In this document: positions 1 through 20,058 of the stretch, piece after piece
How positions within the stretch are numbered: the stretch's first letter is position 1
How the letters are laid out: every line of letters starts with the position of its first letter
From: a virus
Taxonomy: Duplodnaviria > Heunggongvirae > Uroviricota > Caudoviricetes
Strand: one strand, 5' to 3'
Virus record (IMG/VR): IMGVR_UViG_2617270985_000008
DNA: 20,058 nucleotides
The notes under the pieces: generated by a model
What the model saw: the letters and a program-made list of their open reading frames with translations, nothing else
Databases searched by the model: none
What the model was told of the DNA's origin: nothing
Made by a program: the position numbers and the translations under genes

Positions 1-549
1 ATGCAATTTAATATCCCTACGTTGCTTACACTGTTCCGTGTCATCCTTATCCCATTCTTTGTATTGGTCTTTTATCTGCCTGTCACCTGGTCGCCGTTTG
101 CCGCCGCGCTCATTTTCTGCGTCGCGGCGGTGACTGACTGGTTCGATGGTTTTCTGGCACGCCGCTGGAACCAGAGTACCCGGTTTGGTGCTTTCCTTGA
201 CCCTGTCGCAGATAAAGTTCTCGTGGCTATCGCCATGGTGCTGGTAACCGAGCATTATCACAGCTGGTGGGTGACCTTACCGGCGGCAACGATGATCGCC
301 CGTGAAATTATTATTTCTGCGCTACGCGAATGGATGGCGGAGTTGGGTAAACGCAGTAGCGTGGCTGTCTCCTGGATTGGGAAAGTGAAAACCACGGCCC
401 AGATGGTGGCGTTGGCCTGGCTGCTGTGGCGTCCGAACATTTGGGTTGAGTACGCCGGTATTGCACTTTTCTTTGTGGCTGCGGTACTGACTCTGTGGTC
501 AATGTTGCAATATTTGAGCGCTGCGCGTGCAGATTTGCTTGATCAGTGA
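1..549 (+). CDS. pgsA: CDP-diacylglycerol--glycerol-3-phosphate 3-phosphatidyltransferase (phosphatidylglycerophosphate synthase)
   Basis: Complete 182-aa ORF with TGA at 547-549; translation ([20 protein letters not shown]...[25 protein letters not shown]...) recognised as E. coli PgsA, including the CDP-alcohol phosphatidyltransferase motif. Confidence 0.96.
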
Positions 550-599
550 TCGTTTCGGCGCAATTTTCAGCAAACGATCAAAAGTGGTGAAAAATATCG

Positions 600-627
600 T
601 TGACTCATCGCGCCAGGTAAGTAGAAT
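600..627 (+). promoter_or_regulatory. Sigma70-type promoter of the tRNA operon (TTGACT, 16-nt spacer, TAGAAT)
   Basis: TTGACT at 600-605 and TAGAAT at 622-627, about 70 bp upstream of the first tRNA, followed by a GC-rich stretch. Confidence 0.5.
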
Positions 628-700
628 GCAACGCATCGAACGGCGGCACTGATTGCCAGACGATAATAAAATCAAGTGATTAACTGATTGCTTGATGAAT

Positions 701-776
<76 letters not shown>

Positions 777-830
777 GTTTAAAAGACATCGGCGTCAAGC
801 GGATGTCTGGCTGAAAGGCCTGAAGAATTT

Positions 831-904
831 GGCGCGTTAACAAAGCGGTTATGTAGCGGATTGCAAATCCGTCTAGTCCGGTTCGACTCCGGAACGCGCC
901 TCCA
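831..904 (+). tRNA. cysT: tRNA-Cys (anticodon GCA)
   Basis: 74-nt sequence GGCGCGTTAACAAAGCGGTTATGTAGCGGATTGCAAATCCG...GGAACGCGCCTCCA; anticodon loop TTGCAAA. Confidence 0.95.
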
Positions 905-916
905 CTTTCTTCCCGA

Positions 917-1003
917 GCCCGGATGGTGGAATCGGTAGACACAAGGGATTTAAAATCCCTCGGCGTTCGCGCTGTGCGGGTTCAAGTCCCGCTCCGGGTA
1001 CCA
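917..1003 (+). tRNA. leuZ: tRNA-Leu (anticodon TAA), long variable arm
   Basis: 87-nt sequence GCCCGGATGGTGGAATCGGTAGACACAAGGGATTTAAAATCCC...GTCCCGCTCCGGGTACCA; class II tRNA with extra arm. Confidence 0.95.
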
Positions 1004-1045
1004 TGGGAAAGATAAGAATAAAATCAAAGCAATAAGCAGTGTCGT

Positions 1046-1078
1046 GAAACCACCTTCGGGGGGGTTTTTTTTATTTTT
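1046..1078 (+). terminator. Rho-independent terminator of the tRNA operon
   Basis: GC-rich imperfect hairpin (AAACCACC TTCG GGGGGG) followed by a T8 run and further T tracts. Confidence 0.5.
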
Positions 1079-1541
1079 ATTTTTTGCTATGGCGGGGGAG
1101 GGGCGGTGGTGTGGCGATATGCAGAAACAATGGTAGTGCACGTGCTGTTTAAACTCTAAGGATGAAGCAGAATTCTTCTGCAGCTCCTCCGTATTTCGCA
1201 TAGTGAACCAGGACCTCTGTTAAACAAAAATTTTTCTGGGATTTTTTCACTCGACTTCATTTTTCCTCCTGCAATCCACCAACAGGTACCTGCGCTAATC
1301 TATCTTTTTAATCTGACAACATCTTGGGAAAAGGCAAATTCGTCAGATTTACTGTTTTTCTGCTGCCTCGAATGCCGATGTCTGAAGCACTGATAAGAGT
1401 TCTATCTCTTTGATATAGATCTTTTTTTTGATGAATTGCACGACATATTATCGTTATGACACCTTCTTGTTAAAGGTATTGTACTCCTCATCTCGATTTT
1501 ATGATGTGGGCTATGATTGGTTAGTAATAGAGTGTATCGGT

Positions 1542-1823
1542 ATGCGATGTGGTTTATTAATGGCAATCTGCCTTTGTTTAGTATCTTTTAGTGGATATGC
1601 AGCAACAGGAAAGTCTGATGCTCAGATCAAAAAAGAAATAATTAAAGAATCCATTGAATCTTATCCAGGCAATTGTGCGTGTCCTTATAATCATGCAAGG
1701 AATGGTAGTAGATGTGGTGGACGCAGTGCATATAGCCGTAATGGAGGGTATGACGTGGTATGTTATGAGGGTGATGTTACCGATGAAATGATCCGGCAAT
1801 GGAAGCAGGAGAATGCTGAGTAA
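1542..1823 (+). CDS. Small secreted Cys-rich hypothetical protein (signal peptide)
   Basis: ORF-track frame 1428..1823; the likely start is ATG 1542 giving MRCGLLMAICLCLVSFSGYA-ATGKSD..., a hydrophobic signal peptide with a probable cleavage site. The mature part has 5 Cys (PGNCACPYNHARNGSRCGGRSAY...VVCY). AT-rich. Function not recognised. Confidence 0.5.
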   Translation: MRCGLLMAICLCLVSFSGYAATGKSDAQIKKEIIKESIESYPGNCACPYNHARNGSRCGGRSAYSRNGGYDVVCYEGDVTDEMIRQWKQENAE

Positions 1824-1899
1824 TCTCTTTTAACAGGTTTGTTGTGCGAGCATTATGTGCCGTTAACGGTACACTAGCTAGTGATTGTTCCAAAAAGAA

Positions 1900-1925
1900 A
1901 ACCCGCAGTTCTTACGCTGCGGGTT
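1900..1925. terminator. Bidirectional hairpin terminator between the convergent secreted-protein and hok-like genes
   Basis: Perfect stem AACCCGCAG / CTGCGGGTT with 8-nt loop; A-run upstream on the + strand (T-run on the - strand) and T-rich downstream. Confidence 0.45.
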
Positions 1926-2011
1926 TGTTGTTCATGTCTGTGAGATAGGGTGCCACTTCAGCCAACCTTAGCAACCGATTGACGGGGGATTGCTCCCCCG
2001 TCGCGGTTTCC

Positions 2012-2152
2012 TTACTGCTTACACTGTAAGAACGCCGCAAACTCCGCTCCCCAGAAGCTCATCCGTATTTCACACAGCGAACCGTGTAGCATCCAGATGA
2101 TGAGGATTACCGTCACGCAGAACGTGATGGCTGTAAGCGATTTTTGCGACAT
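2012..2152 (-). CDS. Hok/Gef-family type I toxin (small membrane peptide), 46 aa
   Basis: Not in the ORF track (under 60 aa). Translation MSQKSLTAITFCVTVILIIWMLHGSLCEIRMSFWGAEFAAFLQCKQ has the Hok/Gef hallmarks: N-terminal TM helix, SLCEIR motif and E(V/F)AAF motif. SD AAGGAG lies 8 nt upstream of the ATG. A perfect 8-bp hairpin (GACGGGGG/CCCCCGTC, 1981-2002) follows the stop, and the upstream leader is GC-rich and structured. Confidence 0.6.
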   Translation of the reverse strand: MSQKSLTAITFCVTVILIIWMLHGSLCEIRMSFWGAEFAAFLQCKQ

Positions 2153-2342
2153 AGCGCTTGCTCCTTTGTTGGAGAGGCGCTAACCTATCACTTGCTTAAG
2201 GTAGATATGTTAGGGCCTCGGTTAAACAGAAATGTTTTCCGGGGCCTTTCCACATCCGGCCTTCGGGTATTCCTCCGACCATCAGCCGAAAGGCACCCGC
2301 GGGTAATCTATCGTTTTTTTGTTACTCCGGCAATTCTGCCTG

Positions 2343-2603
2343 TTAATTCTGAGGTAAAGGCAAACTCATCTGATTGTTTCCCCTGTGTGAAGCTGGCAGC
2401 TCATGCCACGGGATACCTTCCGAAGAGTGAACGCCGGAGGCGTGTTTTGATGTGAATTTATGGAAAGCTTCCAGTGTTGAGAAGCATACGCCGCATTCCA
2501 GGTTGTTACACTGGTAATACTTTTGCCGCACAGTGTTTGAATCGTTTTCCGGACGACTGGTGCGGATTCGGGCAGATGCGCCACAAAGCGGACAACGGAA
2601 CAT
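2343..2603 (-). CDS. ogr: Ogr/Delta-family zinc-finger late-gene transcriptional activator
   Basis: N-terminus MFRCPLCGASARIRTSR...YYQCNNLECGVCF matches the P2 Ogr Cys4 zinc-finger pattern (MFHCPLC...ARTSR...YHQC.N..C). Strong SD GGGAGG 5 nt before the ATG. Confidence 0.85.
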   Translation of the reverse strand: MFRCPLCGASARIRTSRPENDSNTVRQKYYQCNNLECGVCFSTLEAFHKFTSKHASGVHSSEGIPWHELPASHRGNNQMSLPLPQN

Positions 2604-2892
2604 AGCGACCTCCCTTAACGTGGTGCTGCCGCTATTCTAAGTTGTAATAGCTCAGACTCCAACTGACAGTTTGCGCAGCCAGAATACAATCAAACCTAGC
2701 GGTACGCTTTGTGCGAAGAGCGGAAGTTCGCAACTCCAACAACTTTGATAACCTCCGCATAAATGGAAATCGGTTGCTTACATAAGTTTATTGGCTGAGG
2801 TGCATATCGGGAAGCAAGCGGGCAGTGCCATCTTATCTGTTACAATCCCGAAATGATTGTTCAGCCCGCTTTTTCTAACAGCATGTAAACAT

Positions 2893-4032
2893 TCAGCTGC
2901 AAATTTCGTTGTTGCTGCATGTTATCTCTTCAAGTGCAGCGGCGTTATAATCAACGGAATGATCAACCTGTGATGTAGGTCTGCCAAAAAATTCAACCCC
3001 TGACATAATCATGTTGCCGATATTCTCTCGCTGTTTATCACTGAGCCTGTCCCACCACTCAGGGGATGAATATGTATTTTCGGCCTTTGTGAAGAAAAAA
3101 TACAGAAGGGTATTGAACATCCTGTTAGCTGGGATCTTAATTAGTGTCCGTATAAAACGTCTGATAATTGTTGAAGTTCTCAGCCAACTGAACACTACAT
3201 ATCCCTTACCTCCGCAGGAAAAAGCATTGAAACATACTTGTTCCGCCGACACTGTAAGATCGCTCAAATCCTGAATTTTGGTCCCATCGAAATCCCTCTC
3301 CGGTGAAAGAATTGACGAAACTACAATTGGTAAAGGCTCTGCAAAAGTGAAGATAACACTTTCAATTTCTGAAAATTGCCTGCTAAGTAGGATGCGGTCG
3401 AGGCTAGTTTTAAGATTATTTAATTCAATTATTGCTGCATTTAAGCCACTTTGGTGCTGGTCGATTAATTTCTGAATATAATACTGTTCAACTTGTAGCT
3501 TTCCTTTATCGGCATTTTTAGCAAAATCAGAAGATAGCACTCCCCCTTCTTTGGCATAAATTTCTTTAGACAATGAACGAAACATTAAGGCAAAGCACTG
3601 CTCGTCCGTGCCTGTAAATTTTTCGTTCTCTAGGCATGAAAATAAGATTCTGTCATGAACTGCACAAAATCCTGTAAAAGTGGATGCCTGATTGATACCG
3701 ATCTTCTCGGGAAGCCATTTTCCGTTGTTTCTCATCAGGCTTGCTAAGTTCATTATCACCCCCATGACGTGATTGCTGGAGTCGGCGATCGCCTTAAGGC
3801 TACTGCTCTTAGATATCGTATGCGCCTGAACGATGCGTTTATCACAATCTTCGTGCATGGATGCTGGCGCATAACATGCCTTTCTCTGCGAGAGAGACTT
3901 TGAAAATTTCAGTGCCTCGGCTTTGGATACCGGAGTTTCACGATCTCGACCAAGATGGCACTTTTTATACTTAAGTCCTGAATTACACCAGCACTTATCA
4001 TTTCTTCCTAATTTCACTTTATTGTTTCCCAC
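2893..4032 (-). CDS. Hypothetical protein with N-terminal SEC-C zinc-binding motif (prophage cargo)
   Basis: 379-aa ORF in a markedly AT-rich segment between D and ogr. The N-terminus KLGRNDKCWCNSGLKYKKCH resembles the SecA C-terminal SEC-C metal-binding motif. No Walker A or other catalytic motif recognised. Start is GTG at 4032 (or GTG at 4017); no in-frame ATG before the motif. Confidence 0.7.
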   Translation of the reverse strand: MGNNKVKLGRNDKCWCNSGLKYKKCHLGRDRETPVSKAEALKFSKSLSQRKACYAPASMHEDCDKRIVQAHTISKSSSLKAIADSSNHVMGVIMNLASLMRNNGKWLPEKIGINQASTFTGFCAVHDRILFSCLENEKFTGTDEQCFALMFRSLSKEIYAKEGGVLSSDFAKNADKGKLQVEQYYIQKLIDQHQSGLNAAIIELNNLKTSLDRILLSRQFSEIESVIFTFAEPLPIVVSSILSPERDFDGTKIQDLSDLTVSAEQVCFNAFSCGGKGYVVFSWLRTSTIIRRFIRTLIKIPANRMFNTLLYFFFTKAENTYSSPEWWDRLSDKQRENIGNMIMSGVEFFGRPTSQVDHSVDYNAAALEEITCSNNEICS

Positions 4033-4431
4033 GAAATTAATGTTCTATAACAAAAACACTTATCGAAAATAGGTGTAATTTATCACTCCGGCAGCTAAAA
4101 GATCATCTGCCACATGCACGATAATAAATCTTCCTTGCGTCATCATCTCCCTCTGTTCTTAAATCAGGTGTTGCCTGTGTGCGGAGGATTCGCGAAGTAC
4201 AGTAGCCGAAATGCATGATCTTACCCATCAATGGTGAGCACGCGATAATAAGTGAGTCCCTAATTGACCACTCATGGCAATACAACTTCAACCAGCATTC
4301 ATGACCACTATCCGTGGATTAACTGTTACATAAGCAACACCTGCTCTAGGCACAAAGCGGGCTGCCAGATTGGGTCTGGCACTGTGCTGTGAGTGTGTCA
4401 GTTCTGGTTTGAGTCAATACATCTAATTTGC

Positions 4432-5532
4432 TCATTCTGTTTCTGCTATCCATTCCGGGATTTTTGCTTCAAGCTCAAGCTGTGTGGTAAAGCCGCTGTT
4501 ATCAATGGTGTGCTCGGCTTTTGCAATAATCCAGTCCTGATTATCGATGTCACTTTTGAAGCCTGTCACCGTGCCATGCATTTCGGGATAGAGTTCTGCG
4601 CGTCCACGCGCCAGCGTGATGGAGAATGATGCGGCTCCGCGTTGTAGCTGCTGCCACTTTGCCGCCGCTGCACGTCTTGCTGCCTGCTCGTTCTGATAAG
4701 TCTTGCGTAACACAAACACGTTGCCTTCCGCACCTTCCATATAGTCACCTTCACGGCTGCTGCTTTTCTCCTTTTTCGGTTTGCGGCGTTTCACGCTGAC
4801 TTTTTTCTTTTTCCCGTAATTAAGATCAAGCCAGTAAGCACGTACCCCCGTATACGCTTCGCGGTCAGCAATGCGGAACTGATGGCGATCGCCACTGCTG
4901 CGCGTGATGGCGAACGATGGCAACGGCTGGCCCTGTGCGTTCACGCCACCGCCTGGCATGATGAATAACAGATTACTGCTTTTTACCGTAGTGATTGCGC
5001 CCAGCATTTCCGCCATGCGCGTAAGGAAGGACATGTCGCTTTCTTCGGTCTGGTCGGCGTGGTCGATTTCAATATCCATCAGCATTTCGCTGATTTGTGG
5101 TTTCAGACCGTACCGATGAGCGATGGCGGATACCACGCGCTCAACGGTCACATCATGCCAGGACACCTCACGTTTAACGTTAAATTCATCCCGAAAATCT
5201 GCGCTTCTGGCTGAAACAGTCAGCCTGTCCGGCGGTCCTTCGTGAGCGATTTCATCAACAATGTAAGTGCCTTTTTCTGTCAGCGGTTCTCCTTTCCAGC
5301 CAATGAGAACCGTCAGGCGCGCGCCCCGTGGCGGTAGCTGCAACTGACCATCCGCATCATCCAGCGTGATGGTGAGCAGGTCCGCTTCAAATCCCCGGTT
5401 GTCGGTCAGTGACAGGCTCATCAGGCGCTCTGCCACGCCGGACAGTGTTTCCCCCTCCGCGAGAATATCAAAATCCGGCATTTTCACGGGGTCTGTGCTC
5501 TGACTGAGCAATTGCATGGTGGTATCGGTCAT
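4432..5532 (-). CDS. D: P2 gpD-like tail protein (late control gene D family)
   Basis: Translation (…SLSLTDNRGFEADLLTITLDDADGQ…SARSADFR…SDGDRHQFRIADREAYTGV…EGDYMEGAEGNVF…NSGFTTQLELE) matches phage gpD. Start chosen at ATG 5532 (MTDTTMQLL…) because of a strong GGGAGG SD; the longer track ORF to 5664 adds a low-complexity extension with no RBS. Confidence 0.85.
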   Translation of the reverse strand: MTDTTMQLLSQSTDPVKMPDFDILAEGETLSGVAERLMSLSLTDNRGFEADLLTITLDDADGQLQLPPRGARLTVLIGWKGEPLTEKGTYIVDEIAHEGPPDRLTVSARSADFRDEFNVKREVSWHDVTVERVVSAIAHRYGLKPQISEMLMDIEIDHADQTEESDMSFLTRMAEMLGAITTVKSSNLLFIMPGGGVNAQGQPLPSFAITRSSGDRHQFRIADREAYTGVRAYWLDLNYGKKKKVSVKRRKPKKEKSSSREGDYMEGAEGNVFVLRKTYQNEQAARRAAAAKWQQLQRGAASFSITLARGRAELYPEMHGTVTGFKSDIDNQDWIIAKAEHTIDNSGFTTQLELEAKIPEWIAETE

Positions 5533-5689
5533 CTGTTCCCTCCCTGTGCGGCATGGTCGCATGTGCGTGCATAGGGGGTTACTGCTTTTTGTTGTCGCCG
5601 TGGCGGGAGAACGGCGCAGGGGTGAGATTACGCGCGTGGTGGGTGATGATTGTTGCCGAATCATTTAACGGATACAAGGGGCTGAAGCT

Positions 5690-6874
5690 ATGAGTGAAAC
5701 TCGTTTTCATGGTGCCCGTGTTACGGAAAGTACCGACCTGGTAACAGCGATTAATGATGTTGATTCCAGTGTTATCGGTATCGTGGCAACGGCGGATGAT
5801 GCGGACGCGGAGCTGTTCCCGCTGAACAAGCCCACACTGCTGACCCGCGTCAATGACGTGCTGGGAAAATGCGGGACTACGGGGACGCTTTATCGTGCGC
5901 TTAAGGCTATTGCAGACCAGGTGAGCACAAAAGTGATCGTCGTTCGCGTGGCTGAACACAAAGAAGAAGGCGGTAAGACGCAGGATCAACTGGTTATCGG
6001 TGGTTCTGAATCTGACGGCAGCTATACGGGGATGTATGCGCTGCTTGTTGCAGAGCAGGATGAAAGCATCGGATACCGTCCGCGTATTCTGGCCGCGCCG
6101 GAGCTGGACACGGAGGCGGTGACAAAATCCCTGTGCGTGATTGCGGGTAAACTGCGCGCGTTTGTGTATGCCTCATGTCATGACTGTAACACGATGGCTG
6201 AGGCAATTACCTACCGCCAGAAATTCAACGAACGTGAGGTGATGCTCTTATGGCCGGACTTCATCGCCTACAACCCGAAAAGTGGCAAAAACGAAACGTT
6301 CCCCGCGCCTGCCTATGCGTGCGGCCTTCGTGCGTACATTGACCATGAGCAGGGCTGGCACAAATCGCTGTCCAACGTTCCTGTTAAAAATGTGCTGGGG
6401 ATGTCCAGGCATGTTTTCTGGTCGTTGCAGGCCGAAGACAGTGATGCCAACAGCCTCAACAACAAAGAAATCACGACCATTATTCGTCGCAACGGGGTCC
6501 GCTTCTGGGGCAACCGCACACCGGAAACGAACGCCTACATCTTTGAGGTGTATACCCGAACCGCACAGGTGCTGGCTGATTCAATTGCGGAAGCGCAGTT
6601 TGAAACCATCGACAGTCCACTGACGCCTGCGAACGTGAAGGATGTTATCAGTGCCATCAGGGCAAAACTGGATTCGCTGGTTACTGCCGGGAAACTGATT
6701 GGCGCGGAGTGCTGGTATGACGTGGTGGATAACAGCACCACGGATTTACGTCAGGGGCGTGTGCGTATTCGCTACAAATATACGCCCGTTCCGCCACTGG
6801 AAGACATGGAGCTTTACCAGACGTTTACTGATGAATACTTTGAACCCGCATTTGCGGTGCTGGGAGGTGCCTGA
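5690..6874 (+). CDS. FI: Contractile tail sheath protein (P2 FI-like)
   Basis: 394 aa; motifs FPLNKP, LRAF.Y, QGWHKSLSNV, FWGNRT, YTPVPPLE are typical of P2 FI sheath. SD AAGGGG upstream. Confidence 0.9.
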   Translation: MSETRFHGARVTESTDLVTAINDVDSSVIGIVATADDADAELFPLNKPTLLTRVNDVLGKCGTTGTLYRALKAIADQVSTKVIVVRVAEHKEEGGKTQDQLVIGGSESDGSYTGMYALLVAEQDESIGYRPRILAAPELDTEAVTKSLCVIAGKLRAFVYASCHDCNTMAEAITYRQKFNEREVMLLWPDFIAYNPKSGKNETFPAPAYACGLRAYIDHEQGWHKSLSNVPVKNVLGMSRHVFWSLQAEDSDANSLNNKEITTIIRRNGVRFWGNRTPETNAYIFEVYTRTAQVLADSIAEAQFETIDSPLTPANVKDVISAIRAKLDSLVTAGKLIGAECWYDVVDNSTTDLRQGRVRIRYKYTPVPPLEDMELYQTFTDEYFEPAFAVLGGA

Positions 6875-7386
6875 TGGCTGTACCAAAACATCTTCGCTTT
6901 TTTACGCTGTTTGTGGATGGTGAAAACGAAGTGGGTAAGGTGACGTCCGTCACTCTGCCTAAGCTGACGCGCAAAACCGACAGCTACCGGGGTGGTGGCA
7001 TGATGGGTGCGGTAAGTATTGATCTCGGTCTGGACGACTCCGCGCTTGATGCGAGCTTTGTCATGGGGGGCGCAGTTCGTGAGCTGTTCCTTAAGTATGG
7101 CGGCACGATTGACGGCACGCTGCTGCGTTTTGCGGGTGAATATTACACCGATGCAGAAAGCGACCTGTATGAAGTCGAAATGCGCGGACGTGTGACGGAA
7201 ATTGATATGGGGGAAGCCAAACAGGGCGAAGCCACATCACACACTTACGCCATTAAAAACACCTACTACAAGCTGAGTGTTAACGATCGCCCGTTGTGGG
7301 AGATTGACCTGCTGAACTTCATTTACCGGAAGGACGGCAAGGACATTGTGCCCGATCGCATCCGTTCCGCGCTCGGGCTTGGCTGA
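6874..7386 (+). CDS. FII: Tail tube protein (P2 FII-like)
   Basis: 170 aa, start overlaps the FI stop (TGATG). Size, position after the sheath gene and sequence fit gpFII. Confidence 0.88.
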   Translation: MAVPKHLRFFTLFVDGENEVGKVTSVTLPKLTRKTDSYRGGGMMGAVSIDLGLDDSALDASFVMGGAVRELFLKYGGTIDGTLLRFAGEYYTDAESDLYEVEMRGRVTEIDMGEAKQGEATSHTYAIKNTYYKLSVNDRPLWEIDLLNFIYRKDGKDIVPDRIRSALGLG

Positions 7387-7440
7387 TAAGTAATATGCAG
7401 GCGGCGCAGTGCGTCGCCTCTGACTGAAAGGAGTTTCCTG

Positions 7441-7806
7441 ATGAAAGAGACGAAAAACATCGATACCGAAAACACGGTAGTTGCTGACACTGTGAAAGAA
7501 ACCAGTGAGCGTGGTGTAAAACTTACCCAACCAATTGAGCGAGGCGGCGAAAAAATCACGTATGTGGAGATCACCGGGGCTATTGAGCAGGCTGGATCTC
7601 TGCGAGATTTGTCGCTGTCTGATGTGCTGAATCTGAAAGCGGAATCCATGTTTACGCTGCTGTCACGCGTGACATCACCGCGACTGGATGAAGTGACGAT
7701 CAAAAAAATGGCATCCCGTGACTTTATTCAGTTATGTGTGGTTGCCGTAAATTTTTTGAGCGGTGCGGACTCTGGCGGGAAGAACGAACAGGCGACGGAA
7801 GCCTGA
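7441..7806 (+). CDS. E: Tail assembly chaperone gpE (zero-frame product)
   Basis: 121-aa ORF with AAGGAG SD, immediately upstream of the tape measure; contains slippery heptamer T_TTT_TTG at 7752-7758. Confidence 0.8.
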   Translation: MKETKNIDTENTVVADTVKETSERGVKLTQPIERGGEKITYVEITGAIEQAGSLRDLSLSDVLNLKAESMFTLLSRVTSPRLDEVTIKKMASRDFIQLCVVAVNFLSGADSGGKNEQATEA

Positions 7807-7970
7807 TCACGGTTGTGTGCTTTGAGCACATAGAAGACTTTGTGGCAGATATTGCCGTTATTTTTAACTGGTCGCCCGCCGAAATCTTCATGATGACGCC
7901 CGGCGAAGTGGTTAGCTGGCGTGAGCGGGCGGCACTTCGCAGCGGGAATGCAGACAATGAAGACTCTTGA
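7441..7970 (+). CDS. Tail assembly chaperone gpE+E' (programmed -1 frameshift fusion)
   Basis: The -1 frame stays open from the slippery site (7752-7758) to TGA at 7968-7970 (the track ORF 7734..7970 is this frame), giving the E+E' extension that ends where T begins, as in P2 (analogous to lambda G/GT). Confidence 0.65.
7752..7758 (+). other. Slippery heptanucleotide T_TTT_TTG for -1 ribosomal frameshift
   Basis: Sequence aaTTTTTTGag inside E, in the correct phase (X XXY YYZ) for the E frame. Confidence 0.65.
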
Positions 7971-10764
7971 TATCCGGGTCGCTTTCAGCGCCGTTGACAG
8001 GCTGACCCGGCCTGCCGAAAACGCCCGCCGCCTGATGGGGCAGTTTGGTGACTCCATCCAGCGAACGCAGGGGGCGATTAAAAATCTCGAGCGTCAGGCT
8101 CGTTCATTTGAGCGCGCCCGCGACGCTGTCAGTAAAGCGGATGCGGGTATCGTGAAAGCACGACGCCAGCTTAACGCCCTTAATCAGTTACAACGCACGG
8201 GTACAGTGCTCAGCGAAAAACAACAAAAGCTGATGCAGCAGTTAAGCACCCGGCTTGAACGCCTGAATGAATCGCGCACACGGGAAATTCAGAAAATGCG
8301 GGAGCTTGGCGGAGAGCTGAAACGCCACGGCATTTCCCTGACAGGCAGCGATAACACCATCCAGCAGGCCATCAGACGCACCGAACAGTACAACAACCAG
8401 CTTGAACGCGAACGGCAGGCGCTTGCGCGTGTAACGCGGGCGCGTGAGTGGTATTCGCGCGCGCAGGAAACCGCGGGAAAACTGAAAACAGGTGGTGCGC
8501 TGGCAATTGGTGCGGCAGCGGCGGGCGGCTATGCTGCCGGGCGTTTTTTGCAGCCCGCGATCGGGTTCGGCAAAGAGATGTCCCGCGTTCAGGCGCTGAC
8601 GCGAATCGACCAGAACAGCCCGCAGTTTAAGGCGCTGCGTGAGCAGGCGTTAAAACTTGGCTCTGAAACGCAGTTCACCGCAGGCGATGCCGCCAGTGGG
8701 CAGGCATTTCTTGCAATGGCAGGCTTCACACCGCAGGCCATTCAGGCTGCGCTTCCCGGAGTGCTGAGCATGGCAACGGCTGGCGGTATGGATCTCGGCG
8801 AGACGGCAGATATTGGCTCAAATATCCTGACGCAGTTCGGCCTTTCTGCTGACCAGATGGACCGGGTCGGTGACACACTCACCGCAGCGTTTACCCGTAC
8901 CAACACTGACCTTCGCGCACTGGGCGAAACCATGAAATATGCAGGTCCGGTGGCGGGTAAGCTGGGAATATCGCTGGAGCAGGCCGCAGCGATGGCTGGT
9001 GTGCTGGCGAATATGGGCATCAGAGGGAGTGATGCCGGGACGGCAATGCGTGCCAGCCTGGCTCGTCTGGCATCACCGCCAAAGGCGGCGGCAGAAGCTC
9101 TGAAAGAGCTGGGCGTGTCCGTCTCGGATGCCGGGGGTAAAATGCGCCCGATGGAGGATGTGCTGGCCGACCTTTATAAAGCCACCCGCAAATACGGGGA
9201 AGTTGACCGGGTATCGTTCTTTAAGGACATTGCCGGAGAAGAGGCTTTCACATCGTTTATGGCGCTCGTTGATGCAGTGGGTGACGGTTCCTTACCCAAA
9301 CTGAGAAAAGAACTTGAAGGCGCGCGCGGTGAGGCTGAACGCACAGCAAAGGTTATGGCCAACAACCTTGACGGCGATCTGAAATCACTCGGCAGTGCAT
9401 GGGAAGGGTTGCGCATCCGCATTGCAGATCTGATTGACGGTCCGCTGCGTTCTGTCACGCAGTGGCTCACGCGGGTGGTATCAAGGGTGACGGCGCTGGC
9501 GCAGGCCCATCCGGCACTGACGCGCCAGCTACTGATAGCAGGCGGTGCGTTGCTGGCAATGACTGCAACGGTTGGCTCGTTGTCGCTGGCTATTGGTGTG
9601 CTTGCTGGTCCGCTGGCAAAACTGCGTCTTGGTTTTTCTCTCCTGACCGGATCAATGAATGCTGTCAGGGTCCTGCCAGCACTATGGGGAATGGTGACGG
9701 GTTCCGTTTCTTTACTGGGAGGCGCTATCGGGGCGCTGTTCAGTCCGGTTGGTCTTATCGTGGCTGCGCTTGCCGGAGCTGCCGTCCTTATCTGGAAATA
9801 CTGGGATCCCATCAGGGCATTTTTTGCCGGGGTGTTCAGCGGGATTATGGAAAGGCTGAACCCGTTGCGTGAAACCTTTGAACGGTTTGGCCCTGTTTTT
9901 GACGCAATCGGAAGCGGGATCAGCCAGGTGTTTAACTGGTTTAAATCGCTGCTGTCACCGATGGAGTCCAGCAAGGAAACGCTGGATAAATGTACCAGTG
10001 CTGGCGAGATATTCGGTAACGTTCTTGGCGGTGCGTTACAACTTGTTCTGACACCTGCAAAAATGCTACTGGATACGCTGGCGTGGATACTTGAAAAACT
10101 TGGCGTCCTTCCGGATGAAGCGGAAAGGGCGCGCAAGAAAATCGAAGACGCACAGCGTGCGGCCATTCTTCAGGATAAGGTTGCCTTACTTCAGGGGGAC
10201 CTGGCGAAAATCAATCCGCCGAAGCCTGTGGAAAATGGCAATGGCACCGGAGGTGATAAACCCAAAGACAACAAACCGCTCACAGACAGCAATACCGGGA
10301 CGCTACGCAGACTCAGCAAAATTGCTGATAACACAGGTAAGCTGGTTGATGAGACGAAAAAACGCATTGGCCCTGGCGATATTGTCTTTAAGAACCTGCC
10401 CCGCGCACTTGCTGTTCGTGGGGAGTGGCAGGAGCGGAAGATTGCGCAGGTCAGTAAGCCTGCCCCCGCAATTAATATCACACCCGTAGTCCCGGCTCCG
10501 CTGCCTCCGGCGCTGGTCCCTGTTGTTGCGGCCAGCTCCCGCCCGGTGGCGGAGGCCATACGATCGCCAGTGGCATCAGTTCCTGCAGCTTCCCGTAATC
10601 GGGAGCCTGCTGTCTCCAGATTTGGCGGTGAAATTCATGTTCATCTGCATAACGTTGTTACGCAGAATCCCCGCGAACTGGCGAAACTGGTCGGTGAAAT
10701 GGTCAGGGCAGAAATGGAACGGCGCGCCCGTGCCGGGCGTGGCAGTTTTTACGATAAAGATTGA
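7921..10764 (+). CDS. T: Tail tape measure protein (P2 gpT-like)
   Basis: 947-aa ORF, coiled-coil-rich N-terminal half, hydrophobic Gly/Ala-rich central segments, Pro-rich C-terminus; located between E/E' and U. Track start is GTG 7921; the true start is more likely ATG 7948 or 7957. Confidence 0.85.
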   Translation: MSGRHFAAGMQTMKTLDIRVAFSAVDRLTRPAENARRLMGQFGDSIQRTQGAIKNLERQARSFERARDAVSKADAGIVKARRQLNALNQLQRTGTVLSEKQQKLMQQLSTRLERLNESRTREIQKMRELGGELKRHGISLTGSDNTIQQAIRRTEQYNNQLERERQALARVTRAREWYSRAQETAGKLKTGGALAIGAAAAGGYAAGRFLQPAIGFGKEMSRVQALTRIDQNSPQFKALREQALKLGSETQFTAGDAASGQAFLAMAGFTPQAIQAALPGVLSMATAGGMDLGETADIGSNILTQFGLSADQMDRVGDTLTAAFTRTNTDLRALGETMKYAGPVAGKLGISLEQAAAMAGVLANMGIRGSDAGTAMRASLARLASPPKAAAEALKELGVSVSDAGGKMRPMEDVLADLYKATRKYGEVDRVSFFKDIAGEEAFTSFMALVDAVGDGSLPKLRKELEGARGEAERTAKVMANNLDGDLKSLGSAWEGLRIRIADLIDGPLRSVTQWLTRVVSRVTALAQAHPALTRQLLIAGGALLAMTATVGSLSLAIGVLAGPLAKLRLGFSLLTGSMNAVRVLPALWGMVTGSVSLLGGAIGALFSPVGLIVAALAGAAVLIWKYWDPIRAFFAGVFSGIMERLNPLRETFERFGPVFDAIGSGISQVFNWFKSLLSPMESSKETLDKCTSAGEIFGNVLGGALQLVLTPAKMLLDTLAWILEKLGVLPDEAERARKKIEDAQRAAILQDKVALLQGDLAKINPPKPVENGNGTGGDKPKDNKPLTDSNTGTLRRLSKIADNTGKLVDETKKRIGPGDIVFKNLPRALAVRGEWQERKIAQVSKPAPAINITPVVPAPLPPALVPVVAASSRPVAEAIRSPVASVPAASRNREPAVSRFGGEIHVHLHNVVTQNPRELAKLVGEMVRAEMERRARAGRGSFYDKD

Positions 10765-10770
10765 GGAGTC

Positions 10771-11265
10771 ATGGCCATGATGATGATCTATGGCATGTTT
10801 GTTTTTGAGCTGCGCACGCTGCCGCATCAGCAGTTACAGCAAAACAAAAGCTGGCGGCATGTGAAAAATGAACGCGTTAACCGTTCAGCAAGCTGGCAGT
10901 ATATCGGTGCAGGTGATGATCGCATCGTTCTTTCTGGTGTGCTTTATCCTGAAATTACAGGTGGCGAAGTGTCGCTGTCTCTGCTGACCACGCAGGCGTA
11001 TACAGGACGGCCCTGGCCTCTGATTGATGGCGTCGGGCAGATTTACGGCATGTATGTCCTGACCGAAACGAATACGACCCGCTCCGAGTTTGATCGCTAC
11101 GGTAAGGCGAAAAAGATAGAATTTTCACTGACTCTTGAACGCTGTGATGAGGATTTGCGGGAGCGCCTGCAATCCTCATCGTTCAGCGATATGTTGTCCG
11201 GCTTCAAAGATAAGGTGACATCATCCCTTAATAGCGCGACCAGCTCAGTTAAGGGGCTGCTCTGA
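10771..11265 (+). CDS. U: Tail protein gpU-like
   Basis: 164 aa; TLPHQQLQQNKSWRH…LSGVLYPEITGGEVSL…WPLIDG…RSEFDRYGKAKKIEFSLTLE resembles P2 gpU. Several ATGs at 10771-10785, so the exact start is uncertain. Confidence 0.8.
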   Translation: MAMMMIYGMFVFELRTLPHQQLQQNKSWRHVKNERVNRSASWQYIGAGDDRIVLSGVLYPEITGGEVSLSLLTTQAYTGRPWPLIDGVGQIYGMYVLTETNTTRSEFDRYGKAKKIEFSLTLERCDEDLRERLQSSSFSDMLSGFKDKVTSSLNSATSSVKGLL

Positions 11266-11341
11266 TTTAACGTATGTCGCCAATTTCCTGATGAAGGTGA
11301 CTGGCGACTTGCTGTTGTATGTCCTTCTCAGAAAATTGTTT

Positions 11342-11370
11342 TTGAATAACAAACAACAGGATTTTATAAT
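11342..11370 (+). promoter_or_regulatory. Near-consensus sigma70 promoter (TTGAAT, 17-nt spacer, TATAAT) driving the acetyltransferase
   Basis: TTGAAT at 11342-11347 and TATAAT at 11365-11370; a second TATAAT at 11381-11386. About 50 nt upstream of the AAGGAG SD. Confidence 0.5.
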
Positions 11371-11421
11371 CTCTTAACCTTATAATATGTGTGGTCTGAA
11401 ATAATAATTAAGGAGATTATC

Positions 11422-11994
11422 GTGCTGTCTTACTTAATGGCAATTCACTTTGTTTTATTTGGGGACTCTACTAATTTAAAAAACTTCTGGAAATATGAAG
11501 TAATTCGGCGGAAACGTATGGATATCTGGAGGCTTTTAAGAGAGAAAAAACAGCGTAACCGGAATTTCCTTTTCTGGTGGCGGTTGGCTAACGAAATGTA
11601 TATTAATGGTAATAAATTACATAAGAAAGCAGCCAAAAAGTTAAACAGTAAAATAATTAACAAATTTGGTTGTGAAATTGGATTGGGCGCAAATATTGGA
11701 AAAGGGTTAACAATTCCCCATCATGCTGGAATTGTTGTTCATTTTGCTGTTGATGCTGGTGAAAATCTGGTGTTACGACAGAATACTACCATTGGACAGA
11801 TAGATGGTGACATGCCTGGTTCAAGAGTAAAAATTGGTAGTAACGTTGATATCGGAGCTAATTGTTGCATCATTGGATTATCACGTAAAATTGGGGATAA
11901 TGTAAAAATAGGTGCAATGTCTTTTATAAATAAAGATATACCATCGAACTGCACATATATAACTAAAAAGAGCGGTGTTGTATTGTATAAATAG
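11422..11994 (+). CDS. Hexapeptide-repeat (left-handed beta-helix) acetyltransferase, serine acetyltransferase/WcaB-like
   Basis: AT-rich ORF; C-terminal half has hexapeptide repeats (IGANIGKGLTIPHHAGIVV…IGSNVDIGANCCIIG…IGDNVKIGAMSFI). Start set at GTG 11422 with AAGGAG 6 nt upstream; the track ORF begins at 11389 without an RBS. Confidence 0.8.
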   Translation: MLSYLMAIHFVLFGDSTNLKNFWKYEVIRRKRMDIWRLLREKKQRNRNFLFWWRLANEMYINGNKLHKKAAKKLNSKIINKFGCEIGLGANIGKGLTIPHHAGIVVHFAVDAGENLVLRQNTTIGQIDGDMPGSRVKIGSNVDIGANCCIIGLSRKIGDNVKIGAMSFINKDIPSNCTYITKKSGVVLYK

Positions 11995-12002
11995 AGTACA
12001 TA

Positions 12003-12030
12003 AAGCCATCTATATTTCAATCGATGGCTT
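12003..12030. terminator. Bidirectional hairpin terminator between the acetyltransferase and the tail-fibre assembly gene
   Basis: 8-bp perfect stem AAGCCATC / GATGGCTT with 12-nt loop, flanked by AAA on the left and TTTTCTCTTT on the right. Confidence 0.5.
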
Positions 12031-12037
12031 TTTCTCT

Positions 12038-12616
12038 TTATTGTGGGGCGACTGGCCACTCAACATCCGCTGCTACCGCTGTATTAACACGATTCAACAA
12101 TACCCGGTATGTCTTCCATGCAGCCAGTAACGATGCCTCTTCCTCCGTTGCAATATCCAAATCTACGGCATCCTGAAGTGGCGCAATATGCTCGCTGGCT
12201 ACCTGCATCAGGCTGTTTTTTGTTTCTTCCGCCTCCCTTATCCGAAACAGTTTTTCTGCTTCTGCATCTTTCACCCAGGATGTGCCGTTCCACTTCTGAT
12301 ACTCTCCATACGGCGACAACCAGGTAACATTTTCCGGTAATGGACCGAGTTCAGAAATAAATAACGAGTCCCCTGATGCCACGTCATAAACCGTTTTACC
12401 CCGATGGTCTTCAACGAGATGCCACGATGCCTCATCACTGTTGAAAACGGCCACGAAGCCAGCCGGAATATCTGGCGGGGCAATATCGGTACTGTTTGCA
12501 GGCAGACCTGTATGAGGTGGAATGTATGCATCACCTTCACCAATAAACTCATTGGTTCCGGTCAGTAGATTATAAATTTTTATGGTCCGTGAGTGTTCAC
12601 TCATTCTGAATGTCAT
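12038..12616 (-). CDS. G: Tail fibre assembly protein (P2 gpG / Tfa family)
   Basis: 192 aa directly downstream of the tail-fibre gene; C-terminus (…[35 protein letters not shown]) is the conserved Tfa signature. Alternative start ATG 12604. Confidence 0.8.
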
Positions 12617-12653
12617 TATGCAAGCCTCACAATATAGTTAAATGCGATGTTTT

Positions 12654-13976
12654 TTACGGTGTTTTCTTCGTTAACTCCAGACCTGTGGCCCCCTGCATAT
12701 TATCTGTCAGGGCGGTCAGCCGACCTTTTGAAGCCAGATTAACTGACGATACTGCTGTCCCATCTGACGGTAACGCCCCGATCTCTGATGCTGTTGGCTT
12801 ATTCCTGGAGTTATAGTCCCTTCGCCAGCCAGGAGCATAAGCATCACCATGATTAATATAAGTAAATTGAGCATTAGGGATGCCTTCACCGCTGGATGTA
12901 CTCGGTGTGGTAATGCGTATGGTCATTGCGCCGCGGGTGCCAATAACTTCCACAACAGCACCTGCAAGACAAATACTTCCGCAACCTGTATCTGTAATGA
13001 CCTTATTATTTGCATAAGCCCATGAGCCTTTGCACATCCAGTAAGGATGGTTAAATGCCCCCTGACTCTCTAGCCAAAAAATCAACTGCGCAGTTGTCCA
13101 TGCTTCACTATCTCCACCAATATTCAGCTCTGCACTATATGCACGGCAGGCACCGATATTTTTCGTAAAGGTGTCTTTATCAGAGATATCCTCACCATTC
13201 TTAGCTTTCTGCAGACGTTTTTCAGCATTGTCATAGGCAGCTTTTACTGCATTTGATGTTGCCGCCAGCGTTTCAGATGTACTGTTGGTTGCACTACTAA
13301 GCTGGACAAGGCCTTTTCGCGCTGTTGTGGCATCCTGCGCTGTATATTTTCCGTTAGCAAGATCATACGCGACCTTAACCGCTTTCGGCGTTGCAGCCAG
13401 CGTTTCAGAATCGCTGTTAGTGGCGCTACTGAGTTGAACAAAGCCTTTTGCGGTCAGCGAGGCATCCGGGTGACATCGTGACTGTTCATGCTCTTTCAGT
13501 TTGTTATCCACGTAATCCACTGTGGCCATCACCATGGTGTTATCCACGGTAAGCGCCACAGTGGCAGTGCTGGATACGGTCAGAATGGTGCGAAATGTTT
13601 GTGCACGTCCGGACCCTTCGGCAACGGCTGGCTTGTAACTTTCGGCAGTATTGCCCACCGCGATTAAATCGCCGTGCTCATCAAACACACCAATTTCCCG
13701 GATCCAGAATCCGCCCGTTTCTGGAGGAATAACCAGCTCCGCAATAATGCGGTTCTGATGTGTTGCGTCCAGGATGACGCGATTAACAGTGTGTCGCCAC
13801 ACCTCATGCACCAGACGGGTCTGCTTACTGTCTGGTGTGGGCAACGCGCCGCCACCGTCGCCCACGGCCATATGAGTCAGGCGGACAGGCTTACCATCTG
13901 GCGCGGCTGCCTGAGCTAATTTTTTGGCACCTGTATCGGTGATAACGGTTTTAAATTTTCGTGTTGTGGTACTCAT
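12654..13976 (-). CDS. H: Tail fibre protein (P2 gpH-like)
   Basis: 440 aa; conserved gpH N-terminal domain (…VRLTHMAVGDGGG…RLVHEVWRH…AELVIPPETGGFWIREIG…ESYKP…) and duplicated QLSSATNS.SETLAAT motif; divergent C-terminal domain. Confidence 0.88.
   Translation of the reverse strand: MSTTTRKFKTVITDTGAKKLAQAAAPDGKPVRLTHMAVGDGGGALPTPDSKQTRLVHEVWRHTVNRVILDATHQNRIIAELVIPPETGGFWIREIGVFDEHGDLIAVGNTAESYKPAVAEGSGRAQTFRTILTVSSTATVALTVDNTMVMATVDYVDNKLKEHEQSRCHPDASLTAKGFVQLSSATNSDSETLAATPKAVKVAYDLANGKYTAQDATTARKGLVQLSSATNSTSETLAATSNAVKAAYDNAEKRLQKAKNGEDISDKDTFTKNIGACRAYSAELNIGGDSEAWTTAQLIFWLESQGAFNHPYWMCKGSWAYANNKVITDTGCGSICLAGAVVEVIGTRGAMTIRITTPSTSSGEGIPNAQFTYINHGDAYAPGWRRDYNSRNKPTASEIGALPSDGTAVSSVNLASKGRLTALTDNMQGATGLELTKKTP
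13230..13445 (-). repeat. Intragenic tandem repeat in the tail-fibre gene (two copies, 132-nt period)
   Basis: Peptide repeats GFVQLSSATNSDSETLAATPKAVKVAYD (aa 178-205) and GLVQLSSATNSTSETLAATSNAVKAAYD (aa 222-249); the DNA copies are visibly similar. Confidence 0.6.
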
Positions 13977-13978
13977 GC

Positions 13979-14509
13979 TTAATCGTCCGGATAAATGGTA
14001 ATAACTTCACCGTCATGAGTTGCCGCCGCTGCAAAAATATCCCCCGGAATTTCCTGAATGATATTCAGCCCTGTCATGTGGCGGCTGACCGGACGGGCAT
14101 CAGCAATCAACCGCTCCATTTCCAGATACATTTCCTCCGTCACGCCACTGTCCAGTGTGCCGACTTCAACGGTAAATGTTCCCGGTTCTCCGCCGAACTC
14201 CCACCACTCAGACACGCGAATGAGGTATCCCAGCGGCTCAATGGCCCTGCGCAGTGCGCTGATGGTCCCTTTGTGTCGGTGTATCAGCCATGCATCACGA
14301 ATCACCTGTCGTTTTGTCTCTTCCGGCCAGTTGCGATCCCAGCGGTCAACGGAAAATGCCCAGGCGAGATAAGGCAGCAGGTGCACCGGGCAGGTGTCCG
14401 GCGACCACAGCGTGTTGAGGTCTACCGGGATGTCTGTAATGCGCGTTCCGACAGCTTCGGCACAACGCATGAAACTGCTGGCTGATGGTGGTAACAGTGA
14501 ATTACTCAT
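13979..14509 (-). CDS. I: Baseplate protein gpI-like
   Basis: 176 aa from ATG 14509 (MSNSLLPP…), overlapping the J stop in an ATGAGTAA arrangement; motifs WSPDTCP..LLPYLAWAFSVDRWD…GYLI…EWWE…PGTF…EMERLIADA…SRH match gpI. The track ORF starts 11 codons earlier. Confidence 0.85.
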   Translation of the reverse strand: MSNSLLPPSASSFMRCAEAVGTRITDIPVDLNTLWSPDTCPVHLLPYLAWAFSVDRWDRNWPEETKRQVIRDAWLIHRHKGTISALRRAIEPLGYLIRVSEWWEFGGEPGTFTVEVGTLDSGVTEEMYLEMERLIADARPVSRHMTGLNIIQEIPGDIFAAAATHDGEVITIYPDD

Positions 14510-15257
14510 TGCGCCCACCTTCGCTGATGGTGAACGACTCACAGCGCGCCGCCTGTATGTCGCTGATGGCCATATTCTGTGTGGGTTCGATTATCTCCAC
14601 GCGTTGCACACCGTGCACATGCAGTGCGGCAGCAATGGCGGACAACGCCACGTCCTGACCGATAAGCCCCTGCTCAGCCAGCCACTTCCTGAACGACGAT
14701 TCAGCCGCCGCCAGAATAGGTTCGGATTCCGGGCCGGGGTAAAAGTACAGTTTTGCATTCAGCCGCCATGTCACGATTCTGGCGCTCTGTACCGTCAGGC
14801 GGTCGGCCACCGGGCGGGTATCCTCTGCATTCAGAACGGCGCGAACGGTATTAAGCAACGCCTCCGTTGCTGTGCCGTCGCCTTCAGTGGACAGGATGGA
14901 AACCGTCACATTTGCCGGAGACGGACTGATAGCCCGCGCATCACGCACCAGACCGCTGGCGCTGCGGGCAAAATACTCGTATGCACCTGACGGGCCAGCA
15001 ACACTCAGGCCATCGTACGCCCGCTGCGCCCGCAGTCTCAGCGAGGTGTCACTTTCCATCACTGCGTCGGTGGTATCCGTTGCCGGAGTGATGGTCAGGC
15101 GCTTTGTGTTCATATTGCCCGCGAGGTTGTCCAGGTCTGTCCCGGCGCTGTGGCTTAACATGCAGGCGCGTGCCCCCTCATTGACCCGCTGGCGTAACGA
15201 GCGTTTCACGGTTATGGAGTTCTGATGAGCAGAAAAAATAAAAAAGTGCGCATGAGT
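14502..15257 (-). pseudogene. J: Baseplate assembly protein gpJ, 5'-truncated remnant
   Basis: Translation (…RQRVNEGARA…MESDTSLRLRAQRAYDGLSVAG…RPVADRLTVQSA…YFYPGPESEPI…HVHGVQRVE…) matches roughly the C-terminal 220 aa of gpJ. Homology stops near 15210-15250, where the opposite-strand Q start abuts; about 85 N-terminal codons are missing. Confidence 0.75.
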
Positions 15258-15959
15258 TCACGCATTGATCTCGCTGATGCGCTCAGGAAAGAATCATCGC
15301 TCAGTGCATTCACATTTGATGGTCCTTATCGCCTGACCGGGCATGACCTGCTGGACAATATGTACTGTGCTGATAACGGGCGGTGGTATGAAACCCCGGT
15401 GGACTGGTACGGTCTGGCAAGAGCCGCCCGGCAAACGTCCTGGCATCAGTCTGCGCTTTACTTTAAGCGCAATGTATTGCTCGGTTGCTACATCCCGCAC
15501 CCGCTGCTTTCCCGGCAGGATTTCTCGGCGCTGGCGCTGGACTGGTTTGTGTTCGGTAACGCATTCCTTGAGCTTCGAAGCAATATGCTCGGCGAACCGC
15601 TTAAATTACGGCACGCCCTGGCGAAATACATGCGACGCGGAAGCGATCTTGAATCATGGTGGTATGTGCAGGATGGCAAGGATGCGTTTCAGTTTCGCCC
15701 AGGCAAAGTGTGCCACCTGATGAATCCGGACATTAACCAGGAAATCTACGGCATGCCGGAATATCTCGGCGCATTACTCTCGGCCAGCCTGTCTCATTCG
15801 GCGGACATGTTCAGAAAACTGTATTACGACAACGGATCCCACGCCGGGTGCATCATCTACATCGGTGCAGCGCAGGTAAACCGCGAAAGCATGGACTCCC
15901 TGAAAGAAACGCTACAGGGTGCGCGTGGTGGTGGTGCGTTTCACGTCCTCTGGAGGTGA
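15225..15959 (+). pseudogene. Q: Portal protein gpQ, 3'-truncated remnant
   Basis: 244-aa ORF with portal motifs (…NGRWYE…YFKRNVL…IPHPLLS.QDF…FGNAFLE…DINQEIYGMPEYL…YYDNGSHAG…) corresponding to roughly the N-terminal 70% of a P2-type portal; ends in unrelated sequence. Confidence 0.75.
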
Positions 15960-16076
15960 AACGAACGACAGGAAAATGCTTAATTGCCATTACGCCTCCT
16001 TGGTGTGTGTGAATACCTCTGCGAATGCAGATTGTGTTCACATTTTTTTATTTAAGCTGGGGTTTTATTTATGCGG

Positions 16077-16190
16077 TTATTCGCCAGTGAAAAAGCGTTC
16101 AATCTTTTTTACTGAATTAATAATTCGCATAATACCAATTGCACAAACTACCGAAATAATAAGAACAATCCAGGATATAAATATACTCAT
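16077..16190 (-). CDS. Putative 37-aa hydrophobic membrane peptide
   Basis: Not in the ORF track. ATG overlaps the stop of the upstream 80-aa gene (ATGA coupling). Translation MSIFISWIVLIISVVCAIGIMRIINSVKKIERFFTGE has one TM helix and a basic C-terminus. Confidence 0.35.
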   Translation of the reverse strand: MSIFISWIVLIISVVCAIGIMRIINSVKKIERFFTGE

Positions 16191-16429
16191 GCGATATTTC
16201 CCAGTTTGTACGGCTCAATATGCTCCCCGCATTCTGCGGCGCAGATAAGCTCAGAAAGTTCATTAAGTGCATCCAGATCGTCAGCGTAAAAAGCTACGTC
16301 ATACAGACTCCGGATAGCCCTGGTCAATGAGTCACGGGCTGCACGTTCTGAATGAGCGCCGGATGCGCTTAAACGAAAATAAAAACGCTCAAGTGCTTTG
16401 TTGATGAGAGTTTTATATTCTTTATCCAT
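16187..16429 (-). CDS. Hypothetical prophage early-region protein (80 aa)
   Basis: Tightly packed in the leftward early operon; no recognisable motif. Confidence 0.5.
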   Translation of the reverse strand: MDKEYKTLINKALERFYFRLSASGAHSERAARDSLTRAIRSLYDVAFYADDLDALNELSELICAAECGEHIEPYKLGNIA

Positions 16430-16440
16430 CGCAACACCCT

Positions 16441-16719
16441 TTAATCTGCTTTCTGAATTTCAGCTTCTGAATCCATGCAGATAATCTCGATATAGGGTTC
16501 ATCGCCATTAACCTGACGAGATTTTTCGGCTTCGCTAATTATTTCGCGAATGATCTGGTACGGAAGCTCTACAGTCAGGCGTGTACCGTTCAGATAAACG
16601 TAGGTAGCTGCGTTTTTTTCAGATGGAACTACTCCGTCAATAGCTGATGCGCGTAATAACAGTTCACCGCGAAAATCAATAAAGCGGATAAATACACCTT
16701 GTGCATGGTCTTTAGTCAT
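16441..16719 (-). CDS. Hypothetical prophage early-region protein (92 aa)
   Basis: ORF 11 nt downstream of the previous gene on the same strand; acidic C-terminus; function unknown. Confidence 0.5.
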   Translation of the reverse strand: MTKDHAQGVFIRFIDFRGELLLRASAIDGVVPSEKNAATYVYLNGTRLTVELPYQIIREIISEAEKSRQVNGDEPYIEIICMDSEAEIQKAD

Positions 16720-16729
16720 AAAGCACCTG

Positions 16730-17080
16730 TTATAAAGCAGCCTGTTTAATAAAACTTTGCCCGCGAAGCAGACGATCGACTGTGCGTAGTGCTTCGTACA
16801 ATGTGAAATCCTGCCCGAACTGATTATCGCCGCTGCTTAATGCAAAAATGCGGTTTCCGGTAAACGGATTGTGTGGGCATCTGTGAACCACGATTCCAGC
16901 TTTCTCAATCAGCCAGGTGTGTTCGCCGATTTGTTTTACAGCGTGCCCATCTGGTGTTGCGTGCGTCTCGTTCAGGTTATAGCGGCTGTTACTACGTGAT
17001 GCACTGGTAGCGACGTGGTGTACATGGCGTTCTACGCCATTACGAAATTTGGAGTATGGATTATTAGTGTTTTTTTTCAT
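16730..17080 (-). CDS. Hypothetical prophage early-region protein (116 aa)
   Basis: ORF in operon arrangement; His/Cys-containing; function unknown. Confidence 0.5.
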   Translation of the reverse strand: MKKNTNNPYSKFRNGVERHVHHVATSASRSNSRYNLNETHATPDGHAVKQIGEHTWLIEKAGIVVHRCPHNPFTGNRIFALSSGDNQFGQDFTLYEALRTVDRLLRGQSFIKQAAL

Positions 17081-17101
17081 GATGATGCTCTGTTCATTGT
17101 T

Positions 17102-17305
17102 TTAGCTGTTAGCCAAAGCGTCTTTTAACATCGCCACAAGGTTTACTTCAGGCTTTTCCATTTTGGCGCGTTTGGGGCGGATAATAATTCGACCGTCAGC
17201 CAACATCTTTTTGCATGTATTAAGAGGGATACCTGTTATCTCTGCATATTTCTGCAGGGATACATAGGGGGCATTCACATTGATATTGATGGTTATACCT
17301 GACAT
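17102..17305 (-). CDS. Cox/Apl-like small DNA-binding protein (putative excisionase/regulator)
   Basis: 67 aa; the segment PYVSLQKYAEITGIPLNTCKKMLADGRI resembles the HTH region of P2 Cox (PYQEFAKLIGKSTGAVRRMIDKGKLP); position in the early operon fits. Confidence 0.55.
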   Translation of the reverse strand: MSGITININVNAPYVSLQKYAEITGIPLNTCKKMLADGRIIIRPKRAKMEKPEVNLVAMLKDALANS

Positions 17306-17321
17306 CCCACTAGCCTCCTGA

Positions 17322-17528
17322 TCAGGAAGATTTGTTTTGTTCTTTCTGGGTTAGCTCTAGGCCGCGAAGGAAGATCATGCGCGCCATGTTAGAGGATGAG
17401 CGTTGTTCTTTAGCTGCCATTTCATCAATGACGGCTCGCTCCTCGAGGGACAGCCGAAGTGCCAGTCTTGGACCTGTGGCGGTGTTACGCGGAATGCGTG
17501 ATCTGGTATCGTGAAGAACTTGTTTCAT
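17322..17528 (-). CDS. Ribbon-helix-helix (Arc/CopG-like) DNA-binding protein, first gene of the leftward early operon
   Basis: 68 aa; RLALRLSLEERAVIDEMAAKEQRSSSNMARMIFLRGLE fits a beta-strand/helix/helix RHH fold; divergent from the XRE repressor across a 75-bp control region. Confidence 0.5.
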   Translation of the reverse strand: MKQVLHDTRSRIPRNTATGPRLALRLSLEERAVIDEMAAKEQRSSSNMARMIFLRGLELTQKEQNKSS

Positions 17529-17570
17529 AGTGGTATATTGTGATCATCTAATAGCTCGTGAAATCATTTT

Positions 17571-17588
17571 GGTATCAAAAAAGATACC
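17571..17588. promoter_or_regulatory. Candidate operator: perfect inverted repeat GGTATC-AAAAAA-GATACC in the divergent control region
   Basis: Lies in the 75-bp interval between the RHH and repressor start codons; a further GGTATA half-site at 17532-17537 and a TGATCA palindrome at 17541-17546. Confidence 0.4.
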
Positions 17589-17603
17589 TGTAAAGGTTTT
17601 TGT

Positions 17604-18008
17604 ATGAAAAATGATATTGGTCAGCGGTTGCGTGAGGAAAGGGAAAGATTGGGACTTAGTCAAGTTGCCATGAGCGACATTGGTGGAGTCAAAAAGCTAA
17701 CTCAGCTTAGATATGAGAAAGGAGATAGCTTTCCTGATGCTGCGTATTTGGCAGCGCTGTCTCGTTTTGGCCTTGATGTTCAGTATGTTGTGTTGGGAAT
17801 TCACTCACCTGAAACTTATAACGATGATGAGCAGGAGTTGATTACTCGCTTTCGAGCAGCTTCGTTAGATGTGAAAAACGCGGTGATCGGGGCTTTAAAA
17901 GGTGCGATCAGTGAAAAGGAAACTCAGCCATCAGGACGTGAGTTAAATATTTCTGGTGGTAATAACCGTATCGCTGGTCGTGACTATAACGAAACTAAGG
18001 GTAGGTGA
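17604..18008 (+). CDS. XRE-family helix-turn-helix repressor (P2 C / CI-like immunity repressor)
   Basis: 134 aa; N-terminal IGQRLREERERLGLSQVAMSD…YEKG is a canonical HTH_XRE; first gene of the operon ending in int, as in P2 (C-int). The C-terminus carries the GGNNRIAGRDYNE motif. Confidence 0.75.
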   Translation: MKNDIGQRLREERERLGLSQVAMSDIGGVKKLTQLRYEKGDSFPDAAYLAALSRFGLDVQYVVLGIHSPETYNDDEQELITRFRAASLDVKNAVIGALKGAISEKETQPSGRELNISGGNNRIAGRDYNETKGR

Positions 18009-18023
18009 TAGTAGGGAGGTGAC

Positions 18024-18674
18024 ATGGCCGTCAACTCAAACGGTTCAAACAATCGCGTTGCTGGGCGTGATTTTCACGAAAAGAAAATTCAGATAGAGCG
18101 ATATGATGGTTCTCATACCGTCAATATCGCAATCCCTTCGAATAATGATGATGACGATCGCCCTTTGCTTAAGGCTCAGCGTAAGGAGCTAAATAGCTTG
18201 GTTGCTGCTATTGCAGAAGCTAGCAATACTGAAGCGTTTATTATTTGGCAAAAAGTACATGCGGAGATTGGTGTAGCTGGTATTGATGATATGACAGTAA
18301 ATCAATATAAAACAGCGGAGAGTTTTCTGCATGCAATGCTTGAGCGATGTAAAGATCATGATGCCTGTAAGACTCTTGTAAGTTTATTACTACGTAACAG
18401 TGAAGACTGTGGACTTCGACAAAAACTTCTGCGGTATTGCCATATCAATTTCGGTACAGGACGTTTAAACGATCTTACTCGTTCTCAGTTACAGTCTGCA
18501 TTGTCGTGGTTAGAGCAACAATCGGCATCAAGTCACACAGAGAGTTCGGCCTTACCAGAAGTTCGACTTCGTGCTTCAGAATTAATCCGACTTTATCCAA
18601 AAGAAATAATATTCTTTATCTGCGTAGGGGTTTTGGTAGGCGGTGCCATTTCTAGGGTGTTTTTTAATTTGTAA
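18024..18674 (+). CDS. Hypothetical tail-anchored membrane protein (216 aa) sharing an N-terminal motif with the repressor C-terminus
   Basis: Strong SD GGGAGG 4 nt before the ATG; N-terminus NGSNNRVAGRDFHE repeats the repressor C-terminal motif; C-terminal TM helix IIFFICVGVLVGGAI. Same reading frame as the repressor, separated by TGA-TAG-TAG. Confidence 0.6.
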   Translation: MAVNSNGSNNRVAGRDFHEKKIQIERYDGSHTVNIAIPSNNDDDDRPLLKAQRKELNSLVAAIAEASNTEAFIIWQKVHAEIGVAGIDDMTVNQYKTAESFLHAMLERCKDHDACKTLVSLLLRNSEDCGLRQKLLRYCHINFGTGRLNDLTRSQLQSALSWLEQQSASSHTESSALPEVRLRASELIRLYPKEIIFFICVGVLVGGAISRVFFNL

Positions 18675-18703
18675 TCTTACTTGAGCTAAATTGAGGTAAT
18701 GAT

Positions 18704-19051
18704 ATGAAAGTAAAAAAGGTTCAACTATTAGTTACTTTTTTATCTATGTTTTCTTTTTCCGCCGTCGCAATGCCTTTTAAAACTATTGAACGTGAGAGTT
18801 TCAATGGGGTATGGCCATTTAATACTGATGAGGTTCAATTACAGTGTCTTGATGGTAATCCTTATGTGATGAATTTTGACGATAATAAGTTATATGCGCT
18901 TACAGGTTTAGCTCGAATAAAAGGTAAAACATTTGGTGCGTTACCGTTAGATAACAATAATCCATTTTGGCTAGATAATGATGCCGCCCCAGGGTTAAAA
19001 AAGAGTCTGGGGGATGTCACTAAGGCTGCATTTGATTTATGTGATAAGTAA
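18704..19051 (+). CDS. Hypothetical secreted/periplasmic protein (115 aa, signal peptide)
   Basis: MKVKKVQLLVTFLSMFSFSAVA signal peptide; mature protein with two Cys (possible disulfide); SD GAGG 7 nt upstream; AT-rich. Confidence 0.6.
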   Translation: MKVKKVQLLVTFLSMFSFSAVAMPFKTIERESFNGVWPFNTDEVQLQCLDGNPYVMNFDDNKLYALTGLARIKGKTFGALPLDNNNPFWLDNDAAPGLKKSLGDVTKAAFDLCDK

Positions 19052-19056
19052 CTAAA

Positions 19057-20058
19057 ATGTCGGTTCGTAAGATTCCATCAGGTAAATGGCTTTGCGAATG
19101 TTATCCCTACGGGGCATCGGGAAAACGCATTCGTAAACAGTTTGCGACAAAAAGTGAGGCGCTCTCTTATGAGCGCCGTTTAATGAATAGTAGAGTTGGA
19201 GACGAGTTTCAAGATGGTTCTGGTCCTCGTCTTTCTGAGTTGATTGCTCGTTGGTTTGAGATGTACGGTAAAACCTTGTCCTCTGGTGCAGAGCGCAAAG
19301 TCAAACTTGAGGCGATTTGTTCCAGGCTGGGGGATCCATTTGCTTCTCAGTTTGACAAAAATATGTTTGCTACTTATCGGGAAAGAAGGCTATCAGGAGA
19401 ATGGAATCCCAAGGGGAAGAAAAAACTTAGTGAAGCAACCGTTAATCGCGAGCAGTCATATCTACATGCTGTTTTTGCCGAACTGAAGCGCCTTGGGGAG
19501 TGGTCTGGTGAAAACCCCCTGACTGGTATTCGCAAGTTTCGTGAGGAAGAAAAGGAACTGGCGTTTCTGTATGTAGATGAGATTGAACGCCTTCTGATTG
19601 CGTGTGATGAGTCACGGAATAAAGATTTGGGGGTTGTTGTCCGTATTGGGCTTGCGACTGGTGCTCGGTGGAGTGAAGCTGAAGGATTAAAGCAATCTCA
19701 AGTACTGCCCGGTCGAATCACATTTGTTAAAACTAAAGGAAAGAAGAACCGCACTGTACCGATTTCACCTCAATTGCAGGCTATGCTTCCTCAAAAACGA
19801 GGAGCGCTATTTTCACCATGTTATGAGGCTTTTGACGCTGCAATTAAGAGAGCGAAGATCGAGCTTCCTGATGGGCAATTAACTCATGTGCTACGTCACA
19901 CGTTTGCCAGTCATTTTATGATGCGGGGCGGAAATATTCTTGTGTTGCAAAAAATACTGGGGCATAGCGATATAAAAATGACTATGCGTTATGCGCATTT
20001 TGCTCCAGGTCATTTAGAGGCTGCTGTTGAATTGAACCCTTTTGACAATAGAGGGTAA
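19057..20058 (+). CDS. int: Tyrosine recombinase, P2-type phage integrase
   Basis: 333 aa; matches to P2 Int throughout (GKRIRKQF.TKSEA…, RLSEL, GLATGARW.EA, ITFVKTKGKKNRTVPIS, HVLRHTFASHFMMRGGNILVLQKILGHSDIKMTMRYAHFAP). The window ends at its TAA. Confidence 0.9.
   Translation: MSVRKIPSGKWLCECYPYGASGKRIRKQFATKSEALSYERRLMNSRVGDEFQDGSGPRLSELIARWFEMYGKTLSSGAERKVKLEAICSRLGDPFASQFDKNMFATYRERRLSGEWNPKGKKKLSEATVNREQSYLHAVFAELKRLGEWSGENPLTGIRKFREEEKELAFLYVDEIERLLIACDESRNKDLGVVVRIGLATGARWSEAEGLKQSQVLPGRITFVKTKGKKNRTVPISPQLQAMLPQKRGALFSPCYEAFDAAIKRAKIELPDGQLTHVLRHTFASHFMMRGGNILVLQKILGHSDIKMTMRYAHFAPGHLEAAVELNPFDNRG

Follow-up and report, generated by a model that had tools for sequence, protein, structure and literature searches.

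Long-range closure of the transcript and refolding of its 5' end are among the features that define hok mRNAs (PMC9841398). In the hok/sok (parB) locus of plasmid R1, translation of mok up to the hok Shine-Dalgarno (SD) sequence is required, and toxicity is lost when the mok start codon is mutated or when mok stops prematurely ahead of hok (PMC9841398). A prophage-borne hok/sok locus, hokW-sokW of the Stx2 prophage Sp5, has also been characterised, and toxin and antitoxin activity were both demonstrated there (PMC8621323). A 2025-26 preprint has catalogued 32,532 Hok loci, 6290 of them in IMG/VR phages; it reports an enrichment in prophages, gives cluster 72 as a high-abundance Hok cluster (Table S2), and lists the residues kept in more than 80% of Hok peptides as M1, C16, T18, L30, C31, E32 and E41 in the numbering of the family logo (bioRxiv 10.1101/2025.08.07.668861). 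The 45 peptides tested in that work include 72_1621 and 72_1589, and the only non-toxic ones are 19_179, 60_1482 and 69_1540.

The DNA analysed here (the window) is the whole 20,058-nucleotide stretch of IMG/VR virus record IMGVR_UViG_2617270985_000008. Close to one end it very probably carries a type I toxin-antitoxin cassette of the hok/Sok type, as cargo between ogr and att of a P88-like (Xuanwuvirus, P2-like) prophage in leuZ. The setting of the cassette was defined by the following features.

949 to 1071, plus strand: att direct repeat on the leuZ side, 123 bp (3' part of tRNA-Leu and terminator), repeated at L003 38283-38404 beside the integrase
2343 to 2603, minus strand: late activator gene of the P2-like prophage, coding for an ogr/Delta-like zinc-finger protein (Pfam Ogr_Delta, 52.4 bits; RefSeq WP_000488107.1), with its stop preceding the hok -35 box by 10 nt
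near 12673, 15196 to 15210 and 15937 to 15941 (window 12673-15941): deletion junctions of the remnant prophage, from comparison with NZ_CP028112

Homology to prophage-free K-12 ends at about 1071-1077 of the window, and the DNA to the right of about 1072 is prophage. In the empty site of K-12, leuZ directly adjoins yecA and the hok cassette is absent, while strain RM8385 carries a 37-kb P2-like prophage between leuZ and yecA, bounded by the 123-bp direct repeat. The cassette lies about 820 bp inside the att repeat, between ogr and att. The initial annotation had asked whether this was host DNA or a stabilising passenger and had proposed looking for the locus next to leuZ in strains lacking the prophage. 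Because the cassette is inside the att repeats, is missing from the K-12 leuZ-yecA site and occurs in the genomes of free phages, including the active phages P88 and phiSM, it is to be read as a passenger, that is, prophage cargo and not host DNA. From att to the cassette (1072-1891) the window and P88 have different sequences, so that this end of the phage is mosaic.

Compared with the 37-kb copy in NZ_CP028112, the window prophage is a remnant of about 19 kb. Missing from it are 766 bp of the tail-fibre gene, about 10.8 kb with baseplate, lysis, head and terminase genes, and about 6.5 kb with part of the portal gene, ParM-like genes and replication gene A. The loss against the intact relative amounts to about 17 kb and takes in baseplate, lysis, capsid, terminase and replication genes. 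The exact junctions of these deletions were found in none of the complete E. coli genomes in the collection. Several other observations were made in the window. At the att/prophage junction (1061-1106), eleven substitutions in 46 bases separate the window from two other strains, all of them making G or T runs, for example GGGTGGTTTTTTCGTATTTGT to GGGGGGGTTTTTTTTATTTTT; a sequencing artefact and local hypermutation are both conceivable. A 93-aa open reading frame between att and the cassette (1542-1823, plus strand; WP_001303543.1, PHROG 27544) is present beside leuZ in O157:H7, whereas P88 has other DNA at this place and lacks it. A 379-aa cargo gene between ogr and gene D (2893-4032, minus strand), annotated as "YecA family protein", has an N-terminal SEC-C motif as the only domain found, weak PADLOC matches to E2-like models that cover the same stretch of 25 residues, and no PHROG match. 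A gene for a hexapeptide-repeat acetyltransferase (11422-11994, plus strand), which RefSeq annotates as serine O-acetyltransferase, sits as an insert among the tail genes and is likely another cargo piece, and the tail-fibre assembly gene contains a match to Rfam IS009 (RF02111; 12075-12273, minus strand) of 192 bits, well above the gathering score.

The cassette is encoded on the minus strand, directly downstream of ogr, and was resolved into the following elements.

2305 to 2333, minus strand: putative hok promoter, read from the sequence, with -35 TTGCCG (2333-2328), a 17-nt spacer and -10 TAGATT (2310-2305)
1893 to 2298, minus strand: predicted full-length hok mRNA of about 406 nt, with +1 placed at G2298 by alignment to Rfam RF01794 and to relatives
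2284 to 2298, minus strand: 5' closing element (tac-like), GGGUGCCUUUCGGCU, paired with 1948-1963 in the minimum free energy (MFE) structure
2187 to 2202, minus strand: hypervariable patch, comprising the Sok 5'-tail target and the mok stop region, paired with 1965-1979 in the full-length RNA
2153 to 2182, minus strand: hairpin sequestering the hok SD (AGCGC-CUCC ... GGAG-GCGCU), predicted by the energy model only
2012 to 2152, minus strand: coding sequence of the Hok-family toxin, 46 aa, MSQKSLTAITFCVTVILIIWMLHGSLCEIRMSFWGAEFAAFLQCKQ, from Pfam, PHROG and RefSeq matches
1980 to 2003, minus strand: G+C-rich hairpin directly 3' of the hok stop, equivalent in position to the R1 hok 3' hairpin by fold and alignment
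1965 to 1979, minus strand: 3'-UTR partner of the hypervariable patch, from fold and covariation
1948 to 1963, minus strand: 3' fold-back element (fbi-like), GGCUGAAGUGGCACCC, partner of 2284-2298
1893 to 1926, minus strand: factor-independent terminator of the hok mRNA, found by sequence scan, with a stem at 1899-1926 followed by the U-rich tail UUUUCUUUU

The 46-aa peptide had been noticed for its N-terminal transmembrane helix and its SLCEIR and EFAAF motifs, and these were all present, the hydrophobic stretch covering residues 7-23. An SD sequence (AAGGAG, 2161-2166) precedes the ATG by 8 nt. Pfam PF01848 (HOK_GEF) matched residues 7-44 with 30.1 bits (gathering score 22, E 3.7e-7), and PHROG 251, "MokW-like host killing", matched with 82.8 bits (E 2.5e-23), both far above chance, so that the lack of Hok similarity named as a refutation of the family assignment did not occur. 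With 46 aa and an N-terminal transmembrane helix the peptide is within the size range of about 40-55 aa of the family, and it was also read against the family logo described in the preprint (bioRxiv 10.1101/2025.08.07.668861). All seven residues conserved across the family were found, as M1, C12, T14, L26-C27-E28 and E37, and the second cysteine, C44, corresponds to logo position 48. The best NCBIfam match was the HokA equivalog NF007290, with 35.8 bits far under its cut-off of 89, and the Hok subfamily model NF007279 gave 23.6 bits (cut-off 73); judged by these scores the peptide is a member of neither HokA nor the R1-type Hok subfamily. Against distant relatives the dN/dS of the reading frame was 0.13-0.30, which indicates purifying selection on the peptide.

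At the gathering threshold Rfam gave no match in the hok region, and the sok match was seen only in E-value mode. In that mode RF01794 aligned end to end with 2298-2142 on the minus strand (46.7 bits, E 3.4e-9), so that the covariance-model search which had been suggested returned a full-length match that stays below the gathering score of 59. Applied to the R1-type plasmid locus, the same model matched the hok strand with 87.2 bits and covered it from the mRNA 5' end to the hok AUG, while the tested members of the 46-aa subfamily scored 42-57 bits, all under the gathering score. RF01794 is thus a model of the hok leader, and its alignment puts +1 at G2298 and gives a leader length of 146 nt, in agreement with the relatives; the leader had been described as GC-rich and about 190 nt long, and the latter figure is the distance from ogr to hok.

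The putative hok promoter agrees with the consensus at 8 of 12 positions, which is under the threshold of the promoter scanner. Because the scanner found no sigma-70-like site for either the hok or the Sok promoter, both were assigned by positional homology and conservation. In the relatives from E. coli, E. albertii, Citrobacter, Salmonella and Klebsiella the hok -10 box (TAGATT, TAGAAT or TAGAGT) always lies 6 nt from GGGTGCC, and the -35 box is not conserved. The 406-nt transcript folded with an MFE of -175 kcal/mol (z = -8.08 against shuffled sequences). In the fold of the full-length RNA nucleotides 1-15 paired with nucleotides 336-351, and when the 3' partner was deleted in silico the 5' closing element refolded onto nucleotides 19-34, as in the R1 model.

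Covariation was analysed in an alignment of 54 relatives, 52 of them distinct, drawn from phages and prophages of E. coli and from E. albertii, Citrobacter, Salmonella and Klebsiella. As 80 viral loci were nearly identical in protein, six more distant loci had been added by exact-protein look-up and from a phage record. In the consensus structure 98.9% of the cells were paired, compared with 35-44% in controls with slid partners, and 14 pairs were compensatory, that is, changed on both sides, a number reached in 0 of 500 shuffles. The tac/fbi closure (alignment columns 1-14 with 359-374) contains 12 pairs that were kept in 99-100% of the 52 distinct sequences, four of them changed on both sides; in its second helix (columns 10-14 with 359-364) four of five pairs were compensatory. 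All of the compensatory changes in this closure came from one Salmonella/Klebsiella/Citrobacter clade and represent few independent events. The hairpin after the stop had been described as a perfect hairpin of 8 bp; it is present at 1980-2003 with 9-10 pairs, and in the alignment 99.8% of its cells were paired and five of nine pairs had changed on both sides. For the helix between 2187-2202 and 1965-1979 pairing was 85.8%, 6 of 14 pairs were compensatory, and none of 500 shuffles reached the score. The terminator, a hairpin at 1899-1926 with a U-rich tail, was found as had been described. The hok mRNA architecture that the initial annotation had recognised is borne out by the 5'-3' closure, the post-stop hairpin and the terminator, all three of which show compensatory changes in relatives. 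Among loci otherwise 92-100% identical, the patch at 2187-2202 (alignment columns 95-112) is the most variable stretch of the cassette, and its 3'-UTR partner co-varies with it, which suggests diversification of antitoxin specificity.

An antisense RNA had been expected on the plus strand at about 2160-2320. A promoter and a hairpin were predicted within this bracket from position and conservation, as follows.

2158 to 2186, plus strand: putative Sok promoter, with -35 TTGCTC (2158-2163), a 17-nt spacer and -10 TAACCT (2181-2186), overlapping the hok SD and start
2193 to 2250, plus strand: predicted Sok-like RNA of about 57 nt, with approximate ends, from position and conservation only

The putative promoter has the position of TTGCGC-N17-TATCCT in the R1-type locus. 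It is weak (6 of 12 consensus positions) and was missed by the scanner. Its -10 box (AGGTTA in the sense strand) was nearly invariant in the 54 relatives and reads TATCCT in one Salmonella copy. The predicted RNA would begin about 7 nt after the -10 box with a variable tail of about 20 nt, followed by a hairpin (2214-2221/2239-2246, extendable to 2212/2248) and UUU. In the consensus fold of 31 distinct antisense sequences a 10-pair stem was kept, with one compensatory pair. A Sok-like antisense gene is predicted on these grounds at about 2193-2250 of the plus strand.

The overlapping mok frame was examined in the leader.

2196 to 2282, minus strand: short upstream open reading frame in the mok frame, 28 codons from ATG 2282 or 19 from ATG 2255, closed by TAA 2196-2198

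This frame is in the -1 register to hok, and its internal ATG 2255 has GAAGG upstream. The TAA lies 44 nt before the hok ATG and is followed by no restart codon, and all three frames of this copy are closed upstream of the hok SD; the earlier remark that no intact mok-like frame could be made out is correct for this copy. In the 47 distinct leaders of the closest relatives the frame was open through the hok start in 13 (61-87 codons, mostly 70) and closed in 34, and phage P88 has a closed allele. An unconstrained stretch of 43 codons would be free of stops by chance in about 13% of cases by our own estimate; with 13 open variants out of 47 the frame therefore looks to be under weak or no selection. 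In the energy model the GGAG of the SD is paired with CUCC in the full-length RNA and in every 3'-truncated form (probability of being unpaired 0.00), so that this model shows no route to Hok translation. As the mok frame is closed, such stops abolish toxicity in R1, and the SD stays paired, Hok output from the native locus is doubtful; it is probably low in this copy, and the cassette may be attenuated.

The share of open frames is roughly that of an unconstrained frame, and the closed allele occurs in an active phage, P88. It is conceivable, though on the whole doubtful, that the textbook mok coupling is dispensable or routinely lost in the phage-borne Hok cluster. Translation of Hok may then be triggered by an RNA switch alone, with the target hairpin competing with the SD hairpin. 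Alternatively, many copies may mainly be Sok donors whose specificity is set by the hypervariable Sok tail and target patch. A switch independent of mok in which 3' trimming frees the SD was also considered; since the SD stayed paired in every truncated form of the energy model, it is retained only within this doubtful reading.

For the cassette read as a hok/Sok system, the course of events would be as follows. Transcription from the promoter at 2333-2305 would give the hok mRNA of about 406 nt placed by the alignment. The full-length RNA would be locked by two helices, both supported by covariation: the first 15 nt with 1948-1963, and the Sok-target patch with 1965-1979. The hok ribosome-binding site would be held in its local hairpin according to the energy model. 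The closing element would be lost through slow 3' trimming, upon which the 5' end would refold as in R1, a refolding that was reproduced in silico. The Sok-like RNA of about 57 nt (2193-2250, plus strand) would pair with the leader and block or destroy the processed mRNA. If translated, the 46-aa Hok would insert into the inner membrane and kill or arrest the cell; a V16A variant is reported as toxic upon overexpression in the preprint.

Four readings of the role of this cassette are not exclusive but are sub-hypotheses on the same DNA. The cassette may, though this is less likely than not, be a silenced relic with intact RNA from which no Hok is made, because the closed mok frame leaves no upstream ribosome to open the SD hairpin, and which persists by hitch-hiking or as a donor of Sok. 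The TAA at 2196-2198 without a restart codon, the effect of premature mok stops in R1 (PMC9841398), the SD that is paired in all modelled forms and the closed frame in 34 of 47 leader variants are all in line with this, as is earlier work, cited in the preprint, in which chromosomal hok loci were inactive in post-segregational killing (bioRxiv 10.1101/2025.08.07.668861). Against silencing stand the purifying selection on Hok (dN/dS 0.13-0.30), the closed allele in the active, inducible phage P88, and RNA control elements that have all been kept with compensatory changes, which is hard to explain without any translation. The same closed frame argues against strong killing and thus against an addiction or stabilising module, in which loss of the prophage would remove the unstable Sok and the stable hok mRNA would kill cured cells and so retain the defective prophage. 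Such a module would fit the classic role of hok/sok on R1 (PMC9841398), the position of the cassette at the extreme end of the element and its retention in a prophage that has lost about 17 kb of essential genes, but excision of integrated prophages is rare and the single-copy situation is unlike plasmid loss. Moreover, O157:H7 is viable although an IS30 event has removed its hok, its ogr and part of gene D, and we consider addiction possible but doubtful. In E. coli O157:H7 TB21-1 (L098 5244-6790) the same prophage family is found at leuZ, with an IS30 element in place of the hok cassette, of ogr, of the SEC-C gene and of part of gene D, and homology to the window stops at 1874.

A helper function in lysis, with Hok made after SOS induction or late-gene activation and speeding membrane damage and phage release, would suit a cassette directly downstream of the late-gene activator ogr on the same strand, and deletion of hokW-sokW halves the release of Sp5 phage (PMC8621323). 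HokW is, however, a different, 51-aa HokD-like paralogue, and the window prophage has no lysis, capsid, terminase or replication genes, so that a role in phage release is impossible in this copy; as a general reading it is unlikely. P2-like phages often carry defence cargo, and the cassette might accordingly be an abortive-infection or exclusion module that protects the lysogen. R1 hok/sok has been implicated in phage defence, according to work cited in PMC8621323, but the PADLOC search gave no defence-system match for Hok, and by a section heading of the preprint there is no enrichment of hok in the vicinity of defence systems (bioRxiv 10.1101/2025.08.07.668861), which makes an anti-phage role quite improbable. 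For a host chromosomal gene or a chance small open reading frame nothing speaks but the nearness to the prophage edge, and the position inside the att repeats, the empty K-12 site, the presence in free phage genomes and the family-level Pfam and PHROG matches refute it for practical purposes.

The reading as a prophage-borne hok/Sok cassette agrees with the distribution of the locus. It had been taken as unannotated, which does not apply to public records: many complete E. coli genomes contain the 501 bases around it with 100% identity, and there RefSeq annotates the coding sequence as WP_000078920.1, "Hok/Gef family protein", beside an ogr/Delta-like gene. In total, 1549 of 5426 complete genomes matched the locus. 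Phage P88 (Xuanwuvirus, P2-like) carries it with 98% identity (window 1892-2350), annotated as hok/gef family protein, and the homology with P88 stops at 1892. The phages Chuche, P884B11, 500465-2 and PhiR44_2 and Citrobacter phage phiSM carry the locus at 92-94% identity, and many Stx phages have an 83% copy (1948-2319). Viral contigs contained 311 relatives. The protein search gave 68 relatives, from E. coli, Shigella, Salmonella and Klebsiella oxytoca, and all those named by their source were Hok/Gef family protein or HokA. An alignment-based search of genome contigs gave seven loci; three are labelled Planococcaceae, Vagococcus and Xanthomonas, and these we take to be enterobacterial contamination. 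In Salmonella enterica tandem pairs of the 46-aa subfamily were seen about 490 bp apart (L093 3001-3631 and L094 3001-3635), each copy with its own leader and with different hypervariable patches. A further copy (L095) has lost the promoter and the 5' closing element. The locus is therefore a known, annotated and abundant Hok/Sok cassette and not a new one, and the closed mok helper frame is the only mildly unusual trait of this copy.

The cassette is thereby settled as phage cargo at the leuZ integration site, and beyond that its significance is small. The case illustrates that a type I toxin cassette can rightly be spotted by reading the sequence without tools. It also shows that the Rfam sok model at its gathering score misses an abundant phage-borne subfamily, whose antisense RNA consequently goes unannotated, and the non-conserved mok frame in the 46-aa subfamily is relevant to predicting whether such loci are live toxins.

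In comparison with known systems, HokA of E. coli K-12 has the C-terminal AAFLxCK motif in common with the window Hok. Its model was the best NCBIfam match, far off the cut-off, and in the catalogue HokA falls into a different 60%-identity cluster (93) (bioRxiv 10.1101/2025.08.07.668861). The locus hokW-sokW is likewise prophage-borne, but it was rejected as the characterised homologue, as HokW is a 51-aa HokD/Gef-like peptide (MKQQKAM...) and the window Hok has 46 aa (PMC8621323). The homologue of the window locus in Stx phages (83% nucleotide identity in Oslovirus Lyz12581Vzw) is a gene separate from hokW. With R1 hok/sok the window locus has the same layout of promoter, leader of about 150-170 nt, tac/fbi closure, post-stop hairpin, fbi and terminator; the antisense promoter, which is putative in the window, overlaps the hok SD and start, and both peptides contain the LCE and E..AAF motifs. 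The two differ in that the peptides (46 and 52 aa) are 39% identical over 31 residues, the position of the R1 mok AUG is AUA in the window and no window frame reaches hok, and the window locus, unlike the R1-type locus, is below the Rfam gathering score. R1 is also plasmid-borne whereas the window locus is phage-borne, and the window subfamily is found in 34 plasmid records against at least 5000 for the R1 type. In the catalogue, cluster 72 includes 72_1621, which is the window peptide with V16A, and 72_1589, which is the Stx-phage copy. The leader of the window has a 1-nt deletion relative to its relatives (GGAGG, not GGAGGG), common to only one other of the 47 variants. From cluster 72, WP_000078920.1 and gp52 of P88 nothing of substance separates the window locus: the RefSeq protein has the same sequence, and in P2-like phages the locus likewise lies between ogr and att.

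Follow-up and report, generated by a model that had tools for sequence, protein, structure and literature searches.

Genes and features of the D-ogr interval

The window, i.e. the whole stretch of 20,058 nucleotides that was analysed, covers a defective, P2-related prophage of the P88-like type (Xuanwuvirus) located at leuZ. Between the prophage tail gene D and the ogr gene, at a distance of 1,828 bp from each other, lies a single ORF for a protein of 379 residues (Table 1). This ORF was first noted as a low-GC insertion in a reading of the sequence without database searches (the sequence-only reading), and the ORF at its coordinates, the drop in GC content (0.36-0.46 over about 2700-4350, versus 0.50-0.57 in both flanks) and the two neighbouring genes, as identified with Pfam, could all be found. 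Up to position 12673, the window shares 99.9% identity with E. coli O103 RM8385, and in 20 of the 20 genomes listed as matches the ORF is uninterrupted, at 99.9-100% identity. The corresponding RefSeq entry is WP_001317900.1, with the product name "YecA family protein".

Table 1. Features of the window around the D-ogr interval
Feature	Position	Strand	Evidence or remark
pgsA	1-549		start of the window
tRNA-Gly, tRNA-Cys, tRNA-Leu	701-1003		
Small PHROG-matching ORF	between the tRNAs and the Hok/Gef gene		ogr end of the prophage
Hok/Gef toxin gene	2012-2152	minus	
ogr, late transcription activator (left neighbour of the insert)	2343-2603	minus	Pfam Ogr_Delta, E 5e-14; RefSeq annotation in RM8385
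Left target-site duplication copy, TCTAAGT	2636-2642		once in empty site L014, twice around every cargo variant
Insert, 1,779 bp	2643-4421		no transposase
Left (ogr-proximal) inverted end: terminal TGTAATAGCTCAGACTCCAACTGACAG and hairpin 2704-2723	2643-2732	plus	nhmmer end model, E 3e-18
3' trailer of the cargo gene	2733-2892	minus	found with the gene by blastn in Salmonella (L008) and in the E. coli island (L009)
ORF of the Rugutis family, 379 residues, GTG start	2893-4032	minus	BLASTP, hhalign, AlphaFold2
SEC-C zinc knuckle, residues 10-27, GRNDKCWCNSGLKYKKCH	3952-4005	minus	Pfam PF02810; structures of the SecA metal-binding domain
5' leader, about 330 nt, moves with the gene	4033-4360	minus	Pantoea and Salmonella copies
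Right (D-proximal) inverted end: terminal TGTATTGACTCAAACCAGAACTGACAC and degenerate hairpin 4341-4360	4330-4421	minus	end model, E 2e-19
Right target-site duplication copy, TCTAATT	4422-4428		6/7 identical to the left copy
Tail gene D (right neighbour of the insert)	4432-5532 (ORF open to 5664)	minus	Phage_GPD, E 1e-17; RefSeq
FI, FII, E, E', T, U	beyond D	plus	

The GTG start at 4032 is preceded by TTAATTTC and, as was observed in the sequence-only reading, no clear Shine-Dalgarno sequence can be recognised there. The same GTG is retained in the homologues of 85-86% identity from Pantoea, Salmonella and another E. coli island. An alternative in-frame GTG at 4017, which coincides with the family-consensus start MKLGRN, reads GAG in one of these close homologues, and 4032 is therefore the likelier start; the SEC-C motif is translated from either codon.

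The host prophage is a deletion remnant. Its tail-fibre gene is shorter by 765 bp than that of RM8385, and the baseplate gene J is truncated at 15210, where it abuts a portal fragment, followed by DUF4761, an HTH protein, a DUF2511 protein and an integrase. The inversion of FI to U was considered as a possible peculiarity of the remnant, and this was rejected, as the inversion is common to every other prophage of the lineage that was inspected.

Domain content of the 379-residue protein

Residues 10-27 match the Pfam SEC-C family (PF02810) with an E-value of 2e-8 and a score of 34.4 bits, well above the gathering cut-off of 20.4, and the same region matches structures of the SecA metal-binding domain (1ozb, E 6.6e-8). 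The N-terminal SEC-C zinc knuckle proposed from the sequence is thus confirmed. No domain other than SEC-C could be identified with Pfam, PADLOC, NCBIfam or PHROGs, and the few matches that were obtained all lie on the motif, in agreement with the earlier statement that the remaining approximately 350 residues bear no recognisable signature.

The knuckle of about 20 residues (CxC...C(H/C), PF02810) is shared with the C-terminal metal-binding domain of SecA, with YecA and with YchJ, but the likeness ends there, and members of the present family can dispense with the motif. In proteins of the YecA family, UPF0149 forms the N-terminal domain and SEC-C lies at the C-terminus, whereas the 379-residue protein has SEC-C alone, at its N-terminus. 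The UPF0149 domain was not found in it with Pfam or NCBIfam, and a YecA-type NCBIfam model gave a weak match, with only model positions 197-220 of 221 placed onto residues 4-27. Judged by its domain content, the RefSeq label is a misnomer, based on the SEC-C motif only.

Kinship with DUF4238 or with HNH/His-Me-finger proteins, considered on account of the segments AHTISKSSSL and FCxxHD, was rejected, as neither a Pfam or PADLOC match nor a structural match was found, and the predicted secondary structure is not of the beta-beta-alpha type. For single-gene defence by DUF4238, a system of the P2 hotspot of Rousset et al., there was no Pfam DUF4238 match and no PADLOC model beyond the SEC-C motif at E-values up to 1.

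Homology to Rugutis

A homologue of known phenotype is encoded on a lactococcal plasmid. A tblastn search of plasmids with the 379-residue protein retrieved Lactococcus plasmids at an E-value of 4e-27, one of which is pUCCL633A of strain UCCL633. The "SEC-C domain-containing protein" of 359 residues on this plasmid (gene pUCCL633_059, WP_137016746.1) fits the published Rugutis in strain, plasmid series, length and motif. BLASTP of the two proteins gave an E-value of 2e-37 with 26% identity (residues 5-347 versus 3-336), and a profile-sequence comparison with hhalign gave a probability of 100% and an E-value of 1.7e-39 over 327 aligned columns. In these alignments, the homology to Rugutis is collinear, nearly full-length, and extends beyond the shared motif.

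The two proteins have several properties in common. Both are encoded by solitary genes on mobile DNA, without a partner gene, and consist of one chain of around 360 residues (359 and 379) with an N-terminal SEC-C; the signature C...C...(A/S)H...FCxxHD...E...R...EN is kept over about 330 collinear residues; and both give a confident AlphaFold2 fold without a neighbour in the PDB. They differ in that sequence identity is only 26%, and in that the gene described here resides in a Gram-negative host in a prophage cassette, as opposed to a Lactococcus plasmid. Moreover, the final SEC-C ligand is Cys in Rugutis and His in the 379-residue protein, and Rugutis is without H88, which is invariant in the gammaproteobacterial clade.

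The abortive-infection-like protection by Rugutis was described by Grafakou et al. in 2024, and its link to the large terminase by Mosterd et al. in 2025. Rugutis is a lactococcal single-gene anti-phage system that acts after DNA injection with an abortive-infection phenotype, and it protects at low MOI, while at high MOI cultures collapse or stall (PMC11381338). Mutants of phage c2 that escape Rugutis have changes in the ATPase domain of TerL, and c2 TerL is toxic only in Rugutis-expressing cells; the mutated TerL, when co-expressed with Rugutis, is still toxic (PMC12184496), so that a model with TerL as the trigger is incomplete. According to a 2026 paper, Rugutis is absent from the PADLOC and DefenseFinder databases (as of July 2026), which accounts for the silence of the PADLOC scan on this gene beyond recognition of the SEC-C motif. 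The suggestion from the sequence-only reading of a single-gene anti-phage factor is supported by this full-length homology, with the correction that the family is not wholly uncharacterised.

Family, fold and conserved core

A word-indexed search yielded 296 relatives, nearly all of 366-387 residues with an N-terminal SEC-C, from Enterobacterales, Aeromonas, Psychrobacter, Pseudoalteromonas, Pseudomonas, Halomonas and others. An exhaustive profile search gave 7,719 cluster representatives at E<=1e-3, and 1,494 at E<=1e-30; the best 150 of the 7,719 are almost all of about 370 residues and have a single uniform architecture.

The 379-residue protein was modelled confidently with AlphaFold2 from a 35-sequence alignment (pLDDT 88, pTM 0.87). 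In the model, the zinc knuckle is followed by a mixed alpha/beta part (about 50-135). Residues 143-217 then form a long helical hairpin and residues 223-284 a sheet of four strands, and the C-terminal part is helical. No neighbour of this fold was found in the PDB, nor in a search of the viral models of BFVD.

Some plasmid-encoded relatives lack SEC-C, namely those of Klebsiella (pKPN5, 380 residues), Priestia (341 residues) and Bradyrhizobium (331 residues). Alignment of these with Rugutis and gammaproteobacterial members identified 16 invariant residues: C53, C63, H71, L79, G112, T118, F122, C123, H126, D127, F131, E135, R152, E157, D247 and E318. This core is invariant also in the relatives without SEC-C; the knuckle is an accessory module. 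As inferred from their invariance, C53, C63, C123 and H126 probably bind zinc at a second site, of a structural kind, and H71, D127, E135, R152, E157, D247 and E318 are candidates for a catalytic or switching role.

Genomic distribution

Copies with 85-86% identity occur in unrelated surroundings: in Salmonella (L008) in an island with integrase, AlpA and primase genes, adjoining PARIS genes; in E. coli (L009) in an island with H-NS-like and AlpA genes; and in Pantoea in a chromosomal array. In every context examined, the SEC-C gene stands without a partner. More distant homologues are likewise solitary, with neighbours that differ each time, and not members of conserved housekeeping operons. 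Among 50,697 phage records, the gene is carried by two, both Listeria phage records, and is otherwise absent. Its sporadic occurrence at the D-ogr site and the close copies in unrelated islands bear out the view that the gene was horizontally acquired.

Anatomy and probable mobility of the cassette

The insert is bounded by imperfect inverted ends of about 90 bp, each with a TG-initiated terminus (TGTAtTAGCTCAgA...CTGAC), a spacer and a CCGCT-N10-AGCGG hairpin, and the two ends hold inverted pairs of 29 nt and 36 nt. The corresponding empty site, with a single copy of the target, is found in L014 and in phage P88.

An nhmmer model built from 13 cassette ends identified inverted pairs in the window and in at least nine other loci. 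The passengers between these ends are diverse, and include the SEC-C homologue of the E. coli island (L009), an HNH endonuclease of 868 residues in a KpLE1-like prophage beside the integrase (L024), a TolA-C-domain protein encoded upstream of the lysis genes in a lambdoid prophage (L025), a DUF2971 protein in an island next to genes for an Ag43 adhesin and a GTPase (L026), a DHFR-like protein in Enterobacter (L028), TetR and EamA proteins in a Proteus prophage (L029), and two GNAT acetyltransferases in Buttiauxella (L035); a mini-element of 530 bp is found in Yersinia (L036). The possibility that the SEC-C protein is the cassette's own transposase could be ruled out, since the same ends surround many unrelated passengers.

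Flanking repeats of 7 bp, with 5-7 of 7 positions identical, were observed at six independent insertion sites, i.e. the D-ogr site of the P88-like prophages, L009, L024, L025, L036 and, weakly, L028. The calculated chance of a match of at least 6/7 at any one site is about 0.001. For the lambdoid TolA-C insertion, the flanks are too mosaic to give a second empty site. Matches to one of the end sequences occur in 2,050 of 5,426 E. coli genomes, in at most four places per genome and always in unannotated DNA.

No transposase was found between the paired ends in any pair examined, and no partner transposase for these ends was identified. Searches of the literature for a named element with such ends yielded only the general concept of mobile insertion cassettes (MICs), and no named IS family matched. 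The D-ogr insert resembles MICs and cargo-bearing MITE-like elements in its terminal inverted repeats, its target-site duplication, its passenger gene, the lack of a transposase and the availability of an empty site. It differs from them in that its ends (TGTATTAGCTCAGA...CTGAC with the CCGCT-N10-AGCGG hairpin) and the 7-bp duplication match no named IS family. Hence, the insert looks like a transposase-less mobile insertion cassette, the mobility of which is inferred from its structure. If these cassettes form one family, as is tentatively considered below, its features would be TG...CA termini, an inverted repeat of about 27 nt, the subterminal CCGCT-N10-AGCGG hairpin and the 7-bp target duplication.

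Leader, trailer and selection

A 5' leader of about 330 nt and at least about 150 nt of 3' trailer accompany the SEC-C gene across contexts. Identity of the leader to the Pantoea and Salmonella copies is 73-75%, which equals that of third codon positions (75-76%), so that the leader is apparently without extra constraint. The first and second codon positions, on the other hand, are 92-93% identical, which implies that the protein is under purifying selection. A regulatory RNA in the 400-bp leader was considered and rejected, as Rfam gave nothing credible and conservation is only at the level of third codon positions. A small ORF in the leader (62 residues, 4103-4291) was also discarded, since it is broken by indels in the homologues. 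Nor did the leader yield a convincing sigma-70 promoter.

The D-ogr junction as a hotspot

Genes D and/or ogr of the P88-like lineage were matched in 1,468 of 5,426 complete E. coli genomes, and the state of the junction was typed in an evenly spaced sample of these 1,468 genomes. Empty junctions are the commonest state in the sample: they span 1,543-1,545 bp, and the D stop is separated from the ogr ATG by 42 bp. The D-to-ogr span of phage P88 is of this length (about 1.54 kb). The expectation that D and ogr are adjacent in relatives of P2 was therefore correct for the empty form of this lineage, but P88 and Xuanwuvirus, not P2 itself, are the closest phages.

Six alternative cargos were counted over the 5,426 genomes. 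The SEC-C/Rugutis-like cassette (379 residues) is the most frequent, with 80 genomes, followed by a HEPN(RiboL-PSP)-like protein (340 residues, 65 genomes), a PIN_4 protein (500 residues, 59 genomes), a DUF3800 protein (389 residues, 36 genomes), a DUF2971 protein (261 residues, 16 genomes; PADLOC PDC-S31, the domain of lactococcal Aristaios) and a TIR/bSEFIR protein (304 residues, 5 genomes). The D-ogr junction of P88-like phages is thus a defence-type hotspot with interchangeable single-gene cargo, in line with the prophage variable region that had been suspected here. The six cargos may stem from several insertions into a preferred target, or from exchange of cargo by recombination within the shared ends.

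A hotspot of P2 has been published, namely the old/tin locus between gpA and the portal gene (Rousset et al. 2022; 10.64898/2026.02.27.708500). Like the D-ogr junction, it has a fixed position in P2-related prophages and interchangeable, mostly single-gene cargo of the defence type. The D-ogr site is located elsewhere, in P88-like phages, and its cargo is enclosed by the inverted ends of a cassette and flanked by a duplicated target. The main texts of Rousset 2022 and of preprint 10.64898/2026.02.27.708500 mention neither ogr, gpD nor SEC-C.

Predicted function

We propose that the 379-residue protein is probably an abortive-infection-type defence protein of the Rugutis family, carried by a transposase-less cassette of 1,779 bp that is inserted, with a 7-bp target duplication, at the D-ogr junction of a defective P88-like prophage. 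The anti-phage activity of this Gram-negative member is predicted from its homology to Rugutis, at an identity of only 26%. By analogy with Rugutis, the protein would be synthesised constitutively at a low level from its own leader, with its GTG start and weak ribosome-binding site, and would have no effect as long as the cell is uninfected. Its activation would come late in infection by a heterologous phage, through a late phage product that is most likely the large terminase with its ATPase domain, and the activated protein would arrest or kill the cell before progeny is released. As intact prophages that carry the gene, such as that of RM8385, encode a terminase themselves, such a sensor should ignore the TerL of the resident phage. 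The business end of the protein is likely to be the core that is invariant even in relatives without SEC-C and, more speculatively, this core could be a zinc-dependent hydrolytic effector. The SEC-C knuckle would be an optional N-terminal add-on, perhaps serving to tether the protein to something anionic, for instance the ribosome, SecB or nucleic acid.

The type of cassette is by itself no sign of defence, because the same ends carry DHFR-like, GNAT, and TetR plus EamA passengers. The gene might accordingly be a moron unrelated to defence, i.e. a factor for lysogenic conversion or host fitness, or a helper of late functions co-transcribed with D and ogr, as its orientation is that of D and ogr, within the late region, and metabolic or regulatory passengers do occur between such ends. 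We consider this unlikely, however, given that the protein is a full-length homologue of one with a demonstrated anti-phage phenotype, that the gene is missing from most prophages of the lineage and from all but the two Listeria phage records, and that close copies are found outside any phage.

Since the host prophage is a deletion remnant, the gene could also be a passive leftover. More broadly, a selfish toxin or addiction gene, or an inert passenger, might be kept along with the cassette and the grounded prophage without benefit to the strain, and the internal deletion of the prophage, the GTG start with its weak ribosome-binding site and the lack of detectable extra constraint on the leader are all compatible with this. 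Such an origin seems improbable in view of the intact ORF in all 20 listed genomes, the constraint on protein positions relative to third codon positions, and the large size and uniform length of the family. Finally, the RefSeq name would suggest a YecA-like or SecA-related housekeeping role, in secretion or in the ribosome-associated machinery, and in favour of this the SEC-C motif is genuine and NCBIfam YecA-type models match weakly. Such a role is scarcely credible, however, and effectively refuted by the domain content: the match is confined to some 20 residues at the N- rather than the C-terminus, and UPF0149 is absent. In addition, some family members have no SEC-C, and the distribution of the gene is sporadic and mobile.

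Implications

On the strength of the alignments, the gene is best regarded as a new member of the Rugutis family, from a Gram-negative host and carried by a prophage. A misannotated E. coli prophage gene is thereby tied to an experimentally validated defence family, the reach of which extends from lactococcal plasmids to Gram-negative prophages, and which becomes testable in the best host for phage genetics. In addition, P88-like phages have a defence-type hotspot at D-ogr that is distinct from the published old/tin hotspot.

The carrier cassette is a more novel lead than the gene. How defence genes move between P2/P4 hotspots has explicitly been left open (preprint 10.64898/2026.02.27.708500), and the anatomy of the cassette suggests how defence genes without mobility functions of their own move between hotspots. 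As a tentative and rather doubtful extension, the cassettes may constitute an undescribed family of transposase-less elements that shuttle single accessory genes, many of them for defence, across prophage, island and plasmid hotspots of the Enterobacterales, the passenger in the window being an abortive-infection protein that senses terminase and has a new, zinc-dependent effector fold. If true, this would provide a concrete mechanism for the rapid turnover of cargo at defence hotspots.

Cassette ends and their distribution

The SEC-C gene lies between two inverted ends of a family that also occurs in an E. coli island (L009), at loci L015-L019, in a KpLE1-like (L024) and a lambdoid (L025) prophage, in an island beside the Ag43 adhesin gene (L026), and in Enterobacter (L028), a Proteus prophage (L029), Buttiauxella (L035) and Yersinia (L036). 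Several Enterobacterales carry single accessory genes bracketed by these ends and by 7-bp target duplications, whether on prophages, on islands or on the chromosome. One of the ends has matches in 2,050 of 5,426 E. coli genomes. The analysis identified no transposase for the family. In two genomes, E. coli O111:H11 88.0502 (H1) and 88-19539 (H2), a copy of ISVsa5 (IS4-like) has inserted into the SEC-C cassette region and interrupts it.

Relative to the SEC-C gene, the promoter-like site in the left end is antisense. The cargo genes of the TIR, DUF2971, HEPN-like and DUF3800 variants share the strand of this site, and the cassette ends may therefore supply an inward promoter. Hairpin-only versions of the end motif mark the boundaries of successive cassettes in an array of Pantoea (L010, 5662-11363), which contain a SEC-C gene, a 332-aa gene and DUF6602. 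Such versions also flank on both sides a two-gene unit of the Klebsiella plasmid pKPN5 (L020, 1605-4384) that includes the SEC-C-less relative. They may represent ends that have decayed, or may just be terminators.

Features of the window and of related loci
Feature	Location	Strand	Remarks
Small ORF	window 1428-1823	+	phrog_27544 match, E 1.5e-57; between tRNA-Leu and ogr
Hok/Gef-family toxin gene	window 2012-2152	-	between tRNA-Leu and ogr
Inverted cassette ends, ~90 bp	window 2643-2732 and 4330-4421		TGTATTAGCTCAGA...CTGAC terminus and CCGCT-N10-AGCGG hairpin
Promoter-like site	window 2663-2690	+	CTGACA, 16 nt, TACAAT; within left cassette end, inward-pointing
FI-FII-E-E'-T-U tail operon	window 5690-11265		opposite strand to D and ogr (2343-5664)
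Hexapeptide-repeat acetyltransferase gene	window 11389-11994	+	annotated as serine O-acetyltransferase; between tail gene U and tail-fibre assembly gene
Salmonella homologue	L008 11548-13194		86% identical; in integrase/AlpA/DUF927-primase island
Plasmid-borne core-domain relatives	L020:2992-4134, L021:2519-3544, L022:2408-3403		without SEC-C motif or Pfam match

State of the host prophage

Internal deletions have reduced the prophage to a remnant (window 12668-15225 and 15225-20058). Tail-fibre gene H has a 765-bp deletion compared to E. coli O103 RM8385, and baseplate gene J is cut off at 15210 and abuts a portal fragment, which is followed by genes for DUF4761, HTH and DUF2511 proteins and an integrase gene continuing past the window end. 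The orientation of the FI-U operon differs from that in P2. A local rearrangement can be ruled out as its source, since the hok-ogr-[cargo]-D / FI layout is common to every other inspected prophage of the P88-like lineage; the orientation is thus a lineage trait.

The Hok/Gef gene and the phrog_27544 ORF lie in AT-rich surroundings at the prophage edge. The acetyltransferase site is a second moron position of the late region, and cassette ends are absent from its flanks.

Relatives of the SEC-C protein

The Salmonella island with the closely similar homologue also holds AAA_21 and DUF4435 genes (PARIS-type). The sole phage-database records that encode a relative are those of Listeria phages LM 4-11-1 (H21) and LM 4-14-1 (H22); both are unannotated, and the similarity covers residues 2-284 at 29% identity. 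The Rugutis-like family is thus represented in Listeria phage records too. Since the plasmid-borne relatives lack the motif, the protein family is broader than 'SEC-C proteins', and the SEC-C knuckle is optional.

Follow-up and report, generated by a model that had tools for sequence, protein, structure and literature searches.

Gene content and orientation of the window

The window, by which we mean the whole 20,058-nucleotide stretch of DNA analysed here, contains the tail gene D and, divergent from it, a block of tail genes running from FI to U. D (4432–5532, minus strand; phrog_52, E 2e-163) is an intact tail/baseplate hub gene whose 366-aa product is 98.6% identical to P88 gpD and 49% identical to P2 gpD; its start at 5532 is consistent with the P88 and PGAP annotations. 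The block lies on the plus strand and begins with FI (5690–6874; phrog_23, E 1e-126), an intact tail sheath gene encoding 394 aa, the same length as in P88 and 45% identical to P2 FI. It continues with the intact tail tube gene FII (6874–7386; phrog_55), whose 170-aa product is 42% identical to P2 FII, the tail assembly chaperone genes E (7441–7806; phrog_103) and E′ (about 7815–7970), the latter in the −1 frame relative to E by its coordinates, and the intact tape measure gene T (7957–10764; phrog_28 and phrog_17114), which starts as in the P88 and PGAP annotations. The final gene of the block, U (10771–11265; phrog_76), encodes a 164-aa tail protein 46% identical to P2 U. A slippery TTTTTTG lies inside E at 7753–7759 and the E′ open reading frame is in the −1 frame, an arrangement that predicts the programmed −1 frameshift of the E/E′ pair; PGAP annotates a GpE-family open reading frame at the equivalent position. 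D and all seven genes of the FI–U block are full length.

The open reading frames, together with PHROG and Pfam scans, place ogr, D, a tail-fibre assembly gene, H, I and a truncated J on the minus strand, and FI, FII, E, T, U, an acetyltransferase gene, a truncated Q and int on the plus strand. A nucleotide dot-plot against P2 was uninformative, yielding three short matches only at about 70% identity, and the comparison with P2 was therefore made at the protein level by tblastn. By this measure Q, J, I, H, G, D, ogr and int lie on the strand opposite to that of their P2 homologs and FI, FII, E, T and U on the same strand, and the set flipped with respect to P2 is exactly FI to U. The original prediction, which assigned D, ogr, G, H, I and J to the minus strand and Q, int and FI–U to the plus strand, is borne out by the reading frames, the profile scans and tblastn alike. 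The edges that it gave for the block were also accurate: the start codon of D ends at 5532, FI starts at 5690, the U stop codon is at 11265 and blastn homology to P88 stops at 11271.

The ogr-type late activator gene (2343–2603, minus strand) encodes an Ogr/Delta zinc finger (Pfam PF04606, E 5e-14) that is 42% identical to P2 Ogr by tblastn, and in an identical locus of E. coli PGAP annotates it as ogr/Delta-like. The remaining tail genes form a minus-strand cluster (12038–15209) in the main orientation of the prophage, with blastn matches to P88 and to strain 2013C-4538. This cluster comprises the tail-fibre assembly gene (12038–12616), a shortened H (12654–13976), I (13979–14542) and an N-terminally truncated J (14502–15209), identified by PHROG matches and by tblastn searches using the G, H, I and J proteins of P2. 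The truncated Q (15225–15959) and int (19057–20058) follow on the plus strand.

A deletion-riddled prophage of the P88 type

P88 aligns to window positions 4422–11271 in a single 6850-bp blastn match of 97.1% identity, which takes in D, the spacer and FI to U and is unbroken across the D/FI junction. The complete 35.8-kb P88 genome is annotated with the same strand pattern (D minus; FI to U plus; fibre genes, I and J minus), and the order typical of the genus, D(−) / FI-FII-E-E′-T-U(+) / variable locus / G-H-I-J(−), is present in the window. Elsewhere the comparison covers retained parts only, about half of the genome having been deleted; identity to P88 in these parts is 97.5% for hok and ogr, 96% for H, I and J, 98% for Q and 88% for the early genes. 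Phage phiSM also matches the window colinearly in one piece, and the same layout is found in PhiR44_2, 520873, 500465-2, 503458, P884B11 and Chuche, as well as in Klebsiella phage Kp4860-2 of the genus Reginaelenavirus. The integration site of the prophage adjoins the glyW-cysT-leuZ tRNA genes of E. coli. The window is a deletion-riddled P88-type prophage (Peduoviridae, genus Xuanwuvirus).

Deletion junctions lie at 15196–15210 and at about 15940, and the genes lost are W, V, S, R, the lysis genes, X, L, M, N, O, P, the 3′ end of Q, and A. The gene set for morphogenesis, lysis and replication is incomplete in the window; the element is a defective remnant, unable to make particles alone because it has lost the stretch from W to P, the replication region, the end of Q and part of H. 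It retains D, FI–U, fibre, I and ogr in intact form, but V, W, a full J and the capsid genes are missing.

A recent, private 5.7-kb inversion in this prophage could be imagined to have broken its F operon and orphaned D. The block is inverted relative to P2, and in a prophage independently degraded by deletions more damage would be unsurprising. The same junctions, however, are shared at 97% identity with inducible phages that are intact and with 1358 complete E. coli genomes, every one of 128 related loci has the layout even where D is as little as 60% identical, and D and the whole block are undamaged, so that a private event is extremely improbable. P88 can be induced chemically and is lytic, and phiSM shows spontaneous activity (PMC5285337, PMC6456863); an intact, inducible family of P2-like phages with divergent D and FI thus exists. 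The original prediction of an FI–U inversion consequently stands with respect to P2, where the block is inverted in place, but not as a rearrangement of the window prophage, given P88, the 1358 genomes and the 128 loci. The defect of the prophage is owed to deletions unrelated to the FI–U flip.

Distribution and age of the flipped order

The D/FI junction is found in about one in four complete E. coli genomes and is intact in 1358 of the 1379 that have it, the remainder being partial matches only. Window positions 4400–12700 are covered colinearly over at least 80% in 1356 complete E. coli genomes, and 4400–12673 is matched at 100% in at least 25 complete genomes among the matches listed. These data bear on the suggestion that a contig was joined the wrong way at 5533–5689 and 11266–11420. 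Nothing specific speaks for such an artefact, apart from the absence of the window's exact deletion variant (the J′/Q′ junction or the shortened H) from all 5426 complete E. coli genomes. Both junctions fall within long unbroken alignments to complete genomes, independent phage genomes agree, and window positions 1–12673 align in one piece with strain 2013C-4538 at 99.87%. Misassembly can be given next to no credence.

The survey of the flipped clade was limited to loci whose D protein is at least 60% identical to window D. The flipped order is present in each of the 80 viral contigs (D 63–98% identical to window D) and in each of the 48 bacterial loci taken as species representatives, which span about two dozen genera of Enterobacterales, whereas loci with D at most 53% identical are all colinear. 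The flip is therefore old and common to the whole clade. The order in P2, SEN8, Cartapus, Burkholderia BEK and Ralstonia RS-AB1 is colinear, and this order is therefore ancestral. The clean split by D identity, rather than a rooted phylogeny, is the basis on which a single origin of the flip is suggested. The FI–U inversion is real relative to P2, yet ordinary: it is neither damage nor assembly error.

The variable locus beyond U

A low-G+C cargo gene (11389–11994, plus strand; PGAP start equivalent to 11422) encodes a hexapeptide-repeat O-acetyltransferase, with Hexapep, EpsC, CysE and WcaB-like matches that all fall under the curated cut-offs. Its G+C content is 35–42%. The gene is absent from P88, where the invertase occupies the same place, and in phages JL22 and Ro157c2YLVW it accompanies genes for fibres and their assembly. 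It had been placed exactly at the right breakpoint, but starts about 120 bp past the end of P88 homology; its site is the usual variable locus after the tail-fibre genes, not an inversion scar. Scans of the cargo open reading frames with PADLOC, NCBIfam and Pfam gave no confident defence-system or function assignment.

The variable locus of P88 contains an invertible tail-fibre segment and, directly after U, a gene for a DNA invertase. The block itself might, on this ground, be a programmed invertible segment flipped back and forth by a Gin/Cin/Pin-type invertase, the more so as window positions 12810–13201 correspond by blastn to the alternative fibre segment of P88 in inverted orientation, indicating that invertase activity has acted nearby in the lineage. 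The P88 invertase, however, acts on the fibre segment, is encoded beyond the limits of the flipped block and has not changed orientation with respect to the fibre genes, and the window contains no invertase gene. Inverted repeats bracketing the block, which the original prediction had proposed to look for, are not found among the longest 25 of 55 inverted-repeat pairs in 4300–12800, none of which joins 5533–5689 to 11266–11420. One orientation is seen in 128 of 128 clade loci, and no alternative D/FI junction in the 1379 E. coli genomes, these being consensus assemblies from which rare subpopulations could escape. A return to the colinear state would, moreover, put D behind U and destroy the conserved D-side promoter geometry described below. 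A flip-flop segment is accordingly very unlikely. An invertase-mediated origin of the flip, involving the fibre crossover site and a cryptic site at U/D, was likewise considered and rejected as a simple explanation, because it would have flipped the invertase gene too, which has kept its ancestral place and strand.

A candidate shared promoter between D and FI

The divergent D–FI spacer (5533–5689, 157 bp) is proposed to be a bidirectional late promoter region. It differs from the P88 spacer at three adjacent positions and is otherwise the same. Within it lies an Ogr-type activator box, TGT-N12-AGA (5593–5610), with its dyad centre at 5601.5, which can be extended to TTTTTGTTGT-N12-AGAAC (5586–5612). 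In 37 kb of P88, searched on both strands, TGTTGT-N12-AGAAC has only two copies, one in the D–FI and one in the O/P divergent spacer. A search of the window for the exact textbook box, TGT-N12-ACA, gave three matches, none of them in the D–FI spacer and no more than expected by chance. The right half-site was relaxed because the annotated activator sites of P2 read TGT-N12-CCA/CAA, the same form as the window box. Of 72 distinct D–FI spacers of relatives, 69 contain a TGT-N12-A[GC]A box.

Predicted −10 hexamers lie 44–49 nt from the dyad centre on either side: GACCAT for the D promoter (5553–5558, minus strand), with TGc before it at 5561–5559, and GATGAT for PF (5645–5650, plus strand). The spacer thus has PP/PO-type geometry, in which −10-like hexamers flank a single dyad box at 44–49 nt on both strands and the late genes diverge from it. 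On the FI side, box and hexamer are conserved and spaced as in a PF late promoter, whose activator box is centred about 55 nt ahead of the transcription start. In the mapped late promoters of P2 the hexamers are at d = 44–50 and the transcription starts at d = 55.5–58.5, and PP and PO share one activator site. Among dereplicated spacers of the flipped clade, 26/27 and 23/23 have the motif nAnnnT at d = 44/45 next to D, and 27/27 and 22/23 have it next to FI, as do 16/16 colinear spacers; these counts are not independent, since the spacers share ancestry. In the colinear relatives, which serve as a control, it is found at this distance on the far side of the box in 0/16 spacers, which argues against simple inheritance.

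The box centre is about 82 nt from the FI ATG in P2 PF and 88 nt in the window. Between box and D ATG the distance ranges from 48 to 116 nt, and that from the dyad centre to the D-side hexamer is fixed at 44/45 nt in 49 of 50 dereplicated spacers. A fixed hexamer distance combined with a varying ATG distance points to a promoter element tied to the activator, not to a leader element. The predicted D leader in the Xuanwuvirus version would be only about 11–14 nt long, a point against the D promoter. A generic sigma-70 scan reported no promoter in the D–FI spacer. P2 late promoters lack −35 elements and score low on sigma-70 scans; the null result is uninformative, because it is expected for activator-dependent late promoters without a −35 element.

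As judged from sequence conservation, D is probably not left without a promoter, and the D–FI spacer would be a conserved bidirectional late promoter pair; we infer that its leftward element may be an Ogr-dependent promoter. The earlier description of D as divergent and cut off from the operon promoter is correct as to divergence and separation, but the notion of a cut-off is probably misleading in view of the conserved two-sided motifs of the spacer. It is also conceivable that the clade-wide flip is real and D is served by an independent promoter, Ogr-independent or read from elsewhere, the conserved D-side block having another purpose, for example as a site for protein binding or as an mRNA leader. 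The hexamers on the D side (GACCAT, AACCAT and AATCAT) are poor matches to TATAAT, and the empty sigma-70 scan and the variable distance from box to D ATG are compatible with such a reading. The near-invariant spacing of hexamer and dyad centre, the absence of the D-side hexamer from colinear relatives and the precedent of the P2 PP/PO pair all weigh against it, and we regard an independent D promoter as the less likely possibility, at perhaps one chance in several.

Origin and meaning of the divergent order

Under the reading that we prefer, in which D shares the activator box of PF, an old inversion would have turned the FI–U module together with its own PF promoter in a colinear P2-like ancestor. 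D would thereby have come to lie on the far side of the dyad-symmetric Ogr-type box of PF, and a single activator site could then drive PF rightward, through FI to U, and a D promoter leftward, a two-way drive modelled on the single P2 site for the divergent PP and PO. The leftward transcript would comprise D and, where ogr directly follows D, ogr as well; co-transcription of the two may not apply in the window, because a 1.8-kb cargo insertion separates D from ogr. That one ancient FI–U inversion was tolerated and fixed clade-wide because the dyad Ogr box works both ways is somewhat favoured. The explanation as a whole, a layout native to the P88-type clade that stems from one old inversion of FI–U with PF and leaves D sharing the Ogr-type box of PF, appears highly probable.

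The flipped FI–U order is the standard, functional gene order of P88-like phages; a description of the flip as such, or of a D promoter, was not found in the literature searched. If the proposal is true, the box of PF became the shared site for a new leftward D promoter and the fission of the operon was rescued by promoter sharing, and where D and ogr are adjacent there could be Ogr-driven feedback on ogr. As far as our searches show, a natural case of operon fission with promoter sharing is undescribed in that literature. The conserved two-sided geometry of the spacer could offer a testable example of a late operon split by inversion without loss of activator control.

The main value of the analysis is as a correction, for with P2 as the sole template P88-type prophages would by the thousand be mistaken for rearranged or broken ones. 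The divergent D/FI order is not to be taken as decay, misassembly or phase variation. It is a clade marker that sets Xuanwuvirus, Reginaelenavirus and their relatives apart from P2-, 186- and Fels-2-type phages.

Comparison with known systems

The closest known system is that of the other Xuanwuvirus phages, which share with the window the flanking hok and ogr region and the motifs of the D–FI spacer. Compared with P88, the window lacks the invertase and the invertible fibre segment and has the acetyltransferase, assembly and fibre module instead, and it has a 1.8-kb cargo gene with a SEC-C motif between ogr and D. Its losses comprise about 8.9 kb spanning W to P, together with 765 bp of H, the replication region and the end of Q.

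SEN8 (Felsduovirus) and Cartapus (Elveevirus), 186/Fels-2-like phages with an invertible fibre segment and an invertase, have the order fibre segment, invertase, FI to U, D, ogr. They resemble the P88 type in having the fibre genes, the invertible segment and the invertase beside the FI–U module. They differ in that FI–U is colinear with D and the fibre genes, that U overlaps D and that their D proteins are only about 52% identical to window D. In P88 the place and strand of the invertase are unchanged relative to these phages, and FI to U alone is turned.

In P2, the F operon FI-FII-E-E′-T-U-D is transcribed from PF and reads on into ogr. The window has the same genes, the same internal order from FI to U, the TTTTTTG slippery site and ogr downstream of D, with an Ogr-type box about 82–88 nt upstream of the FI ATG and a predicted −10 hexamer at d = 44–50, although its proteins are only 31–49% identical to those of the P2 operon. 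D does not directly follow U on the same strand as it does in P2, since D is at 4432–5532 on the minus strand and U at 10771–11265 on the plus strand; it lies outside the unit and is divergent from FI. The right half-site of the activator box also differs, being AGA in Xuanwuvirus, CCA in the P2 sites and ACA in many relatives. The nearest parallel to the D–FI spacer is the P2 PP/PO region, which likewise has a single dyad box between divergent late genes with hexamers at d = 44–49 on both strands, in a P–O spacer of 173 bp as against 157 bp in the window. The P2 box serves P and O, whereas that of the window would serve D and FI, a function assigned to it from conservation.

Gene order and orientation

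The prophage, of the P2 family, comes after pgsA (1–549) and the tRNA genes for Gly, Cys, and Leu (701–1003). Its layout was established from PHROG, Pfam, and tblastn scans and from the genes that PGAP annotates at an E. coli locus of 99.9% identity. The minus strand carries hok/gef, ogr (2343–2603), an ORF with a SEC-C motif that PGAP names "YecA family" (2893–4032), and D (4432–5532). FI (5690–6874), FII (6874–7386), E (7441–7806), E′ (about 7815–7970), T (7957–10764), U (10771–11265), and a hexapeptide acetyltransferase gene (11389–11994) are on the plus strand. These are followed on the minus strand by a fibre assembly gene (12038–12616), a shortened H (12654–13976), I, and a truncated J (14502–15209), and then by a truncated Q (15225–15959, plus), early genes (minus), an HTH repressor-like gene, and int (19057–20058, plus).

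When P2 proteins were mapped onto the window, Q, J, I, H, G, D, ogr, and int all fell on the strand opposite to that in P2, so the map of the entire prophage runs in reverse. FI, FII, E, T, and U kept their P2 strand, and exactly FI to U is thus turned in place relative to the P2 map. This confirms the inversion of the block proposed in the original prediction, whose coordinates for it were accurate.

Distribution of the inverted block

A megablast search of phage records returned eleven in which at least 80% of the query was covered at one place, at 94–97% identity. Nine of these, including P88, PhiR44_2, phiSM, P884B11, 500465-2, and Chuche, match 4422–11271 as a single piece spanning the D/FI junction; in both records of phage 520873 the match is split in two by an IS100 insertion. 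Local blastn of P88 against the window gave one 6850-bp alignment (97.1%). The complete, annotated 35.8-kb genome of P88 (Peduoviridae, Xuanwuvirus) has D on one strand and FI-FII-E-E′-T-U on the other, as in the window, and beyond FI–U it has a DNA invertase, an invertible fibre segment, and then G, H, I, J, W, V, and onward on the strand of D. P88 was obtained by induction and is lytic on E. coli strains (PMC5285337), and phiSM, from Citrobacter rodentium, shows spontaneous activity (PMC6456863). Intact, active P2-like phages with divergent D and FI, which the original prediction had itself named as evidence against its reading, therefore exist. The FI–U layout is no anomaly; it is already known and annotated as the way P88-type phages are built.

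The same arrangement is common in E. coli, where 1356 of 5426 complete genomes cover at least 80% of window 4400–12700 colinearly with it. Of the 1379 complete genomes that match an 857-bp probe spanning the D/FI junction, 1358 carry it as one intact piece, and the rest match it only in part. An assembly artefact is made very unlikely by the intactness of this junction across phage records and E. coli genomes. A segment that still flips back and forth is likewise very unlikely, given the fixed junction, an inverted-repeat search in which none of the 25 longest of 55 pairs in 4300–12800 brackets FI–U, and the absence of an invertase gene from the window.

Eighty viral contigs were chosen by D-protein alignment (D 63–98% identical to that of the window), and FI, FII, U, and ogr were located in them by tblastn. 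In all 80, FI, FII, and U are opposite in strand to D, 130–200 bp separate D from the start of FI, and ogr follows closely behind D. A scan of one bacterial genome per species gave a split as clean as in the viral contigs: the 48 loci whose D is at least 60% identical were all flipped, and those whose D is at most 53% identical were all colinear, with FI to U on the strand of D. The flipped loci span a wide range of Enterobacterales, including Salmonella, Citrobacter, Klebsiella, Enterobacter, Serratia, Erwinia, Pantoea, Pectobacterium, Providencia, Xenorhabdus, Photorhabdus, and Yersinia. Klebsiella phage Kp4860-2 (Reginaelenavirus) is also flipped; P2, Felsduovirus SEN8, Elveevirus Cartapus, Burkholderia phage BEK (Tigrvirus), and Ralstonia phage RS-AB1 are colinear. 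Colinearity is therefore the ancestral state, and the flip is probably a derived trait that marks a single large clade. The complete flipped layout was also seen in an assembly labelled as a Firmicute, Vagococcus sp. WN89Y (NZ_JBQPOM010000071.1), in which D (9001–10095) is 98% identical to E. coli D; this contig is probably contamination or mislabelled enterobacterial sequence.

State of this copy

D and every gene of the block are full length. The frameshift signal of the tail chaperones is conserved: E contains the slippery heptamer TTTTTTG of P2 type (7753–7759), and E′ is in the −1 frame. The prophage is defective for reasons other than the block layout. Across a 15-bp overlap at 15196–15210, J runs into the beginning of Q; the missing ~8.9 kb held genes for the baseplate, lysis, head, and terminase, namely W, V, S, R, the lysis genes, X, L, M, N, O, and P. 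A second junction at ~15940 joins Q to the early genes, truncating the 3′ end of Q and removing the replication gene (endonuclease). Compared with E. coli 2013C-4538, 765 bp (255 codons, in-frame) are missing from H, and the junction at 12668–12673 has a 6-bp overlap. Neither the J/Q nor the Q/early junction occurs in any of the 5426 complete E. coli genomes, and none of them carries this precise deletion variant.

Between ogr and D, which adjoin in nearly all relatives, lies a 1.8-kb insertion of low G+C content (2644–4421, 39–43%) that P88 lacks. The only recognised feature of its 379-aa minus-strand ORF is the N-terminal SEC-C motif, and the ORF has no PHROG match. From the early region to int (17604–19051) there are three plus-strand ORFs: the HTH repressor-like gene (134 aa), a phrog_5825 member with a weak Flk-like match (216 aa), and a DUF2511 ORF (115 aa). 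PADLOC made no assignment for these three, and the C/cox region of P88 is unlike them.

The right edge and the acetyltransferase gene

Homology to P88 ends at 11271, six bases past the U stop. The segment that follows (11272–12037) holds the plus-strand acetyltransferase ORF (35% G+C), whose hexapeptide-repeat product has EpsC-, CysE-, and WcaB-like matches, all under curated cut-offs; a hairpin at ~12003–12035 separates its stop from that of the convergent assembly gene. The original prediction took this gene to be cargo at an inversion breakpoint. The site is, however, the locus that commonly varies at the fibre operon end, where P88 has its invertase and invertible fibre segment and P2 has Z/fun; it is not an inversion scar. 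In the window and in many O26, O103, and O111 STEC genomes, the low-G+C acetyltransferase gene adjoins a gene for fibre assembly and the 3′ end of a fibre gene, and this module recurs in the unrelated phages JL22 and Ro157c2YLVW at 93–95% identity. The acetyltransferase gene may be a conversion gene whose product modifies surface polysaccharide. Within the tail-fibre gene, 12810–13201 matches, inverted and at 88% identity, the alternative silent-copy fibre segment of P88; the gene looks like a frozen "flipped" state of an invertible fibre segment whose invertase has since been lost.

A candidate bidirectional promoter between D and FI

Transcription from the late promoters of P2 requires Ogr, which binds a dyad lying ~55 nt ahead of the start site. 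The 157-bp D–FI spacer (5533–5689) does not contain the exact textbook pattern, TGT-N12-ACA; the sites of P2 itself are TGT-N12-CCA/CAA. The spacer does hold TTTTTGTTGT-N12-AGAAC, with the box at 5593–5610. In P88, TGTTGT-N12-AGAAC is limited to the D–FI spacer and the divergent O/P spacer (37 kb, both strands). The latter (21579–21601 in the P88 record) has the same extended box, TTTTGTTGT-N12-AGAAC, an indication that Xuanwuvirus Ogr favours AGAAC as its right half-site; hexamers CATCAT and TAATCT lie there 44–50 nt from the dyad centre.

A TGT-N12-A[GC]A box occurs in 69 of 72 distinct D–FI spacers of relatives, with its inner 12 nt free to vary. When 27 dereplicated spacers were aligned by the box, all 27 had, on the FI side, an nAnnnT hexamer beginning 44 or 45 nt out from the dyad centre; on the D side 26 had one at this spacing, mostly preceded by TGn, and almost none occur at other offsets. 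In an independent bacterial-genome set, the hexamer is present on the D side of all 23 spacers and on the FI side of 22. Among 16 dereplicated colinear relatives, the hexamer is present on the FI side in every case and on the far side of the box in none. Given this two-sided geometry, we propose that the spacer holds a pair of divergent late promoters. Rightward, PF would have its predicted −10 element, GATGAT, at 5645–5650; leftward, a D promoter would use GACCAT on the minus strand at 5558–5553. D, thought in the original prediction to be cut off from the operon promoter, would not be left promoterless under such sharing, a model drawn from conservation and spacing. This apparent promoter sharing, accompanying the clade-wide flip, is the one modestly new point here; literature searches found no description of it.

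SEN8 and Cartapus have the order fibre segment, invertase, FI..U, D, ogr, and P88 has fibre segment, invertase, U..FI on the other strand, D, ogr; nothing but FI–U and its upstream promoter region is turned round between them. The proposed spacing resembles that of the mapped P2 promoters PP, PO, PV, and PF, which have TAGCCT, GAAACT, CAATCT, and GAAAAT at 44–50 nt from the dyad centre and starts at 55.5–58.5 nt. The divergent PP and PO of P2, with starts at 3016 and 3127, likewise have one annotated site in common.

Follow-up and report, generated by a model that had tools for sequence, protein, structure and literature searches.

Prophages are reportedly inactivated rapidly and are then subject to slow decay. 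R-type tailocins, e.g., R-pyocins, are P2-related contractile bacteriocins which possess no capsid genes. In the genus of phage P88 (Xuanwuvirus, Peduoviridae), the tail genes lie beside attL (hok-ogr-D, then FI-FII-E-T-U, a moron and G-H-I-J-W-V...), with the genes for lysis, head, terminase and replication occupying the centre. The P2-like remnant Sp13 of E. coli O157 Sakai kept its early and replication functions, is devoid of most morphogenetic genes, and was excised, replicated and packaged although it lacks head genes (Asadulghani et al. 2009, PMC2669165).

The window, i.e. the whole stretch of 20,058 nucleotides (IMG/VR record IMGVR_UViG_2617270985_000008) analysed here, contains a prophage remnant located at the pgsA–leuZ locus of the E. 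coli chromosome. Judged from its sequence, the element is a defective member of the P88-like prophages (Peduoviridae, Xuanwuvirus), that is, an ordinary P2-like prophage crippled very recently. Pfam matches above the curated cut-offs were obtained for the P2-type proteins GpU, Tail_P2_I, GpE, GPD, FII tube and Ogr/Delta. P88 covers 78 % of positions 5690-14509 at 96.8 % identity, and its gene order agrees with that of the window (synteny comparison). An apparently complete prophage of ~37 kb in E. coli 2013C-4538 (locus L006), which shares the pgsA-leuZ/yecA site with the window, served as reference. The gene order common to the window, P88 and the 2013C-4538 prophage includes the FI-U block inverted relative to D, unlike in P2, and all late genes retained in the window are 100 % identical to those of the 2013C-4538 prophage. 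Attachment site, ogr, hok, integrase and early genes are likewise shared with prophages of this type. Compared with them, the window has lost replication gene A, the partition genes, the genes for tail completion, lysis, head and terminase, the 3' portion of the portal gene and, upstream of I, most of the V operon; its fibre gene H is truncated. The gene set of a viable phage (morphogenesis, lysis and replication) is therefore incomplete, with H, J, W, V, S, R, lysis, X, L, M, N, O, P, Q and A removed or truncated.

Integration into a tRNA gene is indicated by the integrase gene together with a 123-bp att duplication overlapping leuZ, the second copy of which (attR) lies outside the window and recurs beyond int in loci L001, L003 and L006. 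The following features were identified outside the tail genes proper:

917-1071, plus strand: tRNA-Leu(UAA) gene leuZ (ARAGORN) with the attL copy of the 123-bp repeat (949-1071)
2012-2152, minus strand: Hok/Gef-family toxin gene, retained (annotation of the 2013C-4538 prophage via the 1048-base offset)
2343-2603, minus strand: ogr, late-gene activator (Ogr/Delta zinc finger), intact (Pfam PF04606, E=5e-14; RefSeq annotation of the 2013C-4538 prophage)
2893-4032, minus strand: SEC-C motif protein ("YecA family"), 379 aa, a moron between ogr and D (Pfam SEC-C)
11422-11994, plus strand: acetyltransferase-like moron (hexapeptide; RefSeq name serine O-acetyltransferase, weak Hexapep match)
16077-17305, minus strand: retained part of the early operon, comprising a Cox-like DNA-binding protein, a DUF4761 protein, a hypothetical protein, a DUF4754 protein and a 37-aa ORF (Pfam; annotation of the 2013C-4538 prophage via the 19167-base offset)
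17604-18008, plus strand: HTH immunity repressor (C-like), intact (Pfam HTH families; RefSeq annotation)
18024-19051, plus strand: lysogeny-side accessory genes for a 216-aa membrane protein and a 115-aa DUF2511 protein (Pfam; annotation of the 2013C-4538 prophage)
19057-20058, plus strand: tyrosine integrase, 333 aa, intact (PF00589; RefSeq annotation)

The SEC-C moron is absent from the ogr-D position in P88 and in an independent remnant of strain IAL7250. The acetyltransferase moron occupies the place where P88 carries an invertase and an alternative fibre cassette; it has a low GC content of 0.39, a predicted sigma-70-like promoter at 11342-11370 (promoter scan) and alternative ORF starts at 11389 and 11422. 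Assignment of this ORF, which follows U, to gpD was rejected on the basis of its RefSeq name and the weak Hexapep match. A PADLOC scan of the accessory ORFs called no defence system, weak matches being limited to the SEC-C motif or HTH.

Aligned with the 2013C-4538 prophage, the window is collinear except for three deletions (offsets of 1048, 1820, 12636 and 19167 bases), which amount to a total loss of 18.1 kb. Deletion A (772 bp; junction 12672-12673, overlap TA) is located within the tail fibre gene H and shifts its frame. Deletion B (10,816 bp; junction 15196-15198, overlap AAC) comprises the 5' end of J together with W, V, S, R, the lysis genes (holin, endolysin, LysB/C), X, L, M, N, O and P, and deletion C (6,531 bp; junction 15940-15941, overlap TT) extends from the portal gene, whose 3' end it removes, up to and including replication gene A. 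The microhomology of 2–3 bp (imperfectly longer) at all three junctions suggests deletion by illegitimate recombination; all three deletions may even stem from one multi-jump template-switch event. Three genes were truncated:

12654-13976, minus strand: tail fibre H, truncated, ORF of 440 aa (translation versus the 2013C-4538 allele; offsets and junction A)
14502-15198, minus strand: baseplate protein J, 5'-truncated (Pfam Baseplate_J, profile positions 112-255 only; junction B; annotation of the 2013C-4538 prophage)
15225-15959, plus strand: portal (Q) fragment (PF04860; offsets and junction C)

The fibre ORF encodes 435 native residues followed by TKKTP and a stop, as compared to 710 aa of the intact allele, so that the C-terminal 275 aa are gone; the frame changes because 772 bp is not a multiple of 3. 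From the 5' end of J, 200 nt (about 67 codons, start codon included) are missing, as is the P_V operon that precedes it. The portal fragment keeps 239 of 348 native codons, which are followed by 5 aberrant ones.

The following tail genes were retained at full length:

4432-5532, minus strand: gpD (tail/baseplate hub, late control D), 366 aa (Pfam PF05954; 100 % identical to intact prophages)
5690-6874, plus strand: tail sheath FI, 394 aa, intact (Pfam Phage_sheath_1, Gp18_domIII_N and sheath_1C; identical to the 2013C-4538 prophage)
6874-7386, plus strand: tail tube FII, 170 aa, intact (Pfam PF04985, E=7.5e-47)
7441-7970, plus strand: tail chaperones E (7441-7806) and E+E' (sequence reading; PF06528)
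7957-10764, plus strand: tape measure T, 935 aa from the annotated ATG at 7957 (Pfam PF10145, E=3.6e-58; RefSeq start in the 2013C-4538 prophage)
10777-11265, plus strand: gpU tail terminator, 162 aa, intact (Pfam PF06995, E=5e-39)
12038-12616, minus strand: tail fibre assembly chaperone G, 192 aa, intact (Pfam PF02413, E=1e-39)
13979-14509, minus strand: baseplate protein gpI, 176 aa, intact (Pfam PF09684, E=8e-51)

A -1 frameshift site for E/E' is predicted at 7752-7758 (T TTT TTG, in the E frame), the -1 frame being open to 7970; the 51-aa product of 7815-7970 matches PF06528 (Phage_P2_GpE). The longest tape measure ORF starts with GTG at 7921 (947 aa; ORF list), and 10771 and 10777 are alternative starts of the gpU ORF. 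The preliminary description had stated that the head, terminase, lysis and spike genes are missing, and indeed capsid, scaffold, terminase, lysis, V and W genes are absent, all of them under the three deletions. Its further statement that all tail frames between 5690 and 14509 are intact holds at full length for sheath, tube, E/E', tape measure, U, G and I, but not for fibre H, which is open yet frameshifted by deletion A; a frameshift on alignment was what that description had itself named as contrary evidence. Neither does D belong to this interval, since the gpD gene occupies 4432-5532 of the minus strand, in divergent orientation to FI.

The age of the deletions was assessed from sequence identity. 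Positions 1897-16148, which include every tail gene, show 0 mismatches to the 2013C-4538 prophage over about 14 kb, and only four isolated prophage SNPs (1896, 16149, 17592 and 18086) were found in about 19 kb. In contrast, the host flanks differ from those of 2013C-4538 at 4 of 561 bp on the left and 46 of 5,902 bp on the right (about 0.75 %). Zero prophage differences over the tail genes next to diverged host flanks imply that the prophage is far younger than the host split. The D-U block (6,834 bp) is 100 % identical in seven complete genomes. The right flank is 100 % identical to that of the E. coli 55989 lineage; the prophage of 55989 at the same site was ruled out as ancestor in spite of the common host flank, as it is only 92-98 % identical to the window.

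Under a neutral model, 3.5 % of all single-nucleotide changes that the nine full-length ORFs can undergo give stops, and the probability that all nine are open is 1.0, 0.87 and 0.67 for 0, 1 and 3 substitutions, respectively. Since the ORF sequences are identical to functional-phage alleles, the open frames agree with the neutral prediction and do not exceed chance; as far as can be read from the DNA, they follow from recency alone. Very probably, a P88-like temperate phage at leuZ lost its 18.1-kb centre very recently, the tail genes being undecayed bystanders. The tail block of P88 adjoins attL, distant from the deleted centre, and owing to this att-proximal position, central deletions would spare most tail genes; the remnant of strain IAL7250 likewise lost the same central part and kept its tail block. 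The surviving genes would owe their open frames to the fact that their sequences still equal those of an infectious phage, too little time having passed for any point mutation. Three deletions with no substitution exceed a simple neutral clock; this excess has to be explained by a single complex event or by selection that favoured the deletions, and carries no implication of selection for the tail genes.

The junctions A, B and C are absent from all 5,426 complete E. coli genomes searched. An exact-match scan for junction B found none in IMG/VR and none in the GTDB representative genomes, which fits a private lineage and is informative no further. Identity of the window with Sp13/CP-933T of O157 Sakai was ruled out, as its junctions occur in no complete E. 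coli genome and the retention pattern of Sp13 (PMC2669165) is the reverse, replication being lost and many tail genes being kept in the window. Both truncated proteins, portal and fibre, were detected only on a common set of 6 contigs, which stem from 3 datasets and all match the window at 100 % identity. The source assembly is a draft (GCA_000704285.1, 76-kb contig), and repeats common to P2-like prophages can collapse during assembly, so the deletions might be artefacts masking a complete prophage. However, identical junctions recur in the NCBI assembly and in the Logan assemblies of two runs (SRR1186477 and ERR13731125), and overlaps of 2-3 bp are far too short for assembler collapse, which renders an artefact exceedingly unlikely. 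One 905-bp contig crosses junctions B and C together. In complete genomes, the D-U block is found more often than the head block at megablast level (1,364 versus 1,085, about 280 more); tail-retaining remnants could accordingly be not rare, with mosaicism equally possible, as these counts cannot separate the two.

Private junctions and missing internal diversity, together with the zero substitutions in about 14 kb and the flank divergence of ~0.75 %, strongly favour the first of two alternatives raised in the preliminary description, i.e. that the deletions are very recent. According to the second, the tail genes are maintained by selection, complementation or co-option: a co-resident P2-like prophage or tailocin would supply V, W, J, R, S and an intact fibre, and sheath, tube, tape measure etc. 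would be given to particles or constitute a reservoir of tail genes for recombination with incoming phages. Co-resident prophages can complement defective ones, e.g., Sakai Sp13 (PMC2669165), P88-like tail blocks are common in E. coli (at most five places per genome), and neither ogr nor the D/FI intergenic region departs from its intact form in the functional phage. The late promoter is taken as intact because of this identity; the Ogr-site motif TGT-N12-ACA, which in this form is too weak to be useful, gave 3 matches versus 4.6 expected, none of them in the D/FI intergenic region. Against selective retention stand the lack of post-deletion divergence, which leaves nothing for selection to act on, the truncated fibre and beheaded J, unexpected for a selected module, and the confinement of the remnant to three datasets. 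Values of dN/dS versus diverged relatives are low (0.04-0.19) but equalled by the broken J' (0.08-0.10), so that the signal dates from the time when the phage was still alive. The remnant was not observed to persist vertically in diverged hosts, nor was purifying selection following its inactivation (0 of 5,426 complete genomes, 3 datasets, zero diversity). Selective retention is very unlikely, and with neutral probabilities of open frames of 0.67-1.0 for 0-3 substitutions it is both unsupported and unneeded.

It is also highly improbable that the remnant represents a selected "half-tail" module working in trans, with the three-breakpoint deletion (common motif GCGTTTCACG) as a recurrent, mechanistically specific generator. 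If so, sheath, tube, tape measure, U, D, I and G would be expressed and then built into helper tails or recombined into the helper, the trigger would be a related P2-like phage that superinfects or is induced, or else P4-type delta/Ogr activation, and helper yield or host range would be altered.

A domesticated R-type tailocin, i.e. a P2-derived contractile bacteriocin, was considered, as the window retains sheath, tube, tape measure, U, D, I and the fibre chaperone but has no head and packaging genes; tailocins share homologous sheath, tube, tape measure, U and D with the window as well as the absence of capsid genes. Unlike tailocins, however, the window has no spike V, no W, no tail-completion R and S, no lysis cassette and no dedicated regulators, X is deleted, J is devoid of its first 67 codons and H of its C-terminal 275 aa, and integrase, repressor and att repeats are still there, as in a prophage. 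The probability of this origin is practically negligible, and a stand-alone tailocin is already refuted by gene content. The retained tail genes alone cannot form a tail or tailocin, because V, W, R, S and X have been deleted, J is without its 5' end and H without its receptor-binding C-terminus.

Late transcription in P2 requires replication gene A, which is deleted in the window, and deletion B cut off J'-I-H'-G from the P_V promoter; the recently crippled prophage is probably transcriptionally silent. Loss of the lysis and replication functions was presumably favoured. The remnant resembles other defective prophages of E. coli in belonging to the P2 family, in its internal deletions and in the persistence of integrase, repressor and morons, but differs from them in showing no post-deletion divergence, which places it at the very start of the decay path.

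The result is mainly a negative one, as no sign of tail genes kept for a purpose was seen in the comparisons of identity, junctions, dN/dS and gene content: open reading frames in a crippled prophage are no evidence of selection unless the remnant had time to diverge. Caution is also required with dN/dS versus diverged relatives: even J', visibly a broken fragment, gives a low value, so that this test cannot diagnose domestication of young remnants. The window shows in clean form how prophage decay begins: the lethal centre (lysis, replication and head) is lost via microhomology deletions and the att-proximal tail genes, immunity, integrase and morons are left behind.

The window opens with pgsA and the genes for tRNA-Gly, tRNA-Cys and tRNA-Leu(UAA), i.e., glyW-cysT-leuZ, and prophage DNA extends from directly after leuZ to the final base, where the integrase gene stops. 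Contig JNQM01000018.1 (assembly GCA_000704285.1) corresponds to the window at 100% identity over 14.8 kb and continues downstream of the integrase gene with yecA, tyrP and ftnA. Matches to the flanks exist in each of the 5,426 complete genomes of E. coli, which identifies this species as the host. The right host flank (positions 14835-20735 of L003, a locus carrying it; yecA-tyrP-ftnA and onward) shows 100% identity to that of the E. coli 55989 / FORC_069 lineage, which harbours another P88-like variant at the leuZ site (92-98% identical, D gene disrupted). With the flank shared but the prophage different, closely related strains thus carry distinct variants at the leuZ attachment site.

The tail region shares 96.8% identity over 78% of length with Escherichia phage P88 (Peduoviridae, Xuanwuvirus). 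Gene identities were assigned from Pfam matches.

Prophage genes identified in the window by Pfam
2343-2603, minus strand, Ogr
4432-5532, minus strand, D
5690-6874, sheath FI
6874-7386, tube FII
end at 7970, GpE frameshift product
7957-10764, tape measure T
10777-11265, U
12038-12616, minus strand, fibre chaperone G
12654-13976, minus strand, fibre H
13979-14509, minus strand, I
14502-15161, minus strand, partial baseplate J
15225-15959, partial portal
17604-18008, HTH repressor
19057-20058, integrase

P88 has the same gene order, its FI-FII-E-E'-T-U block likewise running opposite to D and to the V-W-J-I-H-G operon; the inversion is a trait of the genus and no rearrangement of the window. The genus map reads attL - hok - ogr - (moron) - D, then FI to U, a moron and G-H-I-J-W-V, followed by S-R-lysis-X-L-M-N-O, P-Q, morons, A, the early operon, C, accessory genes, int and attR. 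D had been listed in the preliminary description among the tail genes at 5690-14509 and was thereby misplaced; the ORF following U is an acetyltransferase-like moron. The proposed E/E' frameshift site was recovered as a canonical slippery heptamer (T TTT TTG, 7752-7758) in the E frame, the -1 frame being open to 7970.

A Hok/Gef-family toxin gene is kept beside attL (2012-2152, minus strand) and could help stable retention of the remnant. Between ogr and D, a 379-aa ORF (2893-4032, minus strand) has an N-terminal SEC-C motif ("YecA family") as its sole domain; PADLOC returned weak matches limited to this motif. P88 and the prophage remnant of E. coli IAL7250 lack the ORF at this position, which is possibly a cargo or defence hotspot. 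The moron between U and G (11342-11994; RefSeq name serine O-acetyltransferase) is low in GC (0.39) and has a putative sigma-70-like promoter of its own (TTGAAT-17-TATAAT); in P88 and in the IAL7250 remnant, its place is taken by a DNA invertase together with an alternative fibre cassette.

An apparently complete prophage of ~37 kb occupies the same site in E. coli 2013C-4538. Its alignment with the window consists of four blocks without gaps, offset by 1048, 1820, 12636 and 19167 bases, from which three deletions follow.

Deletions in the window relative to the 2013C-4538 prophage
A, 772 bp, interior of fibre gene H; junction overlap TA
B, 10,816 bp, first 200 nt of J, W, V, S, R, DUF6645 moron, lysis cassette, X, L, M, N, O and P; junction overlap AAC
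C, 6,531 bp, portal from codon 240 onward, partition genes, replication endonuclease A, into the early operon; junction overlap TT

The lysis genes, the spike gene V and W are indeed missing, as first described, all within deletion B. The tail ORFs had been reported as intact with uninterrupted frames throughout; this holds for most, but not for the fibre. As the length of deletion A is not divisible by three, the fibre ORF keeps 435 native residues and then ends with TKKTP before a stop codon, compared with 710 residues in the intact allele. The lost distal part is presumably the receptor-binding, chaperone-dependent region.

Longer imperfect similarity surrounds each junction. The window contains three copies of the 10-mer GCGTTTCACG (4786-4795, 15201-15210, 15936-15945) versus 0.07 expected; the latter two coincide exactly with junctions B and C and so bracket the 746-bp portal fragment that survives. 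At breakpoints A and C alike, a CGTT-type left parent is joined to a TCGTAT right parent. No intermediates with one or two of the three deletions were found. In view of the 10-mer copies and the similar breakpoints, the missing intermediates and the absence of point substitutions, a single replication-based event with multiple template-switch jumps may fit better than three unrelated deletions.

Across 1897-16148, no mismatch to the 2013C-4538 prophage was detected; the segment includes ogr, the gene with the SEC-C motif, D, every tail gene, what is left of J and of the portal gene, and the flanks of both large junctions. The remaining prophage differs by four isolated SNPs (1896, 16149, 17592, 18086) and a cluster at 1061-1106 beside the att core. 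This cluster comprises 11 mismatches, mostly G/T changes, private to the window relative to the 2013C-4538 and 55989 prophages, while the following 800 bp are identical to 2013C-4538; a different attL-proximal segment and sequence error in the draft are candidate origins. The D-U block (6,834 bp) is exactly identical in seven complete genomes. Host DNA, in contrast, differs from 2013C-4538 at 4/561 positions on the left and 46/5,902 on the right (about 0.75%), some 35-fold above the prophage divergence. Given this near-identity, the host divergence and the other variant in 55989, the prophage was acquired by infection: it reached this host lineage as a functional phage, long after the hosts had diverged, and the deletions are younger still. 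None of the three junctions occurs in the 5,426 complete E. coli genomes searched, and junction B has no match in IMG/VR or GTDB representatives. The truncated portal and fibre proteins are both encoded on one set of six contigs, drawn from three datasets (GCA_000704285.1, SRR1186477, ERR13731125), all 100% identical to the window wherever overlapping.

Open frames had been attributed to either very recent deletions or maintenance by selection, including co-option. The mismatch-free stretch, the absence of the junctions from complete genomes and the three identical datasets strongly support the former. Nine full-length late-region ORFs were counted (8,118 nt), in which a stop codon would result from 3.5% of the single-base changes that are possible. 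If indels are assumed to be roughly ten times less frequent than substitutions, as in E. coli mutation-accumulation data, the neutral probability of keeping all nine frames open is 1.0, 0.87 and 0.67 for 0, 1 and 3 substitutions, respectively. As zero substitutions were observed (95% Poisson upper bound, three), intact frames are the neutral expectation; their survival does not exceed chance, and selection or co-option is unsupported and unnecessary. Relative to the diverged O157:H- 493/89 and P88, dN/dS is 0.04-0.19 for most tail genes and 0.08-0.10 for the beheaded J fragment. These low values are a trace of evolution inside living phages and are uninformative on maintenance after deletion.

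Removal of the potentially lethal centre (lysis, replication) would spare the tail genes close to att and, at the other end, immunity and integrase. The same outcome is seen in IAL7250 (NZ_CM130729.1, 2400-20200), where an independent P88-like remnant at the ytfP/ppa site lost head, lysis and replication genes through one W-to-early-operon deletion and kept FI-U, invertase, H, G, I and J, with D truncated. Inactivation took a different route in O157:H- 493/89, whose otherwise full-length leuZ-site prophage carries IS30 in gpD (6193-7764 of locus L001).

Judged from its gene content, the remnant alone could not form a virion, tail or tailocin, because it lacks V, W, R, S, X and the lysis genes, retains J and H in truncated form and has lost the V-operon promoter region upstream of the residual J-I-H-G genes. 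Late transcription in P2 requires Ogr and phage DNA replication; with gene A deleted, the FI operon should therefore be silent unless Ogr or a delta activator acts in trans. Another P2-like element in the same genome could in principle complement the remnant, by analogy with Sakai prophages, for which inter-prophage complementation has been demonstrated (PMC2669165). The remnant itself is an ordinary, young, defective P2-like prophage.

Follow-up and report, generated by a model that had tools for sequence, protein, structure and literature searches.

The window (the whole stretch of 20,058 nt analyzed here) is a segment of an E. coli chromosome that begins with pgsA, followed by tRNA genes and then by a prophage of the P2 family. 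From the left, the prophage gene order is hok/gef, ogr, a YecA/SEC-C protein and D (the last three on the minus strand), and then the FI-U block on the plus strand. After U come an acetyltransferase gene (plus) and, all on the minus strand, tfa/G, H, I and a fragment of J. The features referred to below are the following.

1-549, pgsA
701-1003, tRNA-Gly, tRNA-Cys and tRNA-Leu
2893-4032, minus strand, YecA/SEC-C protein
4432-5532, minus strand, D
5690-11265, plus strand, FI, FII, E, T and U
10771-11265, plus strand, tail gene U, last of the inverted FI-FII-E-T-U block and left-hand neighbor of the cargo (Pfam Phage_P2_GpU, 5.5e-39; PGAP)
11342-11370, plus strand, predicted sigma-70-like promoter: TTGAAT (11342-11347), 17-nt spacer, TATAAT (11365-11370), 10 of 12 consensus positions
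11410-11415, plus strand, Shine-Dalgarno sequence AAGGAG, 6 nt 5' of the GTG, read from the sequence
11422-11994, plus strand, acetyltransferase CDS, 190 aa, WP_000954196.1, automatically named "serine O-acetyltransferase" (PGAP, PHROG, dN/dS)
12002-12039, no strand assigned, hairpin at 12002-12031 (AAAGCCATC / GATGGCTTT; 9-bp stem) plus T-tract, predicted intrinsic terminator
12038-12616, minus strand, tfa/G, tail-fiber assembly chaperone, homolog of P2 G and lambda Tfa (Pfam Caudo_TAP, 1.2e-39)
12616-13976, minus strand, tail-fiber gene H, pseudogene (Pfam Phage_tail_fib and Phage_fiber_2)

The prophage in the window is defective, with H deleted in part, J truncated and the head genes gone. 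Compared with the intact O26 prophage, H has suffered a 766-bp deletion at ca. 12673 that removed most of the receptor-binding tip and shifted the frame, and J is broken off at ca. 15210, where it abuts a terminase/portal fragment. The leftmost 12.7 kb have 99.8% identity with an intact prophage in E. coli O26 strain RM10386. At the nucleotide level, tfa is 89% identical to lambda tfa and 93 to 95% identical to its counterparts in P1-like phages. The backbone is of the phage P88 type (genus Xuanwuvirus), with the FI-U block inverted relative to P2. The similarity to P88 stops at ca. 11271 (the megablast match covers only 10700-11271, on the U side), and in P88 the same gap between U and tfa holds a DNA invertase, an alternative fiber tip and a chaperone, the acetyltransferase gene being absent. 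A scan of the window for the Cin/Gin-type crossover core (AAACCNNGGTTT, up to one mismatch) and for long inverted repeats found none; the invertible-segment context belongs to P88 and the P1-like phages and not to the window.

The acetyltransferase gene is genuine: it is intact, and purifying selection acts on it. Its ORF runs from a GTG start at 11422 to a TAG stop at 11992-11994. We set the start at this GTG because of the position of the ribosome binding site (RBS) and the ATG found at the matching codon in P1-like alleles, in addition to the PGAP CDS; the alternatives, a 201-aa ORF from GTG 11389 and an ATG at 11437, were rejected on the same two grounds. Across alleles with 83 to 98% nucleotide identity, dN/dS ranges from 0.05 to 0.26. 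The exact protein is found on at least 1000 contigs, and the 901-bp stretch 11200-12100, which includes the gene, has 100% identity with intact O26 prophages.

The earlier note had described the gene as an AT-rich, self-contained cargo with its own signals, and this reading probably holds. GC content is 34.6% in the CDS and 34.1% over 11266-12037, against 54.9% in FI-U and 53.7% in H-J (ca. 54% for the flanks); the gene is absent from P88 and was detected in 510 of 5426 complete E. coli genomes. Moron-type signals, i.e., a promoter-like site, an RBS, a terminator and a deviant composition, are all present in the sequence, with the reservation that the promoter match is not above chance. The near-consensus sigma70-like site is present, as a 10/12 match, where it was originally proposed, but the AT-rich stretch contains six such matches, against 4.6 +/- 2.2 expected from shuffles. 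Both hexamers are identical in locus L149, the protein of which is 71% identical, and they are not kept in L143, L146 and L148. The Shine-Dalgarno sequence is as strong as had been claimed, and the RBS motif AATAATTAAGGAGATTATCGTG is kept in all four of these loci. The hairpin occupies the 43-nt gap separating the convergent stop codons of the acetyltransferase gene and tfa. It folds with a dG of -14.4 kcal/mol (z of -5.1) on the plus strand and -14.3 (z of -4.8) on the minus strand, and the stem is conserved in the P1-like phage JL22. On its 3' side there is UUUUUCUCUUU on the plus strand and merely UUUAUGU, not a good U-tract, on the minus strand. We predict that it serves as the intrinsic terminator of the acetyltransferase gene and, with less confidence, that it may do so for the convergent tfa, which upholds the plus-strand half of the bidirectional terminator previously proposed more firmly than the other half. 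Transcripts of the late FI-U operon may also read through into the gene, as there is no strong terminator 3' of U. Finally, the location had been given as the Z/fun position of P2, between G and FI. The gene does lie downstream of and convergent with G, like P2 fun(Z), but it sits between U and tfa/G; its other neighbor is U and not FI because the P88-like backbone carries FI-U inverted.

The product is, on sequence grounds, a serine-acetyltransferase-like (SAT-like) hexapeptide-repeat acyltransferase that falls beneath every curated cut-off. Pfam recognizes only Hexapep and Hexapep_2, and no Acyl_transf_3 (PF01757) membrane domain. The best NCBIfam models are EpsC (75 bits, cut-off of 150), CysE TIGR01172 (61.5 bits, cut-off of 210.65) and WcaB (54.2 bits, cut-off of 196; a second WcaB figure is 53.3, cut-off of 194.65), followed by PRK11132 (36.7 bits, cut-off of 397) and by weak matches to LacA (28 bits, cut-off of 347) and Maa (21 bits, cut-off of 314). 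Residues 13-190 match positions 3-181 (of 185) of PHROG 2154 ("unknown function") with an E value of 1.4e-87. By sequence and by fold, the nearest PDB matches are CysE serine acetyltransferases, although the Foldseek E values are weak (1e-3 or higher) and the fold search was used only as confirmation of the SAT-like class. The predicted architecture is a short helical N-domain (approximately residues 1-82, with the motif FLFWWRLANEMY) followed by a left-handed beta-helix, and the N terminus has only a short hydrophobic helix. In the AlphaFold model, the N-domain consists of five helices (residues 2-82, pLDDT of ca. 90), and the beta-helix part has a low confidence (pLDDT of 51 to 69), as expected of a monomer model for a trimeric fold. 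In an alignment of 37 homologs, the motif FLFWWRLA is largely conserved, with W52 and R54 invariant. The catalytic His100 is near-invariant (kept in at least 90%), and at position 85, its acidic partner, all 37 carry Asp or Glu, indicating that the catalytic (Asp/Glu)-His pair has been retained. A scan of genome contigs gave, among the matches listed, mostly generic hexapeptide proteins, and loci L010-L023 were used.

The assignment to the hexapeptide-repeat acyltransferases made in the earlier note is therefore borne out by Pfam, NCBIfam and the sequence and fold matches, and the profile search that it had suggested for finding the subfamily leads to the SAT-like branch, beneath the CysE, WcaB and LacA cut-offs and outside the NeuO branch. 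WcaB and EpsC, SAT-like O-acetyltransferases of exopolysaccharides, have this same build (a short helical N-domain and then a left-handed beta-helix, ca. 160 to 190 aa, and a histidine motif of the H-H-x-G-I-V type) and are the best-scoring named models, but the scores are far under the cut-offs and the gene is found outside wca/eps clusters; we rejected the identification as WcaB on its two scores and on the context, a prophage tail region instead of a wca cluster. A PADLOC scan of the protein for defense-protein models matched 0 families, so there is no basis for naming it a known defense gene. Our literature search found no characterized member of the family; the reports on tailocins and on Gifsy GiPD474 turned out to be unrelated to it, the literature on the P2 hotspot makes no mention of an acetyltransferase, and the authors who described JL22 give the role of its homolog as unknown (PMC9603915).

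The acetyltransferase gene is linked to a fiber-tip/chaperone cassette rather than to the P2 map position. A 1.8-kb block made up of the acetyltransferase gene, tfa and the last ca. 200 codons of H has 94 to 95% identity with the P1-like JL22 and Ro157c2YLVW; outside this cassette, they and the window prophage are unrelated. P88 shares U and the N-terminal part of H without the 1.8-kb block. In JL22, the gene is located within the invertible C segment, bounded by 602-nt inverted repeats, and in locus L139 the C segment has the opposite orientation. The homolog is convergent with tfa, at a distance of no more than 120 nt, in 67 of 80 IMG/VR loci (protein identity of 45 to 100%), while five of the remaining loci stop at a contig edge and eight differ; counted by clusters at 90% identity, the convergent pairing is found in 10 of 15. 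The upstream neighbor is variable among loci, i.e., gpU, a P1-type U', hicAB, an integrase or the end of the prophage. The tfa-convergent arrangement also appears in Citrobacter phiNP, Hafnia yong2 and E. coli 613R2, and in a Salmonella remnant the gene is co-directional, after the fiber and two ORFs, the first of which matches tail-fiber and fiber-assembly families. Allele and tip are not strictly coupled, since one P1-like plasmid joins a fiber tip and tfa that are 81 to 91% identical at the nucleotide level (aligned stretches) with an acetyltransferase allele that is just 38% identical. Other homologs are carried by IncI-type plasmids, distant from any fiber, and the paralog on IncI-complex plasmids is 52 to 56% identical.

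Lysogenic-conversion acetylation genes, such as Sf6 Oac and those of the OafA/GtrC type, are found near the tailspike/attachment-site region of temperate phages. They differ from the present case in that Oac and OafA are membrane Acyl_transf_3 enzymes that act on the O antigen, while the enzyme described here is predicted to be soluble and SAT-like, and its neighborhoods point to the LPS core. Acetylation by Oac-type genes in lysogenic conversion has been described for Shigella phages (PMC3630932). The precedent invoked originally was NeuO of the K1 prophage CUS-3, and it stands as an analogy and not as kinship. NeuO is also a prophage-borne hexapeptide-repeat O-acetyltransferase encoded next to a receptor-binding protein gene; in CUS-3, the gene for the endosialidase tailspike immediately precedes neuO, and the enzyme O-acetylates polysialic acid, thereby modifying the phage's own receptor. 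However, NeuO belongs to the LacA/WbbJ branch, is controlled by a phase-variable heptanucleotide tract, resides in a P22-like podovirus and has a capsule acceptor. We rejected a NeuO identity because BLASTP with the CUS-3 NeuO fragment gave 25 bits over 42 aa. The C-terminal fragment of CUS-3 NeuO matches WbbJ, LacA and Vat models, as opposed to EpsC, CysE and WcaB for our protein, and no NeuO-style 5' heptanucleotide repeat tract is present in the sequence, compared with 19 AAGACTC copies in CUS-3. A further precedent is NeaT of a P2-like prophage, for which surface and virulence phenotypes have been reported and whose AT-rich gene is convergent with G (PMC3573123). It is a single-gene acyltransferase moron of ca. 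30% GC, downstream of and opposite G and with its own promoter, but it is an integral-membrane Acyl_transf_3 (PF01757) protein and its gene lies between G and FI, whereas the acetyltransferase gene of the window has G and U as its neighbors. P2 fun(Z) is likewise nonessential low-GC cargo convergent with the fiber assembly gene G; it encodes an unrelated protein in a gene of ca. 1.6 kb that blocks T5, and on its other side are the pF promoter and FI. The gene would follow the logic of NeuO, the Oac-type genes and NeaT and is an ordinary kind of phage cargo, with an enzyme family different from those of all three.

Some neighborhoods of the homologs hint at the acceptor. In Leminorella grimontii, the homolog (48% identity, E value of 9e-46) is the final gene of a waa operon, after waaG-like, waaP, waaB, waaI/O, waaY and waaZ, and faces waaL. 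A Glyco_transf_25 gene comes after the homolog in Xenorhabdus prophages, and a Glyco_transf_9 (heptosyltransferase family) gene in a Morganella prophage, the pair being convergent with the fiber in both cases; in loci L155 and L157, an HtrL_YibB gene is placed between the homolog and tfa. In Intestinirhabdus the homolog adjoins ugd and arn genes, and of two members in the Pseudomonas group, one is beside a GT2 glycosyltransferase and a nucleotide-sugar dehydrogenase and the other close to a pseudaminic acid synthase. Many relatives are lone islets without glycan context. The receptor of phiNP, which carries a homolog beside its fiber, is the GlcII of the LPS core (PMC6456863). These gene neighborhoods lend indirect support to a surface-glycan-modifying role. 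It should be noted that the association argument carries little weight for single genes at a site that is a hotspot for morons in general. The LPS acceptor is further weakened because the tfa of the window is lambda Tfa-like and OmpC, not LPS, is said to be what the lambda side fibers recognize.

The functional guess of the earlier note, i.e., receptor or surface modification, is plausible and better grounded than before. We give roughly even chances to the gene coding for an O-acetyltransferase of LPS or another surface glycan that acts in lysogenic conversion; the acetyl-CoA donor, the LPS acceptor, the expression in the lysogen and all phenotypes are what we infer from the above. The gene would be a moron, i.e., self-expressed cargo, and its product a soluble or peripheral hexapeptide acyltransferase of the trimeric type using acetyl-CoA as the donor. 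The acceptor would be a sugar of the LPS, for which the core region is the first choice, or else a different lipid-linked glycan of the cell surface. Modification would take place in the lysogen on the cytoplasmic side of the inner membrane, before export, and the altered surface molecule, once exported, would be seen by phage fibers and by the host, amounting to lysogenic conversion. The gene would be inherited as the distal member of a mobile cassette of fiber tip, chaperone and acetyltransferase. The probable benefit would be the masking or alteration of the receptor for this class of fibers, in the form of superinfection exclusion, fewer progeny lost to cell debris or a change in a surface antigen.

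A more specific version, to which we give rather low odds, is that the acetyltransferase acts as the "immunity" half of the cassette, O-acetylating the LPS-core sugar bound by the co-transferred tip or by other fibers of its class and so providing fiber-specific superinfection exclusion. Exclusion would then move together with host range among P2-like, P1-like and other myoviruses, and the IncI paralog would mask the donor cell's LPS-core receptor for PilV, the adhesin of the thin pilus, a case of surface exclusion.

The linkage to tip and chaperone fits receptor masking, but it fits equally well passive hitch-hiking at a recombination-prone, insertion-tolerant site. The most serious competitor of the surface-glycan reading, less likely but with a substantial share of the probability, is that of a hitch-hiking moron, an active acetyltransferase with no functional tie to the fiber, working on another acceptor (colanic acid, ECA, an O-unit, capsule, a peptidoglycan precursor or a small metabolite), at the 3' end of a fiber operon where insertions are tolerated and recombination moves the whole block. 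The slot 3' of G is a recognized hotspot (PMC3573123) and a mixed-purpose one, with swaps of fiber and tfa genes (10.1101/2024.10.15.618418). The relatives found as lone islets and on IncI plasmids and the divergent allele beside a similar fiber tip agree with such an origin, and WcaB, a colanic-acid acetyltransferase, is among the nearest named models, albeit with a score of 54 for a cut-off of 196. Against it, the tfa-convergent pairing is still present at 45% protein identity and in phages with unrelated backbones, and there are four independent pairings with LPS-core-type genes.

Two further explanations seem to us very improbable. The constant pairing with tfa and the co-transfer with the fiber tip could mean that the enzyme acts on the phage itself, acetylating the fiber, the chaperone or a virion-bound glycan. 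We know of no hexapeptide acyltransferase that acetylates proteins, however, and homologs are also found within a waa operon and on fiber-free plasmids. In the window the tip is deleted, yet the gene is intact and identical to the copies in intact prophages, and the moron-type promoter would suggest expression in the lysogen. The same low probability applies to a detoxifying or antibiotic-modifying enzyme of the LacA/Maa/Vat/CatB type carried as fitness cargo. The presence of homologs on conjugative plasmids and the weak LacA and Maa matches would agree with it, but both scores are far under their cut-offs, the SAT-like N-domain and its motif are unlike the LacA branch, and the loci examined have no resistance-gene context.

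Slightly less probable still, in our view, is an authentic serine O-acetyltransferase that, as an auxiliary CysE, would raise cysteine synthesis in lysogeny or lytic growth. It has in its favor the automatic database name, the nearest solved structures and the features shared with CysE, i.e., the fold and the catalytic His with its acidic partner. However, the grouping with housekeeping serine acetyltransferases that the earlier note had weighed against its own reading did not occur, and we rejected a CysE identity on the scores for TIGR01172 (61.5 versus 210.65 bits) and PRK11132 (36.7 versus 397). The serine-binding residues of E. coli CysE, which we take to be Asp157, Arg192 and His193, are replaced by Pro, Ser and Arg (by alignment to N. 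gonorrhoeae CysE), in a loop region that is hypervariable across the 37 homologs. The N-domain has ca. 82 aa instead of the ca. 140 of CysE, and the protein ends (...VLYK) straight after the beta-helix, without the C-terminal CysK-binding tail. The genomic context is also different from that of cysE, and cys genes were absent from all of the contexts examined. These sequence features give no support to the database name "serine O-acetyltransferase". Just as improbable is a decaying remnant devoid of present function, which the defective state of the surrounding prophage (766-bp deletion in H, truncated J, lost head genes) might suggest, given the intact ORF, the 901 bp identical to intact O26 prophages, the dN/dS of 0.05 to 0.26 and the exact protein on at least 1000 contigs.

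Even if the LPS reading is wrong, the label "serine O-acetyltransferase" on thousands of records is unsupported, and the gene ought not to be listed among the auxiliary genes of cysteine metabolism. If the reading is true, roughly a tenth of complete E. coli genomes, Shiga-toxin strains of O26, O111 and O103 among them, would encode a misnamed LPS-editing enzyme, as would many P1-like phage-plasmids and IncI plasmids. This would bear on host-range prediction, phage therapy, the biocontrol of Shiga-toxin-producing E. coli (STEC), core-directed serology and, possibly, conjugation, and it would illustrate clearly how a module for receptor binding and a gene for receptor modification can be inherited together.

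The P2-like prophage is a remnant. Its fibre gene H (12616-13976) has a 766-bp deletion, with the loss of the receptor-binding tip and a shifted frame, and J is truncated and fused to a fragment made up of the end of the terminase gene and the start of the portal gene (ca. 15210-15960), a junction that was absent in one piece from all the complete E. coli genomes of the collection. A second low-GC cargo gene is present between ogr and D. Its product has a SEC-C zinc motif at the N-terminus and gave weak PADLOC matches to the E1-E2/E2 models; phage P88, which has the same backbone, carries no gene at this site of the ogr-D gap. A different element (16000-20058) is found on the right side of the remnant. 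The features along the window are as follows:

1200-2155, AT-rich stretch (37% GC) after the tRNA cluster
within 1200-2155, small hypothetical gene (PHROG 27544)
ca. 2012-2152, minus strand, hok/gef toxin gene at the prophage edge
2893-4032, minus strand, second low-GC cargo gene (ca. 40% GC), 379 aa, "YecA family" by PGAP
17604-18008, cI-like HTH repressor of the right-hand element
18024-19051, two PHROG families of unknown function, right-hand element
19057-20058, tyrosine integrase of the right-hand element, extending past the window end

Within tfa, the fibre assembly chaperone gene convergent with the acetyltransferase gene, there was a match to the Rfam family IS009 (RF02111) at 12075-12273 on the minus strand (192 bits versus a gathering score of 117). 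The match falls inside the coding sequence, towards its 3' end, so the "sRNA" family was probably modelled on prophage tfa.

Homologues of the acetyltransferase were also found on plasmids, where 492 records matched, 457 of them at <60% identity and 265 typed as conjugative. A paralogue (ca. 195 aa, 52-56% identical) was located in its context at two loci:

L171 (NC_022267), 4011-4598, acetyltransferase paralogue
L172 (NC_013942), 4983-5570, acetyltransferase paralogue

In these two plasmids, one IncI-gamma/K1 and the other pO55 (typed IncFIB), the gene belongs to a fixed block, in which repA, a toxin-antitoxin of the yacA/yacB type and a hypothetical gene stand, in that order, on one side of it and a ProQ/FinO-like gene on the other, and no fibre gene was seen near it at either locus. 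The recipient LPS core is bound by IncI thin-pilus adhesins.

A tail-gene remnant of Salmonella Infantis (L009, 1-7582; STM4194-4204 region) ends with a 53% identical homologue and also has a bactoprenol glucosyltransferase gene (gtr-type O-antigen glucosylation), so that two putative surface-modifying cargos stand together. In P1-like phages (L139 and JL22, L002, 3394-8857), the acetyltransferase gene lies within the Cin-invertible C segment, flanked by two convergent chaperone genes. As this segment appears in the databases in either orientation, the gene flips together with the fibre tips. In the P1-like plasmid CP115328 (L173, 4989-9656), the fibre tip and tfa are 81-91% identical in nucleotide sequence, over the aligning stretches only, to those of the O26 prophage, the window's intact counterpart, and the acetyltransferase is just 38% identical to that of the window. 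Here, the slot is conserved and the acetyltransferase allele has been swapped.

Follow-up and report, generated by a model that had tools for sequence, protein, structure and literature searches.

The 20,058-nt stretch of DNA analysed here (hereafter the window) very probably carries a defective P88-type prophage (genus Xuanwuvirus, P2 family Peduoviridae), inserted at leuZ and scarred by recent internal deletions. One of the scars lies where a fragment of the baseplate gene J faces the portal gene Q. An original prediction, made from the sequence alone, had placed a deletion junction at 15205-15260 in the window, and a junction is indeed present within about 10 nt of this interval. Judged by alignment to an intact relative, this J-Q junction is a fusion between J and the end of the terminase gene P (J'-'P), in which J at codon 67/68 is joined to the last 27-30 nt of P.

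Identity and integration site of the prophage

Homologues of the P2 late structural genes are found in the window in P2-type order (D, FI, FII, E, T, U, G, H, I, J, P, Q), and P2-family prophages that match the window as a whole occur in many E. coli genomes. Pfam matches include Phage_GPD, Baseplate_J, Phage_portal and Phage_tail_fib; the listing for L005, a WGS-style contig record that represents a longer copy of the window's contig, includes Phage_sheath, Phage_tube, GpE, GpU and Tail_P2_I. Among named phages, Escherichia phage 520873 and P88 (Xuanwuvirus, Peduoviridae) come closest, with approximately 96% nucleotide identity. P88 is 96.1% identical across 60% of the window, the uncovered part corresponding mainly to the immunity/integrase region and to accessory genes. 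The P2 layout on which the original prediction was built is correct at the level of the family, the element itself being P88-like (Xuanwuvirus) and not P2 proper. Assignment to the genus rests on the alignable part of the sequence, the whole-genome genus criterion being inapplicable to a remnant.

The FI-FII-E-T-U block runs opposite to G-H-I-J and D. As the same arrangement is present in P88 and in the intact siblings described below, it is a property of the phage type; damage in this remnant was considered as its cause and rejected, functional P88 and the intact siblings having an identical layout.

The prophage is integrated at the tRNA-Leu(UAA) gene leuZ, which in this E. coli-type chromosome lies between pgsA and yecA. 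The left flank contains pgsA and, downstream of it, a tRNA-Gly/Cys/Leu cluster whose final gene, tRNA-Leu, occupies positions 917-1003; yecA and tyrP form the right flank, which was read in L005. A second copy of the 122-nt repeat that marks the left end of the remnant (Table 1) is located at 14941-15062 of L005, just past int and before yecA, the two copies being identical at 120 of 122 positions. The remnant is therefore integrated in the chromosome and bounded by duplicated attachment sequence.

An intact sibling defines three deletions

A sibling carrying the full prophage at the same locus was sought and found in E. coli 2013C-4538 (NZ_CP027582.1, about 848.5-885 kb; coordinates below refer to our copy, L004). 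The prophage of this strain is ~38 kb long and has the full gene set; comparison with it confirmed both of the deletions originally proposed. A second intact sibling, in the O157:H- strain 493/89, is 96% identical, and related EHEC strains have intact P88-like prophages at leuZ as well. As shown in Table 1, the window aligns to L004 in four collinear blocks with 99.9-100% identity. Across the ~16.7 kb of prophage compared, the two sequences differ at only 3 bases, which allowed every breakpoint to be placed to the base. Retained coding sequences show zero amino-acid differences from those of L004. Missing relative to L004 are 10,816, 6,531 and 772 bp.

Table 1. Features of the prophage remnant, its deletion junctions and its alignment to the intact L004 prophage.
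Feature	Position in window	Strand	Description	Basis
Block 1	1-12673		L004 4930-17602; 99.87% identity	
Left attachment-site repeat	949..1070	+	3' half of tRNA-Leu(UAA) leuZ plus 67 nt; left end of prophage remnant	
H'	12654..13976	-	Tail fibre; 434 of 710 native codons plus 6 out-of-frame codons	blastn vs L004
Block 2	12668-15210		L004 18368-20910; 99.88% identity	
H junction	12673/12674		772-bp frameshifting deletion; spanning sequence TTTCTTCGTTAACTCCAGACC	
Gene I	13979..14509	-	Baseplate gene, intact, 176 aa	Zero amino-acid differences from L004 gpI; Pfam Tail_P2_I in L005
J'	14502..15198	-	3' part of baseplate J, codons 68-298 of 298	BLASTP vs L004 J; Pfam Baseplate_J
Block 3	15196-15941		L004 31713-32458; 100% identity	
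Junction 1	15196-15198		Crossover trinucleotide AAC common to both parents; 10,816 bp deleted (L004 20900-31715); spanning sequence CCGCTGGCGTAACGAGCGTTTCACGG	Three-way alignment of window, L004 J side and L004 P side
'P	15199..15225	+	Terminase large subunit, last 8 codons plus stop (ERFTVMEF, stop)	100% identity to L004 31716-31742
Q'	15225..15959	+	Portal; native ATG start, 239 of 348 native codons plus 5 foreign codons (HVLWR) and stop	BLASTP vs L004 Q
Block 4	15940-17862		L004 38988-40910; 99.9% identity	
Junction 2	15940-15941		Shared dinucleotide TT; 6,531 bp deleted (L004 32459-38989); spanning sequence GGTGGTGCGTTTCACGTCCTCTGG	blastn vs L004
Cut early-operon ORF	15942..15990	-	First 17 codons of a 67-aa ORF, cut by deletion 2	Maps to L004 38990-39038 in CDS 38835-39038
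Early-operon genes	16077..17305	-	37-aa ORF, DUF4754, 92-aa ORF, DUF4761, 67-aa Cox-position DNA-binding protein; all intact	Zero amino-acid differences from L004
Immunity/integration block	17604..20058	+	C-type repressor (134 aa), Flk_N-like (216 aa), YebY/DUF2511-like (115 aa), integrase (333 aa)	Sibling annotation; L005 Pfam listing

Breakpoints were placed to the base by blastn against L004 combined with three-way alignments. For the homology at the junctions, the null distribution consisted of 20,000 random position pairs in the same prophage, 0.5% of which reach the score of junction 1.

The J-Q junction contains the end of the terminase gene

The J fragment had been estimated to lack about 85 N-terminal codons. 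This figure proved too high: J' matches residues 68-298 of L004 J at 231 of 231 positions (BLASTP), so that 67 N-terminal codons have been lost. J' has no native start, and its PV promoter would be gone. Alignment to the P2 proteins, by which the truncation of J and Q was tested, likewise gave partial matches for both: J' aligns to gpJ residues 69-302 with 56% identity (BLASTP) and Q' aligns to gpQ with 47% identity up to about residue 241 of 344.

On the other side of the crossover lies 'P, whose counterpart in L004 forms the end of the annotated terminase CDS (29991-31742). The stop codon of P and the start codon of Q share one base, and Q follows P as it does in the intact phage. The J reading frame had been described as running into the opposite-strand portal start within a few tens of bp. 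The two genes do stand in close head-to-head arrangement, the ORFs at 14502-15209 (-) and 15225-15959 (+) diverging from each other at a distance of 15 nt; however, the P remnant intervenes between them, and the right end of deletion 1 is not at the start of the portal gene but inside P, 27-30 nt before its stop codon.

According to the annotation of L004, deletion 1 took out the first 67 codons of J, both W and V, tail completion genes of the S and R types, an accessory DUF6645 gene, the lysis cassette, X, L, M, N and O, and the first 575 codons of P. The order of these genes is the same in P88 and P2. The list that had been drawn up from a P2 layout (W, V, S, R, lysis genes, X, L, M, N, O and P, about 10 kb) is thus confirmed by L004; the deletion is as large as 10.8 kb because the parent also carries the 1.9-kb DUF6645 gene. 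Going by the P2 map, the divergent late promoters between O and P, as well as the promoter of the V operon, would have disappeared with the same segment.

In the three-way alignment at junction 1, the J side reads ...GCTGGCGTAAC/AGCATTTCACGAAAC, the P side ...GGAGAAAAC/GAGCGTTTCACGGTTATGG and the window ...GCTGGCGTAACGAGCGTTTCACGGTTATGG. The crossover falls within a 15-nt imperfect direct homology, AAC(G)AGC(A/G)TTTCACG, which reaches position 15210. The AAC portion is exact and the whole shows 13 matches out of 15 with a 1-nt gap; past AAC, a 1-nt shift brings the parents into agreement at 10 of 11 positions. This homology exceeds chance, with P = 0.005 for its local score and P = 0.056 for its exact length.

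Deletion 2 truncates the portal gene

The portal ORF had been predicted to end at 15959 after about 244 of about 340 residues. While the ORF length was read correctly, 239 residues of a native 348 are present before the HVLWR tail: Q' is identical to L004 Q over residues 1-239 (239/239, BLASTP), with the stop codon at 15957-15959. In Pfam, Q' matches Phage_portal over profile positions 45-188 of 321 with 30.4 bits, under the curated cut-off of 39.1 bits; an intact relative matches positions 46-294 with 66 bits.

Deletion 2 joins Q to the 17th codon of an early-operon ORF on the opposite strand. Annotated in L004 within the missing segment are Q codons 240-348, the intergenic region downstream of Q, an ead/Ea22-like gene, a parM-like pair, the replication endonuclease gene A and a few small ORFs. 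A second deletion extending from the 3' part of the portal gene through cos and the replication genes to the early operon had been proposed, and these data bear it out, including the loss of gene A, for all but cos. The latter lies downstream of Q on the P2 map and was presumably lost with the same segment, judging solely by synteny; a search with the P2 cos 19-mer gave no match within 3 mismatches in either L004 or the window.

A third deletion and the genes retained

The 772-bp deletion in H did not figure in the earlier reading. H' lacks the Collar domain (residues 511-558 of intact H; Pfam) and the C-terminal part of the protein, which in P88 is the receptor-recognition region (PMC5285337). 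Among the genes retained intact (Table 1), the early operon gives a Pfam match to DUF4761, and the integrase and its counterpart in strain 493/89 differ by 1 residue.

Occurrence of the junctions in other assemblies

The same sequence occurs in three other assemblies, namely the NCBI draft GCA_000704285.1, in which the 14.8 kb compared are 100% identical to the window, and the Logan assemblies SRR1186477 and ERR13731125, the latter providing a 905-bp contig that spans both junctions 1 and 2. The 244-aa truncated portal, with identical sequence, is present on 6 contigs in the public collection. When each of the three junctions was searched for in 5,426 complete RefSeq E. coli genomes, none was found, nor did these genomes contain any single-deletion intermediate; an exact 32-mer across junction 1 had no match in a set with one genome per bacterial species. 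The absence of the junctions from complete genomes and species representatives indicates that the allele is rare.

Origin of the deletions

At the junctions, the retained parental sequences abut directly with zero inserted bases, and the retained blocks are collinear and in their native orientation, as expected for three simple deletions relative to a near-identical parent. Nothing IS-like was found between 15100 and 16100, and Rfam and tRNA scans of the entire window were empty in this interval. From the 3 base differences over ~16.7 kb and the unchanged retained proteins, the deletions are, on sequence criteria, very recent. They were probably generated by illegitimate recombination. The position of junction 1 within a 15-nt imperfect direct homology points to the short-homology type of this process: the 10.8-kb deletion would have been guided by imperfect pairing around AAC, through either replication slippage or RecA-independent joining. 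The overlaps at junction 2 and at the H junction, 2 nt each, do not exceed chance (P = 0.16 in both cases), and the 6.5-kb and 772-bp deletions would have arisen essentially without homology. Microhomology, which had been suggested as a feature to look for, thus exceeds chance at junction 1 and not at junction 2, and the homology scores support applying the term "microhomology-mediated" to junction 1 only.

These conclusions were weighed against three other readings. The least credible of all those considered here is that short-read mis-joins created the junctions and that the true prophage is intact. The source does appear to be a draft short-read assembly, given the WGS-style record of L005, and a homopolymer-like cluster of substitutions at 1061-1106 suggests local problems of sequence quality. 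However, the separately assembled ERR13731125 contig covers both junctions and SRR1186477 has the same structure; moreover, overlaps of 2-3 nt are far too short to mislead an assembler, and each junction joins sequences that occur once within the prophage. It is also highly improbable that the missing blocks were moved elsewhere by inversion or transposition, with phage functions persisting. The span examined comprised the window and, in L005, a further 0.7 kb on the right, which leaves room for this reading, but all four retained blocks agree with the intact prophage in order and orientation, neither junction has an IS element or an inverted repeat, and the locus runs unbroken from the left att repeat to int in the window, and from there to yecA and tyrP in L005. 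More serious, though still doubtful, is the idea that one complex event, such as replication-based template switching or breakage repair, removed both large blocks, and perhaps the H segment as well, leaving a 0.75-kb 'P-Q' island. None of the three junctions was found alone in the 5,426 complete genomes, the 3 base differences leave little time for three separate events, and each Q'-bearing assembly that spans junctions 1 and 2 has both. Against this, missing intermediates are weak evidence in a lineage as rare as this one (6 contigs on record), the island that was left is collinear with the intact phage and natively oriented, which is what simple deletions would give, and other strains carry single deletions of such kind.

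Consequences for the element

All head, packaging, lysis and replication genes, together with most of the baseplate genes, are gone from the remnant; compared to L004, it lacks capsid, scaffold, terminase, lysis, V, W, R, S, X, L and A. From this gene content, the element would be unable to make heads or baseplates, and hence particles, to package DNA, to lyse the host, to replicate or to act as a helper. The repressor, the Cox-position protein, the integrase and both att repeats have been kept, so that immunity, and perhaps excision, may persist. A role as a tailocin or domesticated tail cluster was considered and rejected, since the remnant has lost V, W, R, S, X and the lysis genes and has only truncated forms of J and H.

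J', 'P and Q' are most likely promoterless pseudogene fragments with no expected function. The PP promoter of Q' would be among the sequences deleted, and no promoter-like site was found near Q'. A promoter and terminator scan of the 14800-17700 interval yielded nothing above shuffled expectation, the sole promoter-like site being at the early/immunity region. The early operon (- strand, from 17305 down to 15942) points through Q', in antisense, toward J'-I-H'-G, and read-through into these sequences upon derepression is conceivable.

The deletions might have been kept because they shed lethal functions (lysis, replication) while useful cargo was retained; we consider such selected domestication unlikely. 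The cargo named in this connection comprises immunity, hok/gef, acetyltransferase-like and YecA-like genes and tail parts. The retained genes are intact and identical to those of a functional sibling, and large internal deletions of head, lysis and part of the baseplate genes recur elsewhere, both of which would fit this reading. However, recency alone (3 mismatches) explains the identity of the retained genes, a tail module without V and W and with J and H truncated cannot be functional, the lineage is rare and confined to a few near-clonal isolates, and random deletion with loss of lethal function needs no specific benefit. Even less probable in our view is that Q', as a dominant-negative portal subunit, or the whole remnant has been retained to interfere with incoming P88/P2-type phages alongside repressor immunity. 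If this were true, the recurrence of deletions anchored in J or W would reflect selection and not chance decay.

The phenomenon itself, recent prophage decay by internal deletion, is already known, and the element is not of a new kind. In practical terms, J', 'P, Q' and H' should be annotated as pseudogene remains within a defective P88-like prophage, and counts of inducible phages or P4-type helpers should exclude the element. It provides a base-resolved case of very recent prophage inactivation with a near-identical intact parent, and could add a data point on how prophages lose lethal functions, with one junction in short imperfect homology and two with essentially none. It could also serve as a lineage marker for the few carrier isolates. 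Beyond annotation and strain typing, the value of these observations is small.

Comparison with related prophages

The 2013C-4538 prophage shares its site, gene order and sequence with the window, and the proteins common to both are identical; the window differs in lacking the three segments. P88 (NC_026014), an inducible, plaque-forming phage (PMC5285337), also matches the gene order of the window, including the FI-FII-E-T-U block that is inverted relative to P2. Unlike the remnant, P88 is complete; an invertible tail-fibre segment with a DNA invertase stands in place of the acetyltransferase-like gene of this prophage, and the immunity and integrase region differs from that of the window. 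P2 (NC_001895) is more remote. Its late genes are homologous, Q follows P, the PQ unit faces away from the O operon, and V-W-J-I-H-G are in the same order as in the P88-like type. In contrast, similarity at the DNA level is only distant, the FI-U block is co-oriented with G-H-I-J and D, unlike in the window, and the lysis, accessory and early genes differ.

Defective P2-family prophages provide a further term of comparison. Sp13 of E. coli O157:H7 Sakai, a textbook case, is a defective P2-like prophage that deletion has left without most of the morphogenetic genes, and which still replicates and excises upon induction (PMC2669165). The remnant in the window resembles Sp13 by its gene loss; Sp13 replicates, whereas the remnant lacks the replication gene A. 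P2-family remnants of independent origin are found in two other E. coli strains. EC130 (L001) carries an independent J-to-P deletion, in which a J fragment stands head to head with a P fragment, at the equivalent of L004 20430-30390. IAL7250 (L002) has a deletion extending from W to the early region, equivalent to L004 21297-38834, in a prophage whose chromosomal site, by ppa and ytfQ, differs from that in the window. The breakpoints of these two remnants differ from those in the window, and their sequences are only 91-98% identical. As both deletions have one end in J or W, decay of this sort is recurrent.

Additional deletion in the tail-fibre gene and a chimeric early ORF

Comparison with the intact sibling, a near-identical full prophage at leuZ in E. 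coli 2013C-4538, revealed that the tail-fibre gene H has a separate deletion. The loss of 772 bp shifts the reading frame, leaving 434 of the 710 residues and eliminating the Collar domain together with the C-terminal region. The junction was found in none of 5,426 complete E. coli genomes. In the neighbouring tail-fibre assembly gene G (12038-12616), a match to Rfam family IS009 was detected; the family is probably a candidate-RNA model derived from prophage tail-fibre assembly sequence.

As a result of deletion 2, the 6,531-bp loss that joins the truncated portal gene Q' to the early operon, codons 1-17 of an early ORF originally 67 aa long now read on into antisense Q', forming a chimeric ORF of roughly 45 aa (within 15853-17305, minus strand). 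The entire early operon is now directed through antisense Q' toward J'-I-H'-G, where J' and H' are the truncated baseplate and tail-fibre genes. Five accessory ("moron"-type) genes are kept intact.

Features of the defective prophage and junctions of related remnants (window coordinates unless a locus is named)
Feature	Position	Strand	Remarks
hok/gef toxin gene	2012-2152	-	accessory
379-aa protein, annotated YecA family	2893-4032	-	accessory; SEC-C motif at N terminus; adjoins ogr
Hexapeptide-repeat gene, annotated serine O-acetyltransferase	11422-11994	+	accessory; between U and G
Rfam IS009 (RF02111) match	12075-12273	-	192 bits; within G
H, truncated tail-fibre gene	12654-13976		deletion junction 12673/12674
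Flk_N-like protein	18024-18674	+	accessory; between repressor and integrase
YebY/DUF2511-like protein	18704-19051	+	accessory; between repressor and integrase
E. coli EC130 remnant	L001 6203-7776		J joined to P
E. coli IAL7250 remnant	L002 7103-7523		W joined to early operon

Of the 18 positions at which the window and the intact sibling disagree, 11 are packed into 46 nt (1061-1106) just within the left prophage end. Every one of them extends a run of G or T residues (e.g., GGGTGGT to GGGGGGG), and one breaks the copy of the leuZ terminator hairpin. The cluster has the appearance of errors from sequencing or assembly rather than of evolutionary change.

Comparison with related prophages and phages

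Independent P2-family remnants are present in two further strains, EC130 and IAL7250, where one boundary of each large deletion again falls within the J/W baseplate genes; the endpoints are not those of the window. In E. coli O157:H- 493/89, the sibling prophage is otherwise complete, but an IS30 element interrupts tail gene D (L003 6432-8764, the 493/89 locus). Thus, this "intact" prophage is probably defective as well, by a route other than that seen in the window.

The FI-FII-E-T-U tail block (5690-11265, plus strand) is opposed to D (4432-5532) and to G-H-I-J (12038-15198), both on the minus strand, an arrangement not found in P2. Since the functional phage P88 and the intact siblings have this same orientation, the opposed block is a trait of the P88-type phage group.

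Follow-up and report, generated by a model that had tools for sequence, protein, structure and literature searches.

A 37-codon gene overlapping the DUF4754 gene in the early operon of P88-type prophages is conserved and predicted to encode a single-helix membrane protein

A reading frame of 37 codons in the early operon of a P2-family prophage is, judging from its conservation among related loci, a genuine conserved gene, whose start codon overlaps the stop codon of an upstream DUF4754 gene and whose product is predicted to be a small protein of the inner membrane. The window in which it lies is the whole 20,058-nt stretch of DNA analysed here (IMG/VR virus record IMGVR_UViG_2617270985_000008). 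In the explanation that we favour, with moderate confidence, the product is an accessory inner-membrane protein of the early lytic phase of P88-like prophages, which would be made together with the DUF4754 protein, work with it and be directed at the host. The ORF is not new, as it is already present in public annotation; what is added is modest and comprises the selection acting on the gene, its conservation above that of its partner, the inseparable pairing of the two genes, and the recognition that its place at the end of the operon is an artefact of a deletion. The gene, the predicted parts of its product and its junction with the upstream gene are located as follows:

16077..16190, minus strand: gene for the 37-aa small membrane protein (ATG at 16190..16188, TAA at 16079..16077)
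16128..16184, minus strand: predicted transmembrane helix, codons 3-21 (Kyte-Doolittle mean and AlphaFold2)
16080..16127, minus strand: positively charged amphipathic tail, predicted to be cytoplasmic, codons 22-37 (charge and hydrophobic moment)
16187..16190, minus strand: ATGA start/stop overlap (plus-strand TCAT), two bases being common to the start ATG and the stop TGA
16187..16429, minus strand: upstream 80-aa DUF4754 gene (Pfam PF15946, E = 7.5e-54)
16199..16202, minus strand: GGGA within the last DUF4754 codons, a putative weak Shine-Dalgarno-like site

The translation of the ORF is MSIFISWIVLIISVVCAIGIMRIINSVKKIERFFTGE. Residues 3-21 form a hydrophobic core, whose Kyte-Doolittle mean reaches 2.84 in the best 19-residue stretch; no other of the 84 ATG-started ORFs of 30-70 aa, counted over all six frames of the window, exceeds 2.3. 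Over residues 22-37 the net charge is +2 and the helical hydrophobic moment is significant, which marks an amphipathic helix, and an AlphaFold2 model built from a nine-sequence alignment consists of one unbroken helix over residues 2-35 (pLDDT 88.6). Hydropathy, charge and the modelled helix thus bear out the single transmembrane helix and basic tail that the first-pass annotation had described. The N-terminus is an uncharged Met-Ser and the positive charges come after the helix in every lineage, a distribution from which the positive-inside rule would predict that the N-terminus faces out and the C-terminus in. The net charge of the tail is +1 to +3 in all lineages, and its hydrophobic moment is significant in most of them. 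A lipoprotein or secreted peptide was also considered and was rejected because the 37-aa peptide has no lipobox and no charged signal-peptide n-region, and because Cys16, which is preceded by V-V, is replaced by M, F or Y in relatives.

The conserved positions of the membrane span (S6, W7, L10, S/A13, A17, G19 and I24) share one helical face, and the observed moment of this clustering was reached by 3.2% of shuffles. Such one-sided conservation suggests the pattern typical of specific helix-helix packing. In the tail, the motif K-x-I-E-x-[FL]-F-[TS]-[GD]-[ED] is invariant among distant relatives and survives in lineages whose DUF4754 protein is barely recognisable. With under 50 residues and a single predicted transmembrane helix, the peptide would fall within the definition of small accessory membrane proteins. 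AcrZ, MgtS, CydX and KdpF are bacterial single-helix small proteins that serve as accessory subunits or regulators of membrane complexes. The peptide resembles them in size and in having one transmembrane helix, and its conserved face suggests helix-helix packing; unlike them it is encoded by a phage, and it has no homology to them.

An ATGA overlap with the upstream 80-aa gene, and translational coupling through it, had been proposed from the window alone. The overlap is indeed present and is kept in relatives: it was found in all 7 sequences of one comparison (the window and 6 divergent loci) and in 14 of 14 divergent viral loci. When the conserved DNA of the peptide gene itself was used to search IMG/VR, 120 contigs were obtained, 118 of them evaluable, with ATGA in 116 loci and GTGA in 1. 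The DUF4754 gene ends in the overlap in 117 of these 118 loci, the sole exception being cut by the contig end. The same pairing occurs in plasmid records, and among the loci examined the peptide was never seen without its DUF4754 partner. Moreover, the ATGA overlap is retained even though DUF4754 identity falls to 32-40%, and the last DUF4754 codons vary by lineage (…NIA, …ELA, …GET, …VAA, …EEA) while the junction is always NCATGA. Retention of the overlap in every related locus examined supports translational coupling at the level of sequence. Where the window has the weak GGGA, divergent lineages have a strong GAGGAG or AGGAGG inside the DUF4754 end; since the window's lineage has only the weak site, expression there probably leans more on re-initiation.

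One related locus (L093) combines an E. coli-type DUF4754 gene, close to the window's, with a divergent 41-aa peptide allele, which indicates that the peptide and DUF4754 do not co-vary allele for allele. Comparison of L093:3762-4126 with a second locus (L092) and the window places a recombination boundary at or near the gene junction. The constant adjacency could simply reflect the difficulty of separating two overlapping genes. AlphaFold2 models DUF4754 with confidence (pLDDT 88.6) as a bundle of three helices, with a C-terminal tail in extended form. A Foldseek comparison of this fold with the PDB returned only non-significant helical-bundle matches, none at E <= 0.001, and as no significant structural neighbour was found, the fold does not point to a function. 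'DUF4754' proteins of 103-128 aa, mostly single-member clusters from Logan and ENA assemblies, were considered as natural fusions with the peptide and rejected as frameshifted read-throughs or upstream-start products. Another DUF4754 gene, 98% identical to that of E. coli, lies on a 226-kb contig labelled Vagococcus sp. WN89Y (NZ_JBQPOM010000071.1), and this Gram-positive label looks like assembly contamination or mislabelling.

The ORF is intact in about 215 related loci. In all 85 loci retrieved through DUF4754, an open frame of 30-45 aa runs from the overlap, with the full 37 aa in 80 of them, and a 41-aa version is present in 14 of 14 divergent viral loci; a DUF4754 search of genome contigs gave two loci only. 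The membrane span is intact in every locus used, phage 503458 having been set aside and left out of the evidence as an unannotated record with frameshifts in both DUF4754 and the peptide gene. Because ORF, frame and overlap are conserved in every related locus examined, the feature is far beyond chance, and the presence of stop codons in relatives, suggested by the first-pass annotation as a possible refutation, was decided in favour of the gene. In an exhaustive HMMER search of 1.84 billion cluster representatives, only ten clusters matched, and four of them are full-length relatives with 54-78% identity. These four keep M1, S6, W7, L10, A17, G19, I24, I30, E31 and F34, as well as the tail motif I-E-x-[FL]-F-T-G-[DE].

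Across the four lineages compared, pN is 0.20-0.27 versus a pS of 0.48-0.79. The summed pN/pS of 0.37 for the peptide frame is the lowest of the six frames, and this frame is the sole sense-strand frame without stops. Synonymous sites are near saturation while the amino-acid sequence of the peptide stays conserved; by these substitution data, the peptide ORF is under purifying selection. An antisense ORF of 109 aa (15919..16248, plus strand), which covers the whole peptide gene, was rejected as a gene: it starts in a portal remnant, has a stop in one relative and a pN/pS of 0.56, and is an artefact of AT-rich hydrophobic codons on the other strand. Identities to the window's copies, compared over three divergent lineages for the peptide and four for the other genes, are as follows:

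Peptide: 54-68%
DUF4754: 32-40%
Next downstream gene: 21-34%
DUF4761: 60-73%

The peptide is therefore better conserved than both of its flanking genes. In the weakest blastn match among the E. coli genomes, only the peptide end of the query was aligned (5-117 of 353). The tail is frameshifted or truncated in 5 of the 85 loci, at an A7 run, at a T5 run or by a stop codon, so that its constraint is not absolute. The isolated phage Chuche has only 30 aa of the peptide, cut short at codon 31, and the conserved tail is therefore likely to be non-essential for growth. The A7 and T5 runs lie in codons 27-37 (16080..16110) and are the source of most tail variants (45-aa and 30-aa products), which may represent real slippage or assembly error.

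Further features concern the operon to which the pair belongs and the place where it is interrupted:

17566..17594, minus strand: the sole sigma-70-like promoter match upstream of the six-gene block, presumed to be Pe (consensus match)
17604..18008, plus strand: divergent helix-turn-helix repressor gene, faced by the presumed Pe
16018..16031, minus strand: hairpin or palindrome of 5 bp within the spacer that follows the peptide gene, conserved in divergent relatives
15937..15991, minus strand: remnant of the next early gene, its first 18 codons, bounded by the deletion junction 15936/15937
15225..15959, plus strand: portal remnant, truncated after about 240 of 344 profile positions

Six tightly packed leftward genes, with spacers of 10-21 nt, encode in order an Arc-like protein of 68 aa, a Cox-like protein of 67 aa, DUF4761 (116 aa), a 92-aa phrog_3800 protein, DUF4754 (80 aa) and the 37-aa peptide, so that the pair makes up genes 5 and 6. 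A consensus scan, which weak promoters could escape, revealed on either strand of the block no promoter-like site besides that at 17566..17594, and none near 16077..16190, and no Rfam RNA matched the peptide locus at E <= 1. The peptide gene precedes a spacer of 85-110 nt, the widest interval between genes in the operon's front part. On the operon strand the hairpin in this spacer reads TCTGC ATTC GCAGA followed by GG, and relatives have TCCGC NNNN GCGGA GG within a surrounding spacer that has diverged; the window's copy shows one compensatory change from C:G to U:A. As no U-run follows, it is not a classical terminator; a role in the processing or stability of the RNA, or as a site where a protein binds, is conceivable.

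The first-pass annotation placed the gene at the end of the early operon, a position that does not hold in intact relatives. In an O26 prophage, in phage P88 and in more distant relatives, the operon continues through several small genes to the replication gene A. In E. coli O26:H11 strain 11368, which is 99.8% identical here, a 67-aa gene comes next after the peptide gene, and several more small genes lead on to gene A, which encodes the replication endonuclease. The window ceases to match the intact prophage at 15937, 18 codons into the next early gene. The deletion at 15936/15937 cuts the operon 140 bp downstream of the peptide gene, removes gene A and everything between, and fuses the next early gene to the portal gene; the peptide gene is thus last in the window only as a result of prophage decay. 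The junction was not found in 5426 complete E. coli genomes or in IMG/VR contigs.

The window starts with pgsA and the tRNA genes glyW, cysT and leuZ, and the remainder is a P88-type P2-family prophage (genus Xuanwuvirus, family Peduoviridae). Over the tail genes it is 97% identical to phage P88, and a suspected inversion of tail genes was rejected since P88 has the same arrangement in a single collinear match. At the right end are the divergent repressor gene, two cargo genes and the integrase gene. The two cargo genes (18024..19051, plus strand, in the interval between repressor and integrase) encode a protein of 216 aa that partly resembles Flk and a protein with DUF2511, and both are probably expressed in the lysogen because they are co-oriented with the repressor. 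Tail gene D and the tRNA genes are separated by a 379-aa ORF (2893..4032, minus strand) that looks like a further cargo gene; a SEC-C zinc motif at its N-terminus is its only recognisable domain and the sole basis of weak PADLOC matches to E2-like models. In addition, a 201-aa hexapeptide-repeat O-acetyltransferase similar to EpsC, CysE and WcaB is encoded at 11389..11994 (plus strand), with tail gene U on one side and the gene for tail-fibre assembly on the other; P2-like phages have their Z/fun cargo slot at this position, and the gene may therefore be one for lysogenic conversion. The baseplate J gene within 14502..15225 encodes only 235 aa, covers Pfam Baseplate_J positions 112-255 only and directly adjoins the beginning of the portal gene. 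The genes for the capsid and for lysis and most of those for the baseplate (P2 genes P to W) were apparently lost in a second deletion, which together with the junction at 15936/15937 would make the prophage doubly defective.

The peptide is already known to public annotation under several names: WP_000021647.1, hypothetical protein (RefSeq), AIZ95115.1, 'membrane protein' (P88, KP063541), and 'Prophage membrane protein' (UniRef). The remark that the frame was too short for the ORF track is accordingly right for the track of the first-pass annotation but does not extend to the NCBI pipeline, which annotates WP_000021647.1. These orthologues are identical or about 92% identical to the window's peptide (92% for the P88 copy), lie in the same position after DUF4754 and have the same 4-base overlap; both by sequence and by its DUF4754/ATGA placement, the window's peptide belongs to the P88-type 'prophage membrane protein' cluster. 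In the intact phages with annotated orthologues the operon continues downstream, whereas that of the window is cut by the deletion. The exact peptide sequence occurs on at least 1000 contigs and falls in a 118-member 90% cluster, and of 5426 complete E. coli genomes, 1377 have the gene pair, among them strains of O26, O157:H7 and O127:H6. Relatives bear the names of Escherichia, Shigella, Salmonella and Citrobacter phages, and the peptide family is confined to one phage lineage in Escherichia and its close relatives. Searches of Pfam, PHROGs, NCBIfam, PADLOC and PDB sequences gave no significant match for the peptide or its relatives, and within the library of papers searched there was none on the 37-aa peptide and none of relevance on DUF4754.

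A possible course of events in an intact P88-like prophage would begin with the lifting of the repressor, upon which the operon would be transcribed from the early promoter near 17566..17594. Ribosomes ending the 80-aa DUF4754 frame would restart on the overlapping ATG, so that both products may be made together. The 37-aa product would then enter the inner membrane as a single helix, with its two-residue N-terminus in the periplasm and its tail in the cytoplasm, and the conserved helical face and the tail motif (K-x-I-E-x-F-F-T-G-E) may serve as a binding surface. Most likely, the peptide would tether the soluble DUF4754 bundle to the membrane and/or contact a host inner-membrane protein. It is possible that the peptide is a host-directed membrane effector. 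In the window, the gene is presumably silent under an intact repressor in a defective prophage.

By analogy of position and timing, the function may be a non-essential, host-directed one comparable to that of fil and dhr of phage 186, which encode an inhibitor of cell division and an inhibitor of host DNA replication, respectively, and are small, overlapping, non-essential genes of a P2-family early operon. The slot of these two genes, lying between the switch genes and the spacer ahead of the replication block, matches that of the peptide gene as a positional analogy only, and in 186 the terminator tR1 then follows. A tblastn search of the phage collection at E <= 10 gave no match in 186 or P2 and no homology to Fil or Dhr. 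The best 19-residue hydropathy means are 1.26 for Fil and 0.49 for Dhr, compared with 2.84 for the peptide, and the early operons of P2 and 186 contain no small ORF of comparable hydrophobicity. A holin or pinholin was rejected because there is no Pfam or PHROG holin match and the gene lies in the early operon, not in the late lysis region.

Other explanations of the gene differ in how well they agree with these data. It is highly improbable that the ORF does not function as a peptide and is either a chance ORF or kept for the expression of downstream early genes through translation, RNA or DNA. Its shortness, the frameshifts tolerated in the tail of 5 of 85 loci and the conserved hairpin just downstream would agree with this, but amino acids are conserved while synonymous sites approach saturation, the peptide outdoes both flanking genes in conservation, the conserved residues lie on one helical face and in a tail motif, and its hydropathy is unique among window ORFs of its size class; the substitution pattern largely refutes such a non-peptide role. 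Given more weight, though still unlikely, is a membrane-damaging toxin of the type I or GhoT kind with DUF4754 as its antidote, the pair forming a toxin-antitoxin or abortive-infection-like module. That small membrane peptides encoded in early regions of phages can be host inhibitors or toxins had been pointed out in the first-pass annotation. Type I toxins (Hok/Gef, TisB, Ldr, Ibs, ShoB) and the type V toxin GhoT have fewer than 60 aa, a hydrophobic helix and a charged end. The peptide shares with them its size, its single hydrophobic helix, its charged C-terminus and a predicted inner-membrane location; moreover, antitoxin and toxin genes are usually arranged in this way, with an ATGA overlap between the upstream and the downstream gene, and the peptide-DUF4754 pair is inseparable. 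However, no toxin model of Pfam, NCBIfam or PADLOC was matched, neither partner has a significant match to a toxin or antitoxin in these collections, and for the type I models (Hok/Gef, Ldr, Ibs, TisB, ShoB, DinQ, ZorO) neither the peptide nor its relatives gave a Pfam or NCBIfam match below E = 0.06. There is also no promoter-like site on the opposite strand, no Rfam antisense RNA and no promoter of its own, and the alleles of the two genes are shuffled in L093. Type I toxins are translationally silenced, whereas the peptide gene is translationally coupled within a phage operon. A classical type I toxin locus is unlikely because no model match, antisense RNA or own promoter was found. An autonomous toxin-antitoxin operon (type II, or type V as in GhoST) was rejected, as the pair lies inside a repressed block of six genes with 10-21 nt spacers and one promoter-like site.

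About as doubtful as the toxin is an early factor for superinfection exclusion or anti-defence, which, while the phage grows lytically, would keep the DNA of a second phage out of the cell or disable a host defence bound to the membrane. Imm and Sp of phage T4 are early membrane exclusion proteins and provide a precedent, and the predicted inner-membrane location, the early timing and the restriction of the family to one phage lineage in Escherichia and close relatives are all in line with such a role. Exclusion genes of temperate phages, on the other hand, are normally expressed from the lysogen, whereas the peptide gene belongs to a repressed lytic operon, and known exclusion or defence-related proteins show no homology to it. 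An accessory early-lytic membrane protein that works with DUF4754 remains the preferred reading; a bolder one, which is less probable, can be put forward tentatively. Here the peptide, and not DUF4754, would be the conserved core of a two-protein early module, an effector that binds and switches off a specific inner-membrane machine of the host, such as one for division, transport, proteolysis or membrane-bound defence.

As it stands, the gene is an ordinary hypothetical phage gene, already listed in databases, and its product belongs to a well-known class, the small membrane proteins that phages encode. Annotation often misses small membrane proteins, and few of them have been characterised; this one occurs in about 25% of complete E. 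coli genomes without being a member of any family in Pfam, PHROG or NCBIfam. Should the peptide be the core effector, it would establish a new family of small proteins, with a host target that is also new. If a membrane function of the host is indeed targeted, the peptide may provide a compact tool and a new example, from the P2 family, of how phages take over their hosts.

Follow-up and report, generated by a model that had tools for sequence, protein, structure and literature searches.

The 75-bp interval at positions 17529–17603 of a 20,058-nt stretch of viral DNA (IMG/VR record IMGVR_UViG_2617270985_000008, referred to as a whole as the window) is likely to be a compact lysis–lysogeny switch of the P2/186 style in a Xuanwuvirus-like prophage, in which an XRE-type repressor would act on a single operator and the two promoters would face each other. 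The interval separates the ATG of a minus-strand 68-aa ORF (17528–17526) from the ATG of the XRE gene (17604), a spacing of exactly 75 bp. The initial annotation had recognized here the architecture of an immunity switch between an RHH/Cox-like operon and the XRE operon; the switch and the divergent genes are upheld by our analysis, whereas back-to-back promoters are not.

The closest phages belong to Xuanwuvirus (Peduoviridae), and with Escherichia phage 520873 the window DNA shares 94% identity. The window was matched in 524 of 5426 complete E. coli genomes, many of the carriers being STEC, and the identity reached at least 99% in 482 complete E. coli genomes. In the carriers, a tRNA 3′ end is the site of the prophage, which neighbors yecA; both O26 strain 11368 and phage 520873 have the tRNA-3′-end attachment site and yecA after int. 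On the plus strand of the window, the genes run in the order XRE, a 216-aa membrane protein, DUF2511 and a P2-type integrase, and on the minus strand in the order 68-aa ORF, 67-aa ORF, DUF4761, a gene of unknown function and DUF4754. The repressor gene is therefore the first of an int-ending operon that diverges from the early operon in a P2-like phage. The features of the locus are collected in Table 1.

Table 1. Positions of the features assigned in and around the switch interval (numbering of the window).
Feature	Position	Strand	Basis
Cox/Apl-like protein, 67 aa, second early gene	17102–17305	−	PHROG 575
Putative RHH (Arc-like) protein, 68 aa, first early gene, candidate lytic-side repressor	17322–17528	−	PHROG 3431
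Weak −35 GTGAAG of the TGGTATATT promoter	17511–17516	+	
Best-conserved non-coding block CATAGTGGTATATTGTGATCATCTAAT	17526–17552		Alignment of 11 RHH-type loci
Candidate extended −10 TGGTATATT of the repressor promoter, predicted start ~17546	17531–17539	+	Promoter scoring, conservation
Alternative or second rightward promoter: TTGTGA (17538–17543), 18 bp, TG (17559–17560), AATCAT (17562–17567)	17538–17567	+	Second-ranked
Lytic −10 CAAAAT, 17-bp spacer, predicted start ~17559	17566–17571	−	Promoter scan and 20 loci
Operator O, GGTATC-A6-GATACC, predicted XRE dimer site	17571–17588		Sequence and comparison
Lytic −35 TTTACA	17589–17594	−	Promoter scan; TTGACA in relatives
Repressor-gene AAGG, Shine-Dalgarno-like; overlaps the lytic −35	17593–17596	+	Sequence; AAGG/AGAG conserved
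XRE-type immunity repressor, 134 aa	17604–18008	+	Pfam, PDB, AF2, Foldseek
C-tail-anchored Flk_N-like membrane protein of 216 aa, second gene of the repressor operon	18024–18674	+	NCBIfam Flk, E 9e-16
DUF2511 gene	18704–19051	+	Repressor operon
P2-type tyrosine integrase, final gene of the repressor operon	19057–20058	+	Pfam Int_N, Phage_integrase

Three motifs were read in the interval: the dyad GGTATC-AAAAAA-GATACC, GGTATA (17532–17537) and TGATCA (17541–17546). Direct reading confirmed where the initial annotation had placed all three, as well as the 75-bp gap between the start codons. Its description of the dyad as a perfect 18-bp palindrome had to be corrected, as only the 6-bp arms are complementary, the A6 center is asymmetric and 12 of the 18 positions are symmetric. 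Perfect inverted repeats with 6-bp arms and a gap of 0–10 bp number 82 in the window (0.31 per 75 bp), with about 54 in each shuffled window, and the dyad by itself is no rarer than chance. The exact dyad pattern, with at most two mismatches allowed, occurs twice in the window against 0.32 expected; the word TGGTATM is present in eight copies where 3.1 would be expected, three of the eight falling inside a 67-bp stretch, and a TGGTATC copy at 17504 is lost even in close relatives. A candidate second operator, TGTATTAAGAGGGATACC (17216–33, two mismatches), lies inside the Cox-like gene and recurs only in the related locus L067; it was rejected, since it encodes the conserved GIPxxT and coding constraint explains the weak site. 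It is only through comparative data that the dyad acquires significance.

For this comparison, related loci were gathered through the XRE protein, giving about 25 distinct loci. In every one of them, the best inverted repeat upstream of the repressor lies approximately 33 to 16 nt before the start codon, and in all loci that encode the helix VKKLTQL, the core GGTAT-N8-ATACC spans positions −33 to −16 relative to the repressor ATG. Across nine specificity classes, the half-site varies symmetrically with the recognition helix. VKKLTQL is paired with the half-site GGTAT(C/A) in E. coli, Yersinia, Gilliamella, Pectobacterium and Salmonella; IRKQTQL is found with GGTACG-A6-CGTACC, VKKWTQI with GGTGTG-A6-CACACC, VQKQAQL with GTACGCAAATGCGTAC, VSRKTLF with GGGTAG-A4-CTACCC, VSRESWG with GAGATC-AATA-GATCTC, VSTKTWG with GGAA-N6-TTCC, VSFRAYC with TTTGC-N8-GCAAA, and a different, CI-type HTH with AGTCAAGATATCTTGACT. 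A symmetry test within the GGT group revealed that 98.8% of cells were paired and that three of the six pairs had changed on both sides. The covariation score of the arms was reached by none of 500 shuffles and collapsed in slid registers. Each locus carries one dyad, unlike the multiple adjacent operators and distal flanking sites of 186 CI-type repressors.

The position of the dyad relative to the early promoter is equally constant. A promoter scan of the window found a single promoter there, TTTACA-17-CAAAAT, with the dyad as its spacer. In the 20 loci scored, which span E. coli, Yersinia, Arsenophonus, Gilliamella, Pectobacterium and Pseudomonas, the −35 of relatives is TTGAC(A/T/G) at the equivalent position, and their −10 reads CAnAAT, CATAAT or CATACT, with A2 and T6 in all scored loci. 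The inverted repeat forms the 17- or 18-bp spacer of this lytic promoter in all 20, and the dyad fills the spacer in the loci added later too. The predicted repressor operator overlaps the lytic promoter, as in switches of the P2/186 kind. Its place in the lytic-promoter spacer and its symmetric change with the recognition helix make the dyad a strong operator candidate for the XRE immunity repressor, and, judged from these comparisons, GGTATC-A6-GATACC is very probably the single operator of that repressor, inside the lytic promoter. Of the repeats originally put forward as candidate operators, the dyad is thus retained for its conserved position and for a half-site that tracks helix 3, but GGTATA and TGATCA are not.

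The geometry of the repressor promoter is constrained by the 9 nt that separate the lytic −35 from the repressor ATG. Because this −35 is so close to the ATG and lies over the Shine-Dalgarno-like sequence, the repressor mRNA should start to its left; a repressor start left of the operator means in turn that the promoters would be face-to-face or overlapping, and a back-to-back divergent arrangement would be impossible. The facing promoters are predicted here from conserved hexamers and the lack of room, with two rightward candidates. The favored one is the extended −10 TGGTATATT, which contains the GGTATA motif and lies 5 nt from the first early gene, its −35 being within that gene. Of the plus-strand promoters, TGnTATATT scored highest in most of the RHH-type loci included in the scoring, and TGnTA(T/C)ATT (n = G, A or T) is shared by 13 of 14 loci of the RHH type, irrespective of their operators; TGnTATATT is present beside the operators GGTACG, GGTGTG, GAGATC, GGAA (AGGGAA) and TTTGC. 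In phage 520873 and 14 IMG/VR locus entries (from two overlapping scans, with some contigs counted twice), GATATA replaces GGTATA and TG-n-TATATT is intact. Since the nonamer is kept beside unrelated operators, GGTATA is better read as part of an extended −10 than as an XRE half-site, and its assignment as an operator half-site is withdrawn. TGATCA reads TGATCC, TGTTCA or TGAACC in relatives, so the supposed operator palindrome is incidental; the GATC embedded in it is often retained. No common rightward promoter could be defined in the loci without RHH and Cox.

It is possible, though doubtful, that the repressor is instead transcribed from TTGTGA-18-TGAAATCAT, with a −10 that overlaps the lytic −10 and a start near 17574, inside the operator, in which case the repressor would shut both promoters, its own under tight negative autoregulation, and these would compete by overlap and not through collision. 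This sequence ranks second among the plus-strand candidates in the window and in four related loci (L001, L066, L067 and L073), its −35 falls within the highly conserved block, and in Pectobacterium loci the best rightward candidate, TGGTAGATT, has the corresponding position, immediately left of the dyad. However, the AATCAT −10 is weak and is absent from L060 and L094, both of which keep the operator, and TGnTATATT is better conserved than TGAAATCAT; both promoters could also coexist. A layout of back-to-back promoters under several XRE sites (the dyad, GGTATA and TGATCA) is improbable. The clustering of three TGGTAT(A/C) words within 67 bp, against 3.1 copies expected per window, would suit such a layout, but GGTATA accompanies unrelated operators, the copy at 17504 is not conserved, TGATCA varies, and the 9 nt between the lytic −35 and the ATG leave no room for a back-to-back promoter.

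Two further readings dispense with the XRE protein as the ligand of the dyad, and we consider both very improbable. In the first, the dyad would form an RNA hairpin in the repressor mRNA leader and control translation or stability. It does lie within the predicted leader, 15 nt upstream of the ATG, and its arms show compensatory changes, including two G-U-compatible variants; symmetric covariation is expected of a hairpin as well. Yet the hairpin is unused in the minimum-free-energy fold of the leader, a fold that is itself not unusual (z = −1.1), its stems are AT-rich and of 4–9 bp, and an Rfam search gave no match. Moreover, an RNA role predicts neither the fixed place relative to the −35 and −10 of the opposite strand nor the tracking of the recognition helix. 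In the second, the dyad would be an operator with which RHH or the Cox-like protein autoregulates the early promoter. Such autorepression is a property of P2 Cox and 186 Apl, and RHH proteins bind dyads. However, Gilliamella, Pectobacterium and Pseudomonas loci in which a small (63–100 aa) unrelated lytic-side protein replaces RHH and Cox keep the dyad, and L093, L094 and the window encode near-identical RHH and Cox proteins beside unrelated dyads that match their differing XRE proteins. Its persistence without RHH and Cox indicates that the dyad travels with the XRE gene; as it follows XRE and not RHH/Cox, the latter are excluded as its binder and XRE is the natural candidate.

The repressor itself comprises an HTH (residues 5–64), a two-helix C-terminal domain (74–105) and a disordered tail ending in NNRIAGRDYNETKGR. 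It matched Pfam HTH_31, HTH_19 and HTH_3, all below the curated cut-off, and P22 c2 in the PDB (E 0.011). AF2 modeling returned a five-helix HTH with pLDDT >90 over residues 11–60, and Foldseek aligned the HTH with the P22 c2–operator complex at a TM of 0.83–0.85; SinR (1b0n) was the best full-length structural match. The predicted operator is dyad-symmetric, as in dimeric repressors of the lambda-repressor-like (XRE/HTH_3) type. The protein is outside the P2 C, 186 CI and LexA-like families. Pfam, NCBIfam and the AF2 model revealed no S24 peptidase domain in it, and no LexA box was found within the window. Given the lack of both an autocleavage domain and a LexA box, induction, if any, would proceed by another route; like P2, the phage is not directly SOS-cleavable. 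Arrays of two to four paralogous repressors that differ in their recognition helices occur in some relatives.

The NNRIAGRDYNE motif of the repressor tail also opens the Flk_N-like membrane protein, on whose orthologues PF27202 is recorded. The two copies of the motif co-vary across genera: in Gilliamella, GQISAGNIYNN goes with EQVAGENIINV, in Pectobacterium GQFAGNQIINN goes with GQFSSRDIINI, and elsewhere NNRVAGRDY goes with NNRVAGRDY. Synonymous differences separate the two copies, a sign that selection acts on the protein. The shared motif is more unusual than the operator itself. A third layer of the switch, in which the membrane protein mimics or captures the repressor tail and couples immunity or induction to an envelope signal, is a speculative and rather unlikely idea; the membrane protein could then act through titration of the repressor, competition for a protease or partner, or tethering of the repressor to the membrane. 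RgdR, a prophage regulator named after RGD, was considered and found to be unrelated, as it belongs to a different prophage and has its motif at residues 20–22.

On the lytic side, the 68-aa ORF matched PHROG 3431, 'Arc-like repressor' (E 1e-28), and is conserved in Yersinia and Arsenophonus loci at 38–49% identity; by this conservation, it is a real gene. Its profile also matched, weakly, the RHH part of the antitoxin KacA/TacA (E 0.011), and on these two matches it is a putative RHH protein. Searches with the single sequence gave no Pfam or PDB match, and a single-sequence scan for relatives recovered close copies only, nine database proteins matching. The AF2 monomer is one long helix (pTM 0.33) and is uninformative. 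The gene has no recognizable Shine-Dalgarno sequence and is omitted from the PGAP annotation of O26 strain 11368. The 67-aa protein matched PHROG 575, 'Cox-like excisionase and repressor' (E 1e-27), and hhalign related it to 186 Apl with 78% probability (41% identity over 27 residues) and to P2 Cox with 64% probability. On these profile matches, it is a real Cox/Apl relative, probably an excisionase and possibly also a co-repressor.

The likeliest place for RHH and/or Cox binding is the 27-bp block CATAGTGGTATATTGTGATCATCTAAT, which takes in, besides the RHH start codon and the candidate extended −10, the TGATCA/GATC site and the region where both transcripts would start. Among 11 RHH-type loci, its conservation exceeds that of the neighboring RHH coding sequence, and it is also retained in three others (L150, L151 and L153). 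Between the promoters, no convincing repeat pattern typical of RHH or Cox/Apl binding and no direct repeats with 10–11 bp phasing were found. An RHH operator TA(A/G)TGG-N11-CCA(C/T)TA and TTGT...CAT words spaced by 18 bp, both picked out by eye, were rejected as weak and poorly conserved. Cox boxes common to att were rejected as well: only AAATCAT, which forms an inverted pair in the int-side att arm, is shared with that arm, and a single 7-mer in common is what chance predicts for two AT-rich stretches of 100 nt. The att comparison covers the int-side arm, the other att end being absent from the phage 520873 record.

In the switch that we favor, with the XRE repressor on one operator between facing promoters, the early operon of RHH, Cox-like and DUF4761 genes would very likely be transcribed leftward from the sigma-70 promoter, and an XRE dimer bound to the dyad through helix 3 (VKKLTQL) would, with similar likelihood, exclude RNA polymerase and so confer immunity. 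The repressor operon (XRE, Flk_N-like, DUF2511 and int) probably starts left of the operator, most likely at TGGTATATT. The facing starts would then be only ~13 bp apart, so that both promoters could not be occupied together. Repression of the strong lytic promoter would be expected to relieve interference on the weak repressor promoter, and repressor bound between about +25 and +42 in the leader of its own mRNA could damp its synthesis. After lytic firing, RHH and/or the Cox-like protein may shut the repressor promoter through the conserved block.

Face-to-face promoters 40–60 bp apart, with RDF sites between them, are described for P2-like phages (PMC7498355; PMC1904263), among which diverse regulatory regions are already recognized (PMC3448106). 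Our literature search found no study on this switch, on Xuanwuvirus immunity or on Flk-like prophage proteins, and no reports of transcription starts, binding or expression in this phage group. Here, 26 bp separate the predicted −10 hexamers (P2, 49 bp; 186, 76 bp), and facing promoters served by a single operator would make this the most compact form of the P2/186 design. In the annotated records of both 186 and P2, the lytic −35 adjoins the repressor start, as it does here, and the first early gene contains the lysogenic −35 and is ~5 nt away from the lysogenic −10, as is predicted here.

The pR–pL region of 186 shares with our locus the order int, repressor, divergent early operon, and is like the layout predicted here in having face-to-face promoters, a repressor (CI) on inverted repeats over the lytic promoter and an early protein of the Cox/Apl family. 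It differs in scale (a 129-bp interval with starts ~62 bp apart, against 75 bp and a predicted ~13 bp) and in carrying three CI sites at pR plus FL and FR, where we found one dyad. The 186 CI has a wheel-forming C-terminal domain and Apl seven direct repeats, whereas the repressor here is an unrelated XRE protein; 186 further possesses CII/pE and SOS induction via Tum, and no cII-like gene or LexA box was seen in our locus. The Pe–Pc switch of P2, also from Peduoviridae, has face-to-face promoters with the Pe −35 abutting the C start, features shared with the predicted layout, and a small non-cleavable repressor with a Cox-family protein, as here. P2 C, however, binds two direct repeats flanking the −10 rather than a dyad in the promoter spacer, and resembles the XRE repressor only at the level of fold (2xcj, TM 0.67). 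In P2 and 186, Cox/Apl is the first early gene, whereas RHH comes first here and Cox-like second.

Recognition of the operator by the repressor would resemble that in P22 c2 and 434, which share the five-helix lambda-repressor-like HTH with the XRE protein (the best PDB matches being P22 c2–operator) and have an 18-bp operator with contacted 6-bp arms and an A/T-rich center over the lytic promoter. Those repressors carry an S24 domain and act on OR1-3 and OL1-3, whereas ours has a two-helix C-terminal unit, a conserved disordered tail and one operator, and their PRM/PR promoters are back-to-back, not face-to-face as predicted here. SinR of the Bacillus SinR/SinI pair (1b0n) joins an XRE HTH to a small helical oligomerization domain, as the repressor does, with no sequence relationship. 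There, antagonist and repressor share a segment, which resembles the shared tail motif of the present locus; the SinR/SinI segment is a helical hook, whereas the tail here is disordered and its antagonism hypothetical. The departures from the P2/186 scheme are RHH ahead of cox, the single dyad and the 75-bp interval, and the locus is an uncharacterized variant of a well-known kind of switch, with an XRE repressor, RHH before Cox and a single operator.

The copy in the window differs from its relatives. Position 17592 is A in the window and C in O26 strain 11368 and all IMG/VR copies; this change, private to the window, converts the lytic −35 from the consensus TTGACA to TTTACA. None of 520 E. 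coli carriers is identical to the window across 17450–17700. Left of ~15940, the window diverges from the intact prophage and is joined to a portal-gene fragment, a junction found in no complete E. coli genome. The prophage copy is truncated and defective, and its lytic promoter is probably weakened by TTTACA. With a weakened −35 in a truncated prophage, the switch of this copy is probably locked off.

A switch is otherwise an expected feature of a temperate phage. Our results provide a testable operator and promoter map for a prophage present in about 10% of complete E. coli genomes, its carriers including STEC strains of O26, O103, O111, O145 and O157; databases know its repressor family only as "XRE family" and mostly leave the RHH gene without annotation. 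The nine pairs of helix and half-site constitute a natural specificity series, in which the GGTATC, GGTACG and GGTGTG classes are a few helix 3 residues apart, making them useful for studying or engineering heteroimmunity.

The C-terminal tail of the 134-aa XRE-type repressor, which is disordered by prediction, shares a short motif with the N-terminus of the protein encoded by the next gene downstream. BLASTP aligned the tail (ISGGNNRIAGRDYNETK) with this N-terminus (NGSNNRVAGRDFHEKK) over 19 aa with an E value of 7e-6, and the same tail/N-terminus pair was detected in the related loci L003, L009, L010, L011, L012, L066, L070, L072, L090, L097, L151 and L153. The two copies co-vary between genera: in Gilliamella the tail reads GQISAGNIYNN and the next-gene copy EQVAGENIINV, while the Pectobacterium pair is GQFAGNQIINN and GQFSSRDIINI. 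In the window, the two copies use a different third base in five of the nine codons that specify identical residues, so conservation of the motif acts on the protein. Possible roles include binding of a common partner, mimicry or titration.

This next gene, which shares a transcript with the repressor gene, encodes a Flk-like protein of 216 aa (NCBIfam Flk, E = 9e-16) whose orthologues carry PF27202 (Flk_N) and whose C-terminus holds a membrane anchor. The occurrence of a flagellar-export regulator homologue within a prophage immunity operon was unexpected.

On the lytic side, RefSeq/PGAP leaves the conserved gene of the Arc-like RHH protein unannotated in the O26:H11 strain 11368 and has an opposite-strand ORF of 46 aa in its place. 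Only 9 proteins in a collection of 5.8 billion matched this RHH protein; the family is thus largely missing from protein databases.

Within the switch, the word AAATCAT occurs as the single copy in the 20-kb window, and elsewhere in the related locus L002 it is found only in the inverted pair AAATCATAAGGTTATGATTT of the int-side att arm. This word could belong to a Cox site, but its sharing between switch and att arm is within chance expectation. The Pseudomonas relatives L012 and L090 carry a second 18-bp dyad, AAGATTC-ATAA-GAATCTT, between about -72 and -55 relative to the repressor start and close to where the divergent lytic-side gene begins, and this dyad is a candidate operator for the regulator encoded by that gene. 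No equivalent was found in the RHH-type loci, i.e., those with RHH and Cox-like early genes. The Dam site of the switch is retained in most, not all, RHH-type relatives, having been lost in L062 and L073.

In almost every specificity class, the strand that encodes the repressor is A-rich at the centre of the predicted repressor operator, with the forms A6, A4, TAAAAAC and AAAAAACC. This is a conserved asymmetry inside an otherwise symmetric operator, and it puts a T-tract into the lytic promoter spacer.

Positions of the features in the window and in related loci
Feature	Locus	Position	Remark
Motif, repressor C-terminal tail	window	17946-18002	
Motif, next gene's N-terminus	window	18030-18086	
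Flk-like gene	window	18024-18674	
RHH gene	window	17322-17528	
46-aa ORF	L002	4278-4415	opposite strand to RHH
AAATCAT	window	17561-17567	within switch
AAATCAT inverted pair	L002	7026-7045	int-side att arm
Dam site GATC	window	17542-17545	at predicted repressor transcript start; also -35 of alternative promoter
Operator centre	window	17577-17582	
Portal-gene fragment	window	15225-15959	
Baseplate fragment	window	14502-15209	
Tandem repressor paralogues	L150 (Salmonella)	1098-2660	
Tandem repressor paralogues	L011 (Arsenophonus)	2495-3390	

This prophage copy carries a private C-to-A change at 17592, which turns the consensus lytic promoter -35 TTGACA, present in O26 strain 11368 and all IMG/VR copies, into TTTACA; no complete E. 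coli genome was identical to the window across 17450-17700. The change is probably a promoter-down mutation, in a prophage that is decaying. The early region ends abruptly at about 15937-15940, joined to the portal-gene and baseplate fragments, and the replication genes of O26 strain 11368 and phage 520873 are absent from the window. Since this junction was absent from all 5426 complete E. coli genomes, it is either a deletion or rearrangement specific to the strain or the product of an assembly join.

In the Salmonella and Arsenophonus relatives, a single lysogenic operon holds two to four repressor paralogues, one apparent pseudogene included. Each carries a recognition helix of its own (VKKLTQL, VAFRTYC and VSRETWG types) and has the tail motif at its end. 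Such repressor arrays may provide multi-immunity against heteroimmune relatives.

What the first reader, a model, noticed from the sequence alone, without database searches (positions are those of the whole stretch)
17604..19051. Repressor-to-integrase cassette: XRE repressor and a membrane protein share a peptide motif and are in frame across a triple stop
The repressor ends ...NISGGNNRIAGRDYNETKGR and the next ORF begins MAVNSNGSNNRVAGRDFHEKK. The two motif copies are conserved at the peptide level but diverged at synonymous positions, which points to selection on the peptide rather than a recent duplication. The two ORFs are in the same reading frame, separated only by TGA-TAG-TAG (18006-18014) and a GGGAGG SD. 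The second protein ends in a single TM helix, and the third gene encodes a signal-peptide protein; all three sit upstream of int, where P2 has nothing between C and int. The shared tail/head motif suggests a common partner or protease, or an ancestral single ORF split into two. The arrangement could be an uncharacterised immunity or exclusion module tied to the lysogenic switch.
Basis: seen in the sequence. Interest (0 to 1): 0.7.

Follow-up and report, generated by a model that had tools for sequence, protein, structure and literature searches.

The report
Repressor tail matches membrane partner's head
A prophage's immunity repressor ends in a short peptide that is repeated at the start of the membrane-anchored protein encoded next to it, and the two copies change together across many unrelated temperate phages, which suggests an undescribed physical link between the lysogeny switch and the cell membrane.

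Summary
The 134-aa XRE repressor (17604-18008) ends ...NISGGNNRIAGRDYNETKGR. The next ORF (18024-18674, 216 aa) begins MAVNSNGSNNRVAGRDFHEKK. They share a frame across TGA-TAG-TAG.

The 216-aa protein has a Flk_N domain and a C-terminal membrane anchor. The motif lies outside the Flk homology.

The matching of tail and head is the real finding:
- Nearly every intact relative has it, in P2-like prophages of Enterobacterales and in the transposable phages BcepMu (gp17/gp18), KS10 (gp13/gp12) and Pseudomonas B3 (ORF18/ORF20).
- The motif comes in at least 14 sequence flavours, and tail and head carry the same flavour (cognate score 679 against 412±37 when shuffled; 0 of 100,000 shuffles).
- Only 42% of codons encoding identical residues are the same, so the similarity is kept at the peptide level.
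- AlphaFold2 gives neither copy a structure as a monomer.

The shared frame is incidental (16 of 35 junctions). I found no fused forms. The third gene (YebY/DUF2511) is variable cargo.

My best reading is that the tail pairs directly with the head, coupling the repressor to a membrane protein whose N-terminus faces the cytoplasm. The closest known layout is the amyloid-signalling motif pair (BASS; Bab/Agp), but the partner domains differ and no binding was tested.

I found no prior description. Novelty: new variant of a known kind. Interest 0.72.

The parts
17604..18008 (+). XRE-type immunity repressor, 134 aa: an HTH (residues 1-64), two helices (74-105) and a tail
   Evidence: The ORF is. 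Pfam gives HTH_31 E 8e-5 and HTH_3 E 1.4e-3, both below their gathering scores. PHROG hits are phrog_8 and phrog_4, transcriptional regulator/repressor. The AF2 model shows helices 5-64, 74-85 and 88-105. Homologues include BcepMu gp17, KS10 gp13 ('phage repressor') and B3 ORF18.
17922..18005 (+). Repressor C-terminal tail (residues 107-134). The motif core is ELNISGGNNRIAGRDYNETKGR, and its DNA repeat copy is 17961-17994.
   Evidence: pLDDT is below 50 in the monomer model. The motif lies 4-6 residues from the stop in nearly all related loci. The DNA repeat is family D1.
18006..18019 (+). TGA TAG TAG stops, overlapped by the GGGAGG Shine-Dalgarno (18014-18019) of the next gene
   Evidence: Read directly from the sequence. 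Junctions in relatives have gaps of -4 to 34 nt, exceptionally 84, with a median of 15.
18024..18674 (+). Membrane-anchored partner protein, 216 aa: head motif, Flk_N domain, variable linker and C-terminal anchor
   Evidence: phrog_5825 matches the full length, E 1.2e-101. PF27202 Flk_N is recorded for the 99%-identical cluster P0001 and its relatives. It is annotated 'membrane protein' WP_000290352 in O26:H11 11368.
18024..18137 (+). N-terminal head (residues 1-38): MAVNSNGSNNRVAGRDFHEKKIQIERYDGSHTVNIAIPS. The DNA repeat copy is 18048-18081.
   Evidence: 12 invariant columns lie within residues 1-38 in 24 diverse homologues. pLDDT is below 50. The head lies outside the Flk match, which covers residues 37-166.
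18159..18539 (+). Flk_N helical domain (about residues 46-172)
18597..18668 (+). C-terminal transmembrane anchor (residues 192-215), preceded by the conserved YPKE
   Evidence: The AF2 model has helix 192-215. A hydrophobic C-terminus is conserved in the homologues.
18704..19051 (+). YebY/DUF2511-family secreted protein, 115 aa. This is variable cargo, not part of the conserved pair.
   Evidence: Pfam DUF2511 scores above its cut-off, and phrog_2950 matches. The slot is filled by unrelated genes in Klebsiella, Hafnia and Symbiopectobacterium, and int follows the Flk_N gene directly in Arsenophonus. In Erwinia the YebY gene lies between the repressor and the Flk_N gene, and a 198-aa gene follows.
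19057..20058 (+). Tyrosine integrase, the last gene of the same-strand run
   Evidence: Int_N E 5e-32 and Phage_integrase E 2e-22. No terminator-like site lies between 17604 and 19057 on the + strand.
17322..17528 (-). Arc-like RHH gene transcribed divergently from the repressor (the lytic side of the switch)
   Evidence: phrog_3431 Arc-like repressor, E 1e-28.
17102..17305 (-). Cox-like excisionase/repressor gene
   Evidence: phrog_575, E 1.2e-27.

Best explanation
The repressor's disordered C-terminal tail and the disordered N-terminal head of the protein encoded next to it form a matched recognition pair. The two peptides bind each other directly, most likely by strand-to-strand (beta) pairing of like segments. 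This joins the immunity repressor to a bitopic inner-membrane protein whose N-terminus faces the cytoplasm.

In this window that partner is a tail-anchored protein with an Flk_N helical adaptor domain. The pair is made from one operon with tight coupling, and it behaves as a portable immunity module found in P2-like and BcepMu/B3-like phages.

What is shown:
- the motif is present at the matching ends of the two proteins;
- it is conserved;
- tail and head co-vary;
- the similarity is maintained at the peptide level;
- neither copy has a predicted structure as a monomer;
- the partners are membrane proteins with the head on the cytoplasmic side.

What is inferred:
- that the two copies bind each other;
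- that binding ties the repressor's availability or oligomeric state to the membrane partner, so that the partner modulates maintenance or release of repression.

The direction of control is not known. The partner may regulate the repressor, or the repressor may hold the partner inactive.
For: 1. Every one of 120 homologues of the 216-aa protein starts with the motif. Residues 1-38 contain 12 invariant columns.
2. In 10 loci from the species-representative genome collection, in Klebsiella and Erwinia loci and in about 50 viral contigs, the upstream XRE ORF ends with the motif 4-6 residues from its stop.
3. Repressor homologues carry several tail flavours, and the downstream protein starts with the same flavour. 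Examples: Pectobacterium IFNGDISGQFAGNQIIN / EFNGTAQGQFSSRDIIN; P. aeruginosa QQFNGPVGTVTSGDVVN / QQFHDRVHQVAAGDIKN; BcepMu EQVFHGSVGQAVKVEG / KQEFNKPVGQAIQAGE; KS10 MVASGSGITQVGSRVRI / MSASGFGIIQVAGDLSI; B3 ISVTGDGNRTAGRDFHE / IEVTGSNNIVAGRDFIE.
4. Permutation tests: over 43 pairs the cognate score sum is 1774 against 1157±71, reached by 0 of 20,000 shuffles. Over 16 flavour representatives it is 679 against 412±37, reached by 0 of 100,000, and the cognate head ranks first or second in 12 of 16.
5. Codons at identical residues are the same in only 116 of 277 cases, so recent gene conversion does not explain the match.
6. The head is attached to different bodies: Flk_N plus tail anchor, a 2-TM protein, a Zn-ribbon plus TM protein, and a coiled coil plus TM plus a periplasmic Cys-rich domain. 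All are membrane proteins with the head at the cytoplasmic end.
7. The gene junctions are tight, with a median gap of 15 nt and many ATGA overlaps.
8. Different flavours occur in phages of one host. B3 and the L021/L099 type both infect P. aeruginosa. BcepMu and KS10 co-reside in B. cenocepacia J2315 (PMC2628397).
9. Tail and head both have pLDDT below 50 in monomer models, while the adjoining domains are confident.
Against: - No binding was tested, and no co-fold could be run.
- The permutation tests do not correct for shared ancestry of linked genes.
- All flavours share a loose consensus (xQxFxGxVGxVAGxDIxN), so non-cognate scores are often high. The cognate head ranks first in only 6 of 16.
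- Some tails have no head-bearing gene within 2.5 kb (L087, L090, L091, L095, L097), so the tail must also have a role of its own.
- Equimolar co-expression of a repressor with a protein that sequesters it would seem wasteful unless a signal gates the binding.
- Nothing here shows an effect on immunity, induction or exclusion.
Confidence: 0.55

Rival explanations
1. Amyloid-type signalling, a specific form of direct pairing. The head nucleates a cross-beta fold that templates the repressor tails, as BASS/HET-s motifs do between a sensor and an effector encoded by adjacent genes. Repressor activity would then switch in an all-or-none way.
For: - The layout is the same as in known amyloid-signalling pairs: a motif of about 20 aa at the C-terminus of one protein and at the N-terminus of the protein from the adjacent gene (Dyrka et al. 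preprint; Bab/Agp in an E. coli prophage defence island).
- The composition bias is similar: G 2.3x, N 4.5x and V 1.3x enriched; K 0.39x, P 0.27x and L 0.09x depleted (against the description read).
- Both copies are unstructured as monomers.
- Some heads carry two units 15 residues apart, reminiscent of pseudo-repeats.
Against: - The partner domains are wrong for the known systems: there is no NLR/STAND or TPR sensor and no Bell/HeLo/TIR/CHAT effector.
- Q and I are not enriched.
- The AGRD flavour is rich in charged residues.
- No amyloid predictor and no experiment was available.
- The papers read do not list HTH or phage repressors as carriers.
Confidence: 0.18
2. Antitoxin-like logic. The repressor's tail holds a membrane effector inactive. 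When the repressor is lost or titrated (induction, or attack by a heteroimmune phage), the partner is released and acts on the membrane, for example in exclusion, abortive infection or lysis timing.
For: - The gene order (DNA-binding protein with a disordered C-terminal tail first, partner second) and the tight coupling resemble type II toxin-antitoxin modules; this rests on established knowledge of those modules.
- The partners are always membrane proteins.
- The pair is intact in the deleted prophage of this window.
Against: - No toxin or defence family matched (PADLOC, Pfam, NCBIfam).
- Sequence similarity between an antitoxin's tail and its toxin's head is not a feature of TA systems.
- The Flk_N domain resembles protein-binding helical adaptors, not pore formers.
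Confidence: 0.15
3. Tail and head do not bind each other. Both are recognised by a third factor, such as a host protease or adaptor (degron) or another phage protein.
For: - Both copies sit at extreme termini and are unstructured, like terminal degrons.
- Some tails occur without a head partner.
Against: - Flavours differ between phages of the same host species, and between the co-resident prophages BcepMu and KS10. One host factor cannot read them all.
- By the Pfam and PHROG calls, the P2-like and BcepMu-like loci share the repressor-partner pair. I did not compare the small divergent DNA-binding genes next to the repressor.
Confidence: 0.1
4. Parallel self-association. The motif makes the repressor oligomerise and, separately, makes the membrane protein oligomerise. 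The resemblance reflects common origin only.
For: - Tails exist without heads.
- All flavours share a generic consensus.
Against: - Independent use gives no reason for tail and head to stay matched through at least 14 flavour changes while synonymous sites are saturated.
Confidence: 0.1
5. Remnant of a single ORF, or a read-through or re-initiation product that yields a membrane-tethered repressor.
For: - The ORFs share a frame in the window and in 16 of 35 junctions.
Against: - The window has three consecutive stops.
- The frame is not conserved (p = 0.087, and a 1-nt difference between L018 and L078).
- A whole gene is inserted between the two in Erwinia.
- No fused protein appears among 141 representatives.
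- The junction has no RNA structure signal (z = 0.29) and no Rfam hit.
Confidence: 0.02

Closest known systems
Bacterial amyloid signalling sequences (BASS1-11), for example Bab/Agp of E. coli ECOR25, and fungal HET-S/NWD2
   Same: A short motif of about 20 aa lies at the C-terminus of one protein and at the N-terminus of the protein from the adjacent gene. The copies are more alike within a pair than between pairs. The motif is rich in G and N, poor in K, P and L, and unstructured in the monomer. Bab/Agp also lies in a prophage.
   Different: The carriers here are an HTH repressor and a membrane-anchored Flk_N (or other bitopic) protein, not an NLR/TPR sensor and a cell-death effector. Q and I are not enriched. 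No amyloid formation has been shown or predicted. The outcome would be control of a lysogeny switch, not regulated cell death.
Flk (Fluke/RflH) of Salmonella and E. coli, the flagellar secretion-switch regulator
   Same: It shares a homologous Flk_N helical unit and a C-terminal membrane anchor with the bulk of the protein in the cytoplasm. Flk is thought to act by holding another protein's state (PMC13344023).
   Different: The window protein has 216 aa and one Flk_N unit, against about 330 aa and two tandem units. It scores 58 bits against the family cut-off of 353. It is prophage-borne and next to a repressor. It carries the head motif where Flk has a Pro/Gly-rich N-terminus. No link to flagella was tested.
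Lambda cI-rexA-rexB (and sieB): lysogen-expressed genes co-transcribed with the repressor
   Same: Accessory genes, including a membrane protein, lie directly after the repressor in the maintenance operon. A role in the switch or in exclusion is proposed. This comparison rests on established knowledge, not on a test here.
   Different: There is no sequence relationship. Lambda CI and the Rex proteins are not known to share a terminal peptide.
Type II antitoxins (HTH or RHH domain plus a disordered C-terminal tail that folds on the toxin)
   Same: A DNA-binding autoregulator with a disordered tail comes first, its partner second, and the two genes are tightly coupled.
   Different: The partner is not a recognised toxin, and tail-head sequence mimicry is not a TA feature.
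Red-beta C-terminal domain, NinB C-terminal region and ORF6C-type helical adaptors of phages
   Different: The similarity is fold-level only, at 11-19% identity, and does not reveal the binding partner.

Membership tests
Flk (NCBIfam NF007987 / PRK10715, flagella biosynthesis regulator) | Whole-protein score above the curated cut-off of 353 bits | tested here: not met
   The score is 58.1 bits, E 9e-16. Only residues 37-166 match, to profile positions 20-149 of 339.
Flk (NCBIfam NF007987 / PRK10715, flagella biosynthesis regulator) | Flk_N domain (Pfam PF27202) | tested here: met
   The precomputed PF27202 hit is recorded for the 99%-identical cluster representative P0001 and for nearly all homologues, and is named Flk_N. 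The local Pfam copy did not return this model.
Flk (NCBIfam NF007987 / PRK10715, flagella biosynthesis regulator) | C-terminal membrane anchor with a cytoplasmic body | tested here: met
   The AF2 model has helix 192-215 at the extreme C-terminus, conserved in the alignment. Topology is inferred from the tail-anchor layout of Flk (PMC13344023; PMC6794478, title and abstract only).
Flk (NCBIfam NF007987 / PRK10715, flagella biosynthesis regulator) | About 330 aa with two tandem Flk_N-like units, encoded at a chromosomal locus | tested here: not met
   The window protein has 216 aa and one unit, which aligns to two separate regions of the Flk representative P0330. It is encoded in a prophage between the repressor and int.
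Amyloid signalling motif pairs (BASS / HET-s type) | Motif at the C-terminus of one protein and at the N-terminus of the adjacent gene's product | tested here: met
   with named phages.
Amyloid signalling motif pairs (BASS / HET-s type) | Within-pair similarity exceeds between-pair similarity | tested here: met
   Permutation tests: no shuffle reached the observed score. The tests are not corrected for relatedness.
Amyloid signalling motif pairs (BASS / HET-s type) | About 25 aa; enriched in Q, N, G, V, I; depleted in K, P, L (Dyrka et al. preprint, section read) | tested here: inconclusive
   The aligned core is about 17-22 aa. G, N and V are enriched and K, P and L depleted, but Q (0.93x) and I (0.86x) are not enriched.
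Amyloid signalling motif pairs (BASS / HET-s type) | Carriers are a sensor (NLR/STAND, TPR) and an immune or cell-death effector (Bell/HeLo, TIR, CHAT and others) | tested here: not met
   The carriers are an XRE HTH repressor and an Flk_N or other bitopic membrane protein. There were no such domains and no PADLOC hits.
Amyloid signalling motif pairs (BASS / HET-s type) | Beta-arch/amyloid propensity (ArchCandy) and fibril or prion formation | not testable with these tools
   No amyloid predictor or multimer folding was available. The PDB holds no chain with the motif.
XRE-family phage immunity repressor (BcepMu gp17 / KS10 gp13 type) | N-terminal XRE helix-turn-helix | tested here: met
   HTH_31 E 8e-5 and HTH_3 E 1.4e-3, both below the Pfam gathering scores. 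phrog_8 E 2.5e-14. The AF2 helical HTH has pLDDT above 90. tblastn finds BcepMu gp17, KS10 gp13 and the Ps59 'repressor'.
XRE-family phage immunity repressor (BcepMu gp17 / KS10 gp13 type) | Divergent from the lytic-side small DNA-binding genes at the switch | tested here: met
   Arc-like and Cox-like genes lie on the opposite strand 75 bp away. The BcepMu, KS10 and B3 records have the same layout.
LexA/CI-type self-cleaving repressor | C-terminal S24 peptidase domain | tested here: not met
   No such domain was found. The protein ends after two helices and the tail.
Type II toxin-antitoxin module | The downstream gene belongs to a recognised toxin family | tested here: not met
   No toxin family was found in Pfam, NCBIfam or PADLOC. 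The weak MqsA and HipB hits cover only the HTH.

The most novel reading that the evidence does not exclude
The tail/head pair is a bacterial amyloid-signalling (cross-beta templating) motif that temperate phages have recruited to the lysogeny switch. A membrane-anchored sensor nucleates the fold at its cytoplasmic head and propagates it onto the tails of the repressor. This aggregates or re-organises the repressor and gives an SOS-independent, all-or-none, immunity-specific decision. Distinct motif flavours would act as orthogonal codes that keep co-resident prophages from cross-talking.
Probability: 0.15. Interest if true: 0.92.

Novelty: new variant of a known kind. Interest (0 to 1): 0.72.

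Why it matters
These small XRE repressors have no self-cleavage domain. How they are switched off is not addressed in the papers I read.

A conserved peptide 'handshake' between the repressor and a co-transcribed membrane protein would give the lysogeny switch a direct line to the cell envelope. It would also give a testable route to SOS-independent induction, to exclusion, or to addiction.

The flavours look like a specificity code layered on top of operator specificity. That could explain how related prophages coexist in one cell.

The pair is present in about 10% of complete E. coli genomes (525 of 5,426, including O26, O103 and O111-type strains). It is also in the long-studied phages BcepMu, KS10 and B3, so experiments are immediately possible.

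If the pairing is amyloid-like, it would extend amyloid signalling from cell-death control to gene regulation.

Tried and rejected
- Read-through or fusion. The frame survey and the absence of fused relatives reject the idea.
- RNA-level explanation of the repeat. The folding z-score is 0.29 and there is no Rfam hit.
- Recent duplication or gene conversion. Rejected by codon comparison.
- A named family for the motif. No Pfam model matched the head region of ten head-bearing proteins, and the PDB sequence profile search gave only chance hits.
- A defence-system label. PADLOC matched only the repressor's HTH region (RmrA models) and gave nothing for the 216-aa and 115-aa proteins.
- Literature. 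Searches on Flk with prophage, Xuanwuvirus, BcepMu gp17/gp18, B3 ORF18/ORF20 and repressor with membrane protein found no description of the pairing. The amyloid-motif papers I read mention no HTH or phage repressor carriers.
- The trio as a unit. Rejected, because the third gene varies.
Full report
1. THE OBSERVATION

The window holds an XRE-type ORF at 17604-18008 (134 aa) that ends ...NISGGNNRIAGRDYNETKGR. Three stops follow (TGA TAG TAG, 18006-18014), then GGGAGG at 18014-18019. An ORF at 18024-18674 (216 aa) begins MAVNSNGSNNRVAGRDFHEKK. Both starts are divisible by 3, so the two ORFs share a frame.

The two motif-coding stretches form a direct repeat, 17961-17994 and 18048-18081. It is 34 nt long, 74% identical, and the copies are 87 nt apart. 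Of 11 aligned positions with the same residue and a degenerate codon, only 4 use the same codon.

The third ORF (18704-19051) is a DUF2511/YebY-family protein, and int follows at 19057-20058. On the other strand lie an Arc-like RHH gene (17322-17528) and a Cox-like gene (17102-17305).

2. WHERE THE LOCUS COMES FROM

The 2-kb cassette is 98% identical to Escherichia phage 520873 (Peduoviridae, Xuanwuvirus). It occurs in 525 of 5,426 complete E. coli genomes, and in 472 of them at 99% identity or more. One example is the prophage next to yecA in O26:H11 str. 11368, where the genes are annotated 'helix-turn-helix domain-containing protein', 'membrane protein', 'DUF2511 domain-containing protein' and 'phage integrase'. 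No terminator-like site separates the four + strand genes, which fits a single maintenance operon. That is an inference.

3. WHAT THE 216-AA PROTEIN IS

- Homologues. The search returned 194 homologues and listed 120, nearly all 203-216 aa, from Escherichia, Klebsiella, Serratia, Erwinia, Enterobacter, Raoultella and others. They carry the precomputed Pfam domain PF27202, which is named Flk_N.
- Relation to Flk. NCBIfam's Flk model matches residues 37-166 (E 9e-16) but scores 58 bits against a cut-off of 353. The protein therefore contains an Flk_N unit but is not an Flk orthologue. A real Flk representative (332 aa) aligns to it twice, so Flk has two tandem units.
- Structure. With a 24-sequence alignment, AlphaFold2 gives a confident helical domain (residues 46-172, pLDDT about 90), a weak linker and a terminal helix 192-215. 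Residues 1-38 have pLDDT below 50.
- What is known of Flk. [quoted passage not shown]
- The head. The N-terminal 38 residues lie outside the Flk homology, yet they contain 12 invariant columns among 24 diverse sequences.

4. THE TAIL-HEAD MATCH IS GENERAL

In Klebsiella and Erwinia loci the upstream repressor ends INVSGQGNRVAGRDYNENKK or INVSGSGQRVAGRDYHEGKK. A scan of one genome per species gave ten loci, from Izhakiella, Mixta, Hafnia, Serratia, Arsenophonus and others.

In every intact one, an ORF ending in the motif 4-6 residues from its stop lies just upstream of the Flk_N gene. The decayed Symbiopectobacterium copy has lost the head and has a broken int.

5. THE MOTIF COMES IN FLAVOURS, AND TAIL AND HEAD SHARE THE FLAVOUR

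Homologues of the repressor share three parts: the HTH, a helix (YRxAPLAVKAAALAALTAG) and a Ser/Ala linker. Their tails differ.

I fetched loci for three non-AGRD tails. They proved to be BcepMu-like transposable prophages carrying rve transposase, AAA_22, holin and SLT genes. In each, the next gene begins with the matching flavour:

| Source | Repressor tail | Partner head |
|---|---|---|
| Pectobacterium | IFNGDISGQFAGNQIIN | EFNGTAQGQFSSRDIIN |
| Gilliamella | QIINGSVNGQISAGNIYN | QNFNDRVEQVAGENIIN |
| P. aeruginosa | QQFNGPVGTVTSGDVVN | QQFHDRVHQVAAGDIKN |

A scan of viral contigs with a repressor alignment added about 50 diverse loci. Named phages carry the pair as well: BcepMu gp17/gp18, KS10 gp13/gp12 and Pseudomonas B3 ORF18/ORF20.

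The head sits on several kinds of protein:
- Flk_N plus a tail anchor;
- a 2-TM protein;
- a Zn-ribbon plus TM protein;
- longer proteins with a coiled coil, a TM helix and a Cys-rich periplasmic domain, weakly DUF1496-like.

All of these are membrane proteins with the head at the cytoplasmic end.

6. STATISTICS

- 43 dereplicated pairs. The summed local BLOSUM62 score of cognate tail against head is 1774. Shuffled pairings give 1157±71, and 0 of 20,000 shuffles reach the observed value.
- 16 flavour representatives. The cognate sum is 679 against 412±37, reached by 0 of 100,000 shuffles. The cognate head ranks first in 6 and first or second in 12.
- Caveats. These tests do not correct for shared ancestry. 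All flavours also share a loose consensus, xQxFxGxVGxVAGxDIxN, so the match is a tendency rather than a strict code.
- Codons. Across 29 loci, codons at identical residues are the same in 116 of 277 cases (42%). I judge this to be near what saturated synonymous sites would give, although I did not compute that expectation. The resemblance is therefore kept at the peptide level and not by recent gene conversion.

7. WHAT DOES NOT HOLD

- The shared frame. It occurs at 16 of 35 distinct junctions (p = 0.087 against 1/3). It flips between the close relatives L018 and L078 through a 1-nt spacer difference. It is irrelevant in Erwinia, where a YebY gene lies between the two genes.
- Fusion. No HTH-Flk_N fusion exists among 141 representatives of clusters at 50% identity.
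- RNA. The junction shows no unusual RNA folding (z = 0.29) and no Rfam family.
- The third gene. It is replaced by unrelated genes or is absent in relatives.
- Pseudogenisation. Truncated versions of the 216-aa protein are a small minority: the main cluster has 555 members, against a few tens in truncated or partial clusters.

8. HOW IT MOST LIKELY WORKS

Both copies of the motif are strongly conserved, terminal, and unstructured in monomer models. They also co-vary, and the two genes are tightly coupled, with a median gap of 15 nt and many ATGA overlaps.

Different flavours occur in phages of one host species. B3 and the L021/L099 type both infect P. aeruginosa. BcepMu and KS10 are both resident in B. 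cenocepacia J2315 (PMC2628397). This argues against a single host factor reading the motif and for recognition within each pair.

I therefore favour direct tail-to-head binding, probably strand-to-strand, that couples the repressor to an N-in membrane protein (confidence 0.55). The binding itself and its consequence are inferences.

Some tails have no head-bearing neighbour. The tail probably also mediates repressor self-association, and heads may plug into that.

The direction of control is open:
- the partner may sense something at the envelope and alter the repressor; or
- the repressor may keep a membrane effector silent, in the manner of an antitoxin.

9. COMPARISON WITH KNOWN SYSTEMS

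The layout 'same short motif at the C-terminus of one protein and the N-terminus of the neighbour's product' is the hallmark of amyloid signalling. Examples are fungal HET-S/NWD2, bacterial BASS1-10 (Dyrka et al. preprint) and BASS11 in the E. coli Bab/Agp abortive-infection pair.

The composition of the motif here partly fits the BASS description. G (2.3x), N (4.5x) and V (1.3x) are enriched, and K, P and L are depleted, but Q and I are not enriched. Some heads carry two units 15 residues apart.

However, the carrier domains are not those of known amyloid-signalling systems. No amyloid predictor, multimer model or experiment was available, and no PDB chain or Pfam model matched the motif. I treat the amyloid reading as the most novel option not excluded (probability about 0.15), not as a membership.

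Other comparisons are by logic only: Flk (a homologous domain but a different protein), lambda cI-rexAB, and type II antitoxin tails.

10. NOVELTY AND VERDICT

I found no description of this pairing in the BcepMu, KS10 and B3 literature held in the library, nor in the amyloid-motif papers I read.

The finding is real, widespread and apparently unreported, but its function is untested. I rate it a new variant of a known kind (matched terminal motifs on adjacent genes, here joining a phage repressor to a membrane protein), with interest 0.72.

Noticed in passing
window 12668-12673, 15196-15210, 15937-15941: Compared with the O26:H11 11368 prophage, the window's prophage has three internal deletions. 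They are about 0.77 kb in the tail-fibre gene, about 10.8 kb from baseplate J to the end of the terminase gene, and about 6.5 kb from mid-portal to just past DUF4754 (removing gpA, ParM and others). The junctions have short overlaps of 5-15 nt. None of the 5,426 complete E. coli genomes aligns across 15937, the only junction searched. The repressor-partner-YebY-int cassette is intact in this defective remnant.
   Followed up: partly
window 17571-17588: A perfect palindrome, GGTATCAAAAAAGATACC, lies in the 75-bp gap between the Arc-like gene and the repressor gene. GGTAT-containing repeats lie nearby (17525-17536, 17564-17575). It is a likely operator.
   Followed up: no
L017:3069-3966 (Candidatus Arsenophonus triatominarum): Two tandem repressor-like ORFs (128 aa, and 89 aa with its N-terminus truncated) both end in the motif (…SNQRIAGRDYNETK and …SGQRIAGRDYNERK). 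They lie upstream of one Flk_N gene whose head is MNIDFKGHDSKIAGRDFEEN.
   Followed up: no
L087, L090-L092 (viral contigs), about 2916-3221: Some repressors with a G/N-rich tail are followed by a protein of only about 100 aa. It has a basic N-terminus, a TM segment and a Cys-rich domain (C..DGK.Y..G..I......C.C). The long head-bearing partners such as BcepMu gp18 have the same domain at their periplasmic end. Here the head is missing.
   Followed up: partly
P0330 and other Flk representatives: Chromosomal Flk contains two tandem copies of the unit that occurs once in the phage protein. Both copies align to residues 35-166 of the window protein.
   Followed up: partly
window 2893-4032 (- strand): The prophage carries a 379-aa ORF, annotated 'YecA family protein' in O26:H11, and is itself integrated next to the host yecA gene. 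The ORF has no PHROG match.
   Followed up: no
window 701-1003 and about 2012-2152: tRNA-Gly(GCC), tRNA-Cys(GCA) and tRNA-Leu(TAA) lie just outside the prophage end next to pgsA. By coordinate mapping to the O26 record, a Hok/Gef-family toxin gene lies between ogr and that end.
   Followed up: partly
window 11389-11994 (+ strand): A gene annotated 'serine O-acetyltransferase' in O26:H11 sits between the tail gene U and the tail-fibre assembly gene (phrog_2154, unknown function). It is probably a moron.
   Followed up: no
L001 (Escherichia phage 520873, NC_049344): In the deposited phage record the Flk_N gene and the YebY gene are not annotated. The Flk_N reading frame is broken into three tblastn pieces, and int is split into two CDSs. 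This indicates either sequencing errors or decay.
   Followed up: no
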